Source: Escherichia phage vB_Eco_F22
Direction: 5' to 3' (one strand)
DNA: 64,000 bases
Sequence record: OP870143.1
Positions within the stretch are counted from its first letter, which is position 1. The number at the start of each line of letters is the position of its first letter. The position numbers were made by a program, and so were the translations under genes. This document shows positions 1 through 64,000 of this stretch, one piece after another. The notes beneath the pieces are model-generated. The model ran no database searches, was not told where the DNA came from, and saw nothing but the letters and a program-made list of their open reading frames with translations.

Positions 1-210
1 TTTCTCTGCCATAGTAGATACATATGAGTTAAGCATACCTACTGCTTTAGTAGCAGTACCAAATGTATCTGCAACAGTAGTAGCAGCAGAGTTAACAGTA
101 CCAAGTAAAGTTCCTGCGGTCATACGTACAGTAGCGGTAGTAGTCATGATGATAGCTCCAATAGTTGATGATAGGACGACATGTCCATAGGTTGCGGAGC
201 AACGTGTAAC
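1..210. repeat. Left arm of a perfect 210-bp inverted repeat (reverse complement of 304..513); truncated by the window edge
   Basis: Manual reverse-complement comparison: 1..210 matches 304..513 exactly, symmetry axis near 257; the 93-bp spacer is itself partly palindromic. Confidence 0.85.
191..203 (-). promoter_or_regulatory. Mirror copy of the 311..323 hairpin motif on the minus strand, directing leftward
   Basis: Lies in the left arm of the inverted repeat; a minus-strand ATG at 145..147 opens a reading frame running off the window start. Confidence 0.3.
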
Positions 211-303
211 ATGTAAAGTGGTGTGGCAGGGGCTACACCCTTACACTCAACCATCCCCCCCGGTATGTTGACCGTGTAGCCACTACCCTACCCCACCTTA
301 CAC

Positions 304-513
304 GTTACACGTTGCTCCGCAACCTATGGACATGTCGTCCTATCATCAACTATTGGAGCTATCATCATGACTACTACCGCTACTGTACGTATGACCGCAG
401 GAACTTTACTTGGTACTGTTAACTCTGCTGCTACTACTGTTGCAGATACATTTGGTACTGCTACTAAAGCAGTAGGTATGCTTAACTCATATGTATCTAC
501 TATGGCAGAGAAA
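304..513. repeat. Right arm of the 210-bp inverted repeat; contains a hairpin motif and the first 49 codons of ORF 367..690
   Basis: Exact reverse complement of 1..210. Confidence 0.85.
311..323 (+). promoter_or_regulatory. Hairpin motif GTTGC-TCC-GCAAC upstream of ORF 367..690; candidate virion-RNAP-type hairpin promoter
   Basis: 5-bp GC-rich stem with 3-nt TCC loop, followed by ctatGGAc; same family as motifs at 929, 1242 and 5106. Confidence 0.4.
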
Positions 514-690
514 CAAGCCATTCGTACTAAATTAGAAATGCATACATTCGTAAACAAATTAGCTGAAGAAACAGCTATGAACGAGACTATGCGTAAGAAA
601 AGTATTGAAGAATTCTGCAAAGATTCAGAGAACGCTCGTATCTATAACGCAGAATATTCAAAAGTAATCGACATCCTGACTAAAGACTAA
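367..690 (+). CDS. Hypothetical early protein (107 aa); 5' 147 nt duplicated in inverted orientation at 1..147
   Basis: ORF with GGAG 9 nt upstream of ATG; followed by a terminator hairpin. Confidence 0.5.
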   Translation: MTTTATVRMTAGTLLGTVNSAATTVADTFGTATKAVGMLNSYVSTMAEKQAIRTKLEMHTFVNKLAEETAMNETMRKKSIEEFCKDSENARIYNAEYSKVIDILTKD

Positions 691-696
691 ATCAAT

Positions 697-724
697 AGGA
701 GGCTCTTCGGAGTCTCCTTTTATA
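697..724 (+). terminator. Intrinsic terminator
   Basis: Hairpin AGGAGGCTC-TTCG-GAGTCTCCT followed by TTTTAT. Confidence 0.6.
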
Positions 725-777
725 AACATTAGATAGATAGTCTATTTTGCATAAAAAGTTAAAAGAGAATCCTACTA

Positions 778-924
778 TGAGCAAACTAGAAAACGCATTT
801 ATCCTGACTGTTTGTGTACTTGCAATTGTTACTTTGGTTTCCATTCACATTGGGAAACCTCTGGTAAATACTGACTATGGCAATGGTCAAAAAGTAAAAT
901 CCATCTTGCTAATGGATAAGTAAA
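778..924 (+). CDS. Possible small hydrophobic protein (about 48 aa), not in the ORF track
   Basis: ATG..TAA read by eye in the 690-976 gap; predicted single hydrophobic helix; weak RBS. Confidence 0.2.
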
Positions 925-928
925 AACC

Positions 929-941
929 GCTGTTCCACAGC
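929..941 (+). promoter_or_regulatory. Hairpin motif GCTGT-TCC-ACAGC upstream of ORF 976..1191
   Basis: 5-bp stem, TCC loop, followed by ttacGGATa; member of the repeated motif family. Confidence 0.4.
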
Positions 942-975
942 TTACGGATACATTTCAACCAATTAGGAGACATCC

Positions 976-1191
976 ATGCACACAGAAAATATCCGTATAA
1001 TTGAGAATTGCTTTAGTAACAAACCAGTAGACCTCAGCAACGCAAGAAGGTCTACTGATAAAGAGTATGGAGAGTTTCTATCCTTACTCGATGAGTATCG
1101 TATGCAAGGGCATGTTGAATTACATGCCTATCTGCATAACTCAGGCTACTTCATGGATAAACTGGAATCTGAAACAGGCTGTCCATTCTAA
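976..1191 (+). CDS. Hypothetical early protein (71 aa)
   Basis: ORF with AGGAG RBS; downstream of hairpin motif at 929. Confidence 0.5.
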   Translation: MHTENIRIIENCFSNKPVDLSNARRSTDKEYGEFLSLLDEYRMQGHVELHAYLHNSGYFMDKLESETGCPF

Positions 1192-1241
1192 GTAAACAAT
1201 TCCCTCTTAAGAGGGAATCAGCACAGAGTGCTTAAAACCAG

Positions 1242-1256
1242 GGCTGCTCCGCAGCC
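1242..1256 (+). promoter_or_regulatory. Hairpin motif GGCTGC-TCC-GCAGCC upstream of ORF 1269..1751
   Basis: 6-bp stem, TCC loop, followed by tttGGATgattt then ATG at 1269. Confidence 0.45.
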
Positions 1257-1268
1257 TTTGGATGATTT

Positions 1269-1751
1269 ATGCATCCACTAATCATTGAAATCTTAAGTCT
1301 TTTCTTGGGTTTAGTCACCGACGGACAAACCCATAAATCAAACAATCATTTATCTGGAGAGTACAAAATGTCTATTCAAAAATTCACTTTCGGTCAATCT
1401 AACCCTGCTGCTACCACTGAAACTAAAACTGCTAAGCCTAAAGCTCAGTTCTGGTTGAACATTGGTTATATTGCTAATGAAGGCTCTGAAGATGAGAAGT
1501 TCATCTCTCTGCCTACTGGTATTCCACTGGATACTCAGGAACCACTGCCTACTAATAGCAGCAATGCTGACTTCCGTGCTATGCGTTGTGCACAGAACGA
1601 CTTGCTGGAACAGTTAATCGAATATGCTCAGAACCTGGAACCAGGTGAAGAAGGTATCATTAACCTGCAAGTTCAACTACGTCGTGTGAAAGCAGAGGCT
1701 GCTGACATCCCAGCAGACGAGAATAAATATGCTCGTAAACTGACTTTCTAA
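1269..1751 (+). CDS. Hypothetical early protein (160 aa; alternative start at 1368 with GGAG RBS gives 127 aa)
   Basis: ORF immediately downstream of hairpin motif at 1242; terminator hairpin at 1761..1790. Confidence 0.5.
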
Positions 1752-1760
1752 TCAACAACT

Positions 1761-1790
1761 GGACTCCCTTCGGGGAGTCTTTTATTTTTA
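1761..1790 (+). terminator. Intrinsic terminator
   Basis: Hairpin GGACTCCC-TTCG-GGGAGTC followed by TTTTATTTTT. Confidence 0.7.
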
Positions 1791-1894
1791 ACTAGACGAT
1801 AAGCTATTTCTACTTTTTGAGTATCTTTAGACGAAGGGTACTGAAACAGTAACCAGATAGATATAGATTTATATTAGATGAAGGAGTAACCACT

Positions 1895-2191
1895 ATGCGT
1901 ACATTATGTAACCGTTATAACTCACAAAAGTTGATTGATACGTTGCAACCTTGGGGTAGTAAGATGTCACTGAATGCTCGCTGGCAGGTAAGTGTAAAAG
2001 ATGAAAACGGTCACTGCTATGACCACTTCTTTGTAACTAAACCTACTCGTAAACAAATCCGTAAACTTCACAATGTGCAAAAACATTACCTATCACAAAA
2101 ATGCTATGAGTGTGGTAAGAGAATAGAACTAGGTAAAGAATTTACTTTTGATGATCTCAACTATGCTCACACTGACTGCCTGAAAGGATAA
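1895..2191 (+). CDS. Hypothetical Cys/His-rich protein (98 aa), possible zinc-binding
   Basis: ORF with GGAG RBS; HCYDH...CYECGKR...HTDC pattern. Confidence 0.5.
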   Translation: MRTLCNRYNSQKLIDTLQPWGSKMSLNARWQVSVKDENGHCYDHFFVTKPTRKQIRKLHNVQKHYLSQKCYECGKRIELGKEFTFDDLNYAHTDCLKG

Positions 2192-2195
2192 GACT

Positions 2196-2414
2196 ATGCT
2201 GGACTTCATTGCGTTTGTAATACTCTGCTCTGTACTGTATCGCCTGCGTGGTTACATCCTCAATGGAGCCAAGTGGGTAAGAACTAAGTTGGTACTTATC
2301 TGTAAGTTACCCGTTGTATTCGTTAAGTGTCTGTTTGCTTCCATAGTAGCTAAAGAAGTTCGTAAGCAACTCTGGGCTAAAGAAGCAGAAGAGTTTGCAA
2401 AGAGGAACCAGTGA
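2196..2414 (+). CDS. Hypothetical small protein (72 aa) with hydrophobic N-terminus
   Basis: ORF closely following the previous gene. Confidence 0.4.
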   Translation: MLDFIAFVILCSVLYRLRGYILNGAKWVRTKLVLICKLPVVFVKCLFASIVAKEVRKQLWAKEAEEFAKRNQ

Positions 2415-2584
2415 TATTCACTAACATTGAGGATGCCATTGAAGAATGTATCTTCCGTAGATATCACACTGGAGTACAGAAGCGACACTATGGTGTTGTA
2501 CAGCTCAATGGTTATCAAATGGCTGTAAGAATTGTACGTAACAATAAACCTTTTAACTTTATGTGGAGTACTAAACATGCGTAA
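2411..2584 (+). CDS. Possible small protein (about 57 aa, GTG start overlapping the upstream stop)
   Basis: Read by eye; not in the ORF track; weak support. Confidence 0.2.
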   Translation: MIFTNIEDAIEECIFRRYHTGVQKRHYGVVQLNGYQMAVRIVRNNKPFNFMWSTKHA

Positions 2585-2706
2585 GTCATTAATCATGGGA
2601 ACCAAAGCTGACGTACAGAAGATGAAAGAGCGTCTGGCTGCTAAGCAACAGACATCTGAACCAGTACGTAAGATTGTTACCTTCAACCATCCGTGCATAA
2701 AATAGT
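2578..2706 (+). CDS. Possible small protein (about 42 aa)
   Basis: ATG with GGAG about 10 nt upstream; ends just before terminator hairpin at 2708. Confidence 0.25.
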
Positions 2707-2707
2707 A

Positions 2708-2745
2708 AGGAGTCCTCCAATAGGAGGCTCCTATTTTTTATTTTT
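2708..2745 (+). terminator. Intrinsic terminator
   Basis: Imperfect hairpin AAGGAGTCCTCC/AGGAGGCTCCT followed by T-rich run. Confidence 0.55.
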
Positions 2746-2782
2746 GAATAGTTAGTTATGTATTTAAATAGGAGAAAGAGCC

Positions 2783-3097
2783 TTGAATGAAATAGTATGT
2801 ATACTTCCTCACTTAGCTAAAGTAGCTGACAGGAATATACGGGTACATTTACCCTTCCCATTAAGTAATCCATTCACTCGTAATGAAAGAACCACAGTAG
2901 AAGATATAGAGGTAGCTTATGAGGCTTATCTTCGTAATCGTCTTATTAGTGGTGACAAATTAATTACAGCAGAGATGGAAAGGATTGCATCCTTTGTCAC
3001 AGATAGTACTAAGAAACCTGTTGGTTTAATTGGTACTGAATCTGATGTTAACGTTATTCGTAAAATATTAATGGAGGCTTTAGGTGAACAACCTTAG
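2783..3097 (+). CDS. Hypothetical protein (104 aa; TTG start in track)
   Basis: ORF with AGGAG upstream. Confidence 0.45.
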   Translation: MNEIVCILPHLAKVADRNIRVHLPFPLSNPFTRNERTTVEDIEVAYEAYLRNRLISGDKLITAEMERIASFVTDSTKKPVGLIGTESDVNVIRKILMEALGEQP

Positions 3098-3317
3098 TGA
3101 TGTAATAGTAGGTAATGAAATATTCGTTAACCGAAAAGGTTATGCACGAATTAAGCTAAAGAGTACTAACAGAACTATTGTTCGTAAGGTGTACTCTAAA
3201 CCTTTTAGTAATTTCTCTATTGATGAGGTGCGTATTAATAACAAAATGTACCTCATAGATAGTAAAGTATCTGTATGCCATACAGACGGTAAAACCTCAC
3301 TTGAATATGCTTATTAA
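3084..3317 (+). CDS. Hypothetical protein (77 aa; GTG start)
   Basis: ORF overlapping the upstream gene end; same transcriptional orientation. Confidence 0.4.
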   Translation: MNNLSDVIVGNEIFVNRKGYARIKLKSTNRTIVRKVYSKPFSNFSIDEVRINNKMYLIDSKVSVCHTDGKTSLEYAY

Positions 3318-3329
3318 GGAATAAACAAA

Positions 3330-3551
3330 ATGTTGTTCAGCACTAATTATGGTATTTGCCCGATTTGCAATAAAGGAAGAGGAGTTGCTAATCATAAGAA
3401 GTGTAGTCGTATCCTACAGAAACAACGGAACCAGGAAGAATGGGATAAGTTGTTAAATAATCAGCATAAAGAAGAGAACCAACAGATGGCTGTTAAGGCA
3501 TCTACTCAACGTATTCGCCGTATTAACTATATACAGGGGTATCAGAAATGA
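3330..3551 (+). CDS. Hypothetical basic protein with CxxC motif (73 aa)
   Basis: ORF; CPICNKG near N-terminus; 4-nt overlap with the next gene. Confidence 0.45.
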   Translation: MLFSTNYGICPICNKGRGVANHKKCSRILQKQRNQEEWDKLLNNQHKEENQQMAVKASTQRIRRINYIQGYQK

Positions 3552-3904
3552 AACTAATTGTAGCTGGGGGACGTGACTTCACTGACACCAATCGTATGAT
3601 TGCTGAATTACAGAAGCTAGTAGAATCAGGTGAAATAACTGATTCACCTGAACTTGTATGTGGTATGGCTCGAGGAGCAGATATGCTTGCATATAGTCTC
3701 TGGGCTAATAACCGTATGCCTATCCACAACTTCCCAGCAAACTGGAATAAGCATGGAAAGTCTGCTGGTTATAAACGTAATCAGGAAATGGGTGAATTTG
3801 CAGATGCTGCTGTATGTTTCTGGGATGGTAATTCCAAAGGAACCAAGCACATGATTGATATCATGAATAGGCTTAATAAACCTGTATACATTGTGAGGTA
3901 CTGA
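3548..3904 (+). CDS. SLOG/DprA-like Rossmann-fold protein (DUF2493-like, 118 aa)
   Basis: N-terminal VAGGRDF and central GMARGAD motifs resemble the DprA/SLOG GxARGxD signature. Confidence 0.5.
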   Translation: MKLIVAGGRDFTDTNRMIAELQKLVESGEITDSPELVCGMARGADMLAYSLWANNRMPIHNFPANWNKHGKSAGYKRNQEMGEFADAAVCFWDGNSKGTKHMIDIMNRLNKPVYIVRY

Positions 3905-4162
3905 GTGATTATTACATTCCCTGTAACTAAATCATTTAACTATATGGGACAAACTATTGAAGTCCCATTATGGGTTAAATATGTAGCATTATTACCTCGT
4001 CCTCAGAAAAGCAAGAATGCCTCACTAATTGGATTTAGTAGAAAGCCTAAGCTAACCGAAAACTGTATTTGGAAGTCTAGTGGTAGACAAGAGGAAATTG
4101 GTTTTTGTGACTATGTGCTTCAACCAAATACAGTATATCTAACTCTGGAGAAAGTAGAGTGA
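3905..4162 (+). CDS. Hypothetical protein (85 aa; GTG start)
   Basis: ORF tightly packed with neighbours. Confidence 0.4.
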   Translation: MIITFPVTKSFNYMGQTIEVPLWVKYVALLPRPQKSKNASLIGFSRKPKLTENCIWKSSGRQEEIGFCDYVLQPNTVYLTLEKVE

Positions 4163-4479
4163 ATAACATTGTAGTAGTACATGATAATACATTTACTGAT
4201 GTCGATAAGATGATGCGTAATATTGATTACGTATCTCAGACTAGTAAAGCATTCAATGAAGAGTTCACTATTTACTGTGAACCAGAGTCACCACTGGTTC
4301 CTGTATTAAAGGAAGCAGGTCTACCGTTCTCTACAGAGAACTTCCCAGAAGAACCAGAGTACATGATTACATTCATATATGACTTACATGATGGCTCACA
4401 TGCCAGTGAACTAGCCATGAACCAATGGCGTAGTAAACGTCCTGTATTCGCATTTCAGGTACTTAAACCAAAGGATTAA
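4159..4479 (+). CDS. Hypothetical protein (106 aa; GTG start)
   Basis: ORF with 4-nt overlap to the upstream gene. Confidence 0.45.
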   Translation: MNNIVVVHDNTFTDVDKMMRNIDYVSQTSKAFNEEFTIYCEPESPLVPVLKEAGLPFSTENFPEEPEYMITFIYDLHDGSHASELAMNQWRSKRPVFAFQVLKPKD

Positions 4480-4483
4480 TCAA

Positions 4484-4843
4484 ATGAAAGAGATATTCGT
4501 ATTCACTACTAACACATTAGGTCAGCATACCAATGCTGCTGCCAAGTTAGCCTATAAGAAGCATGGTGCTCGTTGGGGTATGGCCTATGGTCATTATGGT
4601 AATAGCTTTGCCATTCCAGTAAGAGATGGCAATGGTAACCGTATCAAAGAGGGTGCTATTTATGGCTTCATTGAAGGTTTTATTGCCTATGCGTCTACTA
4701 ATCCGCAGTGGGATTTCAAAGTCATGAGTAATGACTATCTGGACCCATACCAATTCATTAATGTAACTGGCAATGTACTGTTACCGGAAGCATGGCGTAA
4801 ACACTTAGGTGATGCTTACAACTACTGGGGAACATTCTCATGA
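4484..4843 (+). CDS. Hypothetical protein (119 aa)
   Basis: ORF; no motif recognised. Confidence 0.5.
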   Translation: MKEIFVFTTNTLGQHTNAAAKLAYKKHGARWGMAYGHYGNSFAIPVRDGNGNRIKEGAIYGFIEGFIAYASTNPQWDFKVMSNDYLDPYQFINVTGNVLLPEAWRKHLGDAYNYWGTFS

Positions 4844-5100
4844 CATATGAAGAACTATGGGCTGCTCAGGTCAGAGCCAGAGCACTCACACGGCATGACA
4901 TCTATTGTGCATTGCAGAACGAATTAAAAGGTCGTACTAAGCTAGGTCACATATCAGGTTTAGTTAAAATACCTATGCGTAGTCTAGTATGGCCTTATCA
5001 GAAAAAAAGTAATGAATTTAACGGTAATGGTTTATATGTACGTATTAACTACCTTGGTCAAGAGAACAGTATTCGTATTGCCTTTTGGACTAAGCGGTAG
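4840..5100 (+). CDS. Hypothetical protein (86 aa)
   Basis: ORF with ATGA overlap to the upstream gene. Confidence 0.45.
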   Translation: MTYEELWAAQVRARALTRHDIYCALQNELKGRTKLGHISGLVKIPMRSLVWPYQKKSNEFNGNGLYVRINYLGQENSIRIAFWTKR

Positions 5101-5105
5101 GCAAT

Positions 5106-5120
5106 AGCTGCTCCGCAGCT
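5106..5120 (+). promoter_or_regulatory. Hairpin motif AGCTGC-TCC-GCAGCT upstream of ORF 5134..5364
   Basis: 6-bp stem, TCC loop, followed by tgaGGATgtaatc then ATG at 5134; near-identical core to the 1242 motif. Confidence 0.45.
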
Positions 5121-5133
5121 TGAGGATGTAATC

Positions 5134-5364
5134 ATGGCAGTATCCATTCAGGAAATCATTGTTAAAAGGCACAAGAGAAAATGGGAAAGCTATTACAAGC
5201 TAAAAGAGGTAATTAATGCTGCTTACCTTAGTGAAGAAGGTTATGCCTGGGTTGAACTAAATAGTGTATGGCCTTGGAGACATAACATCTATACAGACAG
5301 TTTAATCATATTCTACAGCTATGCGAATGAGCATAGTGGTAGGCGTCTAATTGCAAGAATGTAA
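5134..5364 (+). CDS. Hypothetical protein (76 aa)
   Basis: ORF directly downstream of hairpin motif at 5106. Confidence 0.5.
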   Translation: MAVSIQEIIVKRHKRKWESYYKLKEVINAAYLSEEGYAWVELNSVWPWRHNIYTDSLIIFYSYANEHSGRRLIARM

Positions 5365-5386
5365 TTAACTAATTGGAGAATATGCG

Positions 5387-6205
5387 ATGTACTCATCAAT
5401 AGAACATCAGAAGCAGCTTGAAGTCCTATTCAATAAAAATCAATTACTGCCTCGCATGAGGAAGGAATTCGAGGACTCCAAAGAAATTGACTTTAAGGCA
5501 TTCGCTGCCTATTTAGAAATTGATTATAAGCTGCTCATTGATGCAATGGTGCAGATTGCCCTACATAAACGTGCTGACATCCAGACTATGATTGGCTCTC
5601 TCATGAGTCACTCAGATGATGCTCAGTACATCGCTGACTGTCTATATAAGATGGCAGAGAATGACTGCTTCAACTATGACCCTACCATCGACAAATTCGG
5701 TGTTATCTATGAGATTAGTGAAGATGTTCAGATGGAACTGGAAGCATTCCAGTATCCATTACCTATCGTAAGTGCTCCTAAGCCTGTTCTGTGTAACCGT
5801 GATACAGGTTACTACGAAAGCAGAGGCAGCATCATCCTCAAGAAGAATCATCATGAAATGGACGTCTGCCTTGACCACATCAACCGTATGAACAATCAAC
5901 GTCTCTGTATTAACTGGGACGTTGCCAACTATGTAAAAGACTCTCGTCCTAACATGGATAAACCCAAAGAGGGGGAAACCCGTCAGGACTATGAGAAACG
6001 TGTTAAAGCCTTTGAGAAGTACAGTCGTACTGCTAAGGAAGTAATGGAGTTAGTAACTCAAGAAGGCAATAACTTCTCACTAGCACATAAGTACGATAAG
6101 AGGGGCAGAACCTATGCCTGTGGATACCATATCAATTTTCAAGGGACTTCATATAACAAGGCAGTGATTGAATTTGCTGATAAGGAGCTGGTAAACGATG
6201 ATTAA
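5387..6205 (+). CDS. Phage RNA polymerase II small subunit (N4 gp15-like)
   Basis: 272 aa, immediately upstream of the catalytic subunit; size and position match the N4 RNAPII heterodimer. Confidence 0.5.
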   Translation: MYSSIEHQKQLEVLFNKNQLLPRMRKEFEDSKEIDFKAFAAYLEIDYKLLIDAMVQIALHKRADIQTMIGSLMSHSDDAQYIADCLYKMAENDCFNYDPTIDKFGVIYEISEDVQMELEAFQYPLPIVSAPKPVLCNRDTGYYESRGSIILKKNHHEMDVCLDHINRMNNQRLCINWDVANYVKDSRPNMDKPKEGETRQDYEKRVKAFEKYSRTAKEVMELVTQEGNNFSLAHKYDKRGRTYACGYHINFQGTSYNKAVIEFADKELVNDD

Positions 6206-6346
6206 TAAACGTGCAGTAGAAGACTTCTATGCTCATAGAGAGTTGGTACTGAAACGCATCAATGAAGCAATGAAACGTGAGGCTGAAGCTAAAGCTAAGC
6301 ATAACCGTAAATAAATCCAAATGCGAGCCAAGAGGACTAATCTCAA

Positions 6347-6589
6347 ATGAGTAAGCTATTAAAACTGTGGTTAATTAGCCAAAGTGAAAACCGTGGGCAT
6401 GACTCCTTTGATTCTGCTGTTGTAGCAGCCTACACAGAGGAAGAAGCTAAACAAATTAATCCAGACGGAGAATGGAAACTATACACCGCCTGGTGTTCTT
6501 CACCAGATAAAGTACATGTTGAGTACCTGGGTATTGCCACCGAAGGCGTGGAACCAGGAATAGTATTGTCATCATTTAATGCTGGTTAA
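6347..6589 (+). CDS. Hypothetical protein (80 aa)
   Basis: ORF between the two RNAP subunit genes. Confidence 0.4.
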   Translation: MSKLLKLWLISQSENRGHDSFDSAVVAAYTEEEAKQINPDGEWKLYTAWCSSPDKVHVEYLGIATEGVEPGIVLSSFNAG

Positions 6590-6643
6590 TCATCCAATAA
6601 GCAGGCTCTCCATAGTGGGGAGCCAAGAAGCGAGGAATATACA

Positions 6644-7861
6644 ATGCAACTGTTAACTGCCCGTGAATACCTGAAAGTAGATGTCGCTAACAACTATGGC
6701 TTAGATAAAAAGACATGGGATGAACGTATTAGCTGGTTCGATGAGAACGAAGCTAATCTGCTCAATCTGGTAGATGAAGCTGAAGAATCTGCACTGTTCT
6801 ATGCTGGTGTAAACGCATGGAAAGATATGAAAGCTGGTAAGCCTATTGGTTATGCCGTAGCTCTGGATGCTACATCATCTGGCTTACAGTTACTGGCTTG
6901 CCTGACTGGTGACCGTTCTGCTGCTGAACTGTGTAACGTAGTTAACTACATGGGCAAGAATGGTAAGCCATTACGTCGTGATGCTTATACAGTTATCTAT
7001 CATAAGATGCTGGACATCCTTGGTGAAGCATCTCGTATTAAACGTAGTGACACCAAGCAGGCAGTTATGACTGCATTCTATGGTTCAGAAGCTAAACCTA
7101 AAGAAGTATTCGGTGAAGGTATCCGTCTCAAGACTTTTGAGAATGTAATGGAAACTGTTGCTAGTGGACCTTGGGCATTGAACAAGTTCTTACTGCAATG
7201 TGGTAACCCAGACGCTAACCGTTATGTATGGGTATTGCCTGACAACTTCCATGCTGTCATTAAAGTTATGGTTCCTGAAGTACAGACTGTTAACTTCTTA
7301 GGTAAGCCATTCGACATCACTCGTATGGTCCAAGGTACTGAAGAGAAGACCCGTATGCTCTCTGCTAACATCACCCACTCTATTGATGGGATGGTAGTAC
7401 GTGAGATGCTGCGTCGTTGTAACTTCAACATGAACCAGGTGAACTATATTAAGTCCCTCTGTGAGGGAACCAGTGAATACATGGTTGGCTCTGATGATAA
7501 CTATGAAATGGTTAACACACTGTGGTCTAACTATGAGAAGTCGGGATTCCTGTCTACCCGTATCTTTGATTATCTGGACTCTGAAACAATTGCATTGGTT
7601 GATACAGATGTAATCATGGCTATGCTCAATACCATGCCTAAGAAACCATTCCCTGTAATGACCGTACACGACTGCTTCCGTTGTCATCCTAACTACGGTA
7701 ATGACCTGCGTCGTCAGTACAATCAGATTCTGTCTGACATTGCTAAGAGTGACCTACTGGGCTTCATCCTGTCTCAGGTACTGGGACAAGAGTTCTCTGC
7801 TGGTAAGCTGGATGACAGCCTTTGGCAGGACATCCTTGAAACAGATTATGCATTAAGTTAA
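6644..7861 (+). CDS. Phage RNA polymerase II catalytic subunit (T7-like single-subunit RNAP palm; N4 gp16-like)
   Basis: ALDATSSGLQ (motif A), RSDTKQAVMTAFYGSEAKPKEVFG (motif B, close to T7 RSVTKRSVMTLAYGSKEFG), TVHDCF (motif C); terminator at 7869. Confidence 0.8.
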   Translation: MQLLTAREYLKVDVANNYGLDKKTWDERISWFDENEANLLNLVDEAEESALFYAGVNAWKDMKAGKPIGYAVALDATSSGLQLLACLTGDRSAAELCNVVNYMGKNGKPLRRDAYTVIYHKMLDILGEASRIKRSDTKQAVMTAFYGSEAKPKEVFGEGIRLKTFENVMETVASGPWALNKFLLQCGNPDANRYVWVLPDNFHAVIKVMVPEVQTVNFLGKPFDITRMVQGTEEKTRMLSANITHSIDGMVVREMLRRCNFNMNQVNYIKSLCEGTSEYMVGSDDNYEMVNTLWSNYEKSGFLSTRIFDYLDSETIALVDTDVIMAMLNTMPKKPFPVMTVHDCFRCHPNYGNDLRRQYNQILSDIAKSDLLGFILSQVLGQEFSAGKLDDSLWQDILETDYALS

Positions 7862-7868
7862 TAAACTG

Positions 7869-7903
7869 GCCTCATACCTTCGGGTATGGGGCTTTTATTT
7901 TTT
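7869..7903 (+). terminator. Intrinsic terminator after the RNAPII catalytic subunit gene
   Basis: Hairpin GCCTCATACC-TTCG-GGTATGGGGC followed by TTTTATTTTTT. Confidence 0.75.
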
Positions 7904-7905
7904 GC

Positions 7906-8103
7906 TTGGAGGTAGTCAACATGCCAGACATCTATGATGTTATTACTAAAACCGTACTGATAGTTTTATCTGCTATTGTGATACTCACTATAGTTAACGC
8001 CCACAAATCCAAGTTTGCTTATTGCTACTATGGAGCATACTCTGCCGGATGTTTTGTATTAGCCGGTTGGATAGCTTACTGGATTTACCACATCAACAAC
8101 TAG
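7906..8103 (+). CDS. Small membrane protein (65 aa, two hydrophobic helices)
   Basis: ORF between two terminators. Confidence 0.4.
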   Translation: MEVVNMPDIYDVITKTVLIVLSAIVILTIVNAHKSKFAYCYYGAYSAGCFVLAGWIAYWIYHINN

Positions 8104-8130
8104 CCACCCTCAAGGGTGGCTTTCTTTTTT
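8103..8130 (+). terminator. Intrinsic terminator
   Basis: Hairpin GCCACCC-TCAA-GGGTGGC followed by TTTCTTTTTT. Confidence 0.7.
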
Positions 8131-8177
8131 ATCAGCCTTCATAATGATTAGGCATATTTACTCAAGAGGATACATAC

Positions 8178-9011
8178 ATGCCAACCCTAAAGATTGCGTT
8201 TAATAAAACTACCAACGTTGCTACCGTGCTTGATTCAGGTGGCAGTGTTCCAGGTGGTTCCGTGGAAGTAGGTACTTTTGAACATCCAGATGCCACTTAC
8301 CCTGATAGCTTAGTTATCTATCACGGTGTTCGTGACCTGTTGTATAAACGTTCTGCTAAAAACCCTGCTGAAGAAGGCTTCTGGCCTGACAACATCGTGG
8401 ATATGCAATCGGTCACTATCGACATGCAAGCTACTCCACGACTGACTGTTGCTACCAAACTGCCTCGTGTAGTCTCTGCCATCGAAGGAGTAGATGTTAA
8501 CTGGCATATTGATGTAGCAGGTGGTAAAGCACCATTTACTTATAAGTGGCAATTCAAAGCTGATACTGCTGGTGCAGTATTCACTGATATTGATTCTGGT
8601 GATAACGCATCTGCTATCACTGCAACATTGACCCTTAGTAACGTAACAGCTGCTTCTGCCGGTACTTATAAAGTGATTGTTACTGATGCTAATGGAACCA
8701 CGGTAGAAGATACCTCGTTGCTGGCTGTAGGTTACTACGAAGCAAGTTCACTGGTAGCTACTCCTACTTCACTGGCTCTGTCTGTTGCTGAAGATCTCGC
8801 CGCTGGCAAGACTGTAACCATTGCTGCTATGCCTGTTGGTTCATCTGCTGGTACTTTGTCTATCAAGACTGCTCCAGATTCTGCCCGTGCTACAGCTACC
8901 ATTGCTGGTAACGTACTGACAGTTAAACCTGTGGCTGCTGGTGATGCTACTTCTGTTGTAGTTACCAACGGTACTGTCGATGTAACCATCGCTGTTACTG
9001 TTGCAGAGTAA
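8178..9011 (+). CDS. Ig-like domain protein, possible capsid decoration protein (N4 gp17-like)
   Basis: TYKWQF...TLTLSNVTAASAGTYKVIVTDANGTT resembles Ig-like/Big domain strands; position after the RNAPII genes matches N4 gp17. Confidence 0.45.
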   Translation: MPTLKIAFNKTTNVATVLDSGGSVPGGSVEVGTFEHPDATYPDSLVIYHGVRDLLYKRSAKNPAEEGFWPDNIVDMQSVTIDMQATPRLTVATKLPRVVSAIEGVDVNWHIDVAGGKAPFTYKWQFKADTAGAVFTDIDSGDNASAITATLTLSNVTAASAGTYKVIVTDANGTTVEDTSLLAVGYYEASSLVATPTSLALSVAEDLAAGKTVTIAAMPVGSSAGTLSIKTAPDSARATATIAGNVLTVKPVAAGDATSVVVTNGTVDVTIAVTVAE

Positions 9012-9063
9012 GGGTATCCCTTATTTGGGGTTATAAACCCCGAAAGGAAACCCTCAAGTTTGG

Positions 9064-9091
9064 CCTCCCTATTGAAGGGAGGTCTTTTTTT
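9064..9091 (+). terminator. Intrinsic terminator after the Ig-like protein gene (third of three consecutive hairpins)
   Basis: Hairpin CCTCCC-TATTGAA-GGGAGG followed by TCTTTTTTT. Confidence 0.7.
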
Positions 9092-9148
9092 GACTATTGT
9101 TTGTCTGTTATATGAATATGTATCAATCTACTAACTAAGAAGGTAACT

Positions 9149-9409
9149 ATGCGTAAAATTGCTATTGGATTCGGTTGTAGTGCTGTTACGGGCCTTATCG
9201 CTTATGCTGCCCACGTAATCTTGGGTATGTCACTGATTGACCTGACACCGGTCATGGTAGCTGCTATCGCAGCCCCACTATTTGGTATCGTAGTCTTTGA
9301 CTTTAAAGCATTCAGCCGTGCTGCTGCTGAAGTAAGCAATCTAATCCTGGGCCGACTTGGACATCGTTCCTTTGGTTCTGGTAGTCTATGCCGACCTCAT
9401 GGTCTGTAA
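9149..9409 (+). CDS. Small membrane protein (86 aa)
   Basis: ORF with predicted hydrophobic helices. Confidence 0.4.
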   Translation: MRKIAIGFGCSAVTGLIAYAAHVILGMSLIDLTPVMVAAIAAPLFGIVVFDFKAFSRAAAEVSNLILGRLGHRSFGSGSLCRPHGL

Positions 9410-9428
9410 AGTATAAACTGATAGATAA

Positions 9429-9453
9429 ACCCCAGCATTGACTGGGGTTTTTT
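9429..9453 (+). terminator. Intrinsic terminator
   Basis: Hairpin AACCCCAG...CTGGGGTT followed by TTTTG. Confidence 0.6.
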
Positions 9454-9659
9454 GCATCTGGAGCCAGGAAATGTATAAAGAGATTGCATTCTTCTCGTTC
9501 TTGTTAGGAGGGTTAATTGGTGCAGGAATTGTAGCTATTTCTAATACCTACTTTGGTTCTACTCCAAACTCTGTAACACAAACCCACAAGCATGAATGTG
9601 AATTGAATATCCCTCGTAATCAAAACTGCGTAATGCAGTTCGTACCGGAGAAGAAATGA
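9438..9659 (+). CDS. Small membrane protein (likely true start at 9471 with GGAG RBS)
   Basis: ORF; the track N-terminus overlaps the terminator hairpin at 9429. Confidence 0.35.
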   Translation: MTGVFCIWSQEMYKEIAFFSFLLGGLIGAGIVAISNTYFGSTPNSVTQTHKHECELNIPRNQNCVMQFVPEKK

Positions 9660-9841
9660 AACTTACCCAGTCCCAAGTAATATTCCTTCGCATGGTTCAA
9701 GGTGGTTCTGCCACCAGCAACCGTAATAACAAAACCGCACAGTCTCTTAAGAAGCTGGGCTTAGTACAGTTCAATACTGGTCTTGGGTGGTCATTAACCC
9801 CTACCGGAGTAATTCAACTCAACGAATTAAAAGGTAACTAA
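9656..9841 (+). CDS. Hypothetical protein (61 aa)
   Basis: ORF with ATGA overlap. Confidence 0.4.
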   Translation: MKLTQSQVIFLRMVQGGSATSNRNNKTAQSLKKLGLVQFNTGLGWSLTPTGVIQLNELKGN

Positions 9842-10168
9842 ATGAAAACTTTAATTGCTGTTGCTGTAGTAGCTTTATCAGTTCTGTCATTCGGTGCTCA
9901 AGCATCTAGTCGTGCAACCTTGCTGGAAGCTGCTGCTGATTACAAAGCTAATAATACAAACTTTGTGAACCAGGGTTACTTCATGGGCATGGTTACCATG
10001 GGGGTGGAAGCAGGAAAGAACTGTGTACCTGACGATATGAAGTTAGGGCACATTTTTGACAGAGTGGCTTCTATTATTCTGTATGACCGAAAGGTTAATG
10101 CAATGAAAGTACCTTCAGACATGGTTCTGTTAGCGATTGATACAGCGTATCCCTGCGTTAAATCTTAA
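9842..10168 (+). CDS. Secreted/periplasmic protein with signal peptide (108 aa)
   Basis: N-terminal MKTLIAVAVVALSVLSFGAQAS. Confidence 0.5.
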   Translation: MKTLIAVAVVALSVLSFGAQASSRATLLEAAADYKANNTNFVNQGYFMGMVTMGVEAGKNCVPDDMKLGHIFDRVASIILYDRKVNAMKVPSDMVLLAIDTAYPCVKS

Positions 10169-10202
10169 TTAGTAATTCCATTAACTTTAGGAGAGTAAGT
10201 AA

Positions 10203-11255
10203 ATGGCGAGCATTGACTCCTTGACTGTATGTAATACACGCCAAGCCCGTAACTTTATTATCCGTGCCTTACAAGCAGGTAACGTACCGTTCCTGACTTC
10301 ATCGCCGGGCATGGGTAAATCTGCAATTATCCGTTCTGTTGCAGAAGAATTTGGCATGAAGCTGATTGACCATCGTCTATCTACTTCTGCCCCGGAAGAC
10401 TTATCTGGTCTACCATTCCGTAATGGTGACCGTGCAGAGTTTATCCCTTTCGCTGACTTATTCCCTATTGAGGGTGACGAAGTACCGGAAGGTTATAATG
10501 GCTGGCTCCTGTTCCTTGATGAGTTCAACTCAGCTAAGAAAGAAGTAGTAGCTGCTGCATATAAACTGATTCTAGACCGTATGACTGGACAGAAAAAACT
10601 TCACCCCAACGTGATGATTATCTGTGCCGGTAATAAAGCTACTGACCGTGCTATCGTTAACCCTCTAGGTACTGCAATGCAGTCCCGTGTTGTCCACTTC
10701 GAAATGGAACTTAACTTCGACATCTTTGTTGAAGACGTAATGATTCCACAAGAATGGGATGAGCGTCTGGTTGCATTTTTACATGCTAACCCAGGTTATC
10801 TGCACGACTTCGACCCTGCCCATAAGAACAAAACATTCTGTTGCCCTCGTACCTGGGACTTTGTTAATAAAGACCTCAAGAACCGACCAGAAGGTGCTTT
10901 GCCTGATGAAGATTCTATCTACTATGCAGGTCACGTTACTGCTGGTAAAGCTACAGAATTTGTTCAGTTCACCCAGGTATACAATCGTATGATTACGATT
11001 GAGAAGGTAGTCAAAGACCCATTGGGCTGTGCACTACCGGAGGATAATAACCTGTGTTGGGCTACCGTTAACCACCTGGCTAACAAGACTACTGAAGATA
11101 ACTTCGCTGATGTACTTAAGTACATTGAACGCTTTAAAACGTTCACCCATAAGATTCTGTACTTCCGTACAGTAGGCAAAGCATTACCAGAAATTCAGGC
11201 TACCCCTGAATGGCGTAAGGCTGCTGCTAATATCTCTCGTTACATTCACGGATAA
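10203..11255 (+). CDS. AAA+ ATPase, MoxR-like
   Basis: Walker A SSPGMGKSAI, Walker B LLFLDEFN; 350 aa. Confidence 0.7.
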   Translation: MASIDSLTVCNTRQARNFIIRALQAGNVPFLTSSPGMGKSAIIRSVAEEFGMKLIDHRLSTSAPEDLSGLPFRNGDRAEFIPFADLFPIEGDEVPEGYNGWLLFLDEFNSAKKEVVAAAYKLILDRMTGQKKLHPNVMIICAGNKATDRAIVNPLGTAMQSRVVHFEMELNFDIFVEDVMIPQEWDERLVAFLHANPGYLHDFDPAHKNKTFCCPRTWDFVNKDLKNRPEGALPDEDSIYYAGHVTAGKATEFVQFTQVYNRMITIEKVVKDPLGCALPEDNNLCWATVNHLANKTTEDNFADVLKYIERFKTFTHKILYFRTVGKALPEIQATPEWRKAAANISRYIHG

Positions 11256-11262
11256 TCACAAC

Positions 11263-12438
11263 ATGAACCAGATACCTCAGCACACACTTAGTGATGAACA
11301 ACTCATGCGTGAGTATGACCGTATTCAGGCCAAAGCCTTTCTCGGACGTAGTGCAGCGTTTTTTGGTTCATTGCTGTGTAGTCTTAAGTTCTCATGGAAA
11401 CGTGAAGACTGTCCTACCGCATGTACTGATGGGATAGAACTGCATTTCAACCCAGACTTCTTTATCTGGATGTGTCCTGATGCAAGAGAAACAGTATTAA
11501 TGCACGAGCTATGGCATGTGGCATATCTACATGACATCCGTCGTGGAAGCCGTGACCCAGAAGTCTGGAACCAGGCTTGTGACCACTTCATTAACCTTCA
11601 GTTAGAAGAAGATGGTTACAAGTTCACTGGTATCGACGAAGGTATTTGTAAAGACCCTCAATATAAAGGATGGGTCGAAGAAGACATCTACGATGACCTG
11701 ATGAAGAACCCTCAGAAAAGGCAGAAGCCGTCAGGGGGTGCTGGAGCAGGTCTTGCTGGCGACATGAAATCCCCCACTTCGGGACAGTCCCAGGGTGCTG
11801 TCGTCAATAACGTAGTACGTGCAATGCAAAGCCAGAAGATGGCTGGTGGACAGATGCCTGGTAAAGGTGCTGGTCGTATGGAAGAGGTCATTACCCAATT
11901 CCTTAAACCAGTGGTTCCTTGGCAGGAAGTTCTGATGAACTTCTTTACCGACATTGATGACACACATTATACGTGGGCCAGACCTAATCGTCGTTACACT
12001 GACATCTATCTACCTTCACTGGAAGATGATGAAGGACGTCTACGTCACTTAGCCTACTTTGAGGATGTATCTGGTTCCATCAGTAGTGCTGACTCTCTGC
12101 GTTTTAACTCAGAGGTTGCCTACGTTAAGAGCCAGTTCAATCCTAAGAAGATGTCCCTAATTACCTTCGACGATATTATCCAGGAAGAAATAGACATCAC
12201 TGAAGAAGATACTTTTGAAGAGATTAAGATTACAGGTCGTGGTGGTACAAACCTTGAACCAGTACGCGAATGGATTATTAAGAATAAGCCAACCGCTGCA
12301 ATCATATTCTCCGATATGTATGTTCGTCCAATGGAAGAATTGCCATTTGATATTTCCATCATCTGGTGTGTTCTGAATAATCCCAATGCTACCGTACCTT
12401 TTGGGGAGGTAGTTCATATCCCTAAAGGAATGAAATAA
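11263..12438 (+). CDS. VWA-domain protein with N-terminal HExxH metallopeptidase-like region (DUF2201-like partner of the MoxR ATPase)
   Basis: HELWHVAYLH motif; gene pairing with upstream AAA+ ATPase; 391 aa. Confidence 0.5.
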   Translation: MNQIPQHTLSDEQLMREYDRIQAKAFLGRSAAFFGSLLCSLKFSWKREDCPTACTDGIELHFNPDFFIWMCPDARETVLMHELWHVAYLHDIRRGSRDPEVWNQACDHFINLQLEEDGYKFTGIDEGICKDPQYKGWVEEDIYDDLMKNPQKRQKPSGGAGAGLAGDMKSPTSGQSQGAVVNNVVRAMQSQKMAGGQMPGKGAGRMEEVITQFLKPVVPWQEVLMNFFTDIDDTHYTWARPNRRYTDIYLPSLEDDEGRLRHLAYFEDVSGSISSADSLRFNSEVAYVKSQFNPKKMSLITFDDIIQEEIDITEEDTFEEIKITGRGGTNLEPVREWIIKNKPTAAIIFSDMYVRPMEELPFDISIIWCVLNNPNATVPFGEVVHIPKGMK

Positions 12439-12944
12439 TGGTTGTTAATGGTAATTCTCTATATCGCTCATCTCAGTTGCTGGATGTTCCAGACCATAAG
12501 GTATCTGAACATGGTGTAAGCTATGGATTAGGTGAAGCTGGCTACGATATTCGTATCAAACAGGACATTACCTTCTATCACTTATTTGGGTTGATTCCAA
12601 TGGTGAAGGTCGTTGATGGAAATCAAGTATCACGCCATTTCGGTAAGTTCACATTGGCTTCAGCAATTGAGAAGTTCAACATGTCCCCTTCCTGTGTAGC
12701 TATCGTTCACGATAAGTCTACATGGGCAAGACGTGCATTATCAGTGTTCAATACCGTAATAGAACCAGGATGGAAAGGGTATTTGACTCTTGAACTGGTC
12801 TATCATGGTCGTAAGAAACTACATATCCCGGCTGGTGCTGGGATAGCTCAAGTATTATTTCATCTGGTTCAGGAACCTGCTAATTACAACGGCAAGTATC
12901 AGAACCAGGAAAATCAACCAGTAGCTGCAAGAAGCAGTAAATAA
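12438..12944 (+). CDS. dcd: dCTP deaminase / dUTPase-superfamily enzyme
   Basis: GEAGYDIRI, KSTWARRAL, EPGWKGYLTLEL and GAGIAQVLFH motifs typical of the Dcd family. Confidence 0.65.
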   Translation: MVVNGNSLYRSSQLLDVPDHKVSEHGVSYGLGEAGYDIRIKQDITFYHLFGLIPMVKVVDGNQVSRHFGKFTLASAIEKFNMSPSCVAIVHDKSTWARRALSVFNTVIEPGWKGYLTLELVYHGRKKLHIPAGAGIAQVLFHLVQEPANYNGKYQNQENQPVAARSSK

Positions 12945-12953
12945 GGAAAACTC

Positions 12954-13163
12954 ATGTCAGTATTTCAAGTAACTCATGCAACCTCAGATGTACGTTTAAC
13001 CATTAATGCTGCAAATGTAGTTGCAGTGGAACAGATTCCACTGTCTGATTGCGCTCGTATTACACTTGTAAATGAAGGTACTTTGGATACCAAAGAAAGC
13101 TATCGTTCAGTACGTAATTACCTGAAGAAAGCTCTTGCTCCTGCAAGCAAAGATGCTGAGTAA
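12954..13163 (+). CDS. Hypothetical protein (69 aa)
   Basis: ORF followed by terminator-like hairpin. Confidence 0.45.
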   Translation: MSVFQVTHATSDVRLTINAANVVAVEQIPLSDCARITLVNEGTLDTKESYRSVRNYLKKALAPASKDAE

Positions 13164-13236
13164 GTAGCTGCCTAAATAGCCCAGCATAGTTGGGCTATTT
13201 GTGAAGAAACTAACTCAACCCCACATAGGAACTATC

Positions 13237-13497
13237 ATGGAATCTTTAGCAGCAATCCTTATTCTGTTATTTGCACTAGCTGTATACCTTATCCCTACCA
13301 TTATTGCTTTTGCACGGGGCCATGCCTCTAAGTGGGGAATTGGTGTACTCAACATCGTATTAGGCTGGTCTTTGGTCTTCTGGGTAGTAGCACTGATTTG
13401 GTCACTGTCTAATAAAGGACAGTCTCAGACTACAATCGTTAACGTTGGTAGTGGGAACCAATACAACGTGTCTCAAACGAGCCAGTCTGATAAGTAA
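13237..13497 (+). CDS. Small membrane protein resembling the superinfection-immunity (Imm-like) family; track start 13201 is GTG
   Basis: LIPTIIAFARGHASKWGIGVLNIVLGWSLVFWVVALIWSL resembles the Imm_superinfect signature; ATG 13237 has AGGA RBS. Confidence 0.5.
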   Translation: MESLAAILILLFALAVYLIPTIIAFARGHASKWGIGVLNIVLGWSLVFWVVALIWSLSNKGQSQTTIVNVGSGNQYNVSQTSQSDK

Positions 13498-13571
13498 CTA
13501 ACCTAAGCATCATTGCATAGTGGTGCTTGTGGAAGTTACTTTCAGCTCATTGCTTATCCATCTCCTAATCC

Positions 13572-13599
13572 AAGCCCACCTAACCCGTGGGCTTTTTTA
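13572..13599 (+). terminator. Intrinsic terminator
   Basis: Hairpin AAGCCCAC-CTAACCC-GTGGGCTT followed by TTTTTAA. Confidence 0.65.
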
Positions 13600-13614
13600 A
13601 TTACAGGTACTCTT

Positions 13615-13998
13615 ATGTCAAACAGACAAAATGGTAAGTCTATCTTATATGGACTGGACTTAAGTAAACTGGAACAAACTGCAATGCTTACTTTAGGTAA
13701 AACTATACATGACCAAGTAGAGAATGAAATAGAATCAGATGTTTATGCAGCAATGCAAGCTGCTATTCTGAAAGGATGGACTAGTAGATCATTTAATGTT
13801 TTCCCATACATCCCTCCTGAACCTCATCTGAAATCTAAGGTAGACCGTATCATAGATAAGTTCTGGCTTAGTCCTTGCTATGACGAAATGCATCTTTACC
13901 TGGCTCAAATACAAAAGAATCCACGTACTAAGGATTTGTTCAAAGGCAAGAGCACTACCCATCATTACCCTTGGTATAGAAGAGGTAGTAAATACTAA
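13615..13998 (+). CDS. Hypothetical protein (track ORF 13513..13998, trimmed to the first Met after the terminator hairpin)
   Basis: ORF; hairpin plus T-run at 13572..13599 sits inside the longer track ORF. Confidence 0.4.
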   Translation: MSNRQNGKSILYGLDLSKLEQTAMLTLGKTIHDQVENEIESDVYAAMQAAILKGWTSRSFNVFPYIPPEPHLKSKVDRIIDKFWLSPCYDEMHLYLAQIQKNPRTKDLFKGKSTTHHYPWYRRGSKY

Positions 13999-14441
13999 TG
14001 CGTATCCCATTCCTAAGAAAAAGGGAACGAAATCCTGTTCTTTATAATAAAGGCATAGAGGATGAGTACGAACTTAACCGTAAGGCCCGTTCCTACGCAG
14101 CAAAATTATTAATGGGGGCTACCAACCCTGATAGATTACTGGACTTTGTTTTCGAACAAGTCTTTATCATATACAGCTTAGCTATGTCTGCTGGTTCACA
14201 AGAAGTAAGTGATAAGGCAAGAGATGCTCTCTGTATGCTCCGTAAAGAGTATGAAGCCCTCATGTATGAAGACTTGTACTCCTTTAAAAAAGAAACCGCT
14301 GTAGCGTGTTCTGTGGCTCTTACTGAAGGTATAGCAGTATTACAGGAACTACCACGTAGTGAGTTTAAACTGGTATATGTTCAGGCCAAGAGGATTACAG
14401 AAAGCCGTAGTGGTATTACCAACTATCTAAGGTCATTCTAA
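13998..14441 (+). CDS. Hypothetical protein (147 aa)
   Basis: ORF with ATGA-type overlaps on both sides. Confidence 0.5.
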   Translation: MRIPFLRKRERNPVLYNKGIEDEYELNRKARSYAAKLLMGATNPDRLLDFVFEQVFIIYSLAMSAGSQEVSDKARDALCMLRKEYEALMYEDLYSFKKETAVACSVALTEGIAVLQELPRSEFKLVYVQAKRITESRSGITNYLRSF

Positions 14442-15385
14442 TGATTAAGGCAACTGTCATTGCAGATTCCGTTCATCATGCAACGGGTACTCGTATTACT
14501 ACCTTTGAATTGGTCTATCCCCGATTCATTCACAGTGAGTTTATGACCCACCGTGTATTCAACCGAAATGCTTCAAGTAGTCGTGCTATCCCTACTTCTA
14601 AGTTCATCGAACAAGTTCGTAATGAACCAGTGATGCCAAGTCACTGGGGCAAGAACCAGAAGGGTATGCAGGCATTTGAGGAACTGTCCGAAGACCAACG
14701 TAGTGATGCAATCTTTATCTGGAACCAGGCTGCGTCAAGTGCTGCTACCTATGCGGAAATGCTTCGTCGTGGACAAGTTCATAAGCAGATTGTTAACCGT
14801 ATTCTGGAACCATTCACACATATCCGTGTAGTGGTAACTTCAACTAGCTGGGCTAATTTCTATGGCTTACGTGACCATGAAGATGCCCAACCAGAGATTC
14901 GTGAATTAGCTCAAGCAATGCGTAAGGCTCATAATGAAAGCACTCCAAGAGCACTCCCACAAGGGGAATGGCATTTACCGTATATTGCTCATATTGATCG
15001 TGTCGGGGCTTATAATTACTGCAAACATCAGCGAATTACTCGTGATGAACCAAGTAGTGAAGAAGTGTATGGCTTACTTCTTAAGGTAAGTGCTGCTCGT
15101 TGTGCTCGTGCTTCTTACAACAATTTTGAAGGCCGTCCTTCTACTATTGAAGAAGACTTAGGATTGTTTGCTAAGTTAGTAGAGAACCAACCTATTCATG
15201 CATCCCCTACAGAACACCAGGCAACTCCTATGCTGTTCGGTGATAAGTTCATTAACAACCAGAACCCATTAACCTGGGAACAGGGTGTTACTTCAATGGA
15301 TCGTGAAGGTAATCTGTATTCAGGTAACCTGTTAGATTTCATCCAATTCCGTAAACTAATCCCCGGAGAAACAATTACAGAATGA
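14441..15385 (+). CDS. thyX: Flavin-dependent thymidylate synthase ThyX-like
   Basis: THRVFNRNASSS fits the ThyX RHRx7S signature with one substitution; 314 aa; adjacent to dCTP deaminase. Confidence 0.5.
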   Translation: MIKATVIADSVHHATGTRITTFELVYPRFIHSEFMTHRVFNRNASSSRAIPTSKFIEQVRNEPVMPSHWGKNQKGMQAFEELSEDQRSDAIFIWNQAASSAATYAEMLRRGQVHKQIVNRILEPFTHIRVVVTSTSWANFYGLRDHEDAQPEIRELAQAMRKAHNESTPRALPQGEWHLPYIAHIDRVGAYNYCKHQRITRDEPSSEEVYGLLLKVSAARCARASYNNFEGRPSTIEEDLGLFAKLVENQPIHASPTEHQATPMLFGDKFINNQNPLTWEQGVTSMDREGNLYSGNLLDFIQFRKLIPGETITE

Positions 15386-15618
15386 AACGTTTAGCTATCC
15401 AAGCCCTGTTTATAAGTATCATCCTGGTTCTGGAATTTGTATTTGCACTGCATGGTGCACAGAGCCTAGAAGAGATGTTCTTCGTAGTAGCCCGTTTTTC
15501 TGCATGTGTTCTTAGCTTATGGTGTGTGTATTACTATGCACGCGATTATGTAGCCATCAAGGAACAGGATGATGCTAAGGAACGTCTATTACAATTCGTA
15601 GAACAGAATCGTAAGTAA
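15382..15618 (+). CDS. Small membrane protein (78 aa)
   Basis: ORF with hydrophobic helices; terminator at 15624. Confidence 0.45.
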   Translation: MKRLAIQALFISIILVLEFVFALHGAQSLEEMFFVVARFSACVLSLWCVYYYARDYVAIKEQDDAKERLLQFVEQNRK

Positions 15619-15623
15619 ACCTA

Positions 15624-15650
15624 AGACCTCCTCCGGGAGGTCTTTTTTTG
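15624..15650 (+). terminator. Intrinsic terminator
   Basis: Hairpin AGACCTCC-TCCG-GGAGGTCT followed by TTTTTTTG. Confidence 0.75.
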
Positions 15651-15678
15651 GTTTCAATTAACTCTTTTAGGGGGGCAT

Positions 15679-15891
15679 ATGCCTGCTAAATACCGTATCA
15701 AAGACACTCCACTAATGTGTGAGGGTGAGAAGGGTGACATTGTATATGCCTGTATCCAGGATGATTTCAATGCTGCTCTGATGTTAACCCAAATGACAAA
15801 TACACTGCATGTATCAGTAACACTGGACCCTACCGGTGACTATCCATGCTTCCCTATCCCTGCCCATAACCTGGAGCAAATCCATGATTAA
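15679..15891 (+). CDS. Hypothetical protein (70 aa)
   Basis: ORF with GGGGG RBS-like stretch upstream. Confidence 0.45.
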   Translation: MPAKYRIKDTPLMCEGEKGDIVYACIQDDFNAALMLTQMTNTLHVSVTLDPTGDYPCFPIPAHNLEQIHD

Positions 15892-16198
15892 TCCTGAAGT
15901 TATTCATAGTAAAACTGGTAAGGCTATTCCACTTAGTGATATTGCAGTTACCGGTGATATTGCTGCTTGTCCGGCTAACATCGCTTCCCTGTGTATGTGC
16001 ATTGCTGCACTAGCAGAGGAACGTAAATTATGGCTGGAACCAAGCAAAGAAATGGTACTAGCTGGCATGTCTGAACTGAATGCACTTCTGAAAGAAATGT
16101 ATGACGAGGATGGTCAATTAGTTGAGCCAACTGATGACCAGATTTCTGATGCTGTAGTATTTATCCTTCAAGCAATGGCAGGTAAACGTAATGGCTAA
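15884..16198 (+). CDS. Hypothetical protein (track ORF 15836..16198, trimmed to the ATGA-overlap start)
   Basis: ORF; internal Met overlaps the upstream stop. Confidence 0.45.
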   Translation: MINPEVIHSKTGKAIPLSDIAVTGDIAACPANIASLCMCIAALAEERKLWLEPSKEMVLAGMSELNALLKEMYDEDGQLVEPTDDQISDAVVFILQAMAGKRNG

Positions 16199-16382
16199 TG
16201 TAAATATCGCCTCAGAGAAAACATATAGCATTCAAATTAATGGCTTAACAGAATATCAGGTCTTATTCCTAATGAATGCTTTTCAAAACAGTCCAGTGGG
16301 TCACCATCCTAATGATGAACCACGGGAAGAAGCTGAGCTTCGTAAAGCTATTTTTGATAAGTGTAAACAAGTACTACTTTAA
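16191..16382 (+). CDS. Hypothetical protein (63 aa)
   Basis: ORF with ATG overlapping the upstream stop. Confidence 0.4.
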   Translation: MANVNIASEKTYSIQINGLTEYQVLFLMNAFQNSPVGHHPNDEPREEAELRKAIFDKCKQVLL

Positions 16383-16409
16383 GCAACATTTAAACTGGAG
16401 AGTAAATAA

Positions 16410-18974
16410 ATGTTAGTTGCAGATACTAATCAATCAGCCACTTCAGCGACACTGGGTGGCAAAGAAGCAATCGCCTTTGGCATCTCTGATGACCCGGCAT
16501 TCTTTCACGTATTAAGTACTTCCTTGTATAACAACCCTACTCTGGCAGTAGTCCGTGAGACTATCTGTAACAGTTGGGATGCCCACATTGAAACAGGTAA
16601 GACTGATACACCTATCCGTATTACCATTGATACTGACAACTTTATTACCTTCCGTGACTTTGGTAACGGAATCCCGGATGAACTCATTGGTTCCATTTAC
16701 GGTGTCTATGGTGCATCCACTAAGAAGTCCAACAGCAGTGTTACTGGTGGCTTTGGTCTGGGATGTAAATCCCCATTCGCTTATACAGATAGCTTCCAGG
16801 TTACTTCATGGAACCAAGGAAAGATGTCTGTGTATAACGTAGCTAAGGCTGCAATTGAGAATGATGGTAAACCAGGTATTGTTCCTATTGTTACTGGTAT
16901 TCCTACTGAGGAATCTGGTCTGGAAGTTAAATTCCAGTTAGGTAAGCACGACGTAAATACCTTTGTGCATTACATCACATCAATTGTGTTTAACGGTGAA
17001 ATTAAGGCCGAGCTTAGTCTTCCCAAATTAATTCGTGAAGAAACAGGTAATAGTATTCAACAAGGTGACTACACGCTACTGAATACATTAGGTATGTCAT
17101 TTGAACCTGGTTCGTATGATATGTCTGATAGCTGGTATCAAAGCTATATGGGTAGCAGTAACATCTTTGTTCGTTACGGTAACGTAATGTACCCAATAGT
17201 ATCCAGCCCAGCTAGTGAAGAAGCTGTAGGTCTTATTCTCAACTTCATGAATATTATTGGTGCTGACACTTTAGTAGTTCAGGCTGCACCAGATACCTTA
17301 GCTATTGCCCCTAGTCGTGAAACCCTGTCTAACCAGAAGCTAACTGACGATGGTATTACTGCTCTATGTGTAGATTTAGTAGACCGTATGGAGAAAGAGA
17401 TTAAGGCTAAGATTCCTGAAGCTATTAAGCAGATTGAAGAATACGCCTCTGAATCTTCTACTCAATATTGGGAATACCCATCTTTCCTGGGTGCTGTTAC
17501 AGATAGAACTGTTCAACGCTATATGTCCTCCAGTTTGTGGGCTAAGCAACGTAAGCATCATATTAAGCACTGGCGTAATCTATCCAATAAGGCATTACTA
17601 GCTCGCCCTGAGTATGCAGGTCTTAAAAAACTGTATAGTAAAGCTATGAGTGCTCTTAAGGATACTCGTGCAGATGGTACAAGATACCCATTCCAGGAAT
17701 TAGTATACCGGCATCTGCACTTACCTCAGCTTGCTGCTTTAAAAGCCACTGGTATTAAGTGGTCTGGTTACATAATGAACCAAGGTTATAGTGTTGACCT
17801 GGTGAAAGGTAAACTTACTGACTACTTTAAGATAGGTTATAACTCCCATCTAGGTATTGGTATTTTCACTACTAAGAACGTTGTAGTTACTCGACGTTTA
17901 TCTGATTGTGCAGACTCTTTCTCATACTTCCCTGAATACAACCGGGGTGACCTGGAGCGTACAGCTTTTGTTCACGTCGTTGGTCCTAAGAAGGGTGAAG
18001 CAGAAAAAGCTGTAGCAAAGTTCACTGCTATGGGTTATCGGGTAATTGACCTTACTCAATATAATGAGTGGGACAAGCCAACTAACTTCCGTAGAGAACA
18101 GGCTAAGATAGCTGCCGAGAAGCGTGCTAAGACAATAGCTGCCAATAAAACCAAAGCAGGAGGTAAAACTAATGCACTGGTTTCATTGAATGCTGTACTA
18201 GGTATTATTCGTGAACGAAATATGAGTGGTGATTGGGAATCCAGGCCATATATTCAGGGGGAGTTTGCTGACCCAATCTACCATGAGAAGTCTGGTTTTG
18301 TTGAAGTAGAACTGCCCAAGTACTACGTACCAGCCAATCAGGTTGGTTCTGGTAGACCAGAAACTGCCAAGATAGGAACCATGTGGAAATGGTATGAACT
18401 GTCCGATGAGATGAAAGCAGAAACTGTTGTCTGTCGTAATCAAATCGAAGTTAACAAGGCCAAACGTCGTGGTGCTATTCACATTGACGATATTCGTCTT
18501 AATGAACTGATGTCTGTTATTACCAGTAAGGGATTCAAGAAGTATGTCACTGAACAGCGTATCGGTGTTCTGGAATATGTAGGACTGGATGACAGAGAAT
18601 ACTGGGAAATTCTCGACATTCTGGGACTAACATTCAAACCATTACAGAATCTGGTTCTTAAACCAGAGTATGAATGGGCGTGTGACTTCCTAAGAAACCA
18701 TCCACGTAACAAAGAGAGACTTATTGAGATGGGCCTCATTAAGTCAGTAGACGACTTAGAGCCATATGTAAGGATGGTTAATCCCCGTATGCACAAGCAT
18801 TACGAAGTACTTAAAAAGTACAAAGAACTATTCTGTTATAGCTGGGGTGCTGGTGACATCCTACAGAGCCTGGACTTGGGTAATTTAGTTAAACATCTCA
18901 AGAAGAATCCAGAGGATATTCCTGGGTTTAAGCCCCTCTACCATAATCGTCTAAATAAACTGAAAGGTAAATAA
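16410..18974 (+). CDS. rIIA: GHKL-family ATPase, rIIA-like protein
   Basis: ETICNSWDAH (N-box), FRDFGNGIP (G1), GGFGLGCKS (G2) in the N-terminal region; 854 aa. Confidence 0.55.
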   Translation: MLVADTNQSATSATLGGKEAIAFGISDDPAFFHVLSTSLYNNPTLAVVRETICNSWDAHIETGKTDTPIRITIDTDNFITFRDFGNGIPDELIGSIYGVYGASTKKSNSSVTGGFGLGCKSPFAYTDSFQVTSWNQGKMSVYNVAKAAIENDGKPGIVPIVTGIPTEESGLEVKFQLGKHDVNTFVHYITSIVFNGEIKAELSLPKLIREETGNSIQQGDYTLLNTLGMSFEPGSYDMSDSWYQSYMGSSNIFVRYGNVMYPIVSSPASEEAVGLILNFMNIIGADTLVVQAAPDTLAIAPSRETLSNQKLTDDGITALCVDLVDRMEKEIKAKIPEAIKQIEEYASESSTQYWEYPSFLGAVTDRTVQRYMSSSLWAKQRKHHIKHWRNLSNKALLARPEYAGLKKLYSKAMSALKDTRADGTRYPFQELVYRHLHLPQLAALKATGIKWSGYIMNQGYSVDLVKGKLTDYFKIGYNSHLGIGIFTTKNVVVTRRLSDCADSFSYFPEYNRGDLERTAFVHVVGPKKGEAEKAVAKFTAMGYRVIDLTQYNEWDKPTNFRREQAKIAAEKRAKTIAANKTKAGGKTNALVSLNAVLGIIRERNMSGDWESRPYIQGEFADPIYHEKSGFVEVELPKYYVPANQVGSGRPETAKIGTMWKWYELSDEMKAETVVCRNQIEVNKAKRRGAIHIDDIRLNELMSVITSKGFKKYVTEQRIGVLEYVGLDDREYWEILDILGLTFKPLQNLVLKPEYEWACDFLRNHPRNKERLIEMGLIKSVDDLEPYVRMVNPRMHKHYEVLKKYKELFCYSWGAGDILQSLDLGNLVKHLKKNPEDIPGFKPLYHNRLNKLKGK

Positions 18975-18978
18975 TCTG

Positions 18979-21024
18979 ATGAAAATCGAATTGATTTCTA
19001 TCATCGCACTGGCAGTTGACAGTCGAAACCTCACACTGTGGAAGCCAGATGGCTCCACGGTTGTATATCCACAGAGTGACCCACGGGTTGCTCGTATTGT
19101 ATCTGAAGCACAGACTAAAGGTCTGGGCACTATCCATGACCAAATAGAAGTAAACATTGCACCAGAAGTAGAGTTACGTATTGAATATCTGGAAGCAGAG
19201 AAGAACACCAACGGATTCGTCCGTTTCTTCAAGGTAGCTAAGGCTAAGCTAAAAGAGTTCTTCGAGGACGGTACAAGTAACCAGCCAGCTCGTATCATTT
19301 CAGATATTAAGCTGGGTAATCCTATTAAGACATTAGTATCTAAAGCTATGGATACCTTCCTGGCTGTTCAGGCTAATGAACCAGAAGTAACAGTAGCAGA
19401 TGGTTGCTATGACAAACGTGACAATCTGATGTGGGTTACTGGTTGGGACAAAGACCATAACCATCTTGCACTGGTTCGTTTTATTAACGACGTACTGGGT
19501 TGGGGTTATGACCATACTAATCGCATCCTTGCACGGGAATGGCCTATTGCAATTCGTGCGGTATCCGATGATGAAATGGGTGAGTTTGCTAAACAAGCTC
19601 AGAATATCAAAGGCGTACACGTTGTATTTACCAATCGTGAAGAAACACCACTGCCTTATGTGGAAGTGGTTAAAACTACTAACCAGGATAAGCTGGCTGC
19701 TGCTTCAGAGAAGCTGGCTGCATTAGGTGCTATCAGTACTGATGATGCTAACTTCCACACTGATGTGAAGGAAGATGAGGTAGTTGTTGCTGTTACCAAC
19801 AATGGGGTTATCCCTGGGGTTGAGAACCTGCAACGTCACCTGCGTCAGTCTGCCAAGCTGAAAGACTACAAGGGCTTTACCAAGTTCCTTGAGCGTCTGG
19901 CCCCGGTTATTAAAGACCGTCTGCACTCAGTGGAAGACCTGATGAAGTTCATGGAAACTGCTGAACTGCCTATCGCTGATGATGGCTCCATCCTGTTCCT
20001 GAAACGACTTAAGTTCAGGAGTACAGAAGATGGTAAACGTGTATTCGTTGACTGTCACTCAGGCAACATCCGTCAGTGGGTAGGCTGTAAAGTACAGGTA
20101 CGAGAAGACCTGGTAGACCCTGACCGTCGTCAGGACTGCTCCAATGGTCTGCACGTAGCATCCATGAGTTACATCCGTACCTTCGGCGGTAACGTAACTA
20201 TCCTTGGTAAAGTAGCACCAGAAGATGTATTTGCTGTTCCTGAGTACAACACTAATAAGATGCGTGTAGCTGCGTATCACATTATTGCTGAACTACCAGA
20301 AGAAGAACGTTGCAACGTTAACAATGGCATCTATCTGTCTAAGACAGAAGTAGGTAAGAAGTTACTTAATGATGCCATCGTTGGGAACCATAGCTCACCT
20401 ACCACACTTGTTATGGTTGGTGGTCACTATGGTACTAACCTCAAATACACTAATCTCTCATCTGGTTTTGTAGAACAATTCCGTACAGTTGCTAATAAAG
20501 AAGCACTGAATATGGAAGAGTCACTGAATGAAGCTGTAGCCGCTGAACCAGTGAAGGCTACTGACCTTAAACCTGTTGTTAAGAAGGCTCCAACTGTGAA
20601 AGAACAAATTCAGGAACTCCTTGGTGAGTTCTTATCTGCATCTACTATGGAAGATAAGTTAGCTGCTGCTGACTTATTGGTAGAGTTACGTGGCAAAGCT
20701 CGTAAGCCTTGGGCTGCTCTAGGTGTTTGTAGTTCTGCTGTAGATGCTATTGCTGCTGTACGTAGTACTCGTATTCCTGTTCCAAAGCCTGAACCAGTGA
20801 AGAAAGCTAAGGCTGTCCGTTCGGCTGCTGCTACTAAAGTAGCTCCGTCCGGTAAACACGCTGATAACCTGCGTAGCATCCTGAACGATACGTCATATTC
20901 TGACTATCAGAAAGGCCATGCTCTGCAAGACTATAAGCGTCATGCTAAGAAGTCGTTCACTGCAATGGGTCTGACTGAAGAAGAAGCTAACTTAGCTACC
21001 AAACTGGTCAAAGCTGCTAAGTAA
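18979..21024 (+). CDS. Hypothetical protein, possible rIIB-like partner (681 aa, Ala/Lys-rich C-terminus)
   Basis: Large ORF immediately downstream of the rIIA-like gene; no motif verified. Confidence 0.35.
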   Translation: MKIELISIIALAVDSRNLTLWKPDGSTVVYPQSDPRVARIVSEAQTKGLGTIHDQIEVNIAPEVELRIEYLEAEKNTNGFVRFFKVAKAKLKEFFEDGTSNQPARIISDIKLGNPIKTLVSKAMDTFLAVQANEPEVTVADGCYDKRDNLMWVTGWDKDHNHLALVRFINDVLGWGYDHTNRILAREWPIAIRAVSDDEMGEFAKQAQNIKGVHVVFTNREETPLPYVEVVKTTNQDKLAAASEKLAALGAISTDDANFHTDVKEDEVVVAVTNNGVIPGVENLQRHLRQSAKLKDYKGFTKFLERLAPVIKDRLHSVEDLMKFMETAELPIADDGSILFLKRLKFRSTEDGKRVFVDCHSGNIRQWVGCKVQVREDLVDPDRRQDCSNGLHVASMSYIRTFGGNVTILGKVAPEDVFAVPEYNTNKMRVAAYHIIAELPEEERCNVNNGIYLSKTEVGKKLLNDAIVGNHSSPTTLVMVGGHYGTNLKYTNLSSGFVEQFRTVANKEALNMEESLNEAVAAEPVKATDLKPVVKKAPTVKEQIQELLGEFLSASTMEDKLAAADLLVELRGKARKPWAALGVCSSAVDAIAAVRSTRIPVPKPEPVKKAKAVRSAAATKVAPSGKHADNLRSILNDTSYSDYQKGHALQDYKRHAKKSFTAMGLTEEEANLATKLVKAAK

Positions 21025-21086
21025 TAGCCTGTTCAAATGCCCTCACTTATAATAAAGTGAGGGTAAATTTGAAGAGGAAATGTACT

Positions 21087-21482
21087 ATGAGTAGTGTATA
21101 TCGTGTAAACCGTAAGGCTACTGATGAAGACATCATTCGAATGAATGCTGTTGGATTGTCTCTGGCAACCATTGCTAAAACATTGGGTGTTCACCCAACA
21201 ACCGTGACCTTACGGTTACGTTCTTTAAACATTGAACCAGCCGACACACGTCGGACGTTCATGGAGAATGTACTCCGTCCATTACCAACCCATGTGGCAG
21301 ATTGGCTATCAGAACAAGTTGGTCCTGCTTATGAGATTCGTTCATATGTAAGGGACTTGATTCTGGAGGCATATAATAATCGCCACCTTAACCAAGAGAG
21401 TGAGCATGACAAGTTCATCCGTTTGTACGCTGGAAAGAACCGAAGCCTGGTTCAAGAAAGCAGTACCGAATCCGACGAGTAA
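21087..21482 (+). CDS. Putative HTH DNA-binding protein (track ORF 21057..21482)
   Basis: LSLATIAKTLGVHPTTV helix-turn-helix-like segment; GAGGAA RBS before ATG 21087. Confidence 0.45.
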   Translation: MSSVYRVNRKATDEDIIRMNAVGLSLATIAKTLGVHPTTVTLRLRSLNIEPADTRRTFMENVLRPLPTHVADWLSEQVGPAYEIRSYVRDLILEAYNNRHLNQESEHDKFIRLYAGKNRSLVQESSTESDE

Positions 21483-21858
21483 GAACATTAGTACCCAGGT
21501 GGGCTGTCACCTGGAAGAAGTAGCAGAGATGCTTAATGCCCTCACTAACGCTGACCCAGAGTTAGCTAGTAAGATGGGCTTCCTAAGTGAAGCCATTGAC
21601 CACGTAGGTAACCTCATCAAAAAGAATGGGGGTATTGTGGTCAAAGACCGTGTGGAACTGTTGGATGCTCTGGCTGATCAGATTGTTACAGCAACTGGCA
21701 TCGGTACTTTCCTTGGGATGAATGTCCCTGGAGCATTGGCTGAAGTCAATCGCTCAAACTATTCTAAGTTCGAAGATGGAGAACCCATCTTCAATGAGAA
21801 CAAGAAAGTCATGAAGGGGAAAGACTATACGCCACCAGACCTGAGTAAATTTATCTGA
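21400..21858 (+). CDS. MazG-like NTP pyrophosphohydrolase candidate (start uncertain; overlaps upstream gene by 83 nt)
   Basis: HLEEVAEM and ELLDALADQIVTATGIG resemble MazG EExxE and helix motifs. Confidence 0.4.
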   Translation: MSMTSSSVCTLERTEAWFKKAVPNPTSKNISTQVGCHLEEVAEMLNALTNADPELASKMGFLSEAIDHVGNLIKKNGGIVVKDRVELLDALADQIVTATGIGTFLGMNVPGALAEVNRSNYSKFEDGEPIFNENKKVMKGKDYTPPDLSKFI

Positions 21859-21865
21859 GGTATAT

Positions 21866-21997
21866 ATGACTGAAGATTTTCTGGCATGGTTTGATAAGAA
21901 TTTCCCTGTACATCTTTGGCCTTCCGAAGAAGAACGAGAGGAAATTAAAACATACACATGGCTCGCTTGGCGTGATGCTAAAAGAGTAAATATTTAA
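21866..21997 (+). CDS. Possible small protein (43 aa)
   Basis: ATG with GAGG RBS; ends before terminator at 22001; not in the ORF track. Confidence 0.25.
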   Translation: MTEDFLAWFDKNFPVHLWPSEEEREEIKTYTWLAWRDAKRVNI

Positions 21998-22000
21998 AAA

Positions 22001-22024
22001 TAACCCTCTACGGAGGGTTTTTTA
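22001..22024 (+). terminator. Intrinsic terminator upstream of the helicase gene
   Basis: Hairpin AACCCTC-TACG-GAGGGTT followed by TTTTTAC. Confidence 0.7.
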
Positions 22025-22036
22025 CTGGAGATTTAA

Positions 22037-23347
22037 ATGTTTTCCAAACCTACCAAAGCCCCATTGAACCAGGGGCAAGAAGCGGTTGCGAAGGAGTTCT
22101 TCGACTTCCTGCTCGACCCTAATGCCACAGAGTTCGGAATCAGTGGACCTGGAGGAACTGGTAAGACATTCCTGATGTCGCACCTTATTGATGACACTAT
22201 GCCTGCATATATGGAAACCTGTTCTTTGATGGGAACCAAGCCTCTGTATAACGAAGTTGTCATGACTGCGACCACGAACAAAGCTGCTGAAGTTCTGGCT
22301 CAGGCTACTGGACGACCAACCTCTACCTATCATTCCTTCCAGGGACTGATTGTTAAGAATGACTTTAAGACTGGTGAAGCTAATGTCGTACCGTCTAAGT
22401 CATTCACTATTAAGAAGAACAAAATTATCTTCGTAGATGAAGCATCCATGATTGACCGTCAGTTACTTAAGTATGCTCGTGAAGGTACTCACCAGTGCAA
22501 ACTGGTATTCGTAGGTGATGCTTCTCAGCTTCTGCCTGTTAAAGAGAGTAAGTCTCCAGTGTACGCAGGTAATATCCCAACACACTATCTGACTGAACAG
22601 ATGCGTACCGATACACCAGAACTCAAAACATTGCACCAGCAATTGCGTGATACGGTGGAAGGTAAGACAGGCTTCCTACCTATTAAATGTATTCCAGGTA
22701 TCATTGACTGGGTGCAGGGGGAAGAGATGGAGAAACTGGTTCTCAGTCACTTCACTCAGCCCACCAATAGCCGTATTGTTGCTTACACAAATGACCAGGT
22801 TATTAATTACAATAACTACATTCGTGAAGCTAATGGATATGTGGGTGAATACTCCATCGGTGAACAGCTTGTTTCTAACTCAGCCGTTCGCTTAGGCGTG
22901 GATGACCGTCTGTCTATCGAGCAGGACGTAAAACTCATTGACCAGGATAGCAGTACTCGCATGATTAAGGTTACAGGTGACCTGGAACTGGAAGTTCGTG
23001 ATAGTACTCTTGACCTTGGCTATGGTGGTATTGTTAGTGAAGTACCGGTTCCTACCGACCCAGACTACTTCAACCGTTTGGTTAAGTGGTTAGGTAAAGA
23101 GAAGAACTGGGAACCTTATTTCCGTCTTAAAGAAACCATTCCAGACCTTCGTGCTACTCATGCATGTACTGTTCATAAATCACAAGGCTCTACTTACGAC
23201 ACAATCTTTATTGATGCAAATGACCTCTCAAGCTGTCGCCAACCTGATATGGTTGCCCGTCTGCTTTACGTCGCTGTGTCTCGTGCTCGTAAGCGTGTAG
23301 TGTTCTATGGCAATCTTGCCAGTAAGTATGGTGGTCTAACTTTCTAA
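22037..23347 (+). CDS. SF1 DNA helicase, Dda/RecD-like
   Basis: Walker A GPGGTGKTF, Walker B VDEASMI, and HKSQGSTYD motif characteristic of RecD/Dda helicases. Confidence 0.75.
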   Translation: MFSKPTKAPLNQGQEAVAKEFFDFLLDPNATEFGISGPGGTGKTFLMSHLIDDTMPAYMETCSLMGTKPLYNEVVMTATTNKAAEVLAQATGRPTSTYHSFQGLIVKNDFKTGEANVVPSKSFTIKKNKIIFVDEASMIDRQLLKYAREGTHQCKLVFVGDASQLLPVKESKSPVYAGNIPTHYLTEQMRTDTPELKTLHQQLRDTVEGKTGFLPIKCIPGIIDWVQGEEMEKLVLSHFTQPTNSRIVAYTNDQVINYNNYIREANGYVGEYSIGEQLVSNSAVRLGVDDRLSIEQDVKLIDQDSSTRMIKVTGDLELEVRDSTLDLGYGGIVSEVPVPTDPDYFNRLVKWLGKEKNWEPYFRLKETIPDLRATHACTVHKSQGSTYDTIFIDANDLSSCRQPDMVARLLYVAVSRARKRVVFYGNLASKYGGLTF

Positions 23348-23357
23348 GGGAGGGTAT

Positions 23358-23888
23358 ATGCCTCAGATTGGTTCAGCGACTATTGGTCAGGTTGCCAATA
23401 GCAGTGAGATAGTCAAACACCTGTTCTTAGCAGAACTGGTTCGTCTTGATGGTGTGTTAAACGGTATCATTGATAAGAACGACCGTATCAATGGTGTAGA
23501 TGTATCGGCTGGATTCCTTCACCAAGGGGAGTTCTATCAGCGTTCTAACGCTACCAGACCTCCAACCTACGGTGAGCGATTAACACTTAATCCAGAACTT
23601 TGGCCTGCAATGGACAAGTATCTGAAAGCCTCCAGTCGTCTGATTATGGAAGTACACCTTGTGAACCAGACTGTATATCGACTGGTTCGCGGTTGTATGT
23701 CCTATCAGGATGTACGTGATGCTTTACCTGAATGTCTGGTAGCTCAGGACCAGACTGGTCAGTACAAAGGGCTACCACGTACTCGTGAAGCAGCTTGGAC
23801 TCTTGCTGGTGATGCTATGGCAATCAAACAGTATGAGAAGATTCTACCTTCTATTGAGTACTATGCAGCTTCACATCTGATCTTCTAA
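23358..23888 (+). CDS. Hypothetical protein (176 aa)
   Basis: ORF between the helicase and DNA polymerase genes. Confidence 0.5.
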   Translation: MPQIGSATIGQVANSSEIVKHLFLAELVRLDGVLNGIIDKNDRINGVDVSAGFLHQGEFYQRSNATRPPTYGERLTLNPELWPAMDKYLKASSRLIMEVHLVNQTVYRLVRGCMSYQDVRDALPECLVAQDQTGQYKGLPRTREAAWTLAGDAMAIKQYEKILPSIEYYAASHLIF

Positions 23889-23897
23889 GGTAAAGCT

Positions 23898-26477
23898 ATG
23901 CGTTACATCACCTCTCAGGATACTGGCAAGTATCCTATTGCTATCCTCGGTCATCAAATCCGAAGGGAGGAGATGATTAAAACCTACCTGCTGCCTTATG
24001 ACCTAAGCATGGAAGATTTCATCTTCCTTGAACTTCATTCTGCTCCCGGTAAGAAGAAGACTCCTGCAAGGGAGATTAAAGAGTTCATTCGGCAGGAACT
24101 ACAGCAAGTACTGGATGATGCAGAGACTCAGTACATTATATGTACCGATTCTGACTACTTTAAGATACTGACTAAAGAAGCTAAAGCAGAGGCTAACCTC
24201 GGCTATGTTTGTGACTCAGTATGGGGTAAGCAGAAGGTTATCTATACACCCAGTTACAGACAGGTCTTTTATGACCCACCTGTAGTGAAAGCCAAGATTG
24301 CTCAGGGTATGGATGCATTACTTAACCACATTCGTGGACAGTATGCTGAACCAGGACAGGGAATCATTGAGTTTGAAGCCTATCCAGATACGCCTGAAAA
24401 GATTAAAGCCTGGTTAGACCAGTTGCTTGAGATGAATAAGCCTCTGGCTATAGACATCGAATCCTTCGGTTTAAAGCACTATAACGCTGGTATAGGAACG
24501 ATTACGTTCTGTTGGAGTAAGACACAAGGCATAGCCTTTAATGTGGACTACGAGCCGATTAAGGGGGCTACTGAAGCTCCTTATGGGCGTATCAACAGGA
24601 ACGATGTTGTTCGTAACCTATTACGTGAGTTCTTCATTAAGTACACACAGCGGCAGATGTATCACAACATTAGCTATGACGTGTACATACTTATCTATCA
24701 GTTATTCATGGATAATCTGATTGATACGGAGGGCTTACTGCATGGCATGGAAATCATGCTGCGTAACTGGGACTGTACTAAGTTAATCACATATCTGGCT
24801 ACTAACAGTTGTGCTGGCAATCACCTTAGTCTTAAAGACCAGGCTCAGGAGTATGCTGGTAACTATGCTCAGGATGATATTAAAGACATTCGTCTTATTC
24901 CTAATGAGCAATTGTTACGCTACAACCTCATTGATGGTTTGTGTACCTGGTACACCTATGAGAAGCACTGGGATACTCTCATTGCTGATGACCAACTAGA
25001 TGTTTACAACAACATCTTTAAGCCAGCCTGCGAAGATATTATCCAGATGCAACTTACCGGTATGCCCATGAATATGGATACCGTTAACCAAGTAGCTAAG
25101 GAGATGGAAACTGACAGGAACCAGGCTCTGAAAACTATTCGTGAGTCTAAGCTCATGAAGAATTTCACACTGATGCTTCGTCAGGAATGGGTAGACGATA
25201 AGAATGCTAAGCTTAAGAAGAAGCAGGTAACATTGGCTGACTGTGACATTGAGTTTAATCCTAACTCCGGTCCACAATTACAGAAACTGTTATTTGATTA
25301 TATTGGCTTACCGGTTCTTAGCCTTACTAAGAGCAAGCAACCTGCTACTGACGGCGACACTATTAAAGCACTGCGTACACATACGCAGAGTGAAGATGTT
25401 AAGGAACTGCTCAATGCACTTATCGACTATAAACTCGTGGATAAGATTATCACTAGTTTTATACCAGCTTTCAGGAATGCCCAACCGGGGCCAGATGGCT
25501 GGCACTACCTATTCGGCAACCTCAATCTGGGAGGCACAGTATCAGGACGTCTCTCAGCGTCTGAACCTAACCTACAGACCATCCCCAGTGGTTCCAAATA
25601 TGCCAAGAAGATTAAGAAATGCTTCGAAGCACCACCAGGCTGGATATTTTGTGGACTGGACTTTGCAAGCCTTGAAGACCGTATCTCAGCTTTAACTACG
25701 AAAGACCCTCAGAAACTTAAGGTGTATACCGATGGTTATGATGGGCATAGTCTACGTGCATATGCTTACTTCGGTGAGCAGATGCCAGACATTGTAGATA
25801 CAGTTGAGTCAATCAATTCTATTCAGACGAAGTACAAGCACTTGCGTAGTGATTCTAAAGCCCCAACCTTCTTGCTTACCTATGGTGGCACGTATATGGG
25901 CTTGATGAAAAACTGTGGCTTCTCGGAAGAGAAAGCTAAGACAACAGAGAAACGTTATCACGATCTCTATGTAGTTAGTGATATGTGGGTTCAGGCTAAG
26001 CTAGACGAAGCTGCCAAAACTGGTTATGTAACTGCTGCATTTGGTTTGAGAGTGCGTACTCCTTTACTGGCTCAGGTATTACGTGGGACATGTAAGACTC
26101 CATATGAAGCAGAAGCTGAAGGTAGAACTGCTGGTAATGCCTTGGGGCAAAGCTGGTGTCTACTGAATAACCGTGCTGGTTCAGAGTTTATGCGTAAAGT
26201 CAGAGCCAGTGAGTTCAGATTAGATATACGTCCTAGTATTCACATTCATGATGCTCAGTACTTCATGATTCGTGACAACATGGATACCTTGCAGTACACG
26301 AACAAGCATTTGGTTGAAGCCGTTAACTGGCAAGACCATCCTGATATTGCTCATCCAGAAGTTGGTTTGGGTGGGGAACTATCCTTGTTTTACCCAACGT
26401 GGGCTAACGAGATTGAGATTCCAAATCACGCTACCCCAGAAGAAGTTAATCAAATAATTCAAAAGGCATTCGCATGA
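23898..26477 (+). CDS. Family A (Pol I-type) DNA polymerase with 3'-5' exonuclease domain
   Basis: Exo motif LAIDIESFGL; polymerase motif A RLSASEPNLQTIP, motif B KAPTFLLTYGG, motif C HIHDAQ; 859 aa. Confidence 0.85.
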   Translation: MRYITSQDTGKYPIAILGHQIRREEMIKTYLLPYDLSMEDFIFLELHSAPGKKKTPAREIKEFIRQELQQVLDDAETQYIICTDSDYFKILTKEAKAEANLGYVCDSVWGKQKVIYTPSYRQVFYDPPVVKAKIAQGMDALLNHIRGQYAEPGQGIIEFEAYPDTPEKIKAWLDQLLEMNKPLAIDIESFGLKHYNAGIGTITFCWSKTQGIAFNVDYEPIKGATEAPYGRINRNDVVRNLLREFFIKYTQRQMYHNISYDVYILIYQLFMDNLIDTEGLLHGMEIMLRNWDCTKLITYLATNSCAGNHLSLKDQAQEYAGNYAQDDIKDIRLIPNEQLLRYNLIDGLCTWYTYEKHWDTLIADDQLDVYNNIFKPACEDIIQMQLTGMPMNMDTVNQVAKEMETDRNQALKTIRESKLMKNFTLMLRQEWVDDKNAKLKKKQVTLADCDIEFNPNSGPQLQKLLFDYIGLPVLSLTKSKQPATDGDTIKALRTHTQSEDVKELLNALIDYKLVDKIITSFIPAFRNAQPGPDGWHYLFGNLNLGGTVSGRLSASEPNLQTIPSGSKYAKKIKKCFEAPPGWIFCGLDFASLEDRISALTTKDPQKLKVYTDGYDGHSLRAYAYFGEQMPDIVDTVESINSIQTKYKHLRSDSKAPTFLLTYGGTYMGLMKNCGFSEEKAKTTEKRYHDLYVVSDMWVQAKLDEAAKTGYVTAAFGLRVRTPLLAQVLRGTCKTPYEAEAEGRTAGNALGQSWCLLNNRAGSEFMRKVRASEFRLDIRPSIHIHDAQYFMIRDNMDTLQYTNKHLVEAVNWQDHPDIAHPEVGLGGELSLFYPTWANEIEIPNHATPEEVNQIIQKAFA

Positions 26478-26779
26478 CTAAAAGTACTAAAGAAACCGTC
26501 GTCAAAAAATATCATTGGATGGTGGCAGCACAGGTAATCTTCCAGCTTCCTAAAGCTGAAGATGGTTCCCTGCTTACCATGAACACAATGCTGCTCACTG
26601 ACGAACCTCATGTGACTTATAAAGATTTGGCTCGTGTCAATCACTCCCTGAAGATTAGTCTGGACCAGCGTTTCGACACCTCGGTTGACCTGAAAGATAT
26701 TGTTTATCTGTCTCTTAGCAACCTGGGTCTGATGTCTGAACCAGAGTTCCAGGCAAACATGATTCCCAAGGGGGAATAA
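26474..26779 (+). CDS. Hypothetical protein (101 aa)
   Basis: ORF with ATGA overlap. Confidence 0.45.
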   Translation: MTKSTKETVVKKYHWMVAAQVIFQLPKAEDGSLLTMNTMLLTDEPHVTYKDLARVNHSLKISLDQRFDTSVDLKDIVYLSLSNLGLMSEPEFQANMIPKGE

Positions 26780-27063
26780 TGACTAAGCTCTCCGGTGGTC
26801 TTAATAACTACTATGTAGTTCCAATTAAGAATCCCCAACGGAAAGAGCAAGAGCCATATCAAGCAGAGTGTGAGGATATTATCCAAGCACTGGGCATGAC
26901 CTTCGATGAAGGTTGTGCCTTTAAAGCTCTATGGCGAAATGCTGCTGCCCGTATGGGTAATGGTAAACCAGGTAACTCTTCGGTGTACGACTCAGAGAAG
27001 ATTGTGCACTATGCCAATCGAATATTGAAAAAGGCTTATAATGAAGATAACCAACAATCATGA
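26779..27063 (+). CDS. Hypothetical protein (94 aa)
   Basis: ORF with ATGA overlap. Confidence 0.45.
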   Translation: MTKLSGGLNNYYVVPIKNPQRKEQEPYQAECEDIIQALGMTFDEGCAFKALWRNAAARMGNGKPGNSSVYDSEKIVHYANRILKKAYNEDNQQS

Positions 27064-28021
27064 TGTCTCATTGGCTCTGGCTGTATGGCTATTACATGAC
27101 GAGTATGATTACGTAGACAATCCTAAGTACCTGTCTGCTACCACATTGCTTAAACCTATTAAGCAAATCGTCATGAAGCATCGTGTAGATTTTAGTGACC
27201 AGTCCATTGATGTTATGGATTTCGTATCCACATCAATGGGTACTGGCTTACATGACTCTATAGAGAAAGCCTGGAAGCTGGGCCATAAGACTGCATTGAA
27301 GAAGCTAGGTTATCCTCAGCGAGTAATTGATGCAGTAGTCATTAACCCAACCAAAGCAGACTTTGCTGCTAATCCTGACCTTATCCCAATCTACATTGAA
27401 CAACGTGGAACCAAACAGGTTAAGGGATGGACTATTGGTGGTAAGTTCGACATCGTAACGGAAGGTCTGCTGCAAGACTTCAAGTCTACCTCAACCTATT
27501 CCTGGGTTGCTGGTTCCCGTGATGATGAACACAAGATGCAAGGCAGCTTGTATCGTTGGATTCACAACGACATCATTACTGAGGATGTAATTCGTATTAA
27601 CTACATCTTCACCGACTTCATGAAACACATGGCTAACAGCAATCCGAACTATCCTGCTAATCGCATTATGCATAAGGATATTCCATTGCTATCTGTCGAG
27701 AAGACTGAGCGTTGGGTAGAGGAGAAGATTCACTTAATTGAAAAGTACTGGGATGCACCTGAAGAGGAAATCCCTGAATGTACTGACGAGGAGTTGTGGC
27801 GAACAGAGCCACAGTTCAAATACTTCTCTGATGCTTCTAAGGTAGATGTACCTGGAGCCAGAAGTACCAAAAACTTTGACGATATGGCATCTGCCCGTAT
27901 CTTCATGGCTGAAAAAGGTGGCAAGGGTGCTATCAAGGTCGTGGAGGGACAGGTTAAAAGATGTCTTTACTGTCCTGTCGCATCTATTTGCAAACAAAGA
28001 GAGAGATATTTTCCATCATGA
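27041..28021 (+). CDS. PD-(D/E)XK nuclease, Cas4/RecB-like, with C-terminal Cys cluster
   Basis: GKFDIVTEG...QDFKS nuclease core; C-terminal CLYCPVASIC (C-x2-C-x5-C) plus an upstream Cys, consistent with an Fe-S nuclease. Confidence 0.55.
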   Translation: MKITNNHDVSLALAVWLLHDEYDYVDNPKYLSATTLLKPIKQIVMKHRVDFSDQSIDVMDFVSTSMGTGLHDSIEKAWKLGHKTALKKLGYPQRVIDAVVINPTKADFAANPDLIPIYIEQRGTKQVKGWTIGGKFDIVTEGLLQDFKSTSTYSWVAGSRDDEHKMQGSLYRWIHNDIITEDVIRINYIFTDFMKHMANSNPNYPANRIMHKDIPLLSVEKTERWVEEKIHLIEKYWDAPEEEIPECTDEELWRTEPQFKYFSDASKVDVPGARSTKNFDDMASARIFMAEKGGKGAIKVVEGQVKRCLYCPVASICKQRERYFPS

Positions 28022-30171
28022 GTATTGACCTTACCGGAGTAGTGCACCATCCAGCGATTGAAGAAATCGTAGATGTGCTCTGCAATAAAACCCAGAATAA
28101 CGACCGGGGATTCTTCCGTGTCGAAGTAGCCTACTTCTTGGCTAAAATGGCATCCTGCATGGGTGCAACCATCGTAACTAAAGACCGTGGTGACCTGCCG
28201 GTAAACATCTACGCTATGGCGTTGGCTACATCTGGTTTCGGTAAAGGTCACTCGGTAAATATCATTGAAGACGGGTTCATGACTGGCTTCCGTAAACGTT
28301 TTATGGAAGACACCATGCCCGTCATTGCAAATGACCGTTTATGGAAGATTGCTAACGAACGTGCTGCTCGTCAGGGTACGGACCAGAATGATGAGTTTGA
28401 TAAAGTCGAAGCAGAGTATAAACGTGCTGGGGCATTCCCATTCACATTCGACTCTGGTACAGCACCTGCTGTAAAACAACTTCGTCACAAACTACTTATG
28501 GCTGGTTGTGGTGCTATTAACCTACAGATTGATGAGATTGGTTCCAACCTCATTGCCAACGTTGAAGTACTTAACCTGTTCCTTGAGTTGTATGACCAGG
28601 GGAAAGTAAAACAGAAGTTAACCAAGAACACTGCTGAAAGTATTCGTGGTGAAGAACTGGATGGTAAGACTCCTGCTAACCTGCTGCTGTTCGGTACTCC
28701 GAGTAAGCTGCTGGATGGTGGGCAGACTGAAGACCAGTTCTATGACTTCCTCGATACAGGGTATGCACGTCGTTGTCTGTTTGCGATTGGACACTTAGAC
28801 AAGCGAGCACATGCAACGCTGACCCCGGAAGAAATCTACCGTAACCTGATTAAGCAGGATAACGTTCAATCTCTTGGTAAGTGGGCTAACCACTTCCATA
28901 GTCTGGCTGACCCAAACCTGTTTGGCTTTAAGATGATTGTGGAAGATGCAGTGGGTATTGCTTTAATTACTTACAAAATTGATTGTGAGAAAAAAGCAGA
29001 AGCTATGGCTGACCACGAAGAAATTCGTAAGGCTGAAATCTCTCACCGTTACTTTAAGGCTCTTAAGCTGGCAGGTGCACTGGCGTTTGTTGACCAGAGT
29101 TCATTCATTGAGATGTCTCACCTTAAACAAGCAATCCTGCTCGTAGAAGAATCCGGGGCAGCATTCCAGGGTATTCTCAATCGCGAGAAAGCCTATGTGA
29201 AGCTGGCTAAGTACATTGCCTCCGTAGGTAAGGAAGTGACACATGCTGACTTGCTGGAGTCATTACCATTCTATAAGAGTGGTAATGCAGCTCGTAATGA
29301 GATGATGACTCTTGCTACAGCATGGGGTTACAAACAGCACATCATTATTAAGAAGACCTTCAATGAAGGTATTGAGTTCTTCCGTGGTGAGACTCTGAAA
29401 GAGACTGATACCAATGAGATGATAGTGGCATATAGTGATAGCTTTGCTTATGACTATGTTGGTGAACGTGTACCGTTTGACCAATTACATGTATTAACCC
29501 AAGCTCCCGGTATGCACTGGGTGAACCATCACATGAAGAATGGACATCGTTCTGAAGAGAACGTTATTCCAGGATTTAACATGATTGTTATTGACTGTGA
29601 TGGTGGAGTACCTCTGCATACGTGCCATGAACTGATGAAGGAATATAAGTTCATGACCTATACCACTAAGCGTCACACCGACGAAGAGAACCGCTTCCGT
29701 CTGATTATTCCAATGAACTATGAGTTACACCTCGACACTGAGGAATACAAAGAGTTCATGAATAACGTTATGGCTTGGCTACCATTTGAAACGGATGAGT
29801 CTGCTAACCAACGAGCCAAGAAGTGGATGTCCTGTGAGACTGGTTCCTATCATTACAACCTTGATGCAAATCTGTTGGATGTACGTGACTTTATTCCTCG
29901 TACCAGTAAGAACGAGCAGTTCCAGAACCAGATGAAGGAAGTTCAGTCGTTAGACAATCTGGAGCGTTGGTTCGCTGGTCGTATTGCCTCCGGTAATCGT
30001 AATAATCAAATGATTAAGTACGCACTGGCATTAGTAGACAGTGGTTGGGACTTTGCTCAAGTACAGCAAGCCGTCTACTCATTCAATAAGAAACTGGCTA
30101 ATCCATTACCAGATGATGAATTGAATTCAACCGTAATGGTCACCGTGGCTAAACGCTTCGCTGGCAAGTAA
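28018..30171 (+). CDS. DNA primase / primase-polymerase-type replication protein with PriCT-like C-terminus
   Basis: 717 aa from the ATGA-overlap start (track ORF begins 27961); VIDCDGG and a C-terminal PriCT-like segment; replication-module position. Confidence 0.5.
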   Translation: MSIDLTGVVHHPAIEEIVDVLCNKTQNNDRGFFRVEVAYFLAKMASCMGATIVTKDRGDLPVNIYAMALATSGFGKGHSVNIIEDGFMTGFRKRFMEDTMPVIANDRLWKIANERAARQGTDQNDEFDKVEAEYKRAGAFPFTFDSGTAPAVKQLRHKLLMAGCGAINLQIDEIGSNLIANVEVLNLFLELYDQGKVKQKLTKNTAESIRGEELDGKTPANLLLFGTPSKLLDGGQTEDQFYDFLDTGYARRCLFAIGHLDKRAHATLTPEEIYRNLIKQDNVQSLGKWANHFHSLADPNLFGFKMIVEDAVGIALITYKIDCEKKAEAMADHEEIRKAEISHRYFKALKLAGALAFVDQSSFIEMSHLKQAILLVEESGAAFQGILNREKAYVKLAKYIASVGKEVTHADLLESLPFYKSGNAARNEMMTLATAWGYKQHIIIKKTFNEGIEFFRGETLKETDTNEMIVAYSDSFAYDYVGERVPFDQLHVLTQAPGMHWVNHHMKNGHRSEENVIPGFNMIVIDCDGGVPLHTCHELMKEYKFMTYTTKRHTDEENRFRLIIPMNYELHLDTEEYKEFMNNVMAWLPFETDESANQRAKKWMSCETGSYHYNLDANLLDVRDFIPRTSKNEQFQNQMKEVQSLDNLERWFAGRIASGNRNNQMIKYALALVDSGWDFAQVQQAVYSFNKKLANPLPDDELNSTVMVTVAKRFAGK

Positions 30172-30227
30172 GCAAACAGGAGTCTTTCTTTGGTTTGAAG
30201 GACTCCTAAACTAAACGAGGAAAAATA

Positions 30228-30980
30228 ATGTCCGAAGAAATCTCCAACGATATGAACACTCAGCTAATCCTGATTGCAGGATTCTCAGCAAGTGGTAAAT
30301 CAGCATCGCTGCGTAATATCCGGAACCAGGAACGCTGGCTGTATCTGAATACAGAAGCAGGCAAGCGTCTACCTTTTCGTAATAAATTCAACACCTACAA
30401 CATTGAAGACCCATATCAGATTTGGGAAGCATTTGATGTTGCATCTCCAGGTGGTGAAATGGCAGATGATGTTGATGGTATCATCATCGACTCTGCTACC
30501 TTCATGATGGACATGTTGGAATCCCAGTATGTATTGCCATCTGCTAATACTCAGAAAGCCTGGGGAGACTTTGCACAGTTCTTTAAAATACTGCTGCAAC
30601 AGAAAGTCGTTAAGTTTGGTAAGCCAGTAATTATTACTGCACATGCCAAAGATGAACTCGACGAAGCTGCTGGTGTGATGAAAACATTCATCCCAGTTAA
30701 AGGCTCCCTGAAGAACAATGGCCTTGAGGCTTACTTCTCTACAGTGGTTTACGCAGAACGTGTAGACATTAAGGAACTGGAGAAGTACGGCAACAAGATG
30801 CTTGATATTACGGAAGAAGAACGTGACTTAGGCTATAAGCACGTATTCCAGACACGTCCAACCAAGAAGTCTGTTGGTAAACGACTTCGCTCACCGATGG
30901 GTATGTTTGATAAGTCGCAGACTTACATTGATAATGATGCCCAAAAACTCTTAGACCATCTGGCTGAATACTACGCTTAA
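30228..30980 (+). CDS. P-loop ATPase (RecA-fold, Sak4-like candidate)
   Basis: Walker A GFSASGKS, Walker B IIIDSATF; 250 aa. Confidence 0.5.
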   Translation: MSEEISNDMNTQLILIAGFSASGKSASLRNIRNQERWLYLNTEAGKRLPFRNKFNTYNIEDPYQIWEAFDVASPGGEMADDVDGIIIDSATFMMDMLESQYVLPSANTQKAWGDFAQFFKILLQQKVVKFGKPVIITAHAKDELDEAAGVMKTFIPVKGSLKNNGLEAYFSTVVYAERVDIKELEKYGNKMLDITEEERDLGYKHVFQTRPTKKSVGKRLRSPMGMFDKSQTYIDNDAQKLLDHLAEYYA

Positions 30981-31020
30981 GCGTTTGCCTGGTTGTTAAT
31001 CACTTATTAGGAAAAATATT

Positions 31021-31824
31021 ATGTCACTGTTCGGTAACTTGAAAGAAAAAACCAAAAACGTTGAAGCTGCAAAAGACACTCTTGGTGGTGGTGGCTTCGG
31101 TGCTAAAGAATCTGATATCTACACTGGTACTGTAAAAGTAGCTTACGTAGGTAAAGCTGATTCTGGTGCAGACTGGATGCAGTTAATCATCGAAAACCTG
31201 AAAGGTTCTGACGGCAATGATGCTGGTGAGTTCCGTGCTCAGGTGTACTTTACTTCCGGTAATGCTAAAGGCAATAAGCCGACTTACGAGAAGAATGGTA
31301 AAGAATACTTCCTGCCTGGCTACACTGTCATTAATGACATGATGCTGATGGCTACTGGTTGTGAACTGCCAGATGCAGACTTCGAAGAGAAGATTGTTAA
31401 AGTCTATGACTTCGACCTGAAAGCTGAAACCAATAAGTCTGTCATGGTTCCAGTTGACCTGGTTGGGCAGACTGTTACCTTCGCTCTGGAAAAGGTTCTG
31501 GAAGCTAAGCAGGTTAAAGGTGACAACGGTTACGTTGACTCCGGAGAAACTCGTGAAGTAAACGAGATTCAGAAAGTATTTCACCCGGAATTGCTGGTCA
31601 CAGTCGTCGAGGCTCAGGAAGCAGAGAAGGCTGAGAAAGAACTGACCCCAGAACTGGCTGTATTCTATGCAGCATGGCTGGAAAAGAACAAAGGTAAAAC
31701 CCGTGATAAGACCAAGGGTTCTGCTGGTGGTAATGGTAAAGGTGGCCTGCCTCCTAAACCAGGTGCAGGTGCTGGCACAGGTACTACTCCTGCTGGTGGT
31801 AAATCTCTGTTCGGTAAGCGTTAA
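31021..31824 (+). CDS. Single-stranded DNA-binding protein candidate (N4 gp45-like) with Gly-rich C-terminal tail
   Basis: 267 aa; position between replication ATPase and resolvase as in N4; no OB-fold motif verified. Confidence 0.4.
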   Translation: MSLFGNLKEKTKNVEAAKDTLGGGGFGAKESDIYTGTVKVAYVGKADSGADWMQLIIENLKGSDGNDAGEFRAQVYFTSGNAKGNKPTYEKNGKEYFLPGYTVINDMMLMATGCELPDADFEEKIVKVYDFDLKAETNKSVMVPVDLVGQTVTFALEKVLEAKQVKGDNGYVDSGETREVNEIQKVFHPELLVTVVEAQEAEKAEKELTPELAVFYAAWLEKNKGKTRDKTKGSAGGNGKGGLPPKPGAGAGTGTTPAGGKSLFGKR

Positions 31825-32378
31825 TGAAAATCCCAATTGTCGGTGCAGACATTAGCCTCCGCAATTGGGGATTAGCTCGTGGGATGCTGGACATTGAGTC
31901 CGGCGTCTTCGAGCAGGTCGAACTTAAACTGGTTCAAACTGAAGTTGACCACAACAAACAAGTTCGAACCAACTCCAAAGATATACAAGCTGCCCATGAT
32001 TTGTTTCTTGGTTGTGAAGAATGGTTACGGTCTGCTAAAGCAGTATTCGTAGAAGTGCCAGTAGGCTCTCAGTCTGCTAATGGTATGAAGTCCTATGGTG
32101 TATGCGTAGGATTAATCGGTGCATTCCGTGCATTGGGTTGCCCAATCTTTGAAGTATCCCCAATTGAAAACAAACTTGCACTGGTCGGTGATAAAACTGC
32201 ATCCAAAGACACGATGATCCGTGCTGCTCATGCCATCTATCCTGAAGCCAACTGGCTCACAGATAAGAAAGGTAAACTTCTGAATAAGAATGAGCACTTA
32301 GCCGATGCAATCGGTGCAATCCACGCTGGGGTAAATCTTCCAGCTTTCCAAAATCTCATTAAATTAATAAAGGCATAA
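31824..32378 (+). CDS. RuvC-like Holliday junction resolvase
   Basis: N-terminal VGADISLRNWG, FVEVPVGSQ and HLADAIGAIHAG, matching the RuvC acidic catalytic residue spacing; 184 aa. Confidence 0.55.
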   Translation: MKIPIVGADISLRNWGLARGMLDIESGVFEQVELKLVQTEVDHNKQVRTNSKDIQAAHDLFLGCEEWLRSAKAVFVEVPVGSQSANGMKSYGVCVGLIGAFRALGCPIFEVSPIENKLALVGDKTASKDTMIRAAHAIYPEANWLTDKKGKLLNKNEHLADAIGAIHAGVNLPAFQNLIKLIKA

Positions 32379-32379
32379 T

Positions 32380-32829
32380 ATGCAAATCGTTCTGAACCAG
32401 TCTGAAGTAGAAGCTGCTATTGAAGCTTATGTAAACGAACAAGTTAATCTTGCCGGGGACATTAATATCCTGGTGAATGCAGATGGTACTGCCACCATTG
32501 GAATCAATGAAGAGGTCGGTCATAGTGATGACACTCCCCCCGTGGTAGAGAAGAAGACTCGCCGTCCTCGTAAGAATCCACAGGAAGCCAAACACCGTCC
32601 AGTAGAACCGGAACCGGCTGTTGAGGATGAAGCTGAAGAAGAGGTAAAGGAAGAAGAAACCCAGACCTCTACTGGTGGTGTGAACGAGAGTTCTACGCCG
32701 GAAGCTGAAGAAGTAGTAGCTGAACCAGAAGCACAAGAAGAAGCTGTGCAGGAGGAAGTTAAGGCAGAAGAACCAGCAGAGAAACCTGCTGCGAAGCCTT
32801 CACTGTTCGCTGGCCTGAAACGTAGTTAA
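32380..32829 (+). CDS. Hypothetical protein with highly acidic Glu/Ala/Pro-rich C-terminal half
   Basis: 149 aa; C-terminal 70 residues are mostly E/A/P/V. Confidence 0.45.
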   Translation: MQIVLNQSEVEAAIEAYVNEQVNLAGDINILVNADGTATIGINEEVGHSDDTPPVVEKKTRRPRKNPQEAKHRPVEPEPAVEDEAEEEVKEEETQTSTGGVNESSTPEAEEVVAEPEAQEEAVQEEVKAEEPAEKPAAKPSLFAGLKRS

Positions 32830-33060
32830 TCTGGTAGGTGGCTCAGAAGCTGCTGCTAGGTGTGGTAGTGTTTATAGTCCTGATGCTACTACTAGTCAGG
32901 ATTATAGACGTGTCGGCTCCATACATAGCTTTTATCATCACTGTCATTATCCTGTGGAAATGCAGTGGTAAACACGGTGGTGACAAGCCGCCAGAATAAC
33001 AACAACCGAACCAGTGGACTTTAATACTCTCCGAAGTCCATTGGTTCAACCGGGGTTGAT

Positions 33061-33231
33061 ATGAACAAATTTACTATTCACTGGCTCAATGGAAAGGTTA
33101 GTTCTTTCATGGGTGGAGAACCTGCTGAAGGAAACAAAGCATTCCACATTGATTCAGAAGGCTGCAAAATCTTAATACCATATGCTTGGTATAAAGATGG
33201 TGAAGTTGAAGCATTAAAAAAGAGTAGTTAA
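33061..33231 (+). CDS. Possible small protein (about 56 aa) upstream of the structured non-coding region
   Basis: ATG..TAA read by eye; not in the ORF track. Confidence 0.25.
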   Translation: MNKFTIHWLNGKVSSFMGGEPAEGNKAFHIDSEGCKILIPYAWYKDGEVEALKKSS

Positions 33232-33999
33232 TATCGTGAAGGGTTCTGTCAGAATCCTTTGAGATAGGAACTCCTATCATAACCTTTCTTAACTTAATCT
33301 TTGCCGTATGGCACTGACGCTAGGGGTGGCCCCCCATCCGTCAGACAGACTATTTTAAGAATGGGTTATCTCAGAAAATGTAAAGCAACATTCGGGTTAA
33401 TCAATGGCCTCTCCTATAGAGGCCATTTCTGAATCTTAGGCTATATCCCAAAGGTTAATATCTTTGGGATAAGGCTTCAGATCCCTTATCAAACTAACCG
33501 CTCAATGTTGAGCATTTTAATCACATAAGCCCCTATATGGGCTGGGTTAAATGTCGGATAGCATAGCTACCTACAGCATCGAATTGTTAGGTCTTACATG
33601 CAATATAGGGTATAAAGGGAGGACTCGTCCCCTCCCTCCTATTATGACATCCTATCAATGAGTACACTTCAAGTGGTAGGCCTGCCGCTCTTGAAATTCA
33701 TCTGCAAAGCTGGAAGTGTACTCTTTGATAGTTTTCGTAAGCGATTATGCGGTTTTTTAGAAACGAACCAATAACATAAATGCAAACGATGATGTTGTTC
33801 TGATGGCAGCCTAATAAGCCAAGCGTCAGTCAGGAGTGAGTCGTCCTGATTATCAAACGACCGTGGAGTACTCCCGTCCATGTATTAGAAACGGGGGACC
33901 AATTACCAGTTGCACGAGATGGCTTGACATGTTCAAGTTTGGACTAAGTGTGACACCGCTAGATTGGAGGGCTGCTGCGGTAAGCTATAGACTCCAACC

Positions 34000-34270
34000 G
34001 GAGGTTCGAATCCTTCACTGGTAACCAATTCAAAGTAGCACTGCATAGAACGCGAAAAGGTACAGCGACGTTAGCCATACGGTATTGTGAGGTTCGAGTC
34101 CTCACCTATGAGCAGTGACGACTGCAACAGTGCTACTCTGAATTGGAAGAATTAAGACGGGTCTGGTGAAGTAGATGGGGTTCGATTCCCCCAGGTGGAG
34201 TAATCCACTAGCGTGCTTGGTGCACGAATAAGACTTAATACTGGTGGTTCGATTCCATCCCCCGTTACCC
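34000..34270 (+). other. Four tRNA-like T-arm modules (GGTTCGAATCC, GGTTCGAGTCC, GGTTCGATTCC x2) that do not fold into canonical cloverleaves
   Basis: T-loop motifs spaced 88, 88 and 67 nt; module 1 is followed by ACTGGTA-A-CCA whose 7-nt complement TACCAGT lies about 107 nt upstream. Confidence 0.3.
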
Positions 34271-34461
34271 AAAGTCGCCAGGTACTTATGGCAAATGGGT
34301 AGTAACGAACTAGTCATTCGTCAAACGCCCACCTAATTACGAGTCAGCAAGAACGCCTTCATTTAAACTTAAACAAAAAAGCTTAACGCAATAATTATGT
34401 AGGGGTATGTAAGGATTGCGAAGAAGGAGCCAGTTAGAGCCTGGCATGACTCACCCATTAT

Positions 34462-34535
34462 GTCCACTTAGCTTAGACTGGGAAAGCAACCGACTAATAA
34501 TCGGAAGGTCACTGGTTCAAATCCAGTAGTGGACA
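34462..34535 (+). tRNA. tRNA gene (74 nt); anticodon loop CTAATAA, anticodon tentatively AAT; CCA not encoded
   Basis: Manual cloverleaf: acceptor GTCCACT/AGTGGAC (7 bp), D-stem GCTT/AAGC with GG in loop, 4-bp anticodon stem CCGA/TCGG, T-arm ACTGG-TTCAAAT-CCAGT. Confidence 0.5.
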
Positions 34536-34769
34536 CCTATTCAGCAGTAACATAGTCCTGATTGCATAGCACTCTAAAGACAACACTGGTAAGACAGTCC
34601 AGTGGCTGCTAATGTATTGTTATTCCCCTCGACGGGAATTTCGCTAGTGAAGGTAACACTTAAAAATCCAAAGCTACGTCTTACTACTATCGGGCTATCA
34701 ACCCACGGTCGCTTAACCCTATAGCGGTAGTAGTTTGACGGCCTGCCTCGTTGACTGCGTTAAAGTCAC

Positions 34770-34811
34770 TAAGTCCCTCGGAGCCGTCACTCTGGGGGAC
34801 TTTTTTATTTG
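34770..34811 (+). terminator. Intrinsic terminator closing the structured non-coding region
   Basis: Stem AAGTCCC.../...GGGGACTT with about 15-nt loop followed by TTTTTTATTT. Confidence 0.5.
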
Positions 34812-34994
34812 AGAACTACTTATTGGACGATTCATATGATTGACCTAATCTTAACACCGTATGCCTATGAGGTAACGGATAACCAAGGACGTAAGTCTTT
34901 GGTGTTTGCAGGTAGCGTAGCCTATAACAACGCAGTCATGTTTAAATACAAACTCAAACCACTCTATGAGGCTAATAATGGCAACAGTAAGTAA
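34809..34994 (+). CDS. Hypothetical small protein (61 aa; TTG start in track, ATG at 34836)
   Basis: ORF starting inside the T-run of the upstream terminator; weak RBS. Confidence 0.3.
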   Translation: MRTTYWTIHMIDLILTPYAYEVTDNQGRKSLVFAGSVAYNNAVMFKYKLKPLYEANNGNSK

Positions 34995-35358
34995 AGAATC
35001 AATCGAAGCTAAGATTAAGAGCGTCTACTATTTCAACGGTGCTGATGCAGTAAAGTCTGCCTTCGTTAACCCTTCTGCACTTCCGGCAGACGATTTGTCT
35101 AACCTGGGCCTGGTAACCTACTGTATTATCATCCTGGAAAACGGCTTCAAAGTTGAAGGTGTATCTGCCTGTGTTGACCCGACCATCTATGATGAGCAGA
35201 AAGGTCGTCAGTATGCATATGAAAACGCATTCAATAAGATTTGGGAAATAGAGGGTTACCTGCTGCGTCAGGCACTGCATGAGAAAGAGGAGACTGCTAA
35301 GGCTCTGGCTTCCTTTGCAGAAAACAACACCTGTGATGGTGGTGGTTGCACCATTTAA
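34978..35358 (+). CDS. Hypothetical protein (track ORF 34966..35358; GAGG RBS favours ATG 34978)
   Basis: ORF; terminator-like hairpin at about 35440. Confidence 0.45.
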   Translation: MATVSKESIEAKIKSVYYFNGADAVKSAFVNPSALPADDLSNLGLVTYCIIILENGFKVEGVSACVDPTIYDEQKGRQYAYENAFNKIWEIEGYLLRQALHEKEETAKALASFAENNTCDGGGCTI

Positions 35359-35476
35359 CAAACAGGTATATGGTAGTTTTTACCGAAAGGTACTGAACTA
35401 CCTGTCATGTGGTAAGGCTCTAGAAGCCAAAACAAAACAAGCCCTCCTAGTGAGGGCTTTATCATTTGAGGTAGTT

Positions 35477-35965
35477 ATGTCAGAAGAAATTAAAGTTCAC
35501 TTCACCAACTACATTGGAACCAAGTGTGTAAATGGTTTCAAGATGAACAAGGAAACATATTGCAAACTTCGTGGCTGGGATGTGCCTGCTAATGAAGACC
35601 CATTAGAAGTAGGTTACCTAGTAGAATACCCGGATTCTAAACCTAACCATGAGCAATTCCGTGGTTATATTAGCTGGTCACCGAGGGCTGCATTTGAGGC
35701 TGCATATCATGATGTAGATAAAGGCTGTAGCTTTGGTCATGCAGTAGAACTTATAAAACTAGGTCACAGACTGACCCGTAAAGGCTGGAACGGTAAGGGA
35801 ATGTATATCACCCTAGTATCTGGTGAAAATTGGGCTATGGATAAACATGAGAATACCATATGTGAGAAACGGGATTGGTTGGGCATAAAAACTGTTGATG
35901 ACCAGTTTATGCCTTGGGTTCCATCCCAATCGGATGTATTAGCCGAAGACTGGATAATTCTATAG
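35477..35965 (+). CDS. Two-domain protein with C-terminal DUF2829/Tad2-like domain (candidate anti-defense)
   Basis: VELIKLGHRLTRKGWNGKGMYITL resembles the DUF2829 signature; GAGG RBS before ATG 35477; track ORF 35279 overlaps upstream gene. Confidence 0.45.
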   Translation: MSEEIKVHFTNYIGTKCVNGFKMNKETYCKLRGWDVPANEDPLEVGYLVEYPDSKPNHEQFRGYISWSPRAAFEAAYHDVDKGCSFGHAVELIKLGHRLTRKGWNGKGMYITLVSGENWAMDKHENTICEKRDWLGIKTVDDQFMPWVPSQSDVLAEDWIIL

Positions 35966-35973
35966 GAAACTAT

Positions 35974-36267
35974 ATGGAACTCTTTAAGAAAGGGCAGCTT
36001 ATACCAAAGCGTATTGGTGGATTGCATGTTCATCGTAAGGCAAGACATCGTTTAACCTTTGGTTGTGATGTACAAATTGATGGTAACAATTGGATTGCCG
36101 TACCAGATACAGGAATTGCAATGGTTCACTGTAAGAAGTTAGGTATTCGTAGAAACAATGGTACTTATCAAAATGTACATGCTGATTTTGTAGATATTCA
36201 TTTTGAAGCCAACAGGATTGATTATGTAATCAAGACTGAACGAAAAATTCTTGTAGTTAAGAAGTAA
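35974..36267 (+). CDS. Hypothetical protein (track ORF 35914..36267, trimmed to ATG with AGGA RBS)
   Basis: Last + strand ORF before the convergent terminator. Confidence 0.4.
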   Translation: MELFKKGQLIPKRIGGLHVHRKARHRLTFGCDVQIDGNNWIAVPDTGIAMVHCKKLGIRRNNGTYQNVHADFVDIHFEANRIDYVIKTERKILVVKK

Positions 36268-36272
36268 AATAG

Positions 36273-36300
36273 AAGCCCCTCATTAGAGGGGCTTTTTTAT
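36273..36300. terminator. Bidirectional terminator at the convergence of rightward and leftward transcription
   Basis: Hairpin GAAGCCCCTC-ATTA-GAGGGGCTT flanked by A-run upstream and TTTTTTATTTT downstream, between + ORF end 36267 and - ORF end 36302. Confidence 0.7.
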
Positions 36301-36301
36301 T

Positions 36302-39300
36302 TTAGTTTACCAGGTTCATCCAAGGGTTCAGGTTGTGAGCACGTAGACCTTGCCCAAAGCCCCATGAGTAATCCAGCCCACCCTTAGCAGCAATGCTAAA
36401 GATGTTGTCCTGAATAGGCAGACCAACATTACCAAACATGGTAGGAGTTGGAGCCAGCATTGCCATTGCTGCATGCACCGGGTTATTACGAATCATGGAC
36501 ACTGCAACCTTAGCTGAACGAATCTTAAAGTTGTAGAACCACATCAAACCAACACTTTCCATATACCCACGGAAGCGACCTGGTAAACGGTCATAGTTAA
36601 CAAACTCTTCAGTTACACGTCCCAGTGCTTCTTCACGAGTCTTACCTTTACGCTGAGTCAATTCATCATAGATGATTGCTTTAGCGATAAAGTCAGAGTA
36701 CTCAACTGTCTTTTGGATACCCTGGAACAGAGCAGTATCCTTGGTGATAAGTGCATAACGTCCAGCAGTACGTACAGACTTAGGTAACTTATCTGCCAGC
36801 TTTTCCATATATTCGTGAAGTTTGCCTTCAGTAATCAGAATGTCATCACGACCGATACCAGCATCTGCAATTGAAGAGAACTCACCAGCTTCCAACAGAG
36901 GCCAGATGCTCATACGCTTATGGCTATCAGTAATGGACTGAATCTCAGCCTTAAGTTTACGAATCTGGTTCGGGTTAGTAGCTGCACGTAATTCTGCTTC
37001 TGCATCTACCTGACGCAGACGAGATTTCAGGTACTGGTTAATCTCAGCAGTTTTCTGTGGAATGCTTTTAGCAATGTTCTTAACCGGTACACCACGGGCA
37101 ACCATCTGGTAAAGGTTAGCCAAGAAGTTAACAGCAGGTACGACTACTGACTTAACTACAATCAGAGTCTTGGCTTCTTTAACTAAGTTTTGAACCAGGT
37201 TCTCACCACCCATTGTGTACTTATAAGCACGGTTGCCAAATACACCCAGCATAGCTTTCTTGAAGGTATCCAATGTTTCCGGGGACCAACGAGAATTACC
37301 AGACCAGGCATCACCTACAGAAGCTGCACGATAACCAAGTGCATCATTCAGCATGTCACGACGCACCCACAGTTCACCCTCACCAAACAGACTTTCTGCT
37401 TTCTGACGTGTTTCACTGTTCATTAGCTTAAGAGCATCAGCAGTTACTGGGTCCAGTTTAGAACCAAGAAGGTTAACGTACTGGGATTTATTAGAGGCAG
37501 ACATCTTAATGTCGTTCTCATACATGCTATGCAGGTTCTCAATCAACATATTGTTGAAACGCTGAGCCTTAGCTTCTTCCACCTGACGACCACGCCATAC
37601 ACCAATTGCACGGGCAAGGTGATTCTCGCCTTCAATGTGCTTCAGCATGTTAGGGTCAATGGATTGCTCATAGGCAACCACATTACCTTTGTCATCATAT
37701 ACAGGCAGAAGTGGTTCATTACCACGTTCACCACGAGCCAGTGCTTTAGTGATACGGTCTACGGAAGGCTTGTCAGTAATACGACCAGCTACCATCGAAC
37801 CCATCGTAAAGCCCGTACCGATGTCTACACCACCAGCAGTATTACGAACGTTTTGTAGGATACCCTGTGAGAAAGGAGCCTGTGCCTGTACCGGTGCGAA
37901 GTAGTAGCTGCGTGCTGGACCACGGTTAGCAGAGCTACCTTGATAAGTACCCAGACGTACATAAGATTTCTCAATCAAATCTCCAAACTGGCTATCTTCA
38001 GCAACAATCAGATTAACACCCTGTTTAGTCTCACTAGGGATATGCCCTTTGTACTGGTTCAAGGTTGCACGCATATCAGACTTGGCTTTAGCCATTTCAT
38101 CTTTACGCTGACCAACCAGGTAAGAAGTAGCAAAGTCCATTCCATCAACTTCTGTCTGAGCCAGAGAAGATAACATCTCACGGTCGGACTTGTTCATTGC
38201 TTCCAGTGCATACAGGGTAATCAGTTTATCCAGTTGAGCTACATCTACAGTAGAACGAGCAGCCTGACGTTCACCAAGCATACGAGAGATTGCAGTAGCA
38301 TTACGCAGCAGGTTATTACCGACTGTACCGTTAATCATGAACTGAGCCAGTTGCTTAGATTTACGACTAATAAGAGGCCAGTTACGACCAGCTTGTTTCT
38401 GCAAATCTGCTTCCAGCTTATTCACTTCACGGTCAACAATCTTCTGGTCAGATAGTAGGTCACGGATTTCAGCCAGAGACATAGTGTCACGCAGAACAGC
38501 TAAGTCAGTTTTACCCATGCCAGTGTGCATTGCTTTCCACTCATCGTTAGTCAGCTTACGGCTGAACTTAGATGCGATAGTGGTAGGCAGGTGTTCACGG
38601 AATTGCTGACGGTCTGCTTGTACCTGTGCACGAACTGCTTTAATCAAATCGTATACAGAAGCATTACTCTTAGTACGACCAGTTAAGTCATTAACCAGGT
38701 CATGGAAGGGTTGCCATACCTTACCCTGGTTCATTGCAGCCATAACACCTTCAGCTACAATTGCACCATTCTTCTCAGTAGCAATAGCAGCCACCAATTG
38801 TGCAGCATGGGCAGCACCTTTAACCAATGGATTCTTAGTATTAGCTGCAACTTCGCGAGCACTTTCTAAAGCACGAGTAGACAGTGCATCAATAGAATCC
38901 ACCAGATACTGGTTAGCACGATCAATAGCATTACCACTAGGAGTAGCAACGGAATCATAGAATGACTGTGCATTGAGGCTAGTCTGCATGATTGTCTGAG
39001 CCAGTGCATCCATACCTTCCTGTACGTTGGTAGCTTTAGTGTCACCTGCTACACGGGCATTCAAGCTAGACATTGCAGCAGTACCAATGTTAGTCAGCAT
39101 TGCATCAATGGTATTACCGGATTTCTTATCTGCTTTCATAACAGGAATGTTAGCCAGTACGTTACGTACCTCTTCACTTACCATTGCCAGACCAACAAAG
39201 GTAGGCAGTAAGGAAGAACGACCCTGTGCATCAAACTCGATATTGTTAGCACCCATGATGGTATCGAACTTCTGCTGTGCATAGTAACGGTCAGCAGGGT

Positions 39301-42300
39301 TGGTACTATCCGGGTCAGCCATGAATGCTTCAACGGTCAGATTCTTAGTAACGTGTGCATAGTATTCCTGTGCACGAGATAGAGCAGCCGGACTAATAGC
39401 AGCCTCAGTAGCCAAAGCAGCAACGATATTAGTGAACAGGCGTTGTTCCTGCATATTCATAGTGAAACCATGAGCCTGAACATCACGGGTTACTTTAGTA
39501 GCATTCACTACTGCATCAGAGAACTTACCTTTACGAATTACTTGTTGCACTGGTTCTGAACCAATGTAGTTAGTAATCAGCTTATCAAAGGTCTGCCCCA
39601 ATTCTTCCAGACGGGTATTGTCGCCATACGCCTTGTTATGGAACAAGGTAGTGTCCTTGGATACAGCAGCCGTAGGAGCCTGCCCACGCATAACTACGGA
39701 AGAGTTAAACAGTAAGCCAGAGAACATATCATCTGCATTAGCAGGAGCTTTCTTACGACCGAATACCAGACGCTTGATTGCTTCATACACAGACTGAACC
39801 ATAGTCTTCAGTGCAGTAGTCTTCTTCTGCTTACTAATTAGTTCACGGTTGGTTAAGCCCCAAGCCATGTATTCGTTCAGTGCAGCAGCTTTAGCCATTG
39901 CCGGTTCAATGAAGCCATTAGACAAGTGACCGTTAATGGTATTGAGTGCATCAGCATATGCTTCACGTACTGCCGGGGTTTCATCCTTAACATCCAGAGT
40001 ACGGAACTGGTTCATCAGGTCTTCAATATTCTGAACTGCTTCATTAGGAGTACCCTCATAATGAGCCAGTACAGATTCAAAAGTAGAAGCATGTACCAAT
40101 TCATGAACCAGAGTCTCTAAGGAAGGGGTAACTAAGTAGATGGTCTTATCATCAAAGTTAGTCCAGCCATATGCATTACCAGCTTCGGCAGCTTCAATAT
40201 CTTCCGGTGCTGGGCGAGTAATGTTCTTCTCAATAGCATAAGCATCCAGCTGAGCAGGAGTACCGTAAACAACCTTGTAGTCTTTAGCAGCAAGGGATTT
40301 CTGTACTTCTTTCAATACCGCTTGCTGTTCAGGAGACATCTCTTTAGCCAGCTTAGTGATAGCAGTATTAGACAGCAGACGTACACCAGACTTCAGTACA
40401 CGACCAACCTGTTCCATTGCTGGTACTTCTTTAACAGGTGTTTCTTCAGCAGGTACTTCTTTCACTGGTTCTGCTTTAGCAGCACGTACTGCATCACGGC
40501 GCTTATTTAATTCGGCATCAAACAGTTCGTTTAGCTTAGCTACTTGCTGGTCTACAGTCAGACCTTCCAGAGAGATTTTACCGTTGTTCACATAAGGAGC
40601 ACCTACAGCAGCCATCTGGTCAACAGTGGTCTGTACCTGGTTCATTACTTTGTGGCGAATATCTACACCTAAAGCAATGTTACGCAGATTACGTTCAATG
40701 AGGTTAACACCGGATTTCTCAATCATATCAATCTTATACTGCCTGTCTCCCTCAACACGACTGATATGGGAAAGCTGTTCAAAATCTAAAGCGGAACGAG
40801 CAATGTCATCAATTGTCTTATCTGACAACTTATTAAAGTCTACGTTCTTCATGAACTTAGAGAAGGAGTCATACACGTTCTTAATAGGATTGCCCTGCCA
40901 AGAAGTATAAACAGCCTCATTAGCTTTACGACTTGCATCAGTGATGTCATTGATACCAATGTTCATACCATCAAAGATTTTCAGGGTATTCTTCGGAGCA
41001 CCTTTCATAGTAGAAAGGGTCTGCATCATCATGCCATCACCAGTACCAATGGTCATAAATGGAATACCTGCAACACCTGCTTGTGAAGGAGCATAGATGC
41101 TCATTGGCACACGCATACGGTCGTCTAAGTTGGTAGCCAGTACTTGGTTAGCAACATCAGTATTCTCACTGCCAGCAATGTAAAAAGTCTGTGAACCAGT
41201 CTCAATCATTGGAGCCAGTGGAGACAGGGATTTCTGAATTTCATTCAGCTCTTCCTGTGTTAAGAAATCGCCCTTCTTCCAGGTTGGGTCTTTTTCTTTT
41301 TCTGCCAGTTTAGCCTGTACTGCTTGTTGGAACATATCCTGCAATACTAAAGACTGAATTTGAGTAGCCTTCTGCAAGTTCTCAGTGGAGTGCATCAGAC
41401 CTTCACCAACGGTGAACCGGATACTTTGTCTCATTGGTTCAACGAAGAAGTGCAACATGTTCTCTTGTAGGTTCTTAAGAGCATCACCAGATACAGTAAA
41501 CTCCTGGGGATCTAACTCACCAGTCAGAGCACCATCTACTTCCTTAATAAATAACTTACCTTTACGCTTAGCTGGAATCTTACCAGTCAGTGCTTCCATA
41601 GAAGTAAGGAAGGTATCCAGCATAGCCTGAGCATCTGCCTCAGACGCAGCCTCCTTACCAAACAATGCCATAGCTGGGGAAATGCTAGGGTCAGTAGCAC
41701 GTGCTTGTAGAACGTCACTGAGGCGTTCGTAGATGGCGTCAGTAATTGCACTAACCATCTTGCCAGCAATACCACGAGCACCAGAACCATAGATGGTAAT
41801 GGTCAGGGGGTTTTTAGCGATGCCACGTTTCAGGTCCAGAGTACCGTCTTCATTCAGGTTAAAGTCTTTAATGAACAGGTCCATTAGCTTCTGGAGATGA
41901 TCCATCTGGCTCATAACAGGAACGTTGTTACGGTAAGCACTACGTAATTCATTTAGATAGAATTGCAAACTATTGGTAGATGCTTCATACAGGTCAACAT
42001 TATCGTCGATAGAGCAATGTTCGTTCATCGTTTTACCAGCACGACCAAAGAACAAACCACCCTTGGCAGTATTCTTAATCCAATTTGGAGTGAACTTACC
42101 TCCAGTCATTAATACCATTGCGTTGATTGGGCCGTTGGTTACACCATCGGCTTCAACGTACAGAGGAGTATTAAAATTAGCACGGTTATCACTGTTCAGG
42201 TAACGGGCATATTCCATCAGAGCCATGAGAGCCACGAAGGATTTGTTATCACCCAAAGAGGTCTTCAGGATATCTACTGCATCTGTCGGTAAGTGCCCAG

Positions 42301-45300
42301 ACTTATCAAACTCAACCATCATATCAACAGCAGGTTTCAATTTGCCTTCCAGAGCTTTAGTCAACTCTTCAGACATAGCTTCACGGGACATTTTATGTAC
42401 CTTGATGCCTAATGCCTGAGCCAGTCCTAACTGGAAGTCAGAGAACGCTTGGCTATTTTCATTACTCAGGTCAATAGTAGAGAAGGTTGGCAGAATTGCT
42501 TCACGAACCAGCTTACTGGATTGTGGGTTGTTCTTACCAAGCATCTGCATACGACCTACTCGGGTCATGTTATAGCCATAGTGAATGGGGGTATCCAAAC
42601 CATTCTCTTGTTCTTTTAGATGATTAATTAAACCGAACAGAGAATCATATGCCATAGATACTGATAAGTTCTTACCTTCCAGTGATTTAGCATTATTTTT
42701 ATTCAGCAAATCAGGATTAAGAGTACCAGCACCCATTAGTTCCAGAATGCTGTCTCGACCCAATGCTTCATAGAAGTTAACCATCGGCATGTGTACACGG
42801 AACTCAGTAGCCTGTTCAGCTTTCAGTGCAGCTTTCTGTTCGGGGGTATTCTTAACAGCAGGATTACGTAACTGAGTTTGGGCCACGGAAGGAATGTCGT
42901 CACCAAAGTACATTTTCTCTTCCGGATTTACCAACACAGCTTCTTCAATTGCTGTAGGGAAATTATTAATAGGGTCTTTATCAGCCAACTTATTAATAGT
43001 GTACAGACCAATAGTCTTATTAGAGTCCGGGTCAATCTCAGACACATCCAGCATAGTCTCTGTAACTGCACCCATCTCAATGAGGGAAGACAGAATCTCT
43101 GTAGCCATTGCCACTGGAATGCCTTTTGTATAACCCAGTGGTGCATTAGGGTTACGATTCAAACCCCAATAAGATTCAATCTTCTGAGCCAGTGAGCTAG
43201 TAGCTTCGACCAGGGTCTGGGCATTCTCAAATTCAGCCAGAATACTTTCTGGTAACAAGGATGCTTCTACTCCAGTAATGGCAGCTACGTCTTTTATGTC
43301 TTTAATGGCAGCATTCTGTGCAGCAGTCAGTCGCCATTGCAGACCAGCAAGCACGGCAGTCTCTAACAACTGGTCATTGAACTTAAAGGTATCACCATCT
43401 TTTTCAACGATATTCAGCAGTTTGCCACCTACCCAACGGTTAGCTTCAGTACCTTCTGCAAAACGTTTACCAACGTTCTTATTAGCAAGGAACTTAGCCA
43501 GTCGTTCAGACAGAGTAGTCTTCAGTGTTTCCCCAAAGTCCATCAAATCTTGGTAACGTTCTAACACATCACCCGTGAGAGCGTTATTTTCTTTTTGAGT
43601 GAATGCTTCAAAGCGAGCAGCAGAAGACAGTGCTTGCTTAATATCAGCTAAAGGAGATTCAGAACCAATGGTACGGGACTTGGGTTCTTCTGGCAGGGTA
43701 AATGCTTTCAGGAACTGGTTCGGTGTCTTTTCATTGTTATAGACAGGGAACACTGTTTCCATCTCAGAAAGAGGTTTGCCACCTACTGTATAATCTGCTT
43801 TTAGCTGAGCCAGCGATACTTCATCTTTCTCCACGTTGTTAGTGTTACGGCCAGAGGTATCTACACCAACCAGAATCTGTGCATTATTGGCTTCAACGAA
43901 AGATTGAACAGTATTGAATTGTTCAGCGGTCAGCTTTTGATTATCAAACAGTTGTAGGGACACAAACGGTTGTTCACTGCCTTTATAGAAAGTAGAGCGA
44001 ATAGAACCAGTATCCAAAGACATATCACGATAGCCATCATGCCCAAATACGTCAGACAGGCTGATATGGTCGCCATTAGAACCAACCACAGTACCATCAG
44101 CAAACAACCACGGACTCTCTCTACGGTCACCACTCTTATTAAGAGTTTCCTGTGAAATGGTATTTTCTTTCACATAAGCATCTCTTTCAGATTCAGTAGG
44201 TTGCTCAATGGTATCCTCATTAGTGAGGGTAGCATCTACTGTTTCAGGCTTAGTAGTAGAAACTTCTTCTGTTTTTGGGCTAGTCTCCTTAGTAGGAGCA
44301 GTCTTATTTTCTACCACTGGTTTAGCTTTAGGCTGTACAGTAGTAGTGTCCTCTTGCACTGGTGCAGGAGTTTCATCAACCTGATTCACTGGTTCATTAG
44401 TCTGTTGAGACTGAGTGGCATCAAGACCACCTTGACGGAACTCTTTAACTACCTGGGCAGCAGGCTTGTTCAGACGTGAATCCAACGAGGTAACTTTCAC
44501 ATGAGAAACATTAAGCTCCGGGTAAGCCGTAGCAAGTGCATTAGCAATATCAGCTACGGTTTTGGCCTCCAGTCCTACTTGCTGTGCAAACTTAACAGAC
44601 TTGGTATCGTAAGGATTAACACCGAGGCCAGTACGACTACGTACCCATTCACGGGAAGGCGAGAGAGCCTGATAATGAACAGACTTATTCTTATCCGCAT
44701 TCCCCGAAATCAGATGCTCATTCAACGCTCCGACCTTATTCTGCATGTGCTGGGCGAACTTCATAAAGTCGCTCAGATAAGCGGAGGCCAAATCGAAGTT
44801 ACCAGAGTTATACGCAGAACGAATGCGTTTCGCATGTTGCAACGCAGAGTACTGTCCTTCATTAGAACGAGACTCGTCGGTTTTAATCTGTTTACTAACA
44901 ATGTCTTGAGGACGTAAGCCTAGTTCTTCTGCTTTAGCGTCGAACTCTCGTGCACCCTGTAACAAGGCAGCAGCAGATTGCAGGGCAGCACGTTGACGAT
45001 TCCCCAGTGTAATCTTACCTTCGCTTGCGTGCTTCAGAACCATGTTCACTGAATCTGCATCCAGTACTTCTGGAGATACATCAGCAGCCATAGCAATGTT
45101 GTTTGCTTGGGCTTGATTAGCTTCTTCAGTAGCTTTCAGCTTACCTGCTTCAGCCTGTTCCTGAATCATAGAATGGATGGCACGGAATGCACGAAGTACT
45201 TTAGGGGTATTCTGTACGTTAGCCATCAGACCAGAGAACTGGTCTACGATTGCAGCAGCAGGGGAACCCTGTTCCAGATTAGCCAGAGCACCCGGGTCAC

Positions 45301-47149
45301 GGTTAATGAAGCTATCCATGGACATGATGTTGTCATACATCTGGATTGCAGCTTCCATTTGAACGTTAGGGTCTTCGGCAGTATTAACCAGGTCAGCCAT
45401 CTTCTGAATAGCTTCTACACGGTTAGTGGAACCAGAAACAGCTTCACGGATTACTGGGTTAGCTTGTTCCAACTCTACCGGGTCGAACTTCATTGCCTGA
45501 GTTAAGTCAGCAGCATACTGGGTAGCAGCAGCTTTCTCTTCCGGAGAAATATCCATTGCATCTACTGCTTCCTGTACAGTTGCTTGTGCTTGTTCTGCCT
45601 GAGCAGCAGCTTCCTGTGCAGCAGCATTAACCGTAGCATCAGCTACAGGGGATGCTTGTTCATTACGCTTGGCAACTTCTTCACCACGTTGAACCAGAAT
45701 GTTAGTAAGAGGAGATGCAGCTTTTGCTAGTGTTTTACCAACCAGAGAAGCACCAGCCAGGGTAGTACGAAGAGTAGGGCCAGCAGCAGCACCGGCAGCT
45801 TTAACAGTTGCACCAGGGACTTGAGCAACTCCAGCACTACCGAAGCCATAAAGTGCACCAAGACCTGCTTGCTCACCAACCCCTTTGAGGGTGTCACGGG
45901 ATGCATCAACGTTTTCTTTGATTGCAGTATTCTGTGCGAACTGACCAAAGCCGGATTGAATACCTTCCTCTACAGTTTCACGCAGCATATTAGAACCAGC
46001 ACCTGCCAGTGAACCTACCTTAAGTGGGTTAAGTTCAAAGCGAGATACCAGTGGGCCGGTAGCAGCAGCAACTGGAGCAGTTAAGCCAGCAGCAATGATA
46101 CCTGTTTCAGATGCAGTCTGACGACGTGCTTCATCAGGAGATAAACCATCAGCAATATGCTGTTGGTAAACAGGAGACTTACTTGCCAGTTCTTGGTGGG
46201 ACATCTTCATGATTTCAGAAGCAGTCTGTTGGTATGCACCACCAGCTTCCATACCACCGATTGCAATAGCAGGTGCAGCAACACGACCAGCAGACAGTGC
46301 AACCTGTGCAGGACGTGAACCTAACCCAGCAGCTAAGGTAATACCCTTAACAGCTTTATCACCACCTACCATTACTTTACCGAGTGCAGATACACCACGA
46401 ATAAGTGGACCACCGGTAAAGAGGGAACCAACACCTTCACTCAGTCCGTCAGAGGCAGCCATACCATTATCAAGTGTATTAGCAACAGAATCGAAAGCAT
46501 CACGACCAATACGAGACAAGGAGGCAACCAAATCGTTCTCCCCATTTTTGATGTCTTGTTCATAAAGTTTCTGATTCTTTTGAGCAGAAATCTGGTTCTG
46601 ATTCTGAACAACCTTACGGGTAGCATTCAGTGCATCAGACTGTAGATTGTGTACGCCTTCATTCAACCAATCCATCCCGGAAGCAATGGTTGCCCCGGCA
46701 TTATCATTGACCAAACCTGTGCCAAGAGCAGCAATGCCCCCAAGGGTATTAGCAACACCAAGACCAACACCAGAAAGAGTATCGCCAAATGCTTCTGCGT
46801 TAGTACGTTGTTTAGATAAGTCCTGACGTACAACATCCGCAGCATTAGCTCGGCTATTAAGAATTTGTAGACCTTGCTCATTACCGTATTTATTAATGAT
46901 TTCTAATGGGGAGGCTTGAGTGAAATCTGCCTGAAGTGAACCTGGTTCGAATGCACCGATTCCAAGATTACCTACACGTCCGGTCTGGAGATTGTAAGCA
47001 TTCTCTGGGGTTAATTGGAAAGGGATTTGCCCTTGTGCAGCTTGCTTCTGAGAGGTTGCAGTAGAGACATCGACTCGCTTAGCATTAGTGATGCTGTCTG
47101 CGAAACCTGCCAGACGGTCAAATGTTGACATAGCATGTTTCCTGTTCAA
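36302..47149 (-). CDS. Giant virion RNA polymerase (N4 gp50-like vRNAP), 3615 aa
   Basis: Single uninterrupted 10.8-kb ORF; central T7-like palm motifs LYVEADGVTNGPINAM (A), KNPLTITIYGSGARG (B), KIFDGMNIG (C); first gene of the leftward block. Confidence 0.8.
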   Translation of the reverse strand: MNRKHAMSTFDRLAGFADSITNAKRVDVSTATSQKQAAQGQIPFQLTPENAYNLQTGRVGNLGIGAFEPGSLQADFTQASPLEIINKYGNEQGLQILNSRANAADVVRQDLSKQRTNAEAFGDTLSGVGLGVANTLGGIAALGTGLVNDNAGATIASGMDWLNEGVHNLQSDALNATRKVVQNQNQISAQKNQKLYEQDIKNGENDLVASLSRIGRDAFDSVANTLDNGMAASDGLSEGVGSLFTGGPLIRGVSALGKVMVGGDKAVKGITLAAGLGSRPAQVALSAGRVAAPAIAIGGMEAGGAYQQTASEIMKMSHQELASKSPVYQQHIADGLSPDEARRQTASETGIIAAGLTAPVAAATGPLVSRFELNPLKVGSLAGAGSNMLRETVEEGIQSGFGQFAQNTAIKENVDASRDTLKGVGEQAGLGALYGFGSAGVAQVPGATVKAAGAAAGPTLRTTLAGASLVGKTLAKAASPLTNILVQRGEEVAKRNEQASPVADATVNAAAQEAAAQAEQAQATVQEAVDAMDISPEEKAAATQYAADLTQAMKFDPVELEQANPVIREAVSGSTNRVEAIQKMADLVNTAEDPNVQMEAAIQMYDNIMSMDSFINRDPGALANLEQGSPAAAIVDQFSGLMANVQNTPKVLRAFRAIHSMIQEQAEAGKLKATEEANQAQANNIAMAADVSPEVLDADSVNMVLKHASEGKITLGNRQRAALQSAAALLQGAREFDAKAEELGLRPQDIVSKQIKTDESRSNEGQYSALQHAKRIRSAYNSGNFDLASAYLSDFMKFAQHMQNKVGALNEHLISGNADKNKSVHYQALSPSREWVRSRTGLGVNPYDTKSVKFAQQVGLEAKTVADIANALATAYPELNVSHVKVTSLDSRLNKPAAQVVKEFRQGGLDATQSQQTNEPVNQVDETPAPVQEDTTTVQPKAKPVVENKTAPTKETSPKTEEVSTTKPETVDATLTNEDTIEQPTESERDAYVKENTISQETLNKSGDRRESPWLFADGTVVGSNGDHISLSDVFGHDGYRDMSLDTGSIRSTFYKGSEQPFVSLQLFDNQKLTAEQFNTVQSFVEANNAQILVGVDTSGRNTNNVEKDEVSLAQLKADYTVGGKPLSEMETVFPVYNNEKTPNQFLKAFTLPEEPKSRTIGSESPLADIKQALSSAARFEAFTQKENNALTGDVLERYQDLMDFGETLKTTLSERLAKFLANKNVGKRFAEGTEANRWVGGKLLNIVEKDGDTFKFNDQLLETAVLAGLQWRLTAAQNAAIKDIKDVAAITGVEASLLPESILAEFENAQTLVEATSSLAQKIESYWGLNRNPNAPLGYTKGIPVAMATEILSSLIEMGAVTETMLDVSEIDPDSNKTIGLYTINKLADKDPINNFPTAIEEAVLVNPEEKMYFGDDIPSVAQTQLRNPAVKNTPEQKAALKAEQATEFRVHMPMVNFYEALGRDSILELMGAGTLNPDLLNKNNAKSLEGKNLSVSMAYDSLFGLINHLKEQENGLDTPIHYGYNMTRVGRMQMLGKNNPQSSKLVREAILPTFSTIDLSNENSQAFSDFQLGLAQALGIKVHKMSREAMSEELTKALEGKLKPAVDMMVEFDKSGHLPTDAVDILKTSLGDNKSFVALMALMEYARYLNSDNRANFNTPLYVEADGVTNGPINAMVLMTGGKFTPNWIKNTAKGGLFFGRAGKTMNEHCSIDDNVDLYEASTNSLQFYLNELRSAYRNNVPVMSQMDHLQKLMDLFIKDFNLNEDGTLDLKRGIAKNPLTITIYGSGARGIAGKMVSAITDAIYERLSDVLQARATDPSISPAMALFGKEAASEADAQAMLDTFLTSMEALTGKIPAKRKGKLFIKEVDGALTGELDPQEFTVSGDALKNLQENMLHFFVEPMRQSIRFTVGEGLMHSTENLQKATQIQSLVLQDMFQQAVQAKLAEKEKDPTWKKGDFLTQEELNEIQKSLSPLAPMIETGSQTFYIAGSENTDVANQVLATNLDDRMRVPMSIYAPSQAGVAGIPFMTIGTGDGMMMQTLSTMKGAPKNTLKIFDGMNIGINDITDASRKANEAVYTSWQGNPIKNVYDSFSKFMKNVDFNKLSDKTIDDIARSALDFEQLSHISRVEGDRQYKIDMIEKSGVNLIERNLRNIALGVDIRHKVMNQVQTTVDQMAAVGAPYVNNGKISLEGLTVDQQVAKLNELFDAELNKRRDAVRAAKAEPVKEVPAEETPVKEVPAMEQVGRVLKSGVRLLSNTAITKLAKEMSPEQQAVLKEVQKSLAAKDYKVVYGTPAQLDAYAIEKNITRPAPEDIEAAEAGNAYGWTNFDDKTIYLVTPSLETLVHELVHASTFESVLAHYEGTPNEAVQNIEDLMNQFRTLDVKDETPAVREAYADALNTINGHLSNGFIEPAMAKAAALNEYMAWGLTNRELISKQKKTTALKTMVQSVYEAIKRLVFGRKKAPANADDMFSGLLFNSSVVMRGQAPTAAVSKDTTLFHNKAYGDNTRLEELGQTFDKLITNYIGSEPVQQVIRKGKFSDAVVNATKVTRDVQAHGFTMNMQEQRLFTNIVAALATEAAISPAALSRAQEYYAHVTKNLTVEAFMADPDSTNPADRYYAQQKFDTIMGANNIEFDAQGRSSLLPTFVGLAMVSEEVRNVLANIPVMKADKKSGNTIDAMLTNIGTAAMSSLNARVAGDTKATNVQEGMDALAQTIMQTSLNAQSFYDSVATPSGNAIDRANQYLVDSIDALSTRALESAREVAANTKNPLVKGAAHAAQLVAAIATEKNGAIVAEGVMAAMNQGKVWQPFHDLVNDLTGRTKSNASVYDLIKAVRAQVQADRQQFREHLPTTIASKFSRKLTNDEWKAMHTGMGKTDLAVLRDTMSLAEIRDLLSDQKIVDREVNKLEADLQKQAGRNWPLISRKSKQLAQFMINGTVGNNLLRNATAISRMLGERQAARSTVDVAQLDKLITLYALEAMNKSDREMLSSLAQTEVDGMDFATSYLVGQRKDEMAKAKSDMRATLNQYKGHIPSETKQGVNLIVAEDSQFGDLIEKSYVRLGTYQGSSANRGPARSYYFAPVQAQAPFSQGILQNVRNTAGGVDIGTGFTMGSMVAGRITDKPSVDRITKALARGERGNEPLLPVYDDKGNVVAYEQSIDPNMLKHIEGENHLARAIGVWRGRQVEEAKAQRFNNMLIENLHSMYENDIKMSASNKSQYVNLLGSKLDPVTADALKLMNSETRQKAESLFGEGELWVRRDMLNDALGYRAASVGDAWSGNSRWSPETLDTFKKAMLGVFGNRAYKYTMGGENLVQNLVKEAKTLIVVKSVVVPAVNFLANLYQMVARGVPVKNIAKSIPQKTAEINQYLKSRLRQVDAEAELRAATNPNQIRKLKAEIQSITDSHKRMSIWPLLEAGEFSSIADAGIGRDDILITEGKLHEYMEKLADKLPKSVRTAGRYALITKDTALFQGIQKTVEYSDFIAKAIIYDELTQRKGKTREEALGRVTEEFVNYDRLPGRFRGYMESVGLMWFYNFKIRSAKVAVSMIRNNPVHAAMAMLAPTPTMFGNVGLPIQDNIFSIAAKGGLDYSWGFGQGLRAHNLNPWMNLVN

Positions 47150-47193
47150 ACTTATATCGTATATAGGTAACTTACTCTACAGTAAGCCAGTGT

Positions 47194-47216
47194 AAGAAAA
47201 AAGCCCCGTAGGGCTT
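47194..47216 (-). terminator. Intrinsic terminator between the upstream virion gene and vRNAP
   Basis: Hairpin AAGCCCC-GTA-GGGCTT; read on the minus strand it is followed by TTTTTTCTT. Confidence 0.55.
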
Positions 47217-47225
47217 TTATTAGTA

Positions 47226-49178
47226 TTACCGATTTTGTCTTGGTTGCATATACTCGGGCAGTCCTTGTGCCTGACGTAAGTATCGTGCAGCACGCTCTTC
47301 ATCTTCCTTGGCTCGTGCCCTGTCCACACTAGCCTGTGACTGGAAACCTCTTGGAGCCAGGTTAGCTGGGTCAGCTTGAACTTGTGCCTGTGCAGCTTGG
47401 AGCATTGCAGCAGCTTTAGTAACAGCTTCCTGTCTTGCAGGTAACAATGCAGTAAGACCTGTTTGTCCGGTGTTAATCTTATTCTGGGTATTTGCCAGTG
47501 CAGCTACAGCAGCATCATATGCAGTCTGTGCTGCCTGAATATTCTGCATAGCTTGAGCACGACCCAGGTTACGAACACTACCTTCCAGTGGCTCTCCCCG
47601 TTTCACACCCTCAATTAACTGTTCTACCTGACGGTCATTAAGACGCATACCATTACCGGCTTCATTGGTAATGAGTGGGTTAATTGCATCAATAGCACGG
47701 CTAATATAACCCTCTGGTACACCGGTCTGTGCACGTTGCATAACAGCAGCAGCCATAGCTGGTGACATATTCCCACGTTGAGAAATATCATTCAGTCGGT
47801 TCAGTACCCAGTTACGGTCAGCACCTTTAAAATCACCCTCCAACAGACGGTTAGCAATCTCACCTACTGGGGTATTATCAGTGACAGTACCGAGGAAGTC
47901 TGTATTAAGACTACCGGTGTTATCCTGCATAGAACGAGTACCAATCATACCGGTAGCCAGAGTAGATACTGCCTGATTACCAACCATAGCTAGTGGGTCA
48001 GCCCCCACTTCTGCTTGGGCAATAACAGGTTTAATCTGTTCCCAAGTCATATCCTTATAAGCACCCGGAGTAGAGTTAGGCAGAGCAGCCCAGGTATCTT
48101 TAAGGTTGCCATTCTTACGGGCCTCGAAGATAGCCTTACCAATCTTATCCTGGTTCTCAGGAGAAAGAGGCTGGCTTTGCCAATCTGAACCAAGAACTTT
48201 GGGAGCGAAGTCTTGCAGAGTAGCTTGGTTAATCTGGAATGCACCAACAGGTGAAGCACCCTGGTTCGTCTTCATACCTTCTTGATGCTTAACTACATCA
48301 CCAATACTCATTTGAGTAATAGGAGTAGAAGTACCAGCAAACTGGTAAGTAACATCATAAGGGGAACCCTGACGTGTACCAGCAGTACCCGGAGCAGATG
48401 CAGCACCCACACCATTACCGTATACACCCGGGTAAGCACTAGCCAGTAATCCCTGCAAACGTGCCTGTGCAACCGGGGACAGGTTCTTACTATATGCTTC
48501 TGCCAACAGACGGGCATCATTAGGGTTCTCAGCACCACGGGTAATCTGTGACATTACACCCATAGCAGCCTGACTATCAGCATCATTACGCTGAGCAACA
48601 CCTAAATCAAAACGATTCTGAGCTTGATTAATAGCCTGACCACCCTGACCTTGAAGACTACTCAGCATGTCCAATTGCTGGTTAGCAGGGAGTGCAGACA
48701 ATGCATCACGGGTCTGACTTAATGCAGCATTAATACGGTTCTGGTCACCGGACTGATAAGCCTCAGACAGTAAACGAATAGCAGGGGAAGCATTATCTAA
48801 TGCAGAGTTAGTATCCTGCAAACGTCCAAAGATATAAGCATTGTAGTCATTGGTTCCCTGCTGACCTTGTTGAGTCAGTAATGTACCTGCTCTCTCGTCC
48901 AGATTCTGGAGAGTACGCTGGTTTATCAGTGAAGGGTCAACCCCCTGAAACAATGCACCAGATGCTAAAGCATTACGGTACTCATTCGGGTCTTGATACT
49001 GCATAGCATTCATCATGACGGCATTGCCAGCCTCCTGCTTGGCAGCGTTCTGGAAATTACCCAGTGCATCACTTAAGCCGGAGGTGGCGTTACCAATCAT
49101 GTTGCCAAATGTGCGAATGCTGTCACCAACTCCAGAGAAGTTAGGTGCATCAACATTTCTCCACGTTATCTGAGCCAT
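47226..49178 (-). CDS. Virion-associated protein (650 aa)
   Basis: Large ORF directly upstream of vRNAP on the same strand. Confidence 0.5.
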   Translation of the reverse strand: MAQITWRNVDAPNFSGVGDSIRTFGNMIGNATSGLSDALGNFQNAAKQEAGNAVMMNAMQYQDPNEYRNALASGALFQGVDPSLINQRTLQNLDERAGTLLTQQGQQGTNDYNAYIFGRLQDTNSALDNASPAIRLLSEAYQSGDQNRINAALSQTRDALSALPANQQLDMLSSLQGQGGQAINQAQNRFDLGVAQRNDADSQAAMGVMSQITRGAENPNDARLLAEAYSKNLSPVAQARLQGLLASAYPGVYGNGVGAASAPGTAGTRQGSPYDVTYQFAGTSTPITQMSIGDVVKHQEGMKTNQGASPVGAFQINQATLQDFAPKVLGSDWQSQPLSPENQDKIGKAIFEARKNGNLKDTWAALPNSTPGAYKDMTWEQIKPVIAQAEVGADPLAMVGNQAVSTLATGMIGTRSMQDNTGSLNTDFLGTVTDNTPVGEIANRLLEGDFKGADRNWVLNRLNDISQRGNMSPAMAAAVMQRAQTGVPEGYISRAIDAINPLITNEAGNGMRLNDRQVEQLIEGVKRGEPLEGSVRNLGRAQAMQNIQAAQTAYDAAVAALANTQNKINTGQTGLTALLPARQEAVTKAAAMLQAAQAQVQADPANLAPRGFQSQASVDRARAKEDEERAARYLRQAQGLPEYMQPRQNR

Positions 49179-49190
49179 GATGGTTTCCTA

Positions 49191-49655
49191 TTAACGGGTT
49201 AGTTTATTAGCTGCAATGTAAGCATCAGCTGAAGACTGGTCACGGTTCTCTGCTGTAGCACGACTACGAGCACGGTCTTCCAGTGCAGTGTTATAAGACT
49301 TAATCTGGTTATTCAGGTTAGTGTTAGTAACACTCTTAGTAAAGTTCAACTGGTCTTTGGCTAACTTGTTAGCCTGGAAACCACTATAGATACCAGCTAA
49401 GGAACCAAGTGCACCAAGTCCTAGTTGGAAGGTGGGTACGTTCATACCCAACTGATTAGCTGAACCAGATAAGAAGGAGGTAGGGGAAGCCACTCCTGTA
49501 CCTGTATTCATACCAATAGCTGCACCCGGATTATAGTTCATAGCTGGAGTATTAAAGTTTTGATTGTTATTAGACATCCAAGACATAGCAGCTGGCTGTG
49601 GGGTTTGGTTGCCTGTTAAAAATGACAAATCCATGGGGATTCTCCTGTTAAACAA
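49191..49655 (-). CDS. Hypothetical virion protein (154 aa)
   Basis: ORF in the late structural block, 8-nt overlap with the upstream gene. Confidence 0.5.
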   Translation of the reverse strand: MFNRRIPMDLSFLTGNQTPQPAAMSWMSNNNQNFNTPAMNYNPGAAIGMNTGTGVASPTSFLSGSANQLGMNVPTFQLGLGALGSLAGIYSGFQANKLAKDQLNFTKSVTNTNLNNQIKSYNTALEDRARSRATAENRDQSSADAYIAANKLTR

Positions 49656-52290
49656 GGTCAGTATTAAGGGTCATATCAGAGTAGCTGCCAACCATGTTTA
49701 AAGACATGTCAGCTATATCCGAACCAGTCATAAGAGTACGTGAGAGGAAAGAATCCATCGACTCCATTGACACAAATTGCATAGGGTCAATTACACCCTG
49801 CCCAGCAGTACCAAACATTTCTTCATACTGCTTATTGATTGCCATCATATCAGTATTGTACTGCTGCATTAAATTCTCTGCTTTCTGAATAGTAGCAGCC
49901 GTGGATGCATTAATATACTGACTAATGCCGTTACCCACTGAACTGGTAAGTTGCATGATGTTCTGAGCATTCATCATTTCACTGGCTAAGGTAGATAAAG
50001 ATGTACCAGTAGACATAGCAGTACCAACGTTCATAGCTACCATTGAAGCAACAGCAGCAATGATAAAACCTAGCTTATCACCAAAGAGTGAAGTGGATAC
50101 TTTAGTGACAATAGATATCAGAATCATTGCAGCAATGGCGTTTGCTACAGCACCAACTATTACAGCAGCTAACCCAACAAAACCTAGCGATGCACCAACT
50201 GCACCATATGCCCCAAGAATACCAGCACCACCAGTACCCATAGTAAATACGGATACAACGACAGCAACCACAACAACCACAATCTTAAAGGCAGAGGTTT
50301 GATACCACTTCTGCTTAACCTTCTTGTATGAGTTCATCACTAAGTAGGAACAAGCAGTAGACAGTTGGGTACTACGAGTCAGTGACATTGAACGGTAGAT
50401 GTTAGTGTGTAGTGGAATAATGAATCCACTTTCCTCTGCATCACCCATTGCTTCGGCAACATCAATACTCACTGACTTATTTTTATATACTCTATTGTTG
50501 TGGTTTAGTCCCAGTACTCTAAGTTTACGGTAGGTGTCATTACCATCCTGCCAAAGCAATTCATACTCCTGCATAGAATAAAACGTAGGAGTAACTTCTA
50601 GTTTTTTGTTAGCACCAGTACGTATGTTCTTACGGGTAAGGGTTATATCCCCTGCATATCTGGCTCGAAGTTGCCCCTGCTTAGCACCAGCCCATGCTTT
50701 ACCAGAATGAGTAGTTTCAAACACATAGTTCCAACGGATGGTCATGTCATACTTATAATGCTTACTACTATGTACCCTAAACTCTCGCTTAGGTATGACA
50801 GGGTATTCTGGTAGTGGAGGAGGTGTTCCAACAATTTGACCTTCCTGTCTGTTCCACCATTCTACGTATGCATCGACTGCATCGTTTGCTGCCTGATAAC
50901 CTGCAATCACTGCTTCCAGTGTGGGGTAGGTTGGGTCAGGTGGGAATGCTTCAGTAGCCATCTGAAAGAAACGGTAGATGTATTCCTTAGCAGTATCTTC
51001 TGGAGTGTTAAGAGATACACCGAATGTGCCATAGATGTACTGGATATCACCTATGTCGTCATTCTTCTTAAGCTCAGTAACTACTTTATTAAGCTTACCA
51101 CCAGTAGCTTTATAGAGTGCCTTCTTACAGTGGGGGTAGATTGGGTCATTCTCTACCCATTGTTTATCATTCCTGATTGGAATGAATGGATAGAATCGGT
51201 TATCGGTAGCTTCCGTTTCAAACAGTGAATCGAGTGCAACGTTACCAGAGTTCTGCTTATAGATAAGCATCTTAGGAGTACCAACAGCAGTCATCTCAGT
51301 ATCAGTACGAGTAGTCTGGGATGAGTACTTACGAACCAGTGTCTCTGTGGTTGTGGTAATTGTATCTGTGCGAGTAACACCACCACCTAAATCAACTACA
51401 TTGGTAGTTACAGTAGTACTGGATTGAACCTCACCAAACTTTGTATGAGTCATTACCCTGTCAGATACAACTACAGTTACATCATCAGGCTTCTCAGTGA
51501 ACCCCCTACGGTAAACCTTAACGTAAGAGTTCCAGTTATCTACACTTGGTTCAGTAACAGTACTGTCTTCATCCGGTCTACCATCAGAGTAAACAGAATG
51601 GGTCTGTATAGTCTTAGTAAGATTGGTTGTATTAGCTGTAGTATCGCTTGAGATAGTGGTCCACAACAAAGTAGACGGTAAGTCATCTTCATCATCATAG
51701 ACAGTAGTCGGACCTACTACCGGTGGATTGATAATAGGGGACTTATAGAATGAGTAATCAGCATAGAGATACAAAGCACCTGGTTCAAAGTTAGTAGGTG
51801 TGAATGTAATGGTAGAACCTCCATCCAGGGAGGTCATAGTAATTTCATTGGTATCTTCATCAATGTCTATATCAAATCGTTCCATAATTCGACTTGGGGC
51901 ATTCTCATAAAGATACTGGTCACACCATTGCTCAAAGTCAGCAAAGCCAATCTCTGCTGCCTGAACATAGACAGATTCTCCGGCAGGTGGGGTAATTTGA
52001 CCCTCTATAACAGTAGGGTCAATCTTAGCCAGTACACCTAACGAAGAACCAGCCATACCAACTTCTGAATCATAGTGGTTCTTACTCCAGCTGGAGAACA
52101 GTCGCATACGAATACCCGGCCCATTCAGATAACTATCAGAGATAGTGTCTGCCATAGTGAATCCCGTATTGGAAACAATGTTACCAATGACTACAGTCTT
52201 CATATAGTTTGGACGTTTGTGTATATCCCCTGCCATGTTATAGACAGAGGATGCTACGTATACTTTGGTCTTCCCACTGAATAAGCCCAT
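49648..52290 (-). CDS. Large virion structural protein (880 aa) with extended Gly/Ala/Val-rich hydrophobic segment
   Basis: Long ORF; about 90-residue hydrophobic stretch starting VVVVAVVVSVFTMGTGGAGILGAYGAVGASLGFVGLAAVIVGAVANAIAAMILISIVT. Confidence 0.55.
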   Translation of the reverse strand: MGLFSGKTKVYVASSVYNMAGDIHKRPNYMKTVVIGNIVSNTGFTMADTISDSYLNGPGIRMRLFSSWSKNHYDSEVGMAGSSLGVLAKIDPTVIEGQITPPAGESVYVQAAEIGFADFEQWCDQYLYENAPSRIMERFDIDIDEDTNEITMTSLDGGSTITFTPTNFEPGALYLYADYSFYKSPIINPPVVGPTTVYDDEDDLPSTLLWTTISSDTTANTTNLTKTIQTHSVYSDGRPDEDSTVTEPSVDNWNSYVKVYRRGFTEKPDDVTVVVSDRVMTHTKFGEVQSSTTVTTNVVDLGGGVTRTDTITTTTETLVRKYSSQTTRTDTEMTAVGTPKMLIYKQNSGNVALDSLFETEATDNRFYPFIPIRNDKQWVENDPIYPHCKKALYKATGGKLNKVVTELKKNDDIGDIQYIYGTFGVSLNTPEDTAKEYIYRFFQMATEAFPPDPTYPTLEAVIAGYQAANDAVDAYVEWWNRQEGQIVGTPPPLPEYPVIPKREFRVHSSKHYKYDMTIRWNYVFETTHSGKAWAGAKQGQLRARYAGDITLTRKNIRTGANKKLEVTPTFYSMQEYELLWQDGNDTYRKLRVLGLNHNNRVYKNKSVSIDVAEAMGDAEESGFIIPLHTNIYRSMSLTRSTQLSTACSYLVMNSYKKVKQKWYQTSAFKIVVVVVAVVVSVFTMGTGGAGILGAYGAVGASLGFVGLAAVIVGAVANAIAAMILISIVTKVSTSLFGDKLGFIIAAVASMVAMNVGTAMSTGTSLSTLASEMMNAQNIMQLTSSVGNGISQYINASTAATIQKAENLMQQYNTDMMAINKQYEEMFGTAGQGVIDPMQFVSMESMDSFLSRTLMTGSDIADMSLNMVGSYSDMTLNTDLV

Positions 52291-52291
52291 A

Positions 52292-53134
52292 TTAGTTCAG
52301 CCCGTTGTTAGACTTCAGCTTGGTCAGAATGGTATCAATACTTGCGTTAGTGAAACCATTAGGTGGGTTCAAGCCTTCATCAATAGTCTTCTGTGTAATC
52401 CATGCATCAGTAAACAGCTTAGATGCTTTAACTTCTGCATCACGTTGGTAAGAAGTAATTTGCTGAGAGTACAACTCTTTCTGCTTACCTACAGAACCAG
52501 TAACAGTAGCTCCATCACTTCGGGTATCTAGCGTCTGTGCACGTTGTGCTTCGGTCTGCTCAGTAATCAGCTTAAGCTGTTGAGGTAACATCTGGTCAGC
52601 ATTAAATAATGCAGCACAGTATGTTTCAGACTCAGTAGCAATCTTCAGTTTAGTAAGAGCATACTCACTCTTAGCAGACAGTGCCTGAATCTTAGCCAGT
52701 ACATACTGAGCTTTAGAAGTTGCCAGTTGAACGCGTGCAGTAACTGCCTGAATCTGTGCCATAGCAGCAGCCCAGTATGCTTGGTCACGACCAAGTAAAA
52801 ACTGAACAGCATTACTCATGCACGATTCCATCATAGCAATGTATGCTTTGGTGTATTCACCACCAGTAATACGATTAGCTTTAAACTCAGCTTTAAGGTG
52901 ATTGTGTGCAGATTCCATTAATGCATCAAACGTACCACTACCACCTACTTCACGGGTAGTAAGTGATTCATTTGTTACTTTAGTAATAGCATCAAAGATT
53001 GGGGAATTATCACCACCAGGGATATCCCATTCAGGACCAGACATATCAATGTCAGGGAGGGTAAAGTCATCACCCTTAGTTAACTCTTCTAGGAGTCGGT
53101 TAGCTTCTACCTCAGCAGAACAAGACATAATCAT
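52292..53134 (-). CDS. Structural protein (280 aa)
   Basis: ORF in the late block. Confidence 0.5.
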
Positions 53135-53204
53135 TCCTCTTGGTTCAAAAAGAAACGGCCCACGGAGTTACCCCAGTGAGCCGTGTTGAACTGTAGCTTA
53201 TACG

Positions 53205-53846
53205 TTAATCGTTCAGGCTACCAGCAGCAATCTGTGCTTGAGCCAGTTGAGCCAATTCTGCTTCAGTCAGCGGAGGCAATACTTCAATGGAGAACTCACG
53301 TGCTTCTGTTGCACGGATATCCGGTAAGCCATTCTTACCTTTGCGAGTCGTAATGTTGATGAACTTACGCTCTTTAAGGAACTCATAAATACAGTACGGA
53401 ATATGATAACCATTGTCGGTGACTTCACCGAATGGAACAAACTTACGTACAGTACCCATATATTCGTTAGCTACGGTGATAATCTCACCCGGCAGGTCTT
53501 TCTTCTTAGGATCAAGGTTCTGGATACGTACACGAATCAGTCGAGTCTGTTCTGCACGAATCTTCTGACCCAGAGTCATTTTCTTAACACCTGCTTCTTG
53601 TTTTTCACCCAAAGGATTAACAGCAGTTTCTTTTACTTCTGGTTCATCTTTTGCTTGTGCAGCTTCAATCTTCTCACGGAGTTTCTCAACGGAGATGTTG
53701 TTAGAGAACTTAATATTCATCAATGTTGCACGTTGCTTAAGAACTTCAAGTTCGCTAGGCATTGCAATATCGTTAACGGTATCTTCGTTGCCCTGTACGT
53801 CCAGTTCTACGTCAGTGGTCGGTTTATCGTTAATGCTCATGTTCAT
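53205..53846 (-). CDS. Hypothetical structural protein (213 aa)
   Basis: ORF downstream of the capsid gene. Confidence 0.5.
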   Translation of the reverse strand: MNMSINDKPTTDVELDVQGNEDTVNDIAMPSELEVLKQRATLMNIKFSNNISVEKLREKIEAAQAKDEPEVKETAVNPLGEKQEAGVKKMTLGQKIRAEQTRLIRVRIQNLDPKKKDLPGEIITVANEYMGTVRKFVPFGEVTDNGYHIPYCIYEFLKERKFINITTRKGKNGLPDIRATEAREFSIEVLPPLTEAELAQLAQAQIAAGSLND

Positions 53847-53882
53847 ATTTCCTGTGGTTCAACTAGTTTTATTAAGAGGGGG

Positions 53883-53906
53883 ACTTATGTCCCCCTTGTT
53901 TTATTT
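53883..53906. terminator. Strong hairpin downstream of the major capsid gene (orientation ambiguous)
   Basis: Hairpin AGAGGGGGAC-TTAT-GTCCCCCT; T-run is stronger on the + strand reading than on the - strand. Confidence 0.35.
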
Positions 53907-53913
53907 AGGACTA

Positions 53914-55116
53914 TTACAGAGGAGCAACAGTCTTAATCAGAGCCAGACGTTCTGGACGTTTAACCAGGATACCGTAGTACCACTTGATGGAACTGAAGCC
54001 AGTCTCACCATACGGATCATTACGGTCAGCAGTTTCTCGACCAGGCATCTTAGTCATGATGGAGAACTTAACAGACTTACCATCAGTCTGGAAGCCAATG
54101 GTAGAGAAGGAGTCATCACCAACTACCAGCATCGGGAATACGTCGTAGTGTTCTTGACCACTAACCATAGAAGAACGATAACCTGGGTTAGTAGTAACCT
54201 GAGCACCAGCACCTGCCCAATGCAGCATTTCTGGAACCTGGATAATACGGAACTTGTCGATACAACCAATCTCACCATTCATCAGAGTACCAGCATCAGC
54301 ATAGTGCTGAACCTCGATGAATGCTTTGTTACCGAACAGGTCTTTCATCGCTTTCAGTTCTGGAACCAGTTCAGAACCAACGTACATTACACGAGTACCA
54401 CCAAGTACTTTGGTATCAGTAAGTTTAGAACCAGTGATGATAGTAGTCTGGGTCGGAGTACGGTTCTCAGTAAGAATCTGGTCAAGACGCATCAGGTTCT
54501 TATAAGAAACTACAGACGGGGTAGAACCTTCACCGGTGATGGTAGCATCGGAGGTAGCAGCACCTGCATACAGTACAGTACCAGCAGCAGCCAGCAGGTC
54601 TTTCTGGAGAACAGCTTCAGTCAACTGTACAGCACCGTTCATCAGTTCACGGGACAGGTGCTCTTTCAGTTGGTCGTCAGAATCAAAGTCCAGAGACTCT
54701 TGAGTAAATTCGTAGAAGAAACCGAACTTATGAATGGAACCTTCACGAGACAGACGGGTAAAGCCTACACGGTTAACACGACCACCATTCTCTGTCAGCA
54801 GAGGCAGTTTAGAAGTGATGTTACCAACGTCTCGGGAAGAACCATACAGGTTACCATTAACGATGGTAGCACCCTTAGCATCAATACCCTGGTCGTTGAT
54901 GTTCTTATCATCAAGCAGTGGGACGTACTCATACACCTTAACAGTCTTACCATAGTTCTTCGGCATGTTAATGGTGTTAGCCAGTGGCATGAAATACTGG
55001 TCTTTACGGGACTGAATAATAGCTTTCTTCAGCCAGTAATAGGTATTCATCTGGTCGGAACCAGCACCATCAATGCTAGATTTCTGGCCGTCAATTGGGG
55101 CGTTATAGTTTAACAT
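53914..55116 (-). CDS. Major capsid protein candidate (N4 gp56-like, 400 aa)
   Basis: Size and position (portal - small protein - scaffold-like - this gene) match N4-like capsid modules; strong hairpin directly downstream. Confidence 0.55.
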
Positions 55117-55132
55117 ATCATCTTATTCCTGT

Positions 55133-56353
55133 TTAAAGACTACCCGGTACTGGGAGTTTAGCGAAATCTTCATCACTCATAGCGAGTGGGTTTACAATAG
55201 GTGTTGCTTTACGTGTAGCAGCCCGACTAAGGGAAGCTGCTTTAGCTTGCTCACTGTTAGCCAGAGTCTGCTTAGGTTGTGCTACACGCACTACCGGCTG
55301 AACTACTGGTTTAACTGCTTGTACCGGTTCTGGCTTAGCCACTCGGTTAAATGCCCCTTGTTGTGCAAGGAGGTTACCGACGTGGTTATAAGCCTGAATG
55401 AACGGAGTACCTACCGGAATCTGGCCTAACATCTGAAGACGGTTCACTTCGTTTGCAATGGTGTCATAAATACCATTCTCACGTTGTTCGTGAATAGTCT
55501 GGAGTAGGCCACGATTCTGGTAAAGAGCATCTTTACTGGCAGCATCCCATGTCGAGCCGATAACACCTAATGTAGCTTGTCCTTCTTGAGTAGACTTTAA
55601 GTCGTCAATTTCGGTTGCAAAATCTGCTTCGGTGTCGGTAACACGGTGATTGCCACCCTGGTAGTTAATTTCCTCATCTGGGTTAAAGTCCAGAGGATCT
55701 GTACCAGAGTCTTTGAGCAACTTCTTAATGGCTTCAGGATTCTTTTTATCCAGGTCAATCAGGAAGGAAAGTTTGTCCTCATCCATTAAACCGTTGTTCT
55801 GTAACATCAGCATTACCTTACGGTAAGGCTTTAGTTCTTGCATCTTACGAGTATAGTTAGCACCCATCTGCATCAGGCTAATGGCCTCCTCCGGTGAACG
55901 GGGAGTAATCACTTTGCCGTTAGCTTTAAAAGGAGCCATCAACTTTTCGTAACTTTCCTTATAGTTGAAGTCAGCAGGCAGACCTTCAGACTGTTTGCCT
56001 TCTTCTTCCTGTTCCTGGCCTGGTTCAGTAGTAGAAGGTTCAGCTTTAGTAATCGGCTCGCCGTTACTATCAACTTCTGTGTCAACAACTTTATCATCAA
56101 CTTTATCAGAAGTTAAAGGATTTGCTGAATCTTCTTCATCTGGTTCGGCTTCGGGGGAGGTTTCTTCGGTTGGTAGGTCTTCAACAGCAGGGGTGTCAAC
56201 TTCTTCATCAGGAGTCTGTACGCCGTTGGTTTCTGGGTTGTTCTGAGTGGAAGTATCTTCCTCAGCGATAATTGCTGGGGCTTCCATATTCAGAATCTCA
56301 TCATCCGACATTGCGAGAATGTCGGAAGCTGTGGTTGCAGCTTCCGTAGTCAT
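55133..56353 (-). CDS. Acidic protein between portal and capsid genes, scaffolding-protein candidate (406 aa)
   Basis: Highly acidic N-terminal region; syntenic position between portal and capsid. Confidence 0.4.
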   Translation of the reverse strand: MTTEAATTASDILAMSDDEILNMEAPAIIAEEDTSTQNNPETNGVQTPDEEVDTPAVEDLPTEETSPEAEPDEEDSANPLTSDKVDDKVVDTEVDSNGEPITKAEPSTTEPGQEQEEEGKQSEGLPADFNYKESYEKLMAPFKANGKVITPRSPEEAISLMQMGANYTRKMQELKPYRKVMLMLQNNGLMDEDKLSFLIDLDKKNPEAIKKLLKDSGTDPLDFNPDEEINYQGGNHRVTDTEADFATEIDDLKSTQEGQATLGVIGSTWDAASKDALYQNRGLLQTIHEQRENGIYDTIANEVNRLQMLGQIPVGTPFIQAYNHVGNLLAQQGAFNRVAKPEPVQAVKPVVQPVVRVAQPKQTLANSEQAKAASLSRAATRKATPIVNPLAMSDEDFAKLPVPGSL

Positions 56354-56372
56354 AGGAAATATCTCCGGTTAA

Positions 56373-56717
56373 TTATTCGTCTTCAGGTTCAGCACGAACT
56401 GCGTCGAGTTCTTCTTCTACCTGTAGAATAACGTCAGCTTCGTTTTCACCCATGCGAATAGCGAGGTCGAGCCAACGACGTAAGTGACCAGCAGCTTGAG
56501 CCATGTTCAATGCATCTGCACGGTTATTTGCTTCAAGCAGTGGGTCACCAGACTCTTGCACGTAACGTGCACAATCTTCCGTACAGAACTGGCGAAGAAT
56601 TACTTTACGGAACAGTGGATTCTCCAGAAGTTTACGTACATCTTCTGCATGTGCAACTGCACCTTTAGCAGCTTCCAGTCGATGTTCCAGTCCAGCGATT
56701 GTTGATTCTTTACTCAT
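56373..56717 (-). CDS. Hypothetical protein (114 aa)
   Basis: ORF between portal and scaffold-like gene. Confidence 0.45.
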   Translation of the reverse strand: MSKESTIAGLEHRLEAAKGAVAHAEDVRKLLENPLFRKVILRQFCTEDCARYVQESGDPLLEANNRADALNMAQAAGHLRRWLDLAIRMGENEADVILQVEEELDAVRAEPEDE

Positions 56718-56730
56718 GTGAAGGTCTGCC

Positions 56731-59001
56731 TTACAGGTTCATGCCAAGAGCCGATGCTGGGTCTTGGCTAGGGTCATAGTATTGGGAACTAAGTGAATAA
56801 GCCGGGTCTTGTTGAGCAGCTAAATCACGTTCTGGTATAGAGTTCCCGTCAGTCAAAGTATTATATCCAACAGCAGCAGATATGTTGGGGGTAGTTTCCC
56901 CTTCTTTAATAGGTGTTGTCAATGCCTTAGTTATCTGAAGGTTCTGGTTTCCTTGGGATTGTGCTTTTTGTTTTTCCATATCACGAGCATGTTTAGTACC
57001 AGATTCCTGTTCCAGATAATCCAGGTCTTTAAGGTCACCAGCAGAAGCAGCCTCTTTAGCCTTAGCCATATTGAGTGCAATCTTACTTTGTAACTCTTCA
57101 TTCTCAAGCTGTGCTTTCTGAATTGCCAATTGCTTAAGCTGTTCTTCCATAGGGTCTGGTTGTGGTTGCCAGGTACGTAACTCATGGGCCAGGTCAGGCA
57201 TACGTTTAAGTTCTGCAATCTTAGCTACAAGAGATAATGTAATAGTCTGGTCAACCGTATTACCCAATGTTTGAACCATGAAGCTCAAGTCCTGAGATTT
57301 CTGGTTATCAATTTCAGCAGTGTTAATATCAACCTCAATGTCGAAGTTACCTTTAAGGTCTTCACGGTTAATCTCTACATACTGCTCGTTAGTAATACGT
57401 ACGACTTCTTTCTCAGATAAGAACACAGCATTCATTGCACAAATCTTAGTACCAATGTCTGCCATACCTTTAGCCAATCGACGAAGGATTGCCATCTCAC
57501 GTTTGGATGCTGCATCAAGTGCACCACGAATACCGGCAGCCACATCTCCATAAGCTGAACCAGTTACACCACCAGAGAATGCTTTGACCCCAGTTAATGC
57601 TTCTGCTTCCTGGTTTTGCATCTGAGTCATTACTATTGCTGACTGAGGTAACTCAGGGAACTTATGTTCCATAATGGCCTGACTAGGATTACCTTGCATT
57701 GGGTTATATTCATAGTCTTGTCCATCGTCATATCGACGTCGGTTTAGTGTATCCAGCATCCCTTTAGGATAACCACGTTGACCATTTGCACTTCGACCTA
57801 ACAGGTCAATCATCCCACGCATAGTTGCACCAAGAATTGCTTGGTTATCTCCTAACAGTTCAGCATCAGCTTCACCGAATAGCTCTCGTTTACGTGGCAT
57901 GTAAGGAACAACTACCAAAGGTAACTTACCATCCGGGAAAGGGTTCTTCTCCATACGAATAAGAGTAGAGCCAATCCAGGTAGCAACAATTGGTTCCAGA
58001 GAACCATCATCATTGATGTCGTAAAATCCCCAGTACTCATAAGCAACGACTTTCTTACGTAGTGCATCCTTAAACTGGAAGTCGCTTGGAGTTTTACTCT
58101 CATGGTCTGGATCAGTCATAGGACTGGAGCTTTCCCAATCAATCTTATCTAAATTGTGGTAACGATCTTTGTTCTTCATGAGGTCTGCTTTACATGTCTC
58201 AAACGAGATAACTGCATACAGAGCCTTATCCAAATCACCATTACAACTAGGGTCAATAACTACGTTATTAGGGTTAAGCATTTCAACGGTGGGTCTGTTA
58301 ACCAGTGCCTTCTCTACTTCTACTTCAGTAACCCCAGTCTGGATTGCATAGGTAGCTTCCCCAGTTTCATTGAAGTAGTTAACAGCTTCTTTAATATCTT
58401 CAGGCATTGTTTCATCGTACTCACGAGGATTCTCTGCCTGAAGCTGTAAAGCCTGTTGAAGAACATCTGCCTGTTCCTGGTTCTCAATTGGATACAACTG
58501 AAATACTGGAGTTTCAGTTTTAATCTTAACAGTCTTACGTTCCCAACCAATACGAGCAATACCAGTACCGTCATCTACGACACTGTGTACGTAATCATCT
58601 ATCAGTTTCACTTTATTAAGCTGGGTACGGAATTGGTAGTTAAGAACTAATTCATTCTGACGTGCAGCTAATTCATCTTCAAAAGTAACCGGAGTTACTT
58701 TAAAGAGTTTATTAGATGAGAGGAATGGTTCAGACAATGGAGCATATCGCCACTCTGCCTGACGGCGAACCAGTCTAGGCTGGACTTGCGAACGTCCCTT
58801 AACCTTTGGGGGTTTAGCCTTACCCTTGACTTCCATCAGGTCATTCCACTCACGAATCTGTGCCATAATCGCATCGTGAGCAGGTTTAGCTGATTCCAAA
58901 TCACCCTTCAGCAATTGGATACTTGGTTCCTTCTTCCAGTCCGTTATCTTCTCTGATTGAGCCGGGTCTGGTAAAGGCTTAAAAGTGTCTTGGTGTTCCA
59001 T
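56731..59001 (-). CDS. Portal protein candidate (N4 gp59-like, 756 aa)
   Basis: Size and synteny upstream of the capsid assembly genes. Confidence 0.55.
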
Positions 59002-59009
59002 AGTTATTC

Positions 59010-59531
59010 CTATTCAAAAAGTTTACGGTCAGCCTGAATTTGTTTACCCAACTCAATTAGTTGGTTGTCACGGAGTCTAACAGTTGCCCGGAGTTCTTCA
59101 ACCAAACGTCTGCCTTCTTCAAGACTGTTGTCGAGTCTGGCTGCATGGCTTGCAAGACTTCTGCACTCAAGGGTTCCGGCTTCGGCTTGACGTTTATATA
59201 CCGATGCTCGTCTTTCAGACTGTTGCATCCGGCTGTCGTAATCACTGCTAACGCGAGCAAGCTCGCTTGCGTAATTACTCTCAGCCGTCTGCAACCGGGA
59301 AGTGAGTAACCCGACTTCATAACTATGGTTTCTTTGGAGAGCATTGTATTTGTCCTGTAGTTTTTGTATTGCCTTCAGGTCTTCAACCTTTTGGACATCC
59401 CACTTCTTTTGAACAGTAGACTGCCCATTGGAATTGCCCCAAAAGTAAATGGTGGCCCCGAGGACCACCACCAGAAGATAAGGCCAACCTTTAGAGATTA
59501 GCATCTTCATTACATGCCTCCAGTGGTACAT
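59010..59531 (-). CDS. Rz-like inner-membrane spanin (i-spanin)
   Basis: N-terminal transmembrane helix [16 protein letters not shown] followed by coiled-coil-like periplasmic domain; contains embedded lipoprotein ORF. Confidence 0.55.
59057..59320 (-). CDS. Rz1-like outer-membrane lipoprotein spanin (o-spanin), embedded in the Rz gene in another frame
   Basis: Lipobox-like [12 protein letters not shown] with Cys, Pro-rich KPKPEP segment; fully inside the Rz ORF; start codon uncertain (track ORF 59057..59344). Confidence 0.5.
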   Translation of the reverse strand: MKSGYSLPGCRRLRVITQASLLALAVITTAGCNSLKDEHRYINVKPKPEPLSAEVLQAMQPDSTTVLKKADVWLKNSGQLLDSVTTN

Positions 59532-60126
59532 TACCGATTCGGTTAGCTACCCAACCATACGTAAAGTCTGGCATGTTCAATGAGGTGTAGTGGTTCAGTT
59601 GTTTAGCATCAAGCAACTTAATCATTACCTTACATGCTGCAACTTTGCCTCGTTTTTTCTGTAATACTTTATATGCATTAACAGTACCTGCACCGACTTT
59701 ACCATCAACTTGTATTTTAGGGTAGTCTTTGCCATCACGGGACATTTCATTAAGAGATTGCTGCAACCATTTAGCTGGTCTGGTTACACCAGTGTTAACA
59801 CCAGCATCAACCAGTTTGTGTGTTACAGCAGGAGATATATCAGCGAAAGCTACGAAGTTAGGCTTGAGTACGTAGTCATCAATGTATATCTCAGCAGCCA
59901 TCTCTTTCGATAAACCCTTCATGGAACCATTCCAACCATACTCAGTAGCCAGAACTTCTTTATGAGACTTAGCTACCGATTGGGTAATACCATGATTAGT
60001 TTCCCCACCTGGGTCACGAGGATTGTTTACGTACCCTCCTTCCATATAGAACACTGCCCCCAGAATAGCAGCGACAACTCCTCCCACTGCACCACCTTTT
60101 GCAGCAAGTTTTTGTTTAGCTTTCAT
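59491..60126 (-). CDS. Endolysin, GH108-type N-acetylmuramidase with N-terminal signal-anchor (SAR-like) segment
   Basis: YMEGGYVNNPRDPGGETNHGIT matches the GH108 N-terminal signature; Gly/Ala-rich hydrophobic stretch GGAVGGVVAAILGAVF. Confidence 0.65.
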   Translation of the reverse strand: MKAKQKLAAKGGAVGGVVAAILGAVFYMEGGYVNNPRDPGGETNHGITQSVAKSHKEVLATEYGWNGSMKGLSKEMAAEIYIDDYVLKPNFVAFADISPAVTHKLVDAGVNTGVTRPAKWLQQSLNEMSRDGKDYPKIQVDGKVGAGTVNAYKVLQKKRGKVAACKVMIKLLDAKQLNHYTSLNMPDFTYGWVANRIGNVPLEACNEDANL

Positions 60127-60442
60127 GAGAATCTTCCTTTGGATGGAATCGTATTAGTCTGCCCACAATATTTAAAGCAAACAGTGCGATTGTAATACTG
60201 GAACCATGTGGGATATCTTCAAGGATGTGACGGGGTAGTCCTGTTAGCATTGGTTGGATAATATCTACAGCAGAAAACAGAATTAATCCAAACGTACTAA
60301 TCTGAACAGATGCCCACTTCCAGGACTTCTTCCAGTTAGGTACTAGTCCTATCTTTCTTTTTAGCTTGCAAACCATGCGAATATCTCCCGTCTTGCAGCA
60401 GCCAATACACCAATAATTGCACCTGCTCCAGCCCAAACCCAC
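60116..60442 (-). CDS. Putative holin (two transmembrane helices; true start probably near 60376)
   Basis: Small membrane protein adjacent to the endolysin. Confidence 0.4.
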   Translation of the reverse strand: MGLGWSRCNYWCIGCCKTGDIRMVCKLKRKIGLVPNWKKSWKWASVQISTFGLILFSAVDIIQPMLTGLPRHILEDIPHGSSITIALFALNIVGRLIRFHPKEDSHES

Positions 60443-60693
60443 TTACCAAAAATCCCAGCACCGGCAACTTTATGTTTAATGGTGATGAACTCTTCAATGG
60501 TGGGTTCAGACTTAGTGATGCTCTCTTCTACCCGTTTAAGTCGGGTACTAAGGTCGCCCATAGACTCACTTAGCTTTTTAATAGACTCTTCCATTTTCTC
60601 CCTTTCTCTCGATTCACGAGTTTGGTTTTCGAAAATGTTTCTCAGTCTCTCCTCGAGTCTGGCTAGAGTTACGTTATCTGGTTCATTTCCCAT
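60361..60693 (-). CDS. Coiled-coil protein with C-terminal transmembrane helix (holin/antiholin or lysis-associated candidate)
   Basis: 110 aa; charged helical N-terminus, C-terminal GIFGKWVWAGAGAIIGVLAAA. Confidence 0.4.
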   Translation of the reverse strand: MGNEPDNVTLARLEERLRNIFENQTRESREREKMEESIKKLSESMGDLSTRLKRVEESITKSEPTIEEFITIKHKVAGAGIFGKWVWAGAGAIIGVLAAARREIFAWFAS

Positions 60694-60761
60694 AGGGACT
60701 TTCTCAGGTTAGTTAAGTCGTGATTGACTGAAACAGTCTACATAAAGGATTGTTTGGGATA

Positions 60762-60788
60762 CAACAAAAAAGCCCCCAGACGGGGGCT
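60762..60788 (-). terminator. Intrinsic terminator downstream of the tail gene
   Basis: Hairpin AGCCCCC-AGAC-GGGGGCT; minus-strand reading followed by TTTTTTGTTG. Confidence 0.65.
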
Positions 60789-60797
60789 TTGTTTTAT

Positions 60798-63053
60798 TTA
60801 GGTGTTATCAGCAACTACCTCAAGTACTCCGTTATTAGAACGAAGGCGTTTGTAAGTACTATCCCCCACATCTCGGAGTATAATCCCTTTGGTAGCATAC
60901 ATAGTACCGAAACGTCCATCCTTAGAACCAATATCCTGCAAGGAATCTGTTACTGCTGTCATAACCCCTGCAACACGATTAACTTTACGGGCATACCAGA
61001 CATTTTTGCCAACATCTTTATCCATAGCAACATCGAAGTTAAAGTTTGCAGTATTGGTAGATAAACCATTCATTGCTGCACTAGAAGTATCAACAGTAAT
61101 CTTGAGAGTACCTCCAGTAAGTCCATCAGCAGAAACGTACAACTCTGCATTCTTAAAGTTACGAATGCCACCTAGACCATTGGCAAAGGTAACTTTAGAT
61201 GCATCACCATAAACAATTAACCGATTCTCTTTGAATCGTTCTGCGTAAAGACCGAAAGGAGTAGCGTCCTGATCTTCAATATTAATTGTTGCATGGTTAG
61301 TGTTAATGGTGGGTGGGATACCAAATGTAATAGTATTCCCTTTAAACTCTTTAACTTTGAAATTCAAACGATACTCATCAGCATAATCATTTGCATATCT
61401 GTTCTGAAGTTCACAATCAATAAAGCTATAACACTCAAAACCCATAGCAGCAGGCCAGCCAGTATCAATAATACTGCCTATGATGGTTGTGCCTACAAAC
61501 TTAATATTACGGGCATTACCAGCATTGGATACAGCACCCTCAGAGTGCATACTATGTAGCACGCCACCCACAACCAGAATATCGTTAACAGTCCCCGGTA
61601 CGGATACAGTCTGGAATGCACACTTACCGGTGTTAACAATTTTAGGGTTAATAACACGAATGTTGTAAGGGTTTCCCCCTTCAGCTTCAATATCAATACC
61701 TGCTTCCGGTCCGGTATAATGAGTACCAATCCCACCAGCTTTATTGCCTGAGCGGGTAATTACTGGATTAATGATATCAATGTTAGCTCCACCAGTCAGG
61801 GAGTAGCAGTTGCGCCCACAGGAATCCCAGTAACAGTCTTCAATAACAGTGCGTGGAACAATATCCAAGAAACTGAAGCTACCGGTAGATTGATGATATA
61901 AGCCATCTACAGGCGAATTAAGGTATTTATGTCGGTAAACACGAGCACCTGCTGACTGGTTAATCCACATGTTATAACAAGGAATCTGATAACCAGTGTT
62001 ACCAAACTTACCCCCCCATACAGCAGAGGCTAAGTTACCATCACTGGTCCCACCATTAATTACGACGTTAGGTGCTTTGTACAGTTTAATAAGAAAACCT
62101 TGGTAAGCCATATAGCTATAATCAGGGGTTTCAGCTACAACATCCGGTGCAATAGAACCAGTAACAGGATCAAAAGCCCCTAAACGCATACCGTCATTAA
62201 TCTTAAGTGTCCAGTTACTCATCTCCAGTTCGATATTAGCATCCGTCATATGAATGGAGAACCAGCCTTTAGCAGAAGCATCTGTCCAGGCACGCTGCTC
62301 ATAGGAAGGTTTATAAGAACCACCCTGACCAGTAGAACCAGTGAGATACTGGGAACCTACTAAACTAGTGCCAGCAGGGAATATCACCTTAACCGGTTCA
62401 GTTACCTGTGTGCTTAAGTATTGACCCAATTCCCAAAGAGCGTCTGCGTTATCAGCAGAGTCAACAGTTACACCAAAATCCGTAGCATAGATTACACGTC
62501 TACCCATTAAATCCATGTTAGCAGCTACGTTGGTATTAATTGCATTAGGCATACGAACATAGGGAACTTCTTCAGACTTAACTAATGGGCTTAACTTACT
62601 CCAGGCATCATTAGCTACACCACCTGAGTTTTCTGGTGTAGAGGATGCCGGGACAACTTTAGGGAATGCACCATTCCAAATATAATACTCACCATTATGA
62701 ATCAGTCTTTGGTTTTTAACGGTAAGGGTAGCCCCAGTAGTAAATGAACCGGGAGAGTTAATATACTCCTTACGTTCTACAGCCAGAGCACCTAAGTCAA
62801 CATTACCAGCAGAGTGAACTAATACCCCAGCAGGACTAAGACTTACAGCAGTAACACCTGAACCAATATCAGCAGGTAAGGAGTAAGCACGCTGTGACGC
62901 TTTGTCATAGATGACTTTATAACCGCTTAGTACAGCACCAGTAGAGAAGTAAACAACCTCAGATTGCTTAACCCCAAAGTGACGGGCTACTGCTTGTTTG
63001 TTGGTTAAGATTCCAGTTGAACCCTTACCACCTTGTGAAAACATTTCGTTCAT
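60798..63053 (-). CDS. Tail protein (tailspike/sheath-like, receptor-binding candidate), 751 aa
   Basis: Large late ORF flanked by minus-strand terminators; Gly/Asn/Thr-rich repeats suggestive of beta-structure. Confidence 0.5.
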   Translation of the reverse strand: MNEMFSQGGKGSTGILTNKQAVARHFGVKQSEVVYFSTGAVLSGYKVIYDKASQRAYSLPADIGSGVTAVSLSPAGVLVHSAGNVDLGALAVERKEYINSPGSFTTGATLTVKNQRLIHNGEYYIWNGAFPKVVPASSTPENSGGVANDAWSKLSPLVKSEEVPYVRMPNAINTNVAANMDLMGRRVIYATDFGVTVDSADNADALWELGQYLSTQVTEPVKVIFPAGTSLVGSQYLTGSTGQGGSYKPSYEQRAWTDASAKGWFSIHMTDANIELEMSNWTLKINDGMRLGAFDPVTGSIAPDVVAETPDYSYMAYQGFLIKLYKAPNVVINGGTSDGNLASAVWGGKFGNTGYQIPCYNMWINQSAGARVYRHKYLNSPVDGLYHQSTGSFSFLDIVPRTVIEDCYWDSCGRNCYSLTGGANIDIINPVITRSGNKAGGIGTHYTGPEAGIDIEAEGGNPYNIRVINPKIVNTGKCAFQTVSVPGTVNDILVVGGVLHSMHSEGAVSNAGNARNIKFVGTTIIGSIIDTGWPAAMGFECYSFIDCELQNRYANDYADEYRLNFKVKEFKGNTITFGIPPTINTNHATINIEDQDATPFGLYAERFKENRLIVYGDASKVTFANGLGGIRNFKNAELYVSADGLTGGTLKITVDTSSAAMNGLSTNTANFNFDVAMDKDVGKNVWYARKVNRVAGVMTAVTDSLQDIGSKDGRFGTMYATKGIILRDVGDSTYKRLRSNNGVLEVVADNT

Positions 63054-63065
63054 ATAAACCTCATT

Positions 63066-63096
63066 GTTTTTCTATAAAAGCCCCCTCGGGGGCTTT
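63066..63096 (-). terminator. Intrinsic terminator between the two tail genes
   Basis: Hairpin AAAGCCCCC-TCG-GGGGCTTT; minus-strand reading followed by TTTTATAGAAAAA. Confidence 0.55.
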
Positions 63097-63098
63097 CT

Positions 63099-63956
63099 TT
63101 AAAAGAATTGAGAATCAATTGAGTAGGTAATTGTCCCACGTAATTCAGCAGTAGGAGTAATGTCCGATTCTAATAGTGCTGTCGTAGCCTCTTCAGGCTG
63201 TTTAAGTATTTGAATTACATTAGACCCTCTATTCATTACTACAGAAAGTTGTGGGGTTCCTGGTTGCAATCCAGTATATGCACTAATAGTACCACTTGCA
63301 GCATTCTTAGCAGGGTAGGGCATATTACGTATTTGCATAGCACCCGTTTGACCACCTGCACCATTAAGCTTAATAAAGAACTCTACGGTAACTGTATTAC
63401 CTGTTTTAGTGTACTTAATATCTTTAGTAGCACCTCCCACATCTGAGGTTACTGAACCAAAAGTAATAGCTGCAAGGGGAACGTCAGCAGTTTCATTCCA
63501 TGCCTCAAAATTGATGAGGTTGGAATCTCCAGTTACAATATGTATAAACTTGTTGCTGCCAGTATTAACAATAATCTTAGAGCCAGCAGCATTAGCACTT
63601 ACCCCAATCTTAGGCAGTTCTCCATTAGAGAAACGTCCATTGTTAAAGACAATATGGTTGTTAGGTCCATGTATCCACATATCCCTGGAGTATGTAGTTC
63701 CATATGCTAAAAAAGTATTAAATATGATAAAGTTATCATTACCTACTGAAATTAAAGGGTTTTGCTCATTTGTTTTAGGCAAGCAATAAAAATCATCAAC
63801 AGTCATATCATTGCCAGAATTAAAATGAGCAGCTACCCCATAACCTGCATCAGTAGCAGATGGTAACTCAGAACCACAACCACTAATGTGAAGTCCATTG
63901 TTATTGTCAAAGTAATAGGCAGTACGCACCGTACCATCAGAAGCACAGCTTTGCAT
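63099..63956 (-). CDS. Tail fiber-like or appendage protein (285 aa)
   Basis: Late ORF next to the tail gene; Gly/Asn/Thr-rich. Confidence 0.45.
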   Translation of the reverse strand: MQSCASDGTVRTAYYFDNNNGLHISGCGSELPSATDAGYGVAAHFNSGNDMTVDDFYCLPKTNEQNPLISVGNDNFIIFNTFLAYGTTYSRDMWIHGPNNHIVFNNGRFSNGELPKIGVSANAAGSKIIVNTGSNKFIHIVTGDSNLINFEAWNETADVPLAAITFGSVTSDVGGATKDIKYTKTGNTVTVEFFIKLNGAGGQTGAMQIRNMPYPAKNAASGTISAYTGLQPGTPQLSVVMNRGSNVIQILKQPEEATTALLESDITPTAELRGTITYSIDSQFF

Positions 63957-64000
63957 ATTACCATATTGATGATTCAGGATACGGTACGCCCCTGGTGCAA

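Follow-up and report, generated by a model that had tools for sequence, protein, structure and literature searches.

The + strand gene at 8178..9011 of Escherichia phage vB_Eco_F22 very probably represents the N4 gp17-type decoration ('cement') gene of a Gamaleyavirus, which has kept its ancestral site, is bracketed by terminators and is expressed mainly from a monocistronic mRNA, and the first two of the three hairpins behind it probably are mere 3'-end structure of this transcript. As in N4, the product is expected to form three beta-sandwich Ig-like domains on a T=9 head in about 180 copies. All positions refer to the window, which is the whole stretch of 64,000 nucleotides that was analysed (OP870143.1). 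Direct observation covers which protein is encoded, the synteny, and that both the terminators and the second hairpin are present and conserved; the fold and capsid role of the product, the monocistronic transcript and any function of the first two hairpins are inferred. The gene and its product display the following features, the domain borders being approximate.

8164..8170, + strand: Shine-Dalgarno sequence AAGAGGA, 7 nt before the ATG at 8178, read from the sequence
8178..9011, + strand: predicted capsid decoration protein gene, ortholog of N4 gp17, 277 aa, assigned by PHROG, PDB and pairwise identity
Residues 1-90 of the product: domain DI
Residues 93-180 of the product: domain DII, Ig I-set-like
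Residues 192-277 of the product: domain DIII

The open reading frame, as read from the sequence, extends from the ATG at 8178 to a TAA at 9009-9011, and the GAGGA of its Shine-Dalgarno sequence was kept in 13 of 13 aligned relatives. Positions 7800..9500 of the window were 100% identical to Escherichia phage E20 (OP745616.1; Schitoviridae, Enquatrovirinae, Gamaleyavirus) and 84-96% identical to other G7C-like coliphages. Window coordinates correspond to OP745616.1 coordinates plus 292, and the gene is E20_23 in that record, where it is labelled 'structural protein'.

Comparison with protein families and solved structures revealed full-length relationships to known decoration proteins. PHROG 2973 ('Hoc-like head decoration') matched residues 1-277 of the product with an E of 3.5e-99. 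In the PDB, full-length matches were obtained with the N4 32 kDa protein (9e99_J, E 4e-115; also 9lbz and 9ld7) and with an 'Ig-like domain-containing protein' of 273 aa (9d7z_J, E 7e-96). We take the latter to be Moo19 gp28, as its length and the printed alignment agree. Pairwise alignment displayed 68% identity to N4 gp17 over 277/279 aa (E 8e-137) and 64% identity to Moo19 gp28. By these comparisons the product is an ortholog of N4 gp17 and Moo19 gp28 and would be of the capsid decoration type.

Of the three domains, the middle one gave a weak Pfam match to Ig_3 at residues 96-169 (25.5 bits, under the gathering cut-off of 30 bits), and no Pfam family was matched by the isolated N-terminal (1-91, DI) and C-terminal (192-277, DIII) parts. 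A single-sequence AlphaFold2 model was unusable (pLDDT 37.6, pTM 0.25), and the fold assignment therefore rests on homology. The Ig-like fold and the capsid role would carry over from the solved orthologs, a transfer that should be safe at 64-68% identity.

The orthologs have been characterized in detail. On the T=9 capsid of N4, each asymmetric unit carries three copies of the decorating gp17, and the cryo-EM map of the N4 capsid at 2.45 A resolved the protein as three Ig-like domains extending across major-capsid-protein interfaces (PMC11768535). The domains lie flat around the quasi-2-fold axes; DI occupies each quasi-3-fold axis, DII rests on the P-domain of a capsid subunit, and DIII is flexible and exposed to the solvent (PMC11768535). 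About 175 copies of gp17 are present per N4 head (PMC3715699). Moo19 gp28 was detected by mass spectrometry in purified virions and was modelled in the T=9 capsid map (PMC11654681).

The position of the gene was compared with the remainder of the genome. The landmarks of the window are as follows.

5387..6205 and 6644..7861, + strand: RNAPII subunit genes gp15 and gp16
10203..11255: gene for a gp24-like ATPase
36302..47149, - strand: gene for the giant virion RNA polymerase
53917..55116, - strand: gene for the major head protein
56734..59001, - strand: portal gene

Genes on the + strand span about 1 to 36,000, and the decoration gene is separated from the major capsid gene by about 45 kb. This arrangement of strands and genes is standard for N4-type phages. 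The initial annotation had tentatively proposed an Ig-like capsid decoration protein encoded on the + strand among early/middle genes and far from the late block. Both proposals hold: the product is orthologous to N4 gp17 and Moo19 gp28, each of which has been solved in the virion, and its gene lies between the RNAPII genes (5387..7861) and the ATPase gene, with the capsid and portal genes on the - strand.

In the window, RNAPII gp15 and gp16 are followed by gp16.1 and then by the gp17 ortholog. The order gp15, gp16, (gp16.1), gp17 was found in the Gamaleyavirus phages E20, KKP 3715, Uz-1, nithesis, CU10EC, IME11, St11Ph5, PhAPEC7, SP5M and G7C, and outside this genus in N4 and OLB145 (Enquatrovirus) and in Moo19 (Moovirus). 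Erwinia phage Ea9-2 (Erskinevirinae) has kept the order from RNAPII to gp17 with a few small genes between them. A gp17-type gene was absent from the Pseudomonas and Vibrio N4-like phages, and a scan of IMG/VR added only 9 further loci, mostly copies of known phages. The best explanation is that the decoration gene occupies its ancestral position directly downstream of RNAPII gp15/gp16. In the N4 group, a decoration gene placed on the rightward strand and far from the structural block is, judged by gene order, an old trait that has been conserved and was described earlier. For N4, descriptions of the protein, with its Ig-like fold and its capsid location, and of the position of its gene beside the RNAP II genes have existed since 2008, and high-resolution structures followed in 2024. 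Choi et al. (2008) reportedly recognized gp17, the '32 kDa virion protein', as a capsid decoration protein. The protein, its fold, its capsid place and its genomic position are thus already known from the N4 group.

Structured elements were found on both sides of the gene.

7868..7903, + strand: intrinsic terminator after the RNAPII gene gp16, hairpin at 7868..7893, called by the terminator scan
8102..8130, + strand: intrinsic terminator after gp16.1, hairpin AGCCACCC-UCAA-GGGUGGCU at 8102..8121 with a U-rich tail, called by the terminator scan
8140..8145, + strand: candidate promoter element, -10-like hexamer CATAAT, 33 nt upstream of the ATG, without a good -35
9009..9023, + strand: hairpin 1, UAAGGG-UAU-CCCUUA, 6 bp with the loop UAU, overlapping the stop codon, weak
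9024..9044, + strand: hairpin 2, UUUGGGGUU-AUA-AACCCCGAA, 9 bp including U-G and U-A ends, with the loop AUA
9062..9084, + strand: hairpin 3, GGCCUCCCU-AUUGA-AGGGAGGUC, followed by T7 at 9085..9091, intrinsic terminator called by the terminator scan

The terminator at 7868..7903 combines 11 pairs with a T-run and folded at -18.7 kcal/mol (z -4.9); a terminator after gp16 is also annotated in the records of PhAPEC7 and SP5M. Directly upstream of the gp17 unit, the terminator at 8102..8130 folded at -15.1 kcal/mol (z -4.65), and its counterpart is annotated as 'terminator' in PhAPEC7 and SP5M and as 'stem_loop' in G7C. Its stems differ among relatives (GCCACCC/GGGTGGC, ACCCTC/GAGGGT or ACCCACC/GGTGGGT) and pairing stays, which is true compensatory variation between subgroups. 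Both upstream terminators (hairpins 7868..7893 and 8102..8121) had been missed by the initial annotation.

Downstream of the gene, the region 9000..9100 as a whole folded at -40 kcal/mol, with a z of -3.95 vs shuffles. Hairpin 1 is, by its energy, not beyond chance (-5.6 kcal/mol, z -1.4), as 12 of 200 shuffles were as good. Hairpin 2 contains the perfect core GGGGTT/AACCCC within the palindrome GGGGTTATAAACCCC at 9027..9041 and reached -10.3 kcal/mol (z -2.9), which was equalled by 1/200 shuffles. The 9-bp stem of hairpin 3, six pairs of which are G-C, encloses a 5-nt loop and gave -16.5 kcal/mol (z -3.6), again with one shuffle in 200 as good. The bases after hairpin 1 are UUUGGGG and those after hairpin 2 are AGGAAACCC, with no U-run in either case, and neither hairpin was called by the terminator scan. 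As they are without a U-tract, hairpins 1 and 2 cannot terminate alone. No copy of hairpin 2 was found elsewhere in the 64-kb window, in which it is unique, and hairpin 1 had a single weak match with 3 mismatches at 48358. A search of 7800..9500 against Rfam (E <= 1) returned no family. In the records of PhAPEC7, SP5M and G7C the two small upstream hairpins, 1 and 2, are unannotated.

All three hairpins had been noticed before, at 9011..9023, 9030..9045 and 9064..9091, and were recovered within a few bases at 9009..9023, 9024..9044 and 9062..9091. The last one had been called a strong terminator, which agrees with the terminator scan and with its annotation in sister genomes. The further suggestion of tight or independent transcriptional control stands in part: terminators on both sides suggest a separate unit, but hairpin 3 is the only one of the three that terminates, hairpins 1 and 2 being without a U-tract or significant covariation. 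The three hairpins are one ordinary annotated terminator, one conserved hairpin, probably of minor role, and one weak hairpin.

To describe conservation we used 14 Gamaleyavirus sequences from the stop codon to the T-run (87 bases, mean column identity 94%). The terminator at 9062..9091 was kept in 14/14 relatives; the PhAPEC7 and SP5M records list its counterpart as an ARNold terminator, and the G7C record lists it as a stem_loop. In a model with three local hairpins, 97.6% of the pair cells were standard pairs. Five of the 12 positions of hairpin 1 varied and 82/84 cells were still paired; the changes were mostly from G-C to G-U or from U-A to U-G, with one double change from G-C to A-U. These substitutions seem to fit pairing in the + sense RNA better than pairing in DNA. 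Hairpin 2 had 99.2% of its cells paired and zero double changes. The covariation score of the three hairpins was not above that of column shuffles (284/500), and half of all transitions keep pairing anyway. A composite model derived from the minimum-free-energy fold places an outer stem (9011-9019/9046-9054) around hairpin 2. Of the outer-stem cells 85.7% were paired, and the covariation score of this model was not above shuffles either (223/500); the local hairpins are the slightly better fit. Since the 14 sequences are too similar (94% mean column identity), covariation can neither prove nor disprove structure here.

Comparison beyond the closest relatives separated the two small hairpins from each other. 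Hairpin 1 was absent or degenerate in IME11, St11Ph5, N4 and Moo19 and by this distribution is genus-specific. In the same four phages, another terminator (GCCCTCC-loop-GAGGGC) stands right after gp17 and is followed by a gp18-like superinfection-exclusion (sie) gene; hairpin 2 occurs only past this gene, with a terminator about 20 nt further. Hairpin 2 takes the form GGGGTT-ATA-AACCC, with GGGTT-AAT-GACCC in N4 and GGGTT-GAGCA-AACCC in Moo19. Its stem and its position before the terminator are common to Gamaleyavirus, N4 and Moo19 and thus to three genera. The loop varies (ATA, GTA, AAT, GAGCA) and the spacer is unalignable between genera. Because stem and position are kept while spacer and loop diverge, hairpin 2 appears to be an element that has been maintained where the gp17(-sie) unit ends. 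We regard it as most likely that hairpins 1 and 2 would be part of a structured mRNA 3' end, aiding stability or pausing before the terminator.

Alternatively, hairpins 1 and 2 might have no function and represent neutral sequence or a recombination scar at the site of the superinfection-exclusion cassette, which is possible but the less probable view. The junction between presence and absence of the cassette, consisting of the GCCCTCC terminator and the sie gene, maps to ...GGTTATA| inside the loop of hairpin 2, and in IME11 the cassette is bordered by a repeat of about 20 nt. A scar is also consistent with a hairpin 1 that is no better than shuffles and with hairpins that lack significant covariation. 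Against it, the stem of hairpin 2 has been retained in N4 and Moo19 despite an unrecognisable neighbouring spacer, and 99% of its cells were paired across the 14 genomes. The whole window contained 123 perfect hairpins, about twice the 55 +/- 8 of Markov simulations, which implies that such structures tend to be kept.

The terminators also bear on the expression of the gene. Two intrinsic terminators upstream and one downstream would most likely result in a short, mainly monocistronic gp17 mRNA. That this mRNA is mostly monocistronic and carries a structured 3' end is suggested by conserved terminators, annotated in sister genomes, which flank the gene on both sides. A monocistronic mRNA would suit a protein needed at about 180 copies per particle. 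Independent transcriptional control of the gp17 unit is plausible from this arrangement. The transcript may not be strictly monocistronic, because terminators of N4-like phages can be read through (PMC9163698). In LUZ7, terminator read-through is extensive and time-dependent (PMC9163698), which argues against a general independent promoter. So do Moo19 and Ea9-2, in which the segment bearing the hexamer is missing and the upstream terminator abuts the Shine-Dalgarno sequence, leaving no room for a promoter.

The hexamer at 8140..8145 could be a promoter of the host RNAP. E20-type phages and N4 have CATAAT at this place, Uz-1/IME11-type phages have TATACT, and the consensus promoter scan did not call the hexamer. 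No motif was common to the gp17 upstream region and the other intergenic regions, among them the late ones of the - strand, and the 22-mer CATAATGATTAGGCATATTTAC is unique. Gaps in the late region suggest -10 elements of the type TAGACT or TAGAGT, which are unlike the gp17 upstream sequence. In N4, late transcripts come from the right half with leftward polarity, and no virion structural proteins are made in the presence of rifampicin (PMC4496689). Provided that the rifampicin statement covers the 32 kDa protein, gp17 would depend on host RNAP. In the literature no transcript map covering gp17 was found for N4 or G7C-like phages. One could accordingly imagine gp17 as a late, terminator-insulated unit with its own host sigma70-type, N4SSB-dependent promoter (CATAAT/TATACT at 8140-8145), in which hairpin 2 has a 3'-end function in three genera, be it in stability, pausing or polymerase-specific termination. 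We consider this extended model doubtful. If true, a late gp17 unit transcribed by host RNAP in the left, rightward region would be an exception to the N4 transcription map and a modest refinement of it.

It is unlikely that the three hairpins together form a composite termination region, in which different hairpins stop or pause the virion RNAP, the T7-like RNAPII and the host RNAP. Three polymerases do transcribe N4-type genomes (PMC4496689), the decoration gene is located where early and middle genes meet, with a vRNAP-type promoter candidate upstream at 5107, and the place of hairpin 2 before the terminator is fixed in three genera in spite of the diverging spacer. On the other hand, hairpins 1 and 2 are without a U-tract, no known signal of T7-like enzymes was recognised at either of them, covariation was lacking and hairpin 1 is not conserved beyond the genus.

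A role of hairpins 1 and 2 as DNA hairpin promoters for downstream genes, either early (vRNAP) or middle (RNAPII as in LUZ7), is very improbable. With loops of 3 nt and stems of 6-9 bp they resemble promoter hairpins, and either DNA strand of hairpin 2 can fold as well (-5.2 to -5.6 kcal/mol). In the Pseudomonas phage LUZ7, the RNAPII middle promoters are GC-rich hairpins that have 6 bp or more in the stem and 3-4 nt in the loop and precede the start site by about 15 bp (PMC9163698). A start ~15 nt downstream of the hairpin would fall immediately before the strong terminator, and hairpin 2 is unique in the window, in which no family of GC-rich hairpins with 3-nt loops precedes other + strand genes. 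The middle promoters of N4 are AT-rich linear sequences and not hairpins (PMC4496689), which speaks against such a reading. Candidates for vRNAP-type hairpins (GYTGY-TCC-RCARC) were found on the + strand at 311, 929, 1243 and 5107, with GCTGC-TCC-GCAGC at 1243 and 5107 and variants at 311 and 929. Including weaker ones there were 6 matches in the window vs 0.68 expected by chance. The N4 vRNAP promoter hairpin needs the loop GGA on the template strand (PMC4496689), and the candidates of the window have the loop TCC and thus GGA on the template. Hairpins 1 and 2, with the loops TAT and ATA, have stems unrelated to these TCC hairpins. Furthermore, substitutions within Gamaleyavirus in both hairpins mostly keep G-U pairs in the + sense RNA and would produce A-C mismatches on the opposite DNA strand.

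For the protein itself, a neck whisker, fibritin or tail fibre in place of a capsid decoration protein is scarcely conceivable: the records of VTCCBPA_322, UE-S5b and IME11 carry labels such as 'fibritin (wac) protein' or 'neck whiskers protein' for the ortholog and the Ig-like middle domain gives weak local matches (36-41% over ~90-120 residues) to tail-fibre and whisker proteins of large myoviruses, but these matches are confined to the common Ig-like domain (residues ~89-212), and the full-length N4 and Moo19 orthologs sit on the capsid surface as seen by cryo-EM. The labels 'fibritin' and 'neck whiskers' of several GenBank records reflect the shared Ig-like middle domain only and are probably wrong. 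Beyond annotation these results matter little; the name 'capsid decoration protein (N4 gp17-like)' can be given to the gene confidently.

Compared with decoration proteins of other phages, the product is predicted to share with T4 Hoc, T5 pb10 and other Ig-like decoration proteins a beta-sandwich of the I-set/Ig_3 type that is displayed on the capsid. Among decoration proteins, 8zvi and 5lxk were matched weakly (E about 1e-3), as was Hoc (3shs, E 0.9). T4 Hoc has no full-length homology with the product. It forms an outward fibre and is dispensable, whereas N4 gp17 lies flat across the interfaces of the capsid subunits and is thought to reinforce the shell (PMC11768535).

The terminator after the gene is the same element in the same position as in PhAPEC7, SP5M and G7C, consisting of a GACCTCCCT...AGGGAGGTC stem and a T-run. 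It differs in E20 by a G for A exchange at stem position 2, which results in a G-U instead of an A-U pair.

Moo19 gp28 corresponds to the product in the Ig-like character predicted for the latter, in synteny and with 64% identity, and the Moo19 protein has been seen on the T=9 capsid (PDB 9d7z; PMC11654681). In contrast to the window, Moo19 has no hexamer-bearing spacer upstream, since the gp27 terminator abuts the ribosome-binding site, and a sie gene follows downstream. In N4, gp17 is followed by the GCCCTCC... terminator and the superinfection-exclusion gene gp18, and the module of hairpin 2 plus terminator stands only after gp18. E20-type phages differ from N4 in that gp16 and gp17 are separated by an additional small gene, gp16.1, which has a terminator of its own. 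N4 gp17 is similar to the product in size (279 vs 277 aa) and in the three-domain layout predicted for the latter, and, like the gene of the window, it is located immediately after RNAPII gp15/gp16 and has a terminator behind it.

Comparison of the 3′ flank of gp17, the capsid decoration protein gene, revealed a cassette composed of a gp18-like superinfection-exclusion gene and a GCCCTCC terminator, which is present in some relatives and absent in others. The cassette is located after the gp17 stop codon and before the module formed by hairpin 2 and the terminator that follows it. Phage E20 itself lacks it (window 9009..9095). The junction between presence and absence lies inside the hairpin 2 loop, directly after GGTTATA, and in IME11 the cassette is flanked by a direct repeat of approx. 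20 nt, TTTCTTnGKGGTTATA. The regions compared were, in locus coordinates:

L014 1653..2112, IME11
L008 2334..2796, St11Ph5
L004 3340..3790, N4-like OLB145
L005 3322..3782, Moo19

The T-run 3′ of the gp17 terminator also varies in length: E20 has 7 T, SP5M about 14 and nithesis about 28. These long runs could be slippage-prone homopolymers or an assembly artefact. The expanded loci are:

L011 1710..1868, nithesis
L013 1713..1826, SP5M

Between the gp17 terminator and gp17.1, a further small gene, E20_24, is inserted together with a terminator of its own (window 9092..9453):

9149..9409, E20_24, 86 aa, hydrophobic, assigned to PHROG 26763, a family labelled as of unknown function
9427..9450, stem of the E20_24 terminator, −15.7 kcal/mol

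E20_24 was found in E20, KKP 3715, Uz-1, nithesis, CU10EC and IME11, and is missing from G7C, PhAPEC5, PhAPEC7 and SP5M. K57alpha1.2, in which this region is covered to 100% at the DNA level, probably carries it as well. With its terminator, E20_24 looks like a moron-type cassette.

Upstream of gp17, a -10-like hexamer is positioned 33 nt before the start codon, within 8122..8177. It reads CATAAT in N4 and the E20-type phages and TATACT in the Uz-1/IME11 type, and is adjoined by a conserved (C)ATATTTACT box. The entire corresponding segment, including hexamer and box, is absent from Moo19 and Ea9-2. The hexamer is a candidate promoter element of either the host sigma70 or the phage RNAPII class.

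Orthologs of this decoration protein are named 'fibritin (wac) protein', 'fibrin (wac) protein' or 'neck whiskers protein' in GenBank (PP989839.1, PP301341.1, JX880034.1, PQ741797.1). These names are probably misannotations, which presumably originate from an Ig-like middle domain in common.

Across the whole window, 123 perfect hairpins with a stem of 6 bp or more and a loop of 3-5 nt were counted, compared to 55 ± 8 in sequences simulated with a first-order Markov model. Many of the GC-rich ones are found at gene ends on both strands, as terminators. On its left side, the window extends 291 bases (1..291) beyond the start of the deposited E20 sequence, and record positions are converted to window positions by adding 292. 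This indicates that the start point or the representation of the terminal repeat in the source sequence differs from OP745616.1.

Hairpins of the type GYTGY-TCC-RCARC with a 3-nt loop matched six times in the window, including a weaker match, while 0.68 matches were expected:

191..203 (−), inverted copy
311..323 (+)
929..941 (+)
1243..1255 (+)
5107..5119 (+), approx. 270 nt upstream of the RNAPII subunit gene gp15
18111, weaker match

These hairpins, whose template-strand loop is GGA, agree with the early promoter architecture of the N4 virion RNAP.

Follow-up and report, generated by a model that had tools for sequence, protein, structure and literature searches.

Pairs of a MoxR-type ATPase and a VWA protein generally act as chaperone-like remodellers of specific complexes, in which the MIDAS site mediates protein contacts (PMC3893208). 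In 2021, a pair consisting of a MoxR AAA+ ATPase and a metallopeptidase-vWA protein was described in group 2.2 jumbo phages, and a role in virion assembly was proposed for it by analogy with the ATV pair p618/p892 (Iyer et al., PMC7824862). The closest described counterpart of the locus considered here is found in phage N4, whose genes 24 and 25 belong to the 14 core genes of N4-like phages, are listed as "24 unknown; 25 vWFA domain" and are both represented by middle transcripts (PMC4193335). Five of the 14 core genes are still without a function. A literature search covering N4 gp24/gp25, DUF2201, COG3864 and CRISPRi-ART screens returned no functional data, in keeping with the original prediction that the function of such a pair in phages is not established.

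The pair studied here comes from a stretch of 64,000 nucleotides of Escherichia phage vB_Eco_F22 (OP870143.1), hereafter the window. It shares the two-gene architecture of the group 2.2 jumbo phages, and homologues from phages A4 and 121Q match both of its proteins. Unlike gp25 with its putative metallopeptidase domain, the cofactors in the pairs CbbQ-CbbO, NorQ-NorD, RavA-ViaA, CoxD-CoxE and ATV p618-p892 have no peptidase domain, and the clients of characterized MoxR-VWA pairs (Rubisco, NO reductase) are absent here. CobS/CobT and BchI/BchD are frequent annotations for phage AAA+/VWA pairs; gp25, however, has a zincin-like domain where BchD and CobT have an AAA-like N-terminus. Midasin (Rea1) differs in that six AAA modules are joined in one giant polypeptide of eukaryotes, which has no protease and functions in ribosome assembly. 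The combination of Wss1/SPRTN with Cdc48/p97 offers a functional analogy only; gp25 is no closer to these proteases than to other minimal zincins, and their AAA+ partner belongs to a different clade from gp24.

The locus and its orthology

The upstream gene (positions 10203-11255, plus strand), recognized from the list of open reading frames, phrog_1297 and Pfam AAA, encodes an AAA+ ATPase of 350 amino acids assigned to the MoxR/AAA_5 class. The downstream gene (11263-12438, plus strand), matching Pfam DUF2201_N and DUF2201 as well as phrog_1314, encodes a fusion of a zincin-like and a VWA domain, 391 amino acids in length. Both reading frames are borne out as genuine, translationally coupled genes of a Gamaleyavirus, i.e. 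a G7C-like, N4-like coliphage. A ribosome-binding site, GGAGAG (10190-10195, plus strand), is read 7 nt 5' of the start codon of the ATPase gene, a gap of 7 nt separates the stop codon of this gene from the start of the next, and the stop codon of the second gene overlaps the start of gene 26 (dCTP deaminase) in the sequence TAATG (12436-12440, plus strand). A ThyX gene lies 2 kb downstream of the pair.

The window DNA is 93-95% identical to that of G7C-like coliphages, and both proteins are 98% identical to database entries. The orthologues in G7C, with 93.5% nucleotide identity, carry annotations that liken them to N4 gp24 and gp25. Around the pair, the genes for RNAP1, RNAP2, dCTP deaminase, ThyX and rIIA/B follow the N4 order. 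By sequence and gene order, then, the pair is orthologous to gp24 and gp25 of N4, from which it shows no essential difference: the two genes stand in the same order, lie, as in N4, between the RNAPII genes and the gene for dCTP deaminase, and fall into the same PHROG families. The pair is thus not new but the already catalogued core pair of N4-like phages, and its combination of a MoxR ATPase with a metallopeptidase-vWA protein has likewise been published before (PMC7824862). An NCBIfam search assigned neither protein to a family.

The gp24 ATPase

The Walker A and B motifs from which the first protein had been recognized as an ATPase are indeed present, and gp24 is an AAA+ ATPase with its catalytic motifs intact. 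Alignments of Schitoviridae proteins (34 homologues of gp24 and 35 of gp25, 47-87% identity) show that G38, K39 and S40 of Walker A (SSPGMGKS, residues 33-40; 10299-10322, plus strand) are invariant, as are D106 and E107 of Walker B (LLFLDE, residues 102-107; 10506-10523, plus strand). Between the two motifs lies another conserved stretch, DHRLSTSAPEDLSGLP (residues 56-71; 10368-10415, plus strand), with D56, R58, T61, P64, D66, G69 and P71 invariant in the 34 homologues; judging from its position among the motifs, it may represent the helix-2 insert of MoxR-class ATPases. Sensor 1 (N144), the putative arginine finger R162 (in QSR) and the putative sensor 2 residue R216 (in CPRTW) are encoded within 10632-10850 (plus strand) and are likewise invariant in all 34 homologues, the presumed roles of the two arginines being assigned from their position in the AAA+ fold. 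The two Walker motifs, both sensors and the putative arginine finger are therefore all in place, as in a MoxR-class ATPase. The same pattern extends to the ATPases that accompany gp25 homologues in other viruses, where K39 is kept in 70/70 distinct sequences, D106 in 71/71 and N144, R162 and R216 each in 73/73; position 107 is occupied by E in 61 and by D in 10 of 71.

The assignment of gp24 to the MoxR class, also a part of the original prediction, holds for the motif layout, the relationship to Midasin and the VWA partner, while the sequence of the protein itself scores below the curated AAA_5/MoxR thresholds. The protein matches phrog_1297 ("ATPase") with an E-value of 5.8e-134 and Pfam AAA with 2.1e-6; AAA_5 is matched with 3.8e-3 and 17.7 bits, under the cut-off of 22, bpMoxR with 0.033, and no match to AAA_3 was obtained in the Pfam search. 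AAA_5 is matched at E-values up to 0.05 by 24/34 gp24 homologues, and a homologue 29% identical to gp24 passes the AAA_5 cut-off with 28.4 bits. The best relatives of solved structure are the AAA domains of Midasin. The similarity of the pair to RavA/ViaA is marginal: in an hhalign comparison with Escherichia coli RavA the motifs align with weak statistics (E 0.0035, probability 9%), and the same holds for a direct profile comparison of gp25 with E. coli ViaA, in which the motifs align and the statistics are weak. Because of the motif layout, the Midasin relative, the homologue that passes AAA_5 and the obligatory VWA partner, a MoxR-class label appears reasonable for gp24, below curated thresholds as its own sequence is. 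The presence of an ATPase gene next to a gene for a VWA cofactor, a hallmark of this class, is observed in the window.

The two domains of gp25

The second protein had been described as carrying the motif HELWHVAYLH in its N-terminal region, followed by a probable VWA domain, and both parts of this description proved accurate. DUF2201_N (E 5.7e-57, 193.8 bits, cut-off 23.2) and the VWA-like DUF2201 (E 1.7e-33, 115.8 bits, cut-off 26.4) are matched in this order from the N- to the C-terminus, both above their gathering scores, and together span the whole protein, so similarity to both metallopeptidases and VWA proteins is present, as in the "VWA-like domain-containing putative metallopeptidase" proteins of Pfam; the match to phrog_1314 has an E-value of 1.8e-143. 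Matches of this strength, like the conservation of the motifs, greatly exceed what chance would produce.

The N-terminal zincin-like, putative metallopeptidase domain comprises residues 17-253 (11311-12021, plus strand). HELWHVAYLH occupies residues 81-90 (11503-11532, plus strand) and contains, by alignment, an HExxH motif predicted to bind zinc and to act in catalysis, with H90 after it. In the 35 Schitoviridae homologues H81, E82 and H85 are invariant and H90 is nearly so, D being its only substitute; all four positions are also retained in homologues from jumbo phages, rV5-like phages and archaeal contigs. D107, in the motif ACDxxxN (11581-11583, plus strand) on the helix after the active-site helix, is invariant in the Schitoviridae set and in the same more distant homologues. 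From these alignments, the candidates for a third metal ligand are residue 90 (H or D) and D107. The conservation of HExxH and D107 across 80 IMG/VR loci is a biased figure, the same motifs having served as search patterns; the counts for the MIDAS and for the ATPase motifs are unbiased.

In an AlphaFold2 model of gp25 (pLDDT 80), the HExxH motif sits on a predicted helix of residues 72-87. A fold search with the N-terminal domain retrieved zincins only, and among the fold and profile matches the better ones are peptidases throughout (M56, M48, minigluzincins, Wss1 and SprT). Weak Pfam matches of gp25 are to Peptidase_M48, SprT-like, PhageMetallopep and VWA_CoxE, and a search of solved structures by sequence, using gp25 and a profile of its N-terminal domain, gave no match. 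Within the zincin-like domain, model and alignment define a Gly-rich, variable, low-confidence loop (residues 150-175; 11710-11787, plus strand), with pLDDT below 50 at residues 158-165.

One residue of this loop, D167, is shared without exception by the Schitoviridae proteins and by three distant homologues. It was considered as an internal pseudo-ligand of the MIDAS or zinc site, an idea that was dropped because only 40 of 79 wider homologues carry it.

The C-terminal VWA domain (residues 263-386; 12049-12420, plus strand) has the Rossmann-like VWA fold and resembles the VWA domains of NorD and BchD. Its MIDAS motif is complete (12064-12315, plus strand, from alignment), consisting of D268, S270 and S272 of DVSGS (residues 268-272), T329 and D351, all invariant in Schitoviridae and in distant homologues. 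The motif is kept in 78/78 complete viral homologues, an unbiased count since these loci were retrieved through patterns in the N-terminal domain only.

A fixed module in phages, plasmids and archaeal contigs

A profile of the family matches 21,504 cluster representatives. In 75/75 IMG/VR loci with room upstream, the ATPase gene is found upstream of the gp25 homologue on the same strand. Jumbo phage A4 likewise has an ATPase gene next to that for the gp25 homologue, as do a contig from an archaeal MAG, large Poseidoniales-type contigs, contigs from uncultured bacteria and a plasmid of B. cenocepacia; on a Simplicispira plasmid the two genes share a strand, with the ATPase gene about 4.5 kb upstream. 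These partner ATPases are full-length homologues of gp24 with 26-31% identity. The ATPase gene and the gp25 gene form a fixed module with obligatory pairing and order. The module occurs in jumbo and rV5-like phages, and the phage lineages that have it number at least four; it is also present on 105 plasmid records, 31 of them conjugative, as well as on megaplasmids. Cellular and plasmid homologues were reached via a distant query; a scan of genome collections for cellular homologues yielded, for the most part, N4-like contigs that had been binned into MAGs. At other loci, DUF3150-like and Nmad5-like middle genes are candidates for a third component; a tblastn search of the window gave no homologue of them (E >0.3).

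The nearest neighbours of the module in 50 viral loci that are not N4-like encode DNA polymerase A, primase/helicase, DnaB, SF1 helicases and exonucleases. Capsid, portal and tail families are missing from the 25 most frequent neighbour families of these loci, the sole morphogenesis family among the 25 being the terminase small subunit (3/145 ORFs). In N4-like phages the pair is located 10-12 kb from the helicase and polymerase genes. Linkage to dcd and thyX is limited to N4-like loci (15/80 and 12/80 loci, respectively); the other 50 loci include one dcd match, about 5 kb off, and none that is adjacent. In jumbo phage A4 the pair lies directly downstream of genes annotated as structural, and a thymidylate synthase gene follows 2 kb downstream. 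On plasmids, and in one viral locus, the module occurs near DNA methyltransferase genes (for a cytosine methyltransferase and for DUF4942 proteins, of which one has a methyltransferase domain), addiction modules and a PRTRC cassette. The link to replication drawn from the neighbouring replication genes is one of guilt by association, and we rate it as somewhat less likely than not.

Possible function

The mechanism that we consider most likely, and towards which we lean slightly, is that gp24 and gp25 are the parts of an ATP-driven device that remodels and cuts proteins during the replication phase. The biochemical architecture that this implies is the firmer part of the proposal and seems quite probable; a role linked to the replication or establishment of a mobile element is more tentative. 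The domain identities, the conserved catalytic and MIDAS residues, the pairing and order of the genes and the kind of neighbourhood are observations; we infer ring formation, contact between the two proteins, client capture, proteolysis and the timing of action. gp24 would form a presumably hexameric ring, on which gp25 would dock as its dedicated cofactor. The Mg2+ that the MIDAS site would bind may grip a client protein by the carboxylate of an Asp or Glu, ATP hydrolysis by gp24 would pull on the client or loosen it, and the zincin domain (HExxHxxxxH and D107) could then cut it. In the window phage the pair would be expressed in the middle phase, in one translationally coupled operon with dCTP deaminase.

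We favour the replication or establishment phase over virion assembly because of the genomic context in phages and plasmids. A chaperone of virion assembly, whose peptidase domain would process structural proteins, is what the published proposal for group 2.2 jumbo phages envisages (PMC7824862); the position of the pair in A4 directly downstream of genes annotated as structural is consistent with it, and the MoxR-VWA pair of ATV works in tail development (cited in PMC3893208). This proposal disagrees, however, with the replication-module and plasmid contexts gathered here. Conjugative plasmids and megaplasmids form no virions, yet they carry full-length homologues of both proteins, as do large archaeal contigs, and mostly replication genes flank the pair in the 50 viral loci that are not N4-like; the combination of such neighbours with carriage by plasmids is therefore an argument against assembly. 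Moreover, the pair of N4-like phages is represented by middle transcripts and lies outside the late structural block, and homologues of gp24 and gp25 are absent from the virion proteins listed for RPP1 and RLP1 (PMC4193335). An assembly role is thus decidedly improbable. Improbable, too, is an activase or metal-cofactor insertase that would mature dCTP deaminase or ThyX without proteolysis, after the models of CbbQ-CbbO, NorQ-NorD, CoxD-CoxE and the chelatases CobS/CobT and BchI/BchD. The overlap of the gp25 stop codon with the dCTP deaminase start, the nearby ThyX gene and the thymidylate synthase gene of A4 all speak for it, as do the resemblance of the VWA domain to those of NorD and BchD, the weak match to VWA_CoxE and a weak match of gp24 to the CobS-like phrog_249 (6.2e-4). 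Yet the presumed catalytic Glu of HExxH never varies in the aligned homologues, as would not be expected of a mere scaffold, and no such enzymes adjoin the pair in plasmid and archaeal contexts. With dcd and thyX neighbours confined to N4-like loci, a link to nucleotide-metabolism enzymes was dropped.

The client of the proposed protease could also be a host protein, a special case of the preferred mechanism in which capture and destruction of, for example, a DNA-targeting defence protein or a nucleoid protein would allow the foreign DNA to replicate. Carriage by several kinds of mobile element, and the methyltransferase genes, addiction modules and PRTRC cassette in the vicinity, would fit such a takeover or anti-defence function. 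No known anti-defence family was matched, though, and searches with PADLOC models gave nothing meaningful (none for gp25 and only DolB for gp24, E 0.0044, 14 bits); the N4 genes are middle rather than early, and the approximately 50% identity that gp24 and gp25 keep across Schitoviridae of very different hosts looks less like the mark of an arms race than like that of a conserved housekeeping interaction. We therefore regard a host-directed function as unlikely. YbeY is a zincin-like RNase, and the HExxH domain of gp25, placed as it is in a replication module, might analogously be some other metal-dependent hydrolase acting on nucleic acids or nucleotides. This is very improbable, given that only peptidases figure among the better matches in fold and profile searches, that the HE dipeptide with its invariant Glu is a peptidase signature and that VWA/MIDAS domains bind proteins.

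Returning to the preferred mechanism of an ATP-driven remodelling and cutting device, its most far-reaching form, which we put forward as a rather unlikely possibility, is that the module constitutes an unrecognized class of two-component ATP-dependent protease, carried by phages of several families and by conjugative plasmids, that removes one particular, conserved protein standing in the way of foreign DNA while this is replicated or becomes established. If true, the zincin would be driven by a MoxR-type motor and would itself be aimed at its substrate by a MIDAS site, and loss of the module would account for the pair being core in all N4-like phages. A protease-plus-motor device would represent a new type of energy-dependent protease and would point to a poorly understood step in the replication or establishment of mobile-element DNA. 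With the module recurring in jumbo and rV5-like phages, marine viruses, archaeal contigs and conjugative plasmids, a single experiment would annotate thousands of genes, many of which are currently mislabelled as "HNH endonuclease" or "CobS/CobT".

Homing insertions and the HNH label

Many GenBank and RefSeq records, as well as PHROG 1314, present gp25 as an HNH endonuclease. Annotation labels alone back this reading, which has hardly any probability left: DUF2201_N and DUF2201 cover the full length of the protein, no HNH family is matched by it in Pfam at E-values up to 10, and the reading is thereby refuted by domain analysis. Unlike G7C and pSb-1, the window phage has no homing-endonuclease insertions at this locus. 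A search of the G7C and pSb-1 loci against Rfam gave no match at the gathering threshold, and one sub-threshold match to a group I intron with an E-value threshold. In the pSb-1 record, frameshifts fall in the stretch of gp25 that encodes the Gly-rich loop, and a homing-endonuclease insertion splits the gp24 gene between codons 67 and 68, within DHRLSTSAPEDLSGLP. The label itself can probably be traced to HNH homing genes inserted at the locus, such as those for G7C gp24.1 and pSb-1 gp63.

The gp24–gp25 locus

The window stems from a G7C-like coliphage (Gamaleyavirus, Schitoviridae, N4-like phages) and covers most of its genome. The 2.2 kb studied here are 93–95% identical in nucleotide comparison to phages E20, SP5M, G7C and about 55 more, and are occupied by two ORFs: gp24 (10203–11255, plus strand, 350 aa), preceded by a GGAGAG ribosome-binding site, and gp25 (11263–12438, plus strand, 391 aa), which begins after a gap of 7 nt and whose stop codon shares the sequence TAATG with the start codon of the dCTP deaminase gene. 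Terminator-like hairpins at about 9062–9084 (upstream) and about 13572–13594 (downstream) border a unit of three small ORFs, gp24, gp25, the dCTP deaminase gene and two more small ORFs, one of them Imm-like. The pair is the well-catalogued N4 gp24/gp25: the G7C orthologues are annotated as gp24, ‘ATPase, similar to N4 gp24’, and gp25, ‘VWA-like domain-containing protein, similar to N4 gp25’, and both window proteins share 98% identity with database entries. The Pfam families of gp25 already exist, and a MoxR plus metallopeptidase-vWA architecture was described for jumbo phages in 2021 (PMC7824862). Literature searches retrieved no functional data on gp24/gp25. What our analysis adds is the strictness of the pairing of the ATPase with the zincin-VWA protein, the unbroken conservation of both active sites, and the replication-module and plasmid contexts.

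Domains and conserved residues

The original prediction described the second protein as carrying an HExxH motif in its N-terminal region, followed by a probable VWA domain. Both elements are borne out by profile matches, as Pfam assigns residues 17–253 of gp25 to the putative metallopeptidase domain DUF2201_N (E 5.7e-57) and residues 263–386 to the VWA-like DUF2201 (E 1.7e-33); the second protein hence has both metallopeptidase and VWA similarity. In an alignment of 35 Schitoviridae homologues (47–87% identical to the window protein), the HExxH residues H81, E82 and H85 are never substituted, D107, within an ACDxxxN motif of the next long helix, is invariant, as is the complete MIDAS set, the metal-ion site of the VWA domain (D268-x-S270-x-S272, T329, D351), and H90 is nearly invariant, Asp being its sole replacement. 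These key residues are also retained in very distant homologues from one jumbo phage, one rV5-like phage and an archaeal-MAG contig.

A predicted model of the gp25 N-terminal domain alone (pLDDT 80.5, pTM 0.75) had no close solved relative in a structure search, and its fold matches are nearly all zincin metallopeptidases, including BlaR1 (M56), M48 peptidases, Wss1, Spartan and ArdC, together with the minigluzincins selecase, abylysin and jannalysin. Weak Pfam matches of gp25 to Peptidase_M48, SprT-like and PhageMetallopep point in the same direction; a sequence search of solved structures returned no match. PHROG family 1314, to which gp25 belongs, carries the label ‘HNH endonuclease’, which has spread to many phage GenBank/RefSeq records. 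We reject this annotation: Pfam detects no HNH domain, and DUF2201_N plus DUF2201 make up the whole protein.

The first protein is an AAA+ ATPase, as predicted from its Walker motifs. It matches the generic Pfam AAA model (E 2.1e-6), and Walker A (G38, K39, S40) and Walker B (D106, E107) are invariant in an alignment of 34 homologues, as are N144 (sensor-1 position), R162 (QSR), R216 (CPRTW) and the segment DHRLSTSAPEDLSGLP at the position of the helix-2 insert of MoxR-class ATPases. Its proposed MoxR type is a more qualified matter, since the window protein stays below the curated cut-offs in its matches to AAA_5 (E 0.0038) and to a MoxR model (E 0.033). Among the homologues, 24 of 34 match AAA_5 and six match bpMoxR, the AAA_5 threshold is passed by a 29%-identical protein from an archaeal-MAG contig, and the best solved relative of gp24 by sequence is the Midasin AAA ring (E 5.8e-5). 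‘MoxR-type’ is thus a fair class label, though one based on convergent evidence and not on a curated match.

Distribution and genomic context

A gp25-family profile searched against 1.84 billion cluster representatives (E up to 1e-3) matched 21,504 of them. Homologues occur in 733 records of the phage collection, with carriers including Schitoviridae, Vequintavirinae, a 288-kb Pseudomonas phage and the Asteriusvirus jumbo phages 121Q, K64-1 and A4; a BFVD structure search extends the range to cyanophage S-TIM5, PBS1, phage G and crAss-like viruses. We collected 80 IMG/VR loci via N-domain peptide patterns, and a same-strand gp24-type ATPase lies upstream in all 75 that have room for it. The five MIDAS residues are kept in 78/78 cases, and the ATPase residues K39 in 70/70, D106 in 71/71, and N144, R162 and R216 in 73/73 each; HExxH counts are uninformative in this set because the motif served as a search pattern.

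The same gene order, with partner ATPases 26–31% identical to gp24 over essentially the full length, recurs in jumbo phage A4, on an archaeal-MAG contig (L009), on contigs of up to 356 kb with homologues named as Poseidoniales/Poseidoniaceae proteins (NCBI/JGI), on uncultured-bacterium contigs and on plasmids. On the uncultured-bacterium contigs (L016–L018) the ATPase and DUF2201 genes are directly followed by one for an ankyrin-repeat protein. The plasmid records number 105, most of them megaplasmids and conjugative plasmids of Burkholderiales. In many non-N4-like loci and on the plasmids a third gene separates the two (L046–L056 and L087–L099 in IMG/VR; plasmids L101 and L102); its product is either a DUF3150-like protein of about 290 aa or one of about 220 aa that matches ‘Nmad5’. 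The DUF3150-like version also occurs on conjugative Burkholderiales plasmids, adjoining a PRTRC cassette and T4SS genes. The window contains no homologue of either version.

Three large bacterial contigs bear N4-like gene blocks: a 297-kb Roseococcus MAG contig (L003; RNAP1, RNAP2, gp24, gp25, dcd, thyX), a 727-kb contig of isolate Mesorhizobium yinganensis CN2-181 (L004; in the 13 kb examined, gp24, gp25, dcd and thyX) and a 123-kb Dyella contig (L007; gp24 and gp25 only). The blocks may represent Schitoviridae-like elements, whether integrated or carried, or may be artefacts of assembly.

Of the 80 viral loci, about 30 have RNAP1, RNAP2, rIIA, dcd or thyX nearby and are recognised by this as N4-like. 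For the other 50 we scanned the three closest ORFs that are 170 aa or longer (145 ORFs in total). In Pfam terms Nmad5 is the most frequent family (14), ahead of DNA polymerase A (13) with its exonuclease (9), DnaB_C (6), Toprim primase domains (5), DUF5906 (4) and SF1 and PIF1 helicases. The top PHROGs are DNA polymerase, primase/helicase, DnaB-like helicase, origin-binding protein, Dda-like helicase and exonuclease V, the sole morphogenesis family among the top 25 being the terminase small subunit (3 ORFs). A dCTP deaminase gene is nearby in 15/80 loci and ThyX in 12/80, all but one N4-like; this link is lineage-specific synteny.

Possible function

Midasin shares its mode of action with the MoxR-VWA remodellers. 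The characterised MoxR-VWA pairs are ATP-driven remodellers of specific protein complexes, which they contact via the VWA MIDAS (PMC3893208). Unlike their VWA cofactors, gp25 has an extra zincin domain, the catalytic Glu of which is never lost. Remodelling of this kind, combined with a zincin of constant catalytic Glu, leads us to propose, as the most likely mechanism, that gp25 would bind a gp24 ring, an acidic residue of a client would be gripped by the MIDAS site, ATP hydrolysis would loosen or extract the client, and the zincin domain would cut it, all this in the replication phase. Which domains are present, how their residues are conserved, how the genes are paired and in what context they lie is shown directly; the complex, the proteolysis and the client are inferred. 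It is conceivable, if on balance unlikely, that gp24/gp25 represent a new protease class which mobile elements use, driven by a MoxR motor and guided by the MIDAS site.

A role in virion assembly, published as a proposal for the jumbo-phage version (PMC7824862), is less likely, as plasmids carry close homologues of both proteins over their full length, which is hard to reconcile with such a role in general. Judged by the replication modules and plasmids in which the pair lies, its likely role moves away from morphogenesis; in N4-like phages gp24/gp25 are among the middle transcripts, and the virion proteins listed for roseophages RPP1 and RLP1 include no homologue of them (PMC4193335). An activase acting without proteolysis is likewise less likely, given the invariable catalytic Glu and the lineage-specific nature of the dCTP deaminase/ThyX link. 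Within the proposed protease scheme, action against a host or defence protein as the client is a live sub-hypothesis.

Insertions at the locus and other observations

In Shigella phage pSb-1 (L020 502–1369) the gp24 gene is split exactly between codons 67 and 68 (window about 10403/10404), between PEDLS and GLP of an invariant gp24 motif, by an 868-nt insert that bears an HNH ORF and matches the group I intron family below threshold (RF00028, 26.8 bits, E 1.4e-4). The window has the uninterrupted allele; truncated gp24 clusters (P0141, P0145) suggest that the split one is common. In G7C (L001 10917–11393) and Mimir124, gp24 and gp25 are separated by a free-standing gene for an HNH homing endonuclease; this gene is absent from the window, and the locus is thus a homing-endonuclease hotspot in Gamaleyavirus. 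The pSb-1 gp25 gene runs through three frames across a Gly-rich loop (L020 2675–2749, residues 150–174) and is annotated as two ORFs of 153 and 204 aa, which could reflect a sequencing error or a real split.

Elsewhere in the window, ARAGORN predicts one tRNA gene (34462–34537, plus strand), a tRNA-Ile with the unusual anticodon AAT. In the late region a 472-aa ORF (53695–55113, plus strand) is antisense to a 400-aa ORF (53914–55116, minus strand), and almost certainly one or the other is a shadow ORF.

Follow-up and report, generated by a model that had tools for sequence, protein, structure and literature searches.

The window, by which we mean the whole 64,000-nucleotide stretch of DNA analysed here, comes from a Gamaleyavirus (N4-like Schitoviridae), with Escherichia phage E20 being 98% identical, and its GC content lies between 0.37 and 0.47. 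A preliminary description of this DNA had placed genes for a dCTP deaminase, a ThyX-like enzyme and a MazG-like protein at 12438-12944, 14441-15385 and 21400-21858, and we found all three open reading frames there, on the plus strand and each with profile support. That description had also called them a cluster; the presence of the three gene types stands, but the word is generous for their spacing. Between dcd and thyX come four small genes and a hairpin resembling a terminator (13572..13594, + strand), which splits the dcd unit from the thyX unit. A second hairpin (15623..15644, +) follows thyX and a 78-aa open reading frame. The MazG-like gene is located about 6 kb beyond thyX, downstream of rIIA and rIIB, with a third hairpin (22002..22019, +) on its 3' side. 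All three hairpins were obtained from a consensus scan, and terminators are annotated at the equivalent positions in PhAPEC7. Since dcd, thyX and the MazG-like gene fall into three terminator-delimited units, they form a loose grouping and no operon.

The start of dcd shares 1 nt with the stop of the vWA/metallopeptidase gene that precedes it. Likewise, 1 nt is shared by the start of thyX and the stop of the gene in front of it (13998..14441, +), an arrangement of the sequence that suggests translational coupling. The product of the latter, a 147-aa N4 gp29-like protein, matched PHROG 9867 (unknown function) at E=3.9e-87 and had no match in a Pfam scan. The nucleotide identity of the region to Gamaleyavirus genomes is 88-98%, and gene set, order and orientation in N4 and the orthologues in E20, PhAPEC7, G7C and Bas96 match those of the window with no substantial difference. 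The N4 counterparts are the dCTP deaminase YP_950504, gp30 (YP_950508) and gp36 (YP_950514), and the RefSeq labels of the orthologues read 'dCTP deaminase' for Dcd and 'FAD-dependent thymidylate synthase' for ThyX.

Dcd and MazG-like proteins

The 168-aa protein encoded at 12438..12944 (+), the orthologue of the N4 dCTP deaminase, does belong to the Dcd family, as supported by Pfam DCD (58 bits, cut-off 27, E=1.5e-15), PHROG 1663 'dCTP deaminase' (E=3.5e-59) and PDB sequence matches headed by the dCTP deaminases 3km3 and 4dhk, although it stays under the TIGR02274 equivalog cut-off (77.3 vs 92.8 bits). Its catalytic S94, R98 and E119 align to S111, R115 and E138 of E. coli Dcd. With E. coli Dcd (PDB 1XS1) and the Burkholderia/Anaplasma enzymes (4DHK, 3KM3) it has in common the dUTPase-like fold family, the catalytic Ser, Arg and Glu and the C-terminal GKYQ motif, whereas its N-terminus is about 25 residues shorter than theirs.

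The mechanical open reading frame of the MazG-like gene begins at a GTG at 21400 (21400-21858, 152 aa), yet translation most likely begins at the ATG at 21406, which gives a protein of 150 aa (21406..21858, +), the same length as N4 gp36. The first 77 nt of the gene also belong to the gp35-like HTH gene upstream of it (21057-21482). Assignment as a MazG-like all-alpha NTP pyrophosphohydrolase was upheld by PHROG 671 'nucleotide pyrophosphohydrolase' (E=2.5e-36), by PHROGs 12019 and 2144 (both 'MazG-like') and by its orthologue N4 gp36 (150 aa; 74% identity, full coverage), while the Pfam scan of the protein gave nothing above threshold (PRA-PH, E=0.026). Across 22 homologues the acidic motif EExxE ... 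LLDxLAD is invariant, and the invariant residues are E37, E38, E41, D87, D91 and E113. The AF2 model of the protein is poor (pLDDT 51), and the PhAPEC7 RefSeq record carries a truncated MazG-like protein of 113 aa, which would be without the EExxE motif.

The ThyX enzyme and its THR subfamily

The 314-aa protein encoded at 14441..15385 (+), the orthologue of N4 gp30, has the ThyX fold and most of the substrate-activating residues, and its structure model matched ThyX structures only. It misses the cut-off of the NCBIfam thyX equivalog TIGR02170 (55.3 vs 87.9 bits). The RHR motif is indeed imperfect, as had been pointed out, because T36-H37-R38 (nt 14546-14554) aligns to R78-H79-R80 of Thermotoga maritima ThyX; the whole motif region THRVFNRNASSSR (residues 36-48; 14546..14584, +) corresponds to R78-H79-R80 ... 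S88-G89-R90 in the profile-to-PDB alignment. According to the profile alignment, H79, R80, N85, S88 and R90 of the T. maritima enzyme are kept as H37, R38, N43, S46 and R48, R147, N169 and R174 as R120, N139 and R144, and S30, H53, E58 and H59 as S225, H253, E258 and H259. In contrast, R78, Y91 and R74 of T. maritima ThyX (TM0449; PDB 1O26, 1KQ4) are Thr, Ala and Ser in the phage enzyme (the subfamily has Ser or Ala at the R74 position), N163 and R165 are both Thr, H178 is Asp, and the protein has about 90 additional residues, which include new invariant positions. Mutation of Tyr91 made catalysis of the T. maritima enzyme more than 100-fold slower (PMC8316439), and the phage protein has Ala at this site, where Corynebacterium glutamicum ThyX carries Phe. 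The searched literature yielded no assayed enzyme of the permuted subfamily. PolB, the UMP/dUMP C5-methylase of polyoxin biosynthesis (PDB 4P5A), is no closer to the phage enzyme than genuine ThyX enzymes are, and was the weakest ThyX match listed in the comparison of the profile with PDB sequences (E=0.0059).

The order of its segments is a real peculiarity of this ThyX, which the preliminary description had missed. Residues 205-260 (...KVSAARCARASY...HASPTEHQ; 15053..15220, +) correspond to the canonical N-terminal helices, which in T. maritima span residues about 20-60 and carry S30, H53, E58 and H59; family profile positions 212-258 align with residues 32-73 of the T. maritima chain, and the profile alignment to this protein splits into three non-collinear HMM segments. 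By these alignments, the helical segment with S30, H53, E58 and H59, which lies between strands 2 and 3 in T. maritima and canonical ThyX, is shifted to near the C-terminus in the phage subfamily. Returning the segment in silico raised the Pfam Thy1 score of the window protein from 52.6 to 68.8 bits and widened the profile coverage to 13-190, while the shuffled control run for this protein scored 49.0 bits; TIGR02170 rose from 55.3 to 72.7 bits. Five further members gained 12.5 to 17.2 bits, so that the Thy1 score went up in 6/6. No paper on a relocated ThyX segment was found in the searched literature.

The THR-type subfamily comprises more than 5,000 clusters at 50% identity and occurs in 1,033 phage records, annotated as thymidylate synthase every time. 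Among 61 diverse members, H37 and R48 never vary, and conservation reaches 90% or more at T36, R38 and S46; across 80 genome loci, position 36 is Thr in 79 and both S46 and R48 are kept in all 80. The equivalents of the dUMP-activating R90, R147 and R174 are invariant in the conservation counts. Cellular members were also observed: on a Saccharimonadales chromosome the genes for ribosomal protein L1 (rplA), the subfamily thyX, dcd and thymidylate kinase (tmk) stand in a row, and on an Eremiobacterota chromosome the subfamily thyX adjoins ilvB-like and ilvC genes. Judged from this conservation, THR is the signature of a huge ThyX subfamily of phages and cellular genomes and no idiosyncratic defect.

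Proposed thymidylate supply and alternative readings

In the proposed route, Dcd, by its family and catalytic Ser-Arg-Glu, would convert dCTP to dUTP. Candidates for the hydrolysis of dUTP to dUMP are the host Dut, the MazG-like pyrophosphohydrolase and Dcd itself, which may have dUTPase activity. ThyX would then turn dUMP into dTMP with FAD, NADPH and methylene-tetrahydrofolate, and host kinases would complete dTTP. Taken jointly, it is probable that the three genes are a conserved nucleotide-metabolism set from the replication (middle) region in an N4-like coliphage, that they provide a genome of about 43% GC with more dTTP through an ordinary N4-like conversion of dCTP to dTMP, and that THR is a subfamily signature which implies no new substrate. 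The remodelling of the pyrimidine dNTP pool suggested earlier is supported and agrees with existing annotation of N4-like phages, for which a dCTP deaminase, a Thy1-type TS and an NTP-PPase have already been listed (PMC4837373); in phages whose GC content is lower than that of the host, dcd and TS have been explained as C-to-T conversion (PMC11981692). The extension to a modified base is not supported.

With respect to the MazG-like protein, the chances are evenly divided between a place in this route and one outside it. In the latter case host Dut or Dcd would carry out the step from dUTP to dUMP, and the protein would have house-cleaning or regulatory roles such as removal of aberrant dNTPs, biasing of the dNTP pool or breakdown of alarmone or defence nucleotides. 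E. coli encodes its own Dut, which counts for such a role, as does the position of the gene, which is separated from thyX by about 6 kb and adjoins helicase and polymerase genes in another terminator-delimited unit. In phiAxp-3 the NTP-PPase is placed under 'DNA replication' (PMC4837373), and the scattered MazG-like and CYTH triphosphatases of jumbo phages have been suggested to degrade NTPs of unmodified bases (PMC7824862), so that a dUTPase role is no default for MazG-like proteins. DR2231 (PDB 2YEU), an all-alpha, MazG-like dUTP pyrophosphohydrolase from Deinococcus radiodurans, is like the phage protein in size, acidic metal-binding motifs and an AEVxRxNxSK motif, but the sequence match is insignificant (E about 0.2-0.25). 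On the other hand, the motif ALAEVNRSNYSK resembles VFAEVHRANLSK of DR2231, the three genes are kept together throughout the N4-like phages, and Dcd, a permuted ThyX and a MazG-like homologue occur within 9 kb on a Roseococcus MAG contig.

A bifunctional dCTP deaminase-dUTPase, as known from Methanocaldococcus jannaschii and Mycobacterium tuberculosis, is a possible though less probable identity for Dcd, in which case dUMP would pass straight to ThyX and no free dUTP would be released. The short protein (168 aa) also matches the dUTPase profile (Pfam dUTPase, 26.5 bits, cut-off 22), some GenBank records name the orthologue 'dCTP deaminase dUTPase', and its PDB matches include 4xjc and the M. 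tuberculosis Dcd entries 2qxx, 2qlp and 4a6a, which represent bifunctional enzymes. However, the closest matches, 3km3 and 4dhk, were deposited as plain dCTP deaminases, and mono- and bifunctional enzymes are not separable by sequence alone.

It is highly improbable that the THR-type ThyX uses another substrate or makes another product (C5-modified dUMP, dCMP or UMP) and so places a modified pyrimidine in phage DNA, as the imperfect motif had been taken to hint, since THR is conserved subfamily-wide, the residues activating dUMP are invariant and a thyX of this subfamily adjoins dcd and tmk on the Saccharimonadales chromosome. A modified pyrimidine would help to account for the restriction-modification resistance of N4-like phages, Bas96 (a Gamaleyavirus) and N4 being resistant without a known genome-protection mechanism (PMC11990801, PMC8594841). 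Nevertheless, Vequintavirinae-type phages, which encode the same THR-type ThyX, are reported to be exceptionally restriction-sensitive (PMC8594841), and DNA of the N4-like phiAxp-3, which carries the same enzyme type, gave distinct fragments with BlpI and EagI (PMC4837373). Palindromes are strongly avoided in the window (GATC 20 vs about 195 expected, GCGC 3 vs 141; 19/64 six-base palindromes missing), which indicates that its DNA is exposed to restriction, as unmodified DNA would be. The counts of type I and type III sites in the window showed no avoidance, and this, together with the reported resistance, implies that some other protection exists. Phage thymidine-hypermodification has the same opening steps of dCTP deaminase, dUTP pyrophosphatase and thymidylate-synthase homologue (bioRxiv 10.1101/2025.03.26.645540; PMC8989533), but its dUMP hydroxymethylase is of the ThyA type, and downstream kinases and transferases (5-HMUDK, aGPT-Pplase) act after it, whereas the window enzyme has the ThyX fold and the annotation of the close relative PhAPEC7 holds no downstream modification, kinase or transferase genes. 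Overall, this phage carries ordinary, previously annotated thymidylate-supply genes, together with a modest structural curiosity in its ThyX.

Gene order and identity of the Dcd and MazG-like proteins

The 4-kb stretch around the three genes is 98% identical to that of the Escherichia phage E20 and 88-92% identical to that of many Gamaleyavirus genomes, including PhAPEC7, Bp4, IME11 and the BASEL phage Bas96; Gamaleyavirus comprises the G7C-like, N4-related podoviruses within Schitoviridae. The N4 gene order is kept in the window, with an AAA ATPase (gp24), a vWA/metallopeptidase protein (gp25), the dCTP deaminase, small genes, gp28, gp29 and gp30 followed by further small genes, rIIA, rIIB, gp35, gp36, a helicase, gp38 and the DNA polymerase. 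All three open reading frames of the preliminary description, namely dcd (12438..12944), thyX (14441..15385) and the MazG-like gene (21400..21858), are present on the + strand as described. The first two are 1.5 kb apart, with four small genes in between. Terminator-like hairpins were located at 13572-13594, 15623-15644 and 22002-22019, each matched by an annotated terminator in the corresponding position of PhAPEC7, and they divide dcd, thyX and the MazG-like gene among three successive units of the same strand. The grouping of the three genes is conserved N4-type synteny and not a dedicated operon. Between dcd and thyX, a gene at 13201-13497 encodes an Imm-type superinfection-immunity membrane protein resembling T4 Imm (Pfam Imm_superinfect, E=9e-17), which is without an N4 counterpart according to the PhAPEC7 annotation. 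On its 5' side thyX overlaps by 1 nt with an N4 gp29-like gene (13998-14441), and on its 3' side by 4 nt with a 78-aa hydrophobic ORF (15382-15618). From this arrangement thyX appears to be translationally coupled to both flanking ORFs, and a ThyX-related role for the gp29-like protein or the 78-aa product, such as that of a flavin reductase partner, is possible.

The assignment of the 12438-12944 product (168 aa) to the Dcd family is borne out by curated profiles and by catalytic residues. It matched Pfam DCD (58 bits, cut-off 27) and PHROG 1663 'dCTP deaminase' with E=3.5e-59, and scored below the equivalog cut-off of NCBIfam TIGR02274 (77.3 vs 92.8 bits); its closest solved structures are dCTP deaminases. 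In a BLASTP alignment with E. coli Dcd, whose numbering is self-consistent, S94, R98 and E119 fall on its catalytic residues S111, R115 and E138. The catalytic Ser, Arg and Glu motifs also line up with those of 3km3, 4dhk and 4xjc, and the C-terminal lid motif GKYQ was found; in length the protein falls some 25 residues short of its cellular counterparts. A plain dUTPase was rejected, as the catalytic Glu is there. The protein is therefore very probably a dCTP deaminase, judging from its family and residues.

For the MazG-like protein the curated profiles give a mixed picture, with Pfam falling below threshold. The protein matched PHROG 671 'nucleotide pyrophosphohydrolase' (E=2.5e-36) and the 'MazG-like' PHROGs 12019 and 2144 (E about 1e-5), while the best Pfam hit was PRA-PH (E=0.026; 15.4 bits vs a cut-off of 21.3) and the search of NCBIfam profiles gave no match. 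It is orthologous to the 150-aa N4 gp36, with 74% identity over its full length, and the acidic metal-binding motifs EExxE ... (E/D)xxD are present, with E37, E38, E41, D87 and D91 invariant among 22 MazG-like homologues (numbering from ATG 21406). An AF2 model built from these 22 fairly close homologues predicted four long helices, but it is unreliable at a pLDDT of 51 and was hence left out of the fold search. No significant match was obtained for the family profile against PDB sequences; the best one, syntaxin-6 (E=0.0029), was discarded as coiled-coil noise, and similarity to the dUTP-specific DR2231 did not reach significance. A dUTPase role for this protein is rather unlikely. The start is most likely ATG 21406, judging from the conserved N-terminus, from the length that N4 gp36 has and from a GAGAG-like ribosome-binding site, and this gives a 77-nt overlap, in another frame, with the upstream gp35-like HTH gene (21057-21482). 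The RefSeq product of PhAPEC7 is truncated to 113 aa, compared with the 150 aa of N4 gp36, and would be without the invariant EExxE, so the start of this gene is probably mis-annotated in some public records.

Active site and segment order of ThyX

The product of thyX, a 314-aa orthologue of N4 gp30, was correctly recognised as ThyX-like, although it misses the equivalog cut-off. It matched PHROG 85 'thymidylate synthase' with E=4.4e-115 and Pfam Thy1 with 52.6 bits (cut-off 24.8), the latter over no more than profile positions 60-190, and scored 55.3 bits against the 87.9 of the NCBIfam thyX equivalog (TIGR02170); the ThyX fold was found and the dUMP residues are in place. A family profile of 61 diverse homologues was aligned to the Thermotoga maritima ThyX of the PDB, whose chain numbering equals native numbering + 12. 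In this alignment T36-H37-R38 corresponds to R78-H79-R80 of T. maritima, and S46 and R48 to S88 and R90. The reading of THR in place of RHR was therefore right, and the protein shows T36-H37-R38-(X)7-S46 where canonical ThyX has RHR(X)7S. The first motif residue is Thr in at least 90% of the 61 diverse members, and by hmmalign in 79 of the 80 homologues from bacterial and archaeal genome assemblies, the loci of which were retrieved with a 9-sequence alignment. Since Thr is conserved across the subfamily, THR is no oddity of this phage; it is the mark of a very large group of proteins and no ground for calling the enzyme degenerate or neofunctionalised.

Most of the catalytic equipment is retained. 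H79, R80, N85, S88, R90 and R147 of T. maritima are conserved as H37, R38, N43, S46, R48 and R120, and N169, R174, S30, H53, E58 and H59 as N139, R144, S225, H253, E258 and H259; the residues that bind or activate dUMP (S46, R48, R120, R144) and those of the flavin/folate site (H253, E258) are invariant or nearly so. Replacements were observed at R74 (Ser/Ala), Q75 (Glu), R78 (Thr), N163 (Thr/Ser), R165 (Thr) and H178 (Asp). In the 2003 T. maritima structures R78 reportedly touches the phosphates of both FAD and dUMP. The equivalent of Y91, by adjacency, is an invariant Ala49. In T. maritima, dUMP is activated by R174, with S88, R90 and Y91 proposed as aids to methylene transfer, and the Y91A variant transfers methylene more than 100-fold more slowly (PMC8316439). 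The Tyr is not universal, since ThyX of C. glutamicum has Phe at this position. The subfamily also displays positions absent from canonical ThyX, comprising the invariant H114-K115, H178, N296, Q302 and R304, together with W177 in at least 90% of members; that some of these stand in for lost functions is speculation. A PolB-type UMP methylase was rejected, since true ThyX enzymes resemble the protein at least as closely as PolB does.

The profile aligned with T. maritima ThyX in three segments of non-collinear order. Family positions 212-258 (...kvSvarcArvSY...lHaSPaEHq) match native residues 20-61 (...SAVRAARVSF...HETPFEH), positions 19-48 match residues 61-90, and positions 95-171 match residues of about 123-201. 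In place of the canonical linear order, the equivalent of T. maritima residues ~20-60 sits at residues 205-260. Thus the helical segment with S30, H53, E58 and H59, placed between strands 2 and 3 in the canonical enzyme, follows residue 205 here, and the secondary structure predicted by AF2 (pLDDT 94.5) shows a tight turn connecting the two strands at the N-terminus. When residues 205-260 were excised in silico and inserted between residues 12 and 19, the Pfam Thy1 score rose from 52.6 to 68.8 bits (shuffled-segment control, 49.0) and the single aligned stretch grew from 60-190 to 13-190, while TIGR02170 rose from 55.3 to 72.7 bits (shuffled control, 51.5). Five distant members, from Saccharimonadales, Eremiobacterota, Calothrix, Komagataeibacter and Nanoarchaeota assemblies, gained 12.5 to 17.2 bits with coverage extended alike in every case, so that re-permutation improved the score of all six members treated in this way. 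The subfamily therefore appears to have a transposed segment order, the sequence pointing to equivalent positions in three dimensions. No description of a permuted ThyX and no published assay of a member were found in the literature searched, and PDB searches returned no solved structure of any member.

Size and distribution of the THR subfamily

Clustered at 50% identity, the subfamily comprises 5,264 groups with E<=0.001, and 2,866 of them reach E<=1e-30. It occurs in 1,033 phage records, including ICP1, rV5-like, phi92-like, PAK_P1-like Pseudomonas and phiCbK-like Caulobacter phages, and those of the listed phage records that carry an annotation nearly always name a thymidylate synthase. 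The THR subfamily escapes the NCBIfam thyX equivalog and is only partly covered by Pfam. Permuted members are also found in CPR bacteria and Eremiobacterota, with many Eremiobacterota and Saccharibacteria assemblies harboring the gene. Several members (P0129, P0146, P0161, P0183, P0214, P0217, P0233 and P0235) reach 550-650 aa through inteins that contain HNH or LAGLIDADG endonuclease domains and are located at residues ~26-32, just before SEFMTHR, or at ~257, in HASPxEH, which fits with both sites being functionally critical. Fusion partners were thereby dismissed as a clue to function, the long homologues being the intein-bearing ones.

In one Saccharimonadales assembly (locus L067), rplA (ribosomal protein L1), thyX, dcd (dCTP deaminase) and tmk (thymidylate kinase) lie in a row, and on an Eremiobacterota chromosome the permuted thyX adjoins ilvB-like and ilvC genes. 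Among the 80 loci, Dcd-like neighbours were noticed at 6 and Tmk at 1, counts from a low-sensitivity phmmer search that are anecdotal and carry no statistic. On the 296-kb contig NZ_CBDDFJ010000021.1 of a Roseococcus sp. MAG (L030), homologues of Dcd, permuted ThyX and the MazG-like protein share a stretch of ~9 kb, which may be an N4-like prophage or phage DNA mis-binned into a bacterial assembly. A 69,347-bp contig of the MAG 'archaeon isolate PL23a_bin.95' (L002) encodes a ThyX 86% identical to that of the window and a Dcd matching with E=1.6e-108; as its length matches a Gamaleyavirus genome, the contig almost certainly comes from a coliphage and was binned as archaeal by mistake.

Proposed dTMP synthesis, the modified-base hypothesis and restriction

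In the proposed pathway, Dcd, recognised by its family and catalytic residues, would convert dCTP to dUTP; dUTP would be turned into dUMP by one of three candidates, namely the host Dut, a bifunctional Dcd or the MazG-like protein; the permuted ThyX, with its fold and key residues, would methylate dUMP to dTMP; and host kinases would then make dTTP. Synthesis of dTMP by this ThyX we hold to be likely, on indirect but consistent evidence such as the anecdotal association of the subfamily with thymidylate-metabolism genes in cellular genomes. A dCTP deaminase, a Thy1-type thymidylate synthase and an NTP-PPase have already been listed for N4-like phages (PMC4837373), and in roseophage metabolomics dCTP deaminase and thymidylate synthase were described as C-to-T conversion, with phage GC below host GC (PMC11981692). 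The GC content of the window is about 43%, lower than that of E. coli. An N-terminal UDG-like domain without catalytic residues has been reported from the family A DNA polymerases of N4-like phages (bioRxiv 10.1101/2025.03.26.645540), which is relevant here because the phage Dcd would yield dUTP. In the DNA polymerase at 23898-26477, Pfam detected no UDG-like domain, only DNA_pol_A at residues 432-752. The polymerase gene of PhAPEC7 is split by an intron with an HNH endonuclease; that of the window is an unbroken 859-aa ORF.

The preliminary description had suggested that THR may signify a different substrate, possibly for a modified base. In its strongest form, the THR-type ThyX would be an undescribed class of flavin enzyme whose altered site serves another product or substrate, such as a C5-modified pyrimidine nucleotide, and the product would add to the unexplained resistance of N4 and Gamaleyavirus to type I and III RM systems. 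On this reading, the new invariant residues of the active site and its want of R78 and Y91 equivalents would reflect the changed product or substrate. The occurrence of THR throughout the subfamily, restriction-sensitive relatives, palindrome avoidance and the lack of modification genes in PhAPEC7 speak against it, and we consider it highly improbable. Modification enzymes (ThyA-type hydroxymethylase, 5-HMUDK, aGPT-Pplase, glycosyl- and methyltransferases) are annotated nowhere in the whole PhAPEC7 genome, and none was found among the profile-scanned ORFs of the window at 10.2-26.5 kb. Full-length members of the subfamily are encoded by Vequintavirinae and their relatives, such as JeffSchatz (41.7% identical) and an rV5 relative (40.8%), and such phages have been called 'exceptionally sensitive to RM systems' (PMC8594841). 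The N4-like phiAxp-3 has a Thy1-type thymidylate synthase of 303 aa, 54% identical to that of N4, and its DNA yields two fragments with BlpI and four with EagI (PMC4837373).

Site counts in the window point the same way. GATC was observed 20 times against about 195-241 expected, and GCGC 3 and CGCG 8 times against 141 expected for each. Of the 64 six-base palindromes, 19 do not occur at all, and their total is 564 against 1,054 expected (zero order); EcoRV sites number 10. Such strong avoidance of type II palindromes is expected of DNA that is exposed to restriction, not masked. Together with the relatives that are restriction-cut or restriction-sensitive, it speaks against a DNA that is refractory to restriction irrespective of its site content. 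Sites of the type I enzyme EcoKI (8 observed, 8.4 expected) and of the type III enzyme EcoP1I (AGACC; 125 observed, 117 expected, both strands) are not avoided, so the type I and III resistance reported for relatives is not accounted for by site avoidance. Some further protection of N4-like phages exists, and nothing ties it to thyX. CAGCAG is over-represented in the window (137 vs 42 expected), with a strong strand bias that follows the orientation of the genes, occurring 6 times on the + and 49 times on the - strand in 1-36000, and 75 and 7 times, respectively, in 36001-64000; on the coding strand CTGCTG is frequent and CAGCAG rare. This bias could come from codon usage or from avoidance of one orientation for type III restriction (EcoP15I).

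A weaker and much likelier version of the undescribed-class reading, to which we give about even credence, is that the enzyme makes dTMP and belongs to a large, structurally uncharacterised class of permuted ThyX that equivalog models miss. What goes beyond current annotation, and is of modest interest, is the huge subfamily of this ThyX, its transposed segment order and its altered motif, with the subfamily dispensing with R78 and Y91, both of which are considered important in the canonical enzyme. Since ThyX serves as an antibacterial drug target and as a model of flavin-mediated methylene transfer, a natural permuted variant would be a cheap and informative subject for structural and kinetic work. 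The three genes themselves are the standard dTTP-supply module of N4-like phages, already known and ordinary, since they are orthologues of the N4 dCTP deaminase, gp30 and gp36 with the same annotation in GenBank; they have been discussed in several genome papers and, as a gene cluster, are of little importance. The rearranged ThyX bears on ThyX enzymology and on annotation models, and leaves the biological reading of the locus unchanged.

Follow-up and report, generated by a model that had tools for sequence, protein, structure and literature searches.

An Imm-Family Membrane Protein Gene in an N4-like Coliphage and Its Proposed Role in Superinfection Exclusion

Introduction

Why does a virulent N4-like coliphage carry what looks like a superinfection immunity gene, and what might its product do? 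The gene lies about 13 kb into the genome of Escherichia phage vB_Eco_F22, of which a stretch of 64,000 nucleotides was analysed (sequence record OP870143.1; hereafter, the window). The phage is a Gamaleyavirus and belongs to the G7C-like, N4-like podoviruses within the Schitoviridae. A first, sequence-only reading of the locus had proposed a small membrane protein of the Imm type, acting in exclusion in an otherwise lytic phage and encoded by an independent unit between two terminators.

The comparison that such a proposal calls up is with Imm of T4. Superinfection exclusion in T4 is conferred by Imm together with Spackle (PMC7677548), and according to the note in the T4 record, a membrane change leaves the superinfecting DNA in the periplasm (NC_000866). 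Mutation of imm in T4 also partly impairs two further traits, resistance to lysis from without and the maintenance of lysis inhibition; how Imm acts at the molecular level is unresolved (PMC6832632). The functional statements made here about T4 Imm rest on these three sources. A literature search found no experimental work on the Imm homologue of N4-like phages.

The Gene and Its Family

The imm-like coding sequence (13237-13497, + strand) begins with an ATG at 13237-13239 and ends with a stop codon whose last base is 13497, as read from the sequence and from the list of open reading frames. The product of 86 amino acids is MESLAAILILLFALAVYLIPTIIAFARGHASKWGIGVLNIVLGWSLVFWVVALIWSLSNKGQSQTTIVNVGSGNQYNVSQTSQSDK. 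The coordinates first given for the gene and its peptide were exact, and the hydrophobic core quoted at that time, LIPTIIAFARGHASKWGIGVLNIVLGWSLVFWVVALIWSL, lies inside this product. A Shine-Dalgarno-like AGGA can be read six nucleotides before the ATG (13227-13230, + strand) and shows no variation across 10 relatives. The frame in the mechanical list of open reading frames runs longer, to a GTG at 13201; this was rejected as the start because it lies inside a hairpin, lacks a ribosome-binding site, and is neither used nor annotated as a start in any relative.

Does the protein belong to the Imm family? The suggested resemblance was borne out by a search with Pfam, which was clearly positive: PF14373 (Imm_superinfect) matches the window protein with 61.6 bits (E 6.6e-17) against a gathering cut-off of 27.9 bits, and the whole profile is covered (positions 1-42 of 42), at codons 16-57 (13282-13407, + strand). 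T4 Imm, the prototype of PF14373 (gene imm, NP_049660, taken from NC_000866), reaches 58.2 bits with that model. PHROG 1039, 'immunity to superinfection', also matches the window protein, with an E-value of 2.1e-33. In a BLASTP comparison, the window protein and T4 Imm share 32% identity and 57% positives over 69 amino acids (E 2e-10), in an alignment that begins at residue 1 of both proteins. Y17, P20, R27, I35, I54, and W55 are invariant in an alignment of 16 sequences that includes T4 Imm, and the window protein has the signature residues Y-x-x-P, the R-G turn, G-I, N/S-x-x-x-G/N-W, and I-W. We regard membership of the T4 Imm family as virtually certain.

Other collections gave little. NCBIfam returned no significant match to the window protein, PADLOC, which has no model for it, returned none, and a sequence search of the PDB found no solved structure of a relative. 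The sole PDB match, the de novo designed helical protein 8erw, involves 26 hydrophobic residues and was treated as compositional.

Predicted Architecture

What kind of membrane protein does the gene encode? Hydropathy and structure modelling predict a two-helix membrane hairpin with a short basic turn and a polar, variable tail. In this layout and in its length it agrees with stand-alone members of the family, which have about 60-90 amino acids. The first hydrophobic helix (TM1) is predicted at codons 3-26 (13243-13314, + strand) from AlphaFold2 and hydropathy, with Kyte-Doolittle means over 19-residue windows that reach 2.79. The second (TM2) is predicted at codons 33-57 (13333-13407, + strand) from a Kyte-Doolittle mean of 2.26 and from AlphaFold2; it bears an N-x-x-x-G-W...W...I-W motif, and I35, N39, G43, W44, W49, I54, and W55 are invariant or nearly so. 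The AlphaFold2 model, built from 28 homologues, is of moderate confidence (pLDDT 66.5) and has helices at residues 2-27 and 32-63, separated by a four-residue break and followed by a disordered tail (pLDDT <50 at residues 68-86).

The helices are joined by a basic turn, RGHASK, at codons 27-32 (13315-13332, + strand), which was delimited by conservation, charge, and the break in the model. R27 is invariant, while G28, H29, and S31 vary little or not at all. The turn is the sole cluster of positive charge in the protein (R27, H29, and K32), and the positive-inside rule would therefore place it in the cytoplasm, with both termini in the periplasm.

The C-terminal tail (codons 58-86; 13408-13494, + strand) is polar, rich in S, N, Q, and T, and predicted to be disordered and periplasmic. 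It varies among relatives. Gamaleyaviruses have two tail alleles, one giving a protein of 86 amino acids that ends in ...QSQTTIVNVGSGNQYNVSQTSQSDK and the other a protein of 80 amino acids that ends in ...QNQVTNVTVVQTNGGSKAE; the copy in phage Bp4 has a 1-nt deletion that leads to a frameshifted product of 67 amino acids. The tail of phage nithesis is an apparent hybrid of the two alleles. There is also a short stretch that looks prone to form a beta strand in both tail alleles and in the tail of T4 Imm (..QVIIIREKE).

Distribution and Selection

Is the gene new? Over 95% of their length, the first 25 kb of the window align with Escherichia phage E20 at 97.5% identity, and the product of the E20 gene E20_32 (WAQ79319.1, 'membrane immunity protein') is 100% identical to the window protein. 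Since an identical protein had already been deposited and named, the finding itself was already known; among G7C-like phages, imm is recognised as an accessory gene. The Bp4 record names its own copy 'gp27.1; similar to Imm ... of phage JS98', and equivalent annotations are found in IME11, ECBP1, SP5M, nithesis, ST4, and 24-32N.

A search of 5.8 billion clustered proteins gave 85 close relatives, all of which contain PF14373. Most of these are encoded on contigs of about 70-73 kb, the length expected of such genomes, and essentially all the contigs of Gamaleyavirus size that were recovered have retained imm. Over codons 1-62, ten phages have a mean dS of 0.245 and a mean dN of 0.024. The resulting dN/dS of about 0.10 indicates a functional gene under purifying selection.

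The family extends well beyond the genus and is present in 310 phage records by tblastn. Among the records inspected, homologues were found in virulent phages of the Straboviridae, Chaseviridae, Obolenskvirus, and Schitoviridae, and some siphoviruses were also among them. The window protein is 61% identical to the homologue of the Chaseviridae phage Mangalitsa, about 62-64% identical to those of Acinetobacter myoviruses of the genus Obolenskvirus, and 47-52% identical to those of T4-like Klebsiella and Citrobacter phages. An exhaustive phmmer search (E up to 0.001) found 8,265 cluster representatives at 50% identity, and many of these family members have additional N- or C-terminal regions.

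Does an exclusion function sit oddly in an otherwise lytic phage, as had been implied? T4 is strictly lytic. Both this prototype and the homologue-bearing phages that were inspected are virulent, and the supposed tension disappears.

Genome Context and Comparison with N4

Where in the genome is imm found? It lies in a + strand pre-replicative block that contains nucleotide-metabolism genes (dCTP deaminase and ThyX), outside the leftmost early region. On either side lie homologues of N4 gp25 (vWA), gp26 (dCTP deaminase), gp27, gp28, gp29, and gp30 (ThyX). The upstream neighbour, the gp27 homologue (12954-13163, + strand), is 33% identical to its N4 counterpart over 69 amino acids (BLASTP, E 4e-7), and the downstream neighbour, the gp28 homologue (13615-13998, + strand), is 38% identical over 68 amino acids (BLASTP, E 1e-12). 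The start of the gp28 homologue is the ATG at 13615, which is conserved, lies past the terminator described below, and is annotated in relatives. The list of open reading frames has a longer form (13513-13998) with a TTG start at 13513; this form, which would cross both a hairpin and the terminator, was rejected. The public records of ST4 and UE-S5a annotate the gp28 homologue in its long form, with the TTG start.

Was imm gained in this lineage? The gap between gp27 and gp28 of N4 is only 113 nt and has no imm, and a six-frame search of the whole N4 genome with a family HMM built here found no Imm-like open reading frame (best E 0.33). Thus, imm is an accessory insertion in the Gamaleyavirus lineage.

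Some further features of the region should be recorded. The last coding bases of the gp27 homologue upstream of GCTGAGTAA are unrelated in the window and in E20, where the gene occupies 2242-2427 of the E20 excerpt, and the two proteins have 69 and 61 amino acids, respectively. E20 aligns to only 89% of window positions 12400-14500, as two pieces. A local mosaic breakpoint, at the 3' end of the gp27 homologue, adjoins imm. In both T4 and the window, imm is found beside pyrimidine-metabolism genes (gene 42, encoding dCMP hydroxymethylase, in T4, at 5480-6625 of the T4 excerpt; dCTP deaminase and ThyX, 12438-15385, in the window), which is possibly a coincidence. At the left end of the window, the alignment of the closest relatives starts only at about position 223-293; the first 290 or so bases therefore lie outside the start of those records, at a genome end or in a terminal repeat region.

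Hairpins, Terminators, and Transcription

Is imm an independent small unit between two terminators, as had been proposed? The proposal holds downstream of the gene, where the terminator scan found a canonical intrinsic terminator at 13572-13603 (+ strand), consisting of a stem-loop (13572-13594) and a T-run. The stem of 8 bp includes five G-C pairs, the loop has 7 nt, and the sequence that follows is TTTTAATT. This element carries a terminator annotation in SP5M and has a conserved counterpart in N4, GCCCAC-tttat-GTGGGC-TTTTTTAATTA. Upstream of the gene the proposal is not confirmed. There is a hairpin at 13173-13201 (+ strand; 13 pairs, with the loop within GCATAG) that is among the strongest on the + strand (-17.4 kcal/mol, z -5.6), and its stem is conserved across 10 relatives, with substitutions in the loop. 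However, it fails the terminator scan, with no proper T-run and the tail TGTGAAG.

The independent unit itself remains a proposal. It is consistent with the downstream terminator and with the insertion of imm between the gp27 and gp28 homologues, but a scan of the + strand from 12400 to 14100 found no sigma-70-like promoter, and the spacing between the upstream hairpin and the imm ATG is only 35 nt. To speak of an autonomous transcription unit is therefore an overstatement. It is possible that imm is transcribed by read-through from upstream or from a promoter used by phage RNAPII. Very early expression of imm is not evident, given its position about 13 kb in and the lack of a sigma-70-like promoter. 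Apart from these two overstated points, both the observation and the interpretation of the sequence-only reading are supported.

A third hairpin, absent from that reading, lies near imm at 13504-13529 (+ strand), 7 nt past the stop codon, with the loop TTGCATAG and the tail TGGAAGTT. In IME11 and 24-32N another stem sequence occupies the same place, with pairing kept, and in ST4 a G.T pair has become A-T. This hairpin is collinear with the single hairpin in the gp27-gp28 spacer of N4. A hairpin scan of the whole window found that the usual + strand terminators consist of a hairpin and then a T-run; the hairpins on either side of imm are unlike that. These two have parts in common, namely the 5' flank CCTAA, the loop GCATAG, and the 3' flank TTGTG(G)AAG, whereas their stems differ. 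Copies of a hairpin element bracket imm, at window positions 13169-13212 and 13500-13545. N4 has one such element in its imm-less spacer (2554-2600 of the N4 excerpt), collinear with the downstream copy, the terminator, and the start of gp28.

Could the hairpin motif be a general promoter or terminator signal? This was rejected, as there is no enrichment elsewhere in the window. TTDTGGAARTT with one mismatch allowed has 7 matches in the window against 9.1 expected, and the combined loop-plus-flank pattern is matched by the hairpin just past imm alone. GCATAG is mildly over-represented (52 occurrences against 34 expected), and the occurrences are spread out and favour one strand, the pattern expected of a coding-strand effect. 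The hairpin element is local, because its flank and loop motifs are not enriched elsewhere in the window. A search of Rfam with 12900-13700 gave no match above threshold; Trp_leader at 13508-13600 (19.8 bits against a gathering cut-off of 41; E 0.28) was rejected and is regarded as a chance outcome of the layout, two hairpins plus a terminator.

The paired hairpin elements around imm and the single copy in N4 suggest a cassette-type insertion, and it looks as if imm came in along with a single copy of a structured spacer element. Promoter-stem-loop cassettes have been proposed in T4-type phages, and if imm did arrive as a cassette, the hairpin could be a comparable recombination or regulatory module. 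The element could serve as an attenuator, a stabiliser of RNA 3' ends, a recombination site, or a hairpin-type middle promoter. The last of these has been reported in the N4-like phage LUZ7 (PMC9163698). A linked pair of proposals, that imm came into Gamaleyavirus as a hairpin-bounded cassette and that its product excludes N4-like phages themselves, is speculative and on the whole improbable.

Proposed Function

What does the protein do in the infected cell? By homology to T4 Imm, it is on balance probably an inner-membrane helical hairpin that blocks the transfer of DNA from secondary phages. In the proposed sequence of events, imm would most likely be expressed from the pre-replicative + strand block of the virulent phage. 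The Imm-like protein would insert into the host cytoplasmic membrane in the predicted orientation, with the turn in the cytoplasm and the ends in the periplasm. Like T4 Imm, it may then stop the DNA of secondary phages from crossing the inner membrane of the infected cell. Competitors would be excluded as a result, and envelope damage from secondary adsorption would be limited. We infer the location and orientation in the membrane, the timing of expression, and both the mechanism and the targets of exclusion. One consideration bears on exclusion of the phage's own kind. In N4-like podoviruses, DNA delivery relies on an ejectosome with a giant virion RNA polymerase, unlike the tail tube of T4, so that what holds for T4 may not apply to such exclusion.

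Could the protein instead act mainly on the envelope or on lysis timing? Its main role would then be to guard against damage from secondary adsorption and so to sustain lysis inhibition, and not to block DNA entry. Lysis inhibition by N4 is tied to superinfection, and all N4 rapid-lysis mutations so far are in membrane proteins (bioRxiv 10.1101/2025.11.12.688109); genes like rIIA and rIIB are present in the window phage. However, N4, the source of that lysis inhibition, has no Imm-family open reading frame in six frames, so the family cannot be required for lysis inhibition of the N4 type, and imm is far from the lysis cassette. This role is unlikely.

A second alternative keeps the block of DNA entry but changes its targets: the protein would exclude other phages, for example T-even-type myoviruses in the gut niche, and leave N4-like entry unaffected. 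The Imm-sensitive entry step is established in T-even-type myoviruses. The closest homologues outside the genus, in Mangalitsa, the Obolenskvirus phages, and the T4-like Klebsiella and Citrobacter phages, are also those of myoviruses, and the accessory nature of imm, together with its absence from N4, suggests horizontal acquisition. By contrast, the spread of the family over phage morphotypes argues for a generic membrane step, at which the phage's own kind would also be affected. Targets restricted in this way seem quite unlikely.

It is very improbable that the family name misleads here and that the product is a holin-like or unrelated small membrane protein, or an inconsequential passenger: Imm has been likened to a holin in molecular terms (PMC6832632) and almost all members of this very large family are uncharacterised, but no holin family was matched in Pfam or PHROGs, imm lies among nucleotide-metabolism genes and outside the lysis module (N4 gp60-63, on the other strand), and purifying selection and genus-wide retention speak against a passenger.

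Significance

Is the locus of wider interest? Past the correct annotation of the gene, its importance is small. It has some practical bearing on phage cocktails, in which a phage that makes an Imm-type exclusion protein could hinder others given alongside it. Because the ejection machinery of N4-like phages is very different from that of T4, a podovirus homologue would be a useful comparator for asking whether Imm targets the phage or a membrane step of the host. If N4-like phages are themselves excluded, the Imm family would act on a generic step of DNA entry at the inner membrane, and not on the T4 tail tube.

Comparison with Known Systems

How close is the gene to the systems that are already known? 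The nearest, next to the identical protein of E20, are its orthologues in Bp4 (gp27.1), IME11, ECBP1, SP5M, St11Ph5, and Moo19. These are 78-98% identical to the window protein and also lie between gp27 and gp28 homologues, with the same flanking hairpins. They differ from it mainly in the C-terminal tail, where the 86- and 80-amino acid alleles and the 67-amino acid Bp4 product diverge. In the N4 genome, gp18 ('superinfection exclusion, similar to P22 gp17') is annotated with an exclusion function in the same phage family, but it belongs to an unrelated protein family and is found at another locus (7668-7982 of the N4 excerpt).

The comparison with T4 Imm shows a common design in different surroundings. 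The two proteins are of similar length (86 amino acids in the window phage and 83 in T4) and both start with ME(S/T)L. Each has a pair of hydrophobic helices with an intervening turn that begins R-G, each ends in a short polar C-terminal tail, and the Y..P, G-I, W, and I-W positions are common to the two. Both genes are carried by strictly lytic coliphages. By contrast, identity between the proteins is only 32%, the genome contexts of the two imm genes are not homologous, and the window phage, as an N4-like podovirus, has a different DNA-delivery machine.
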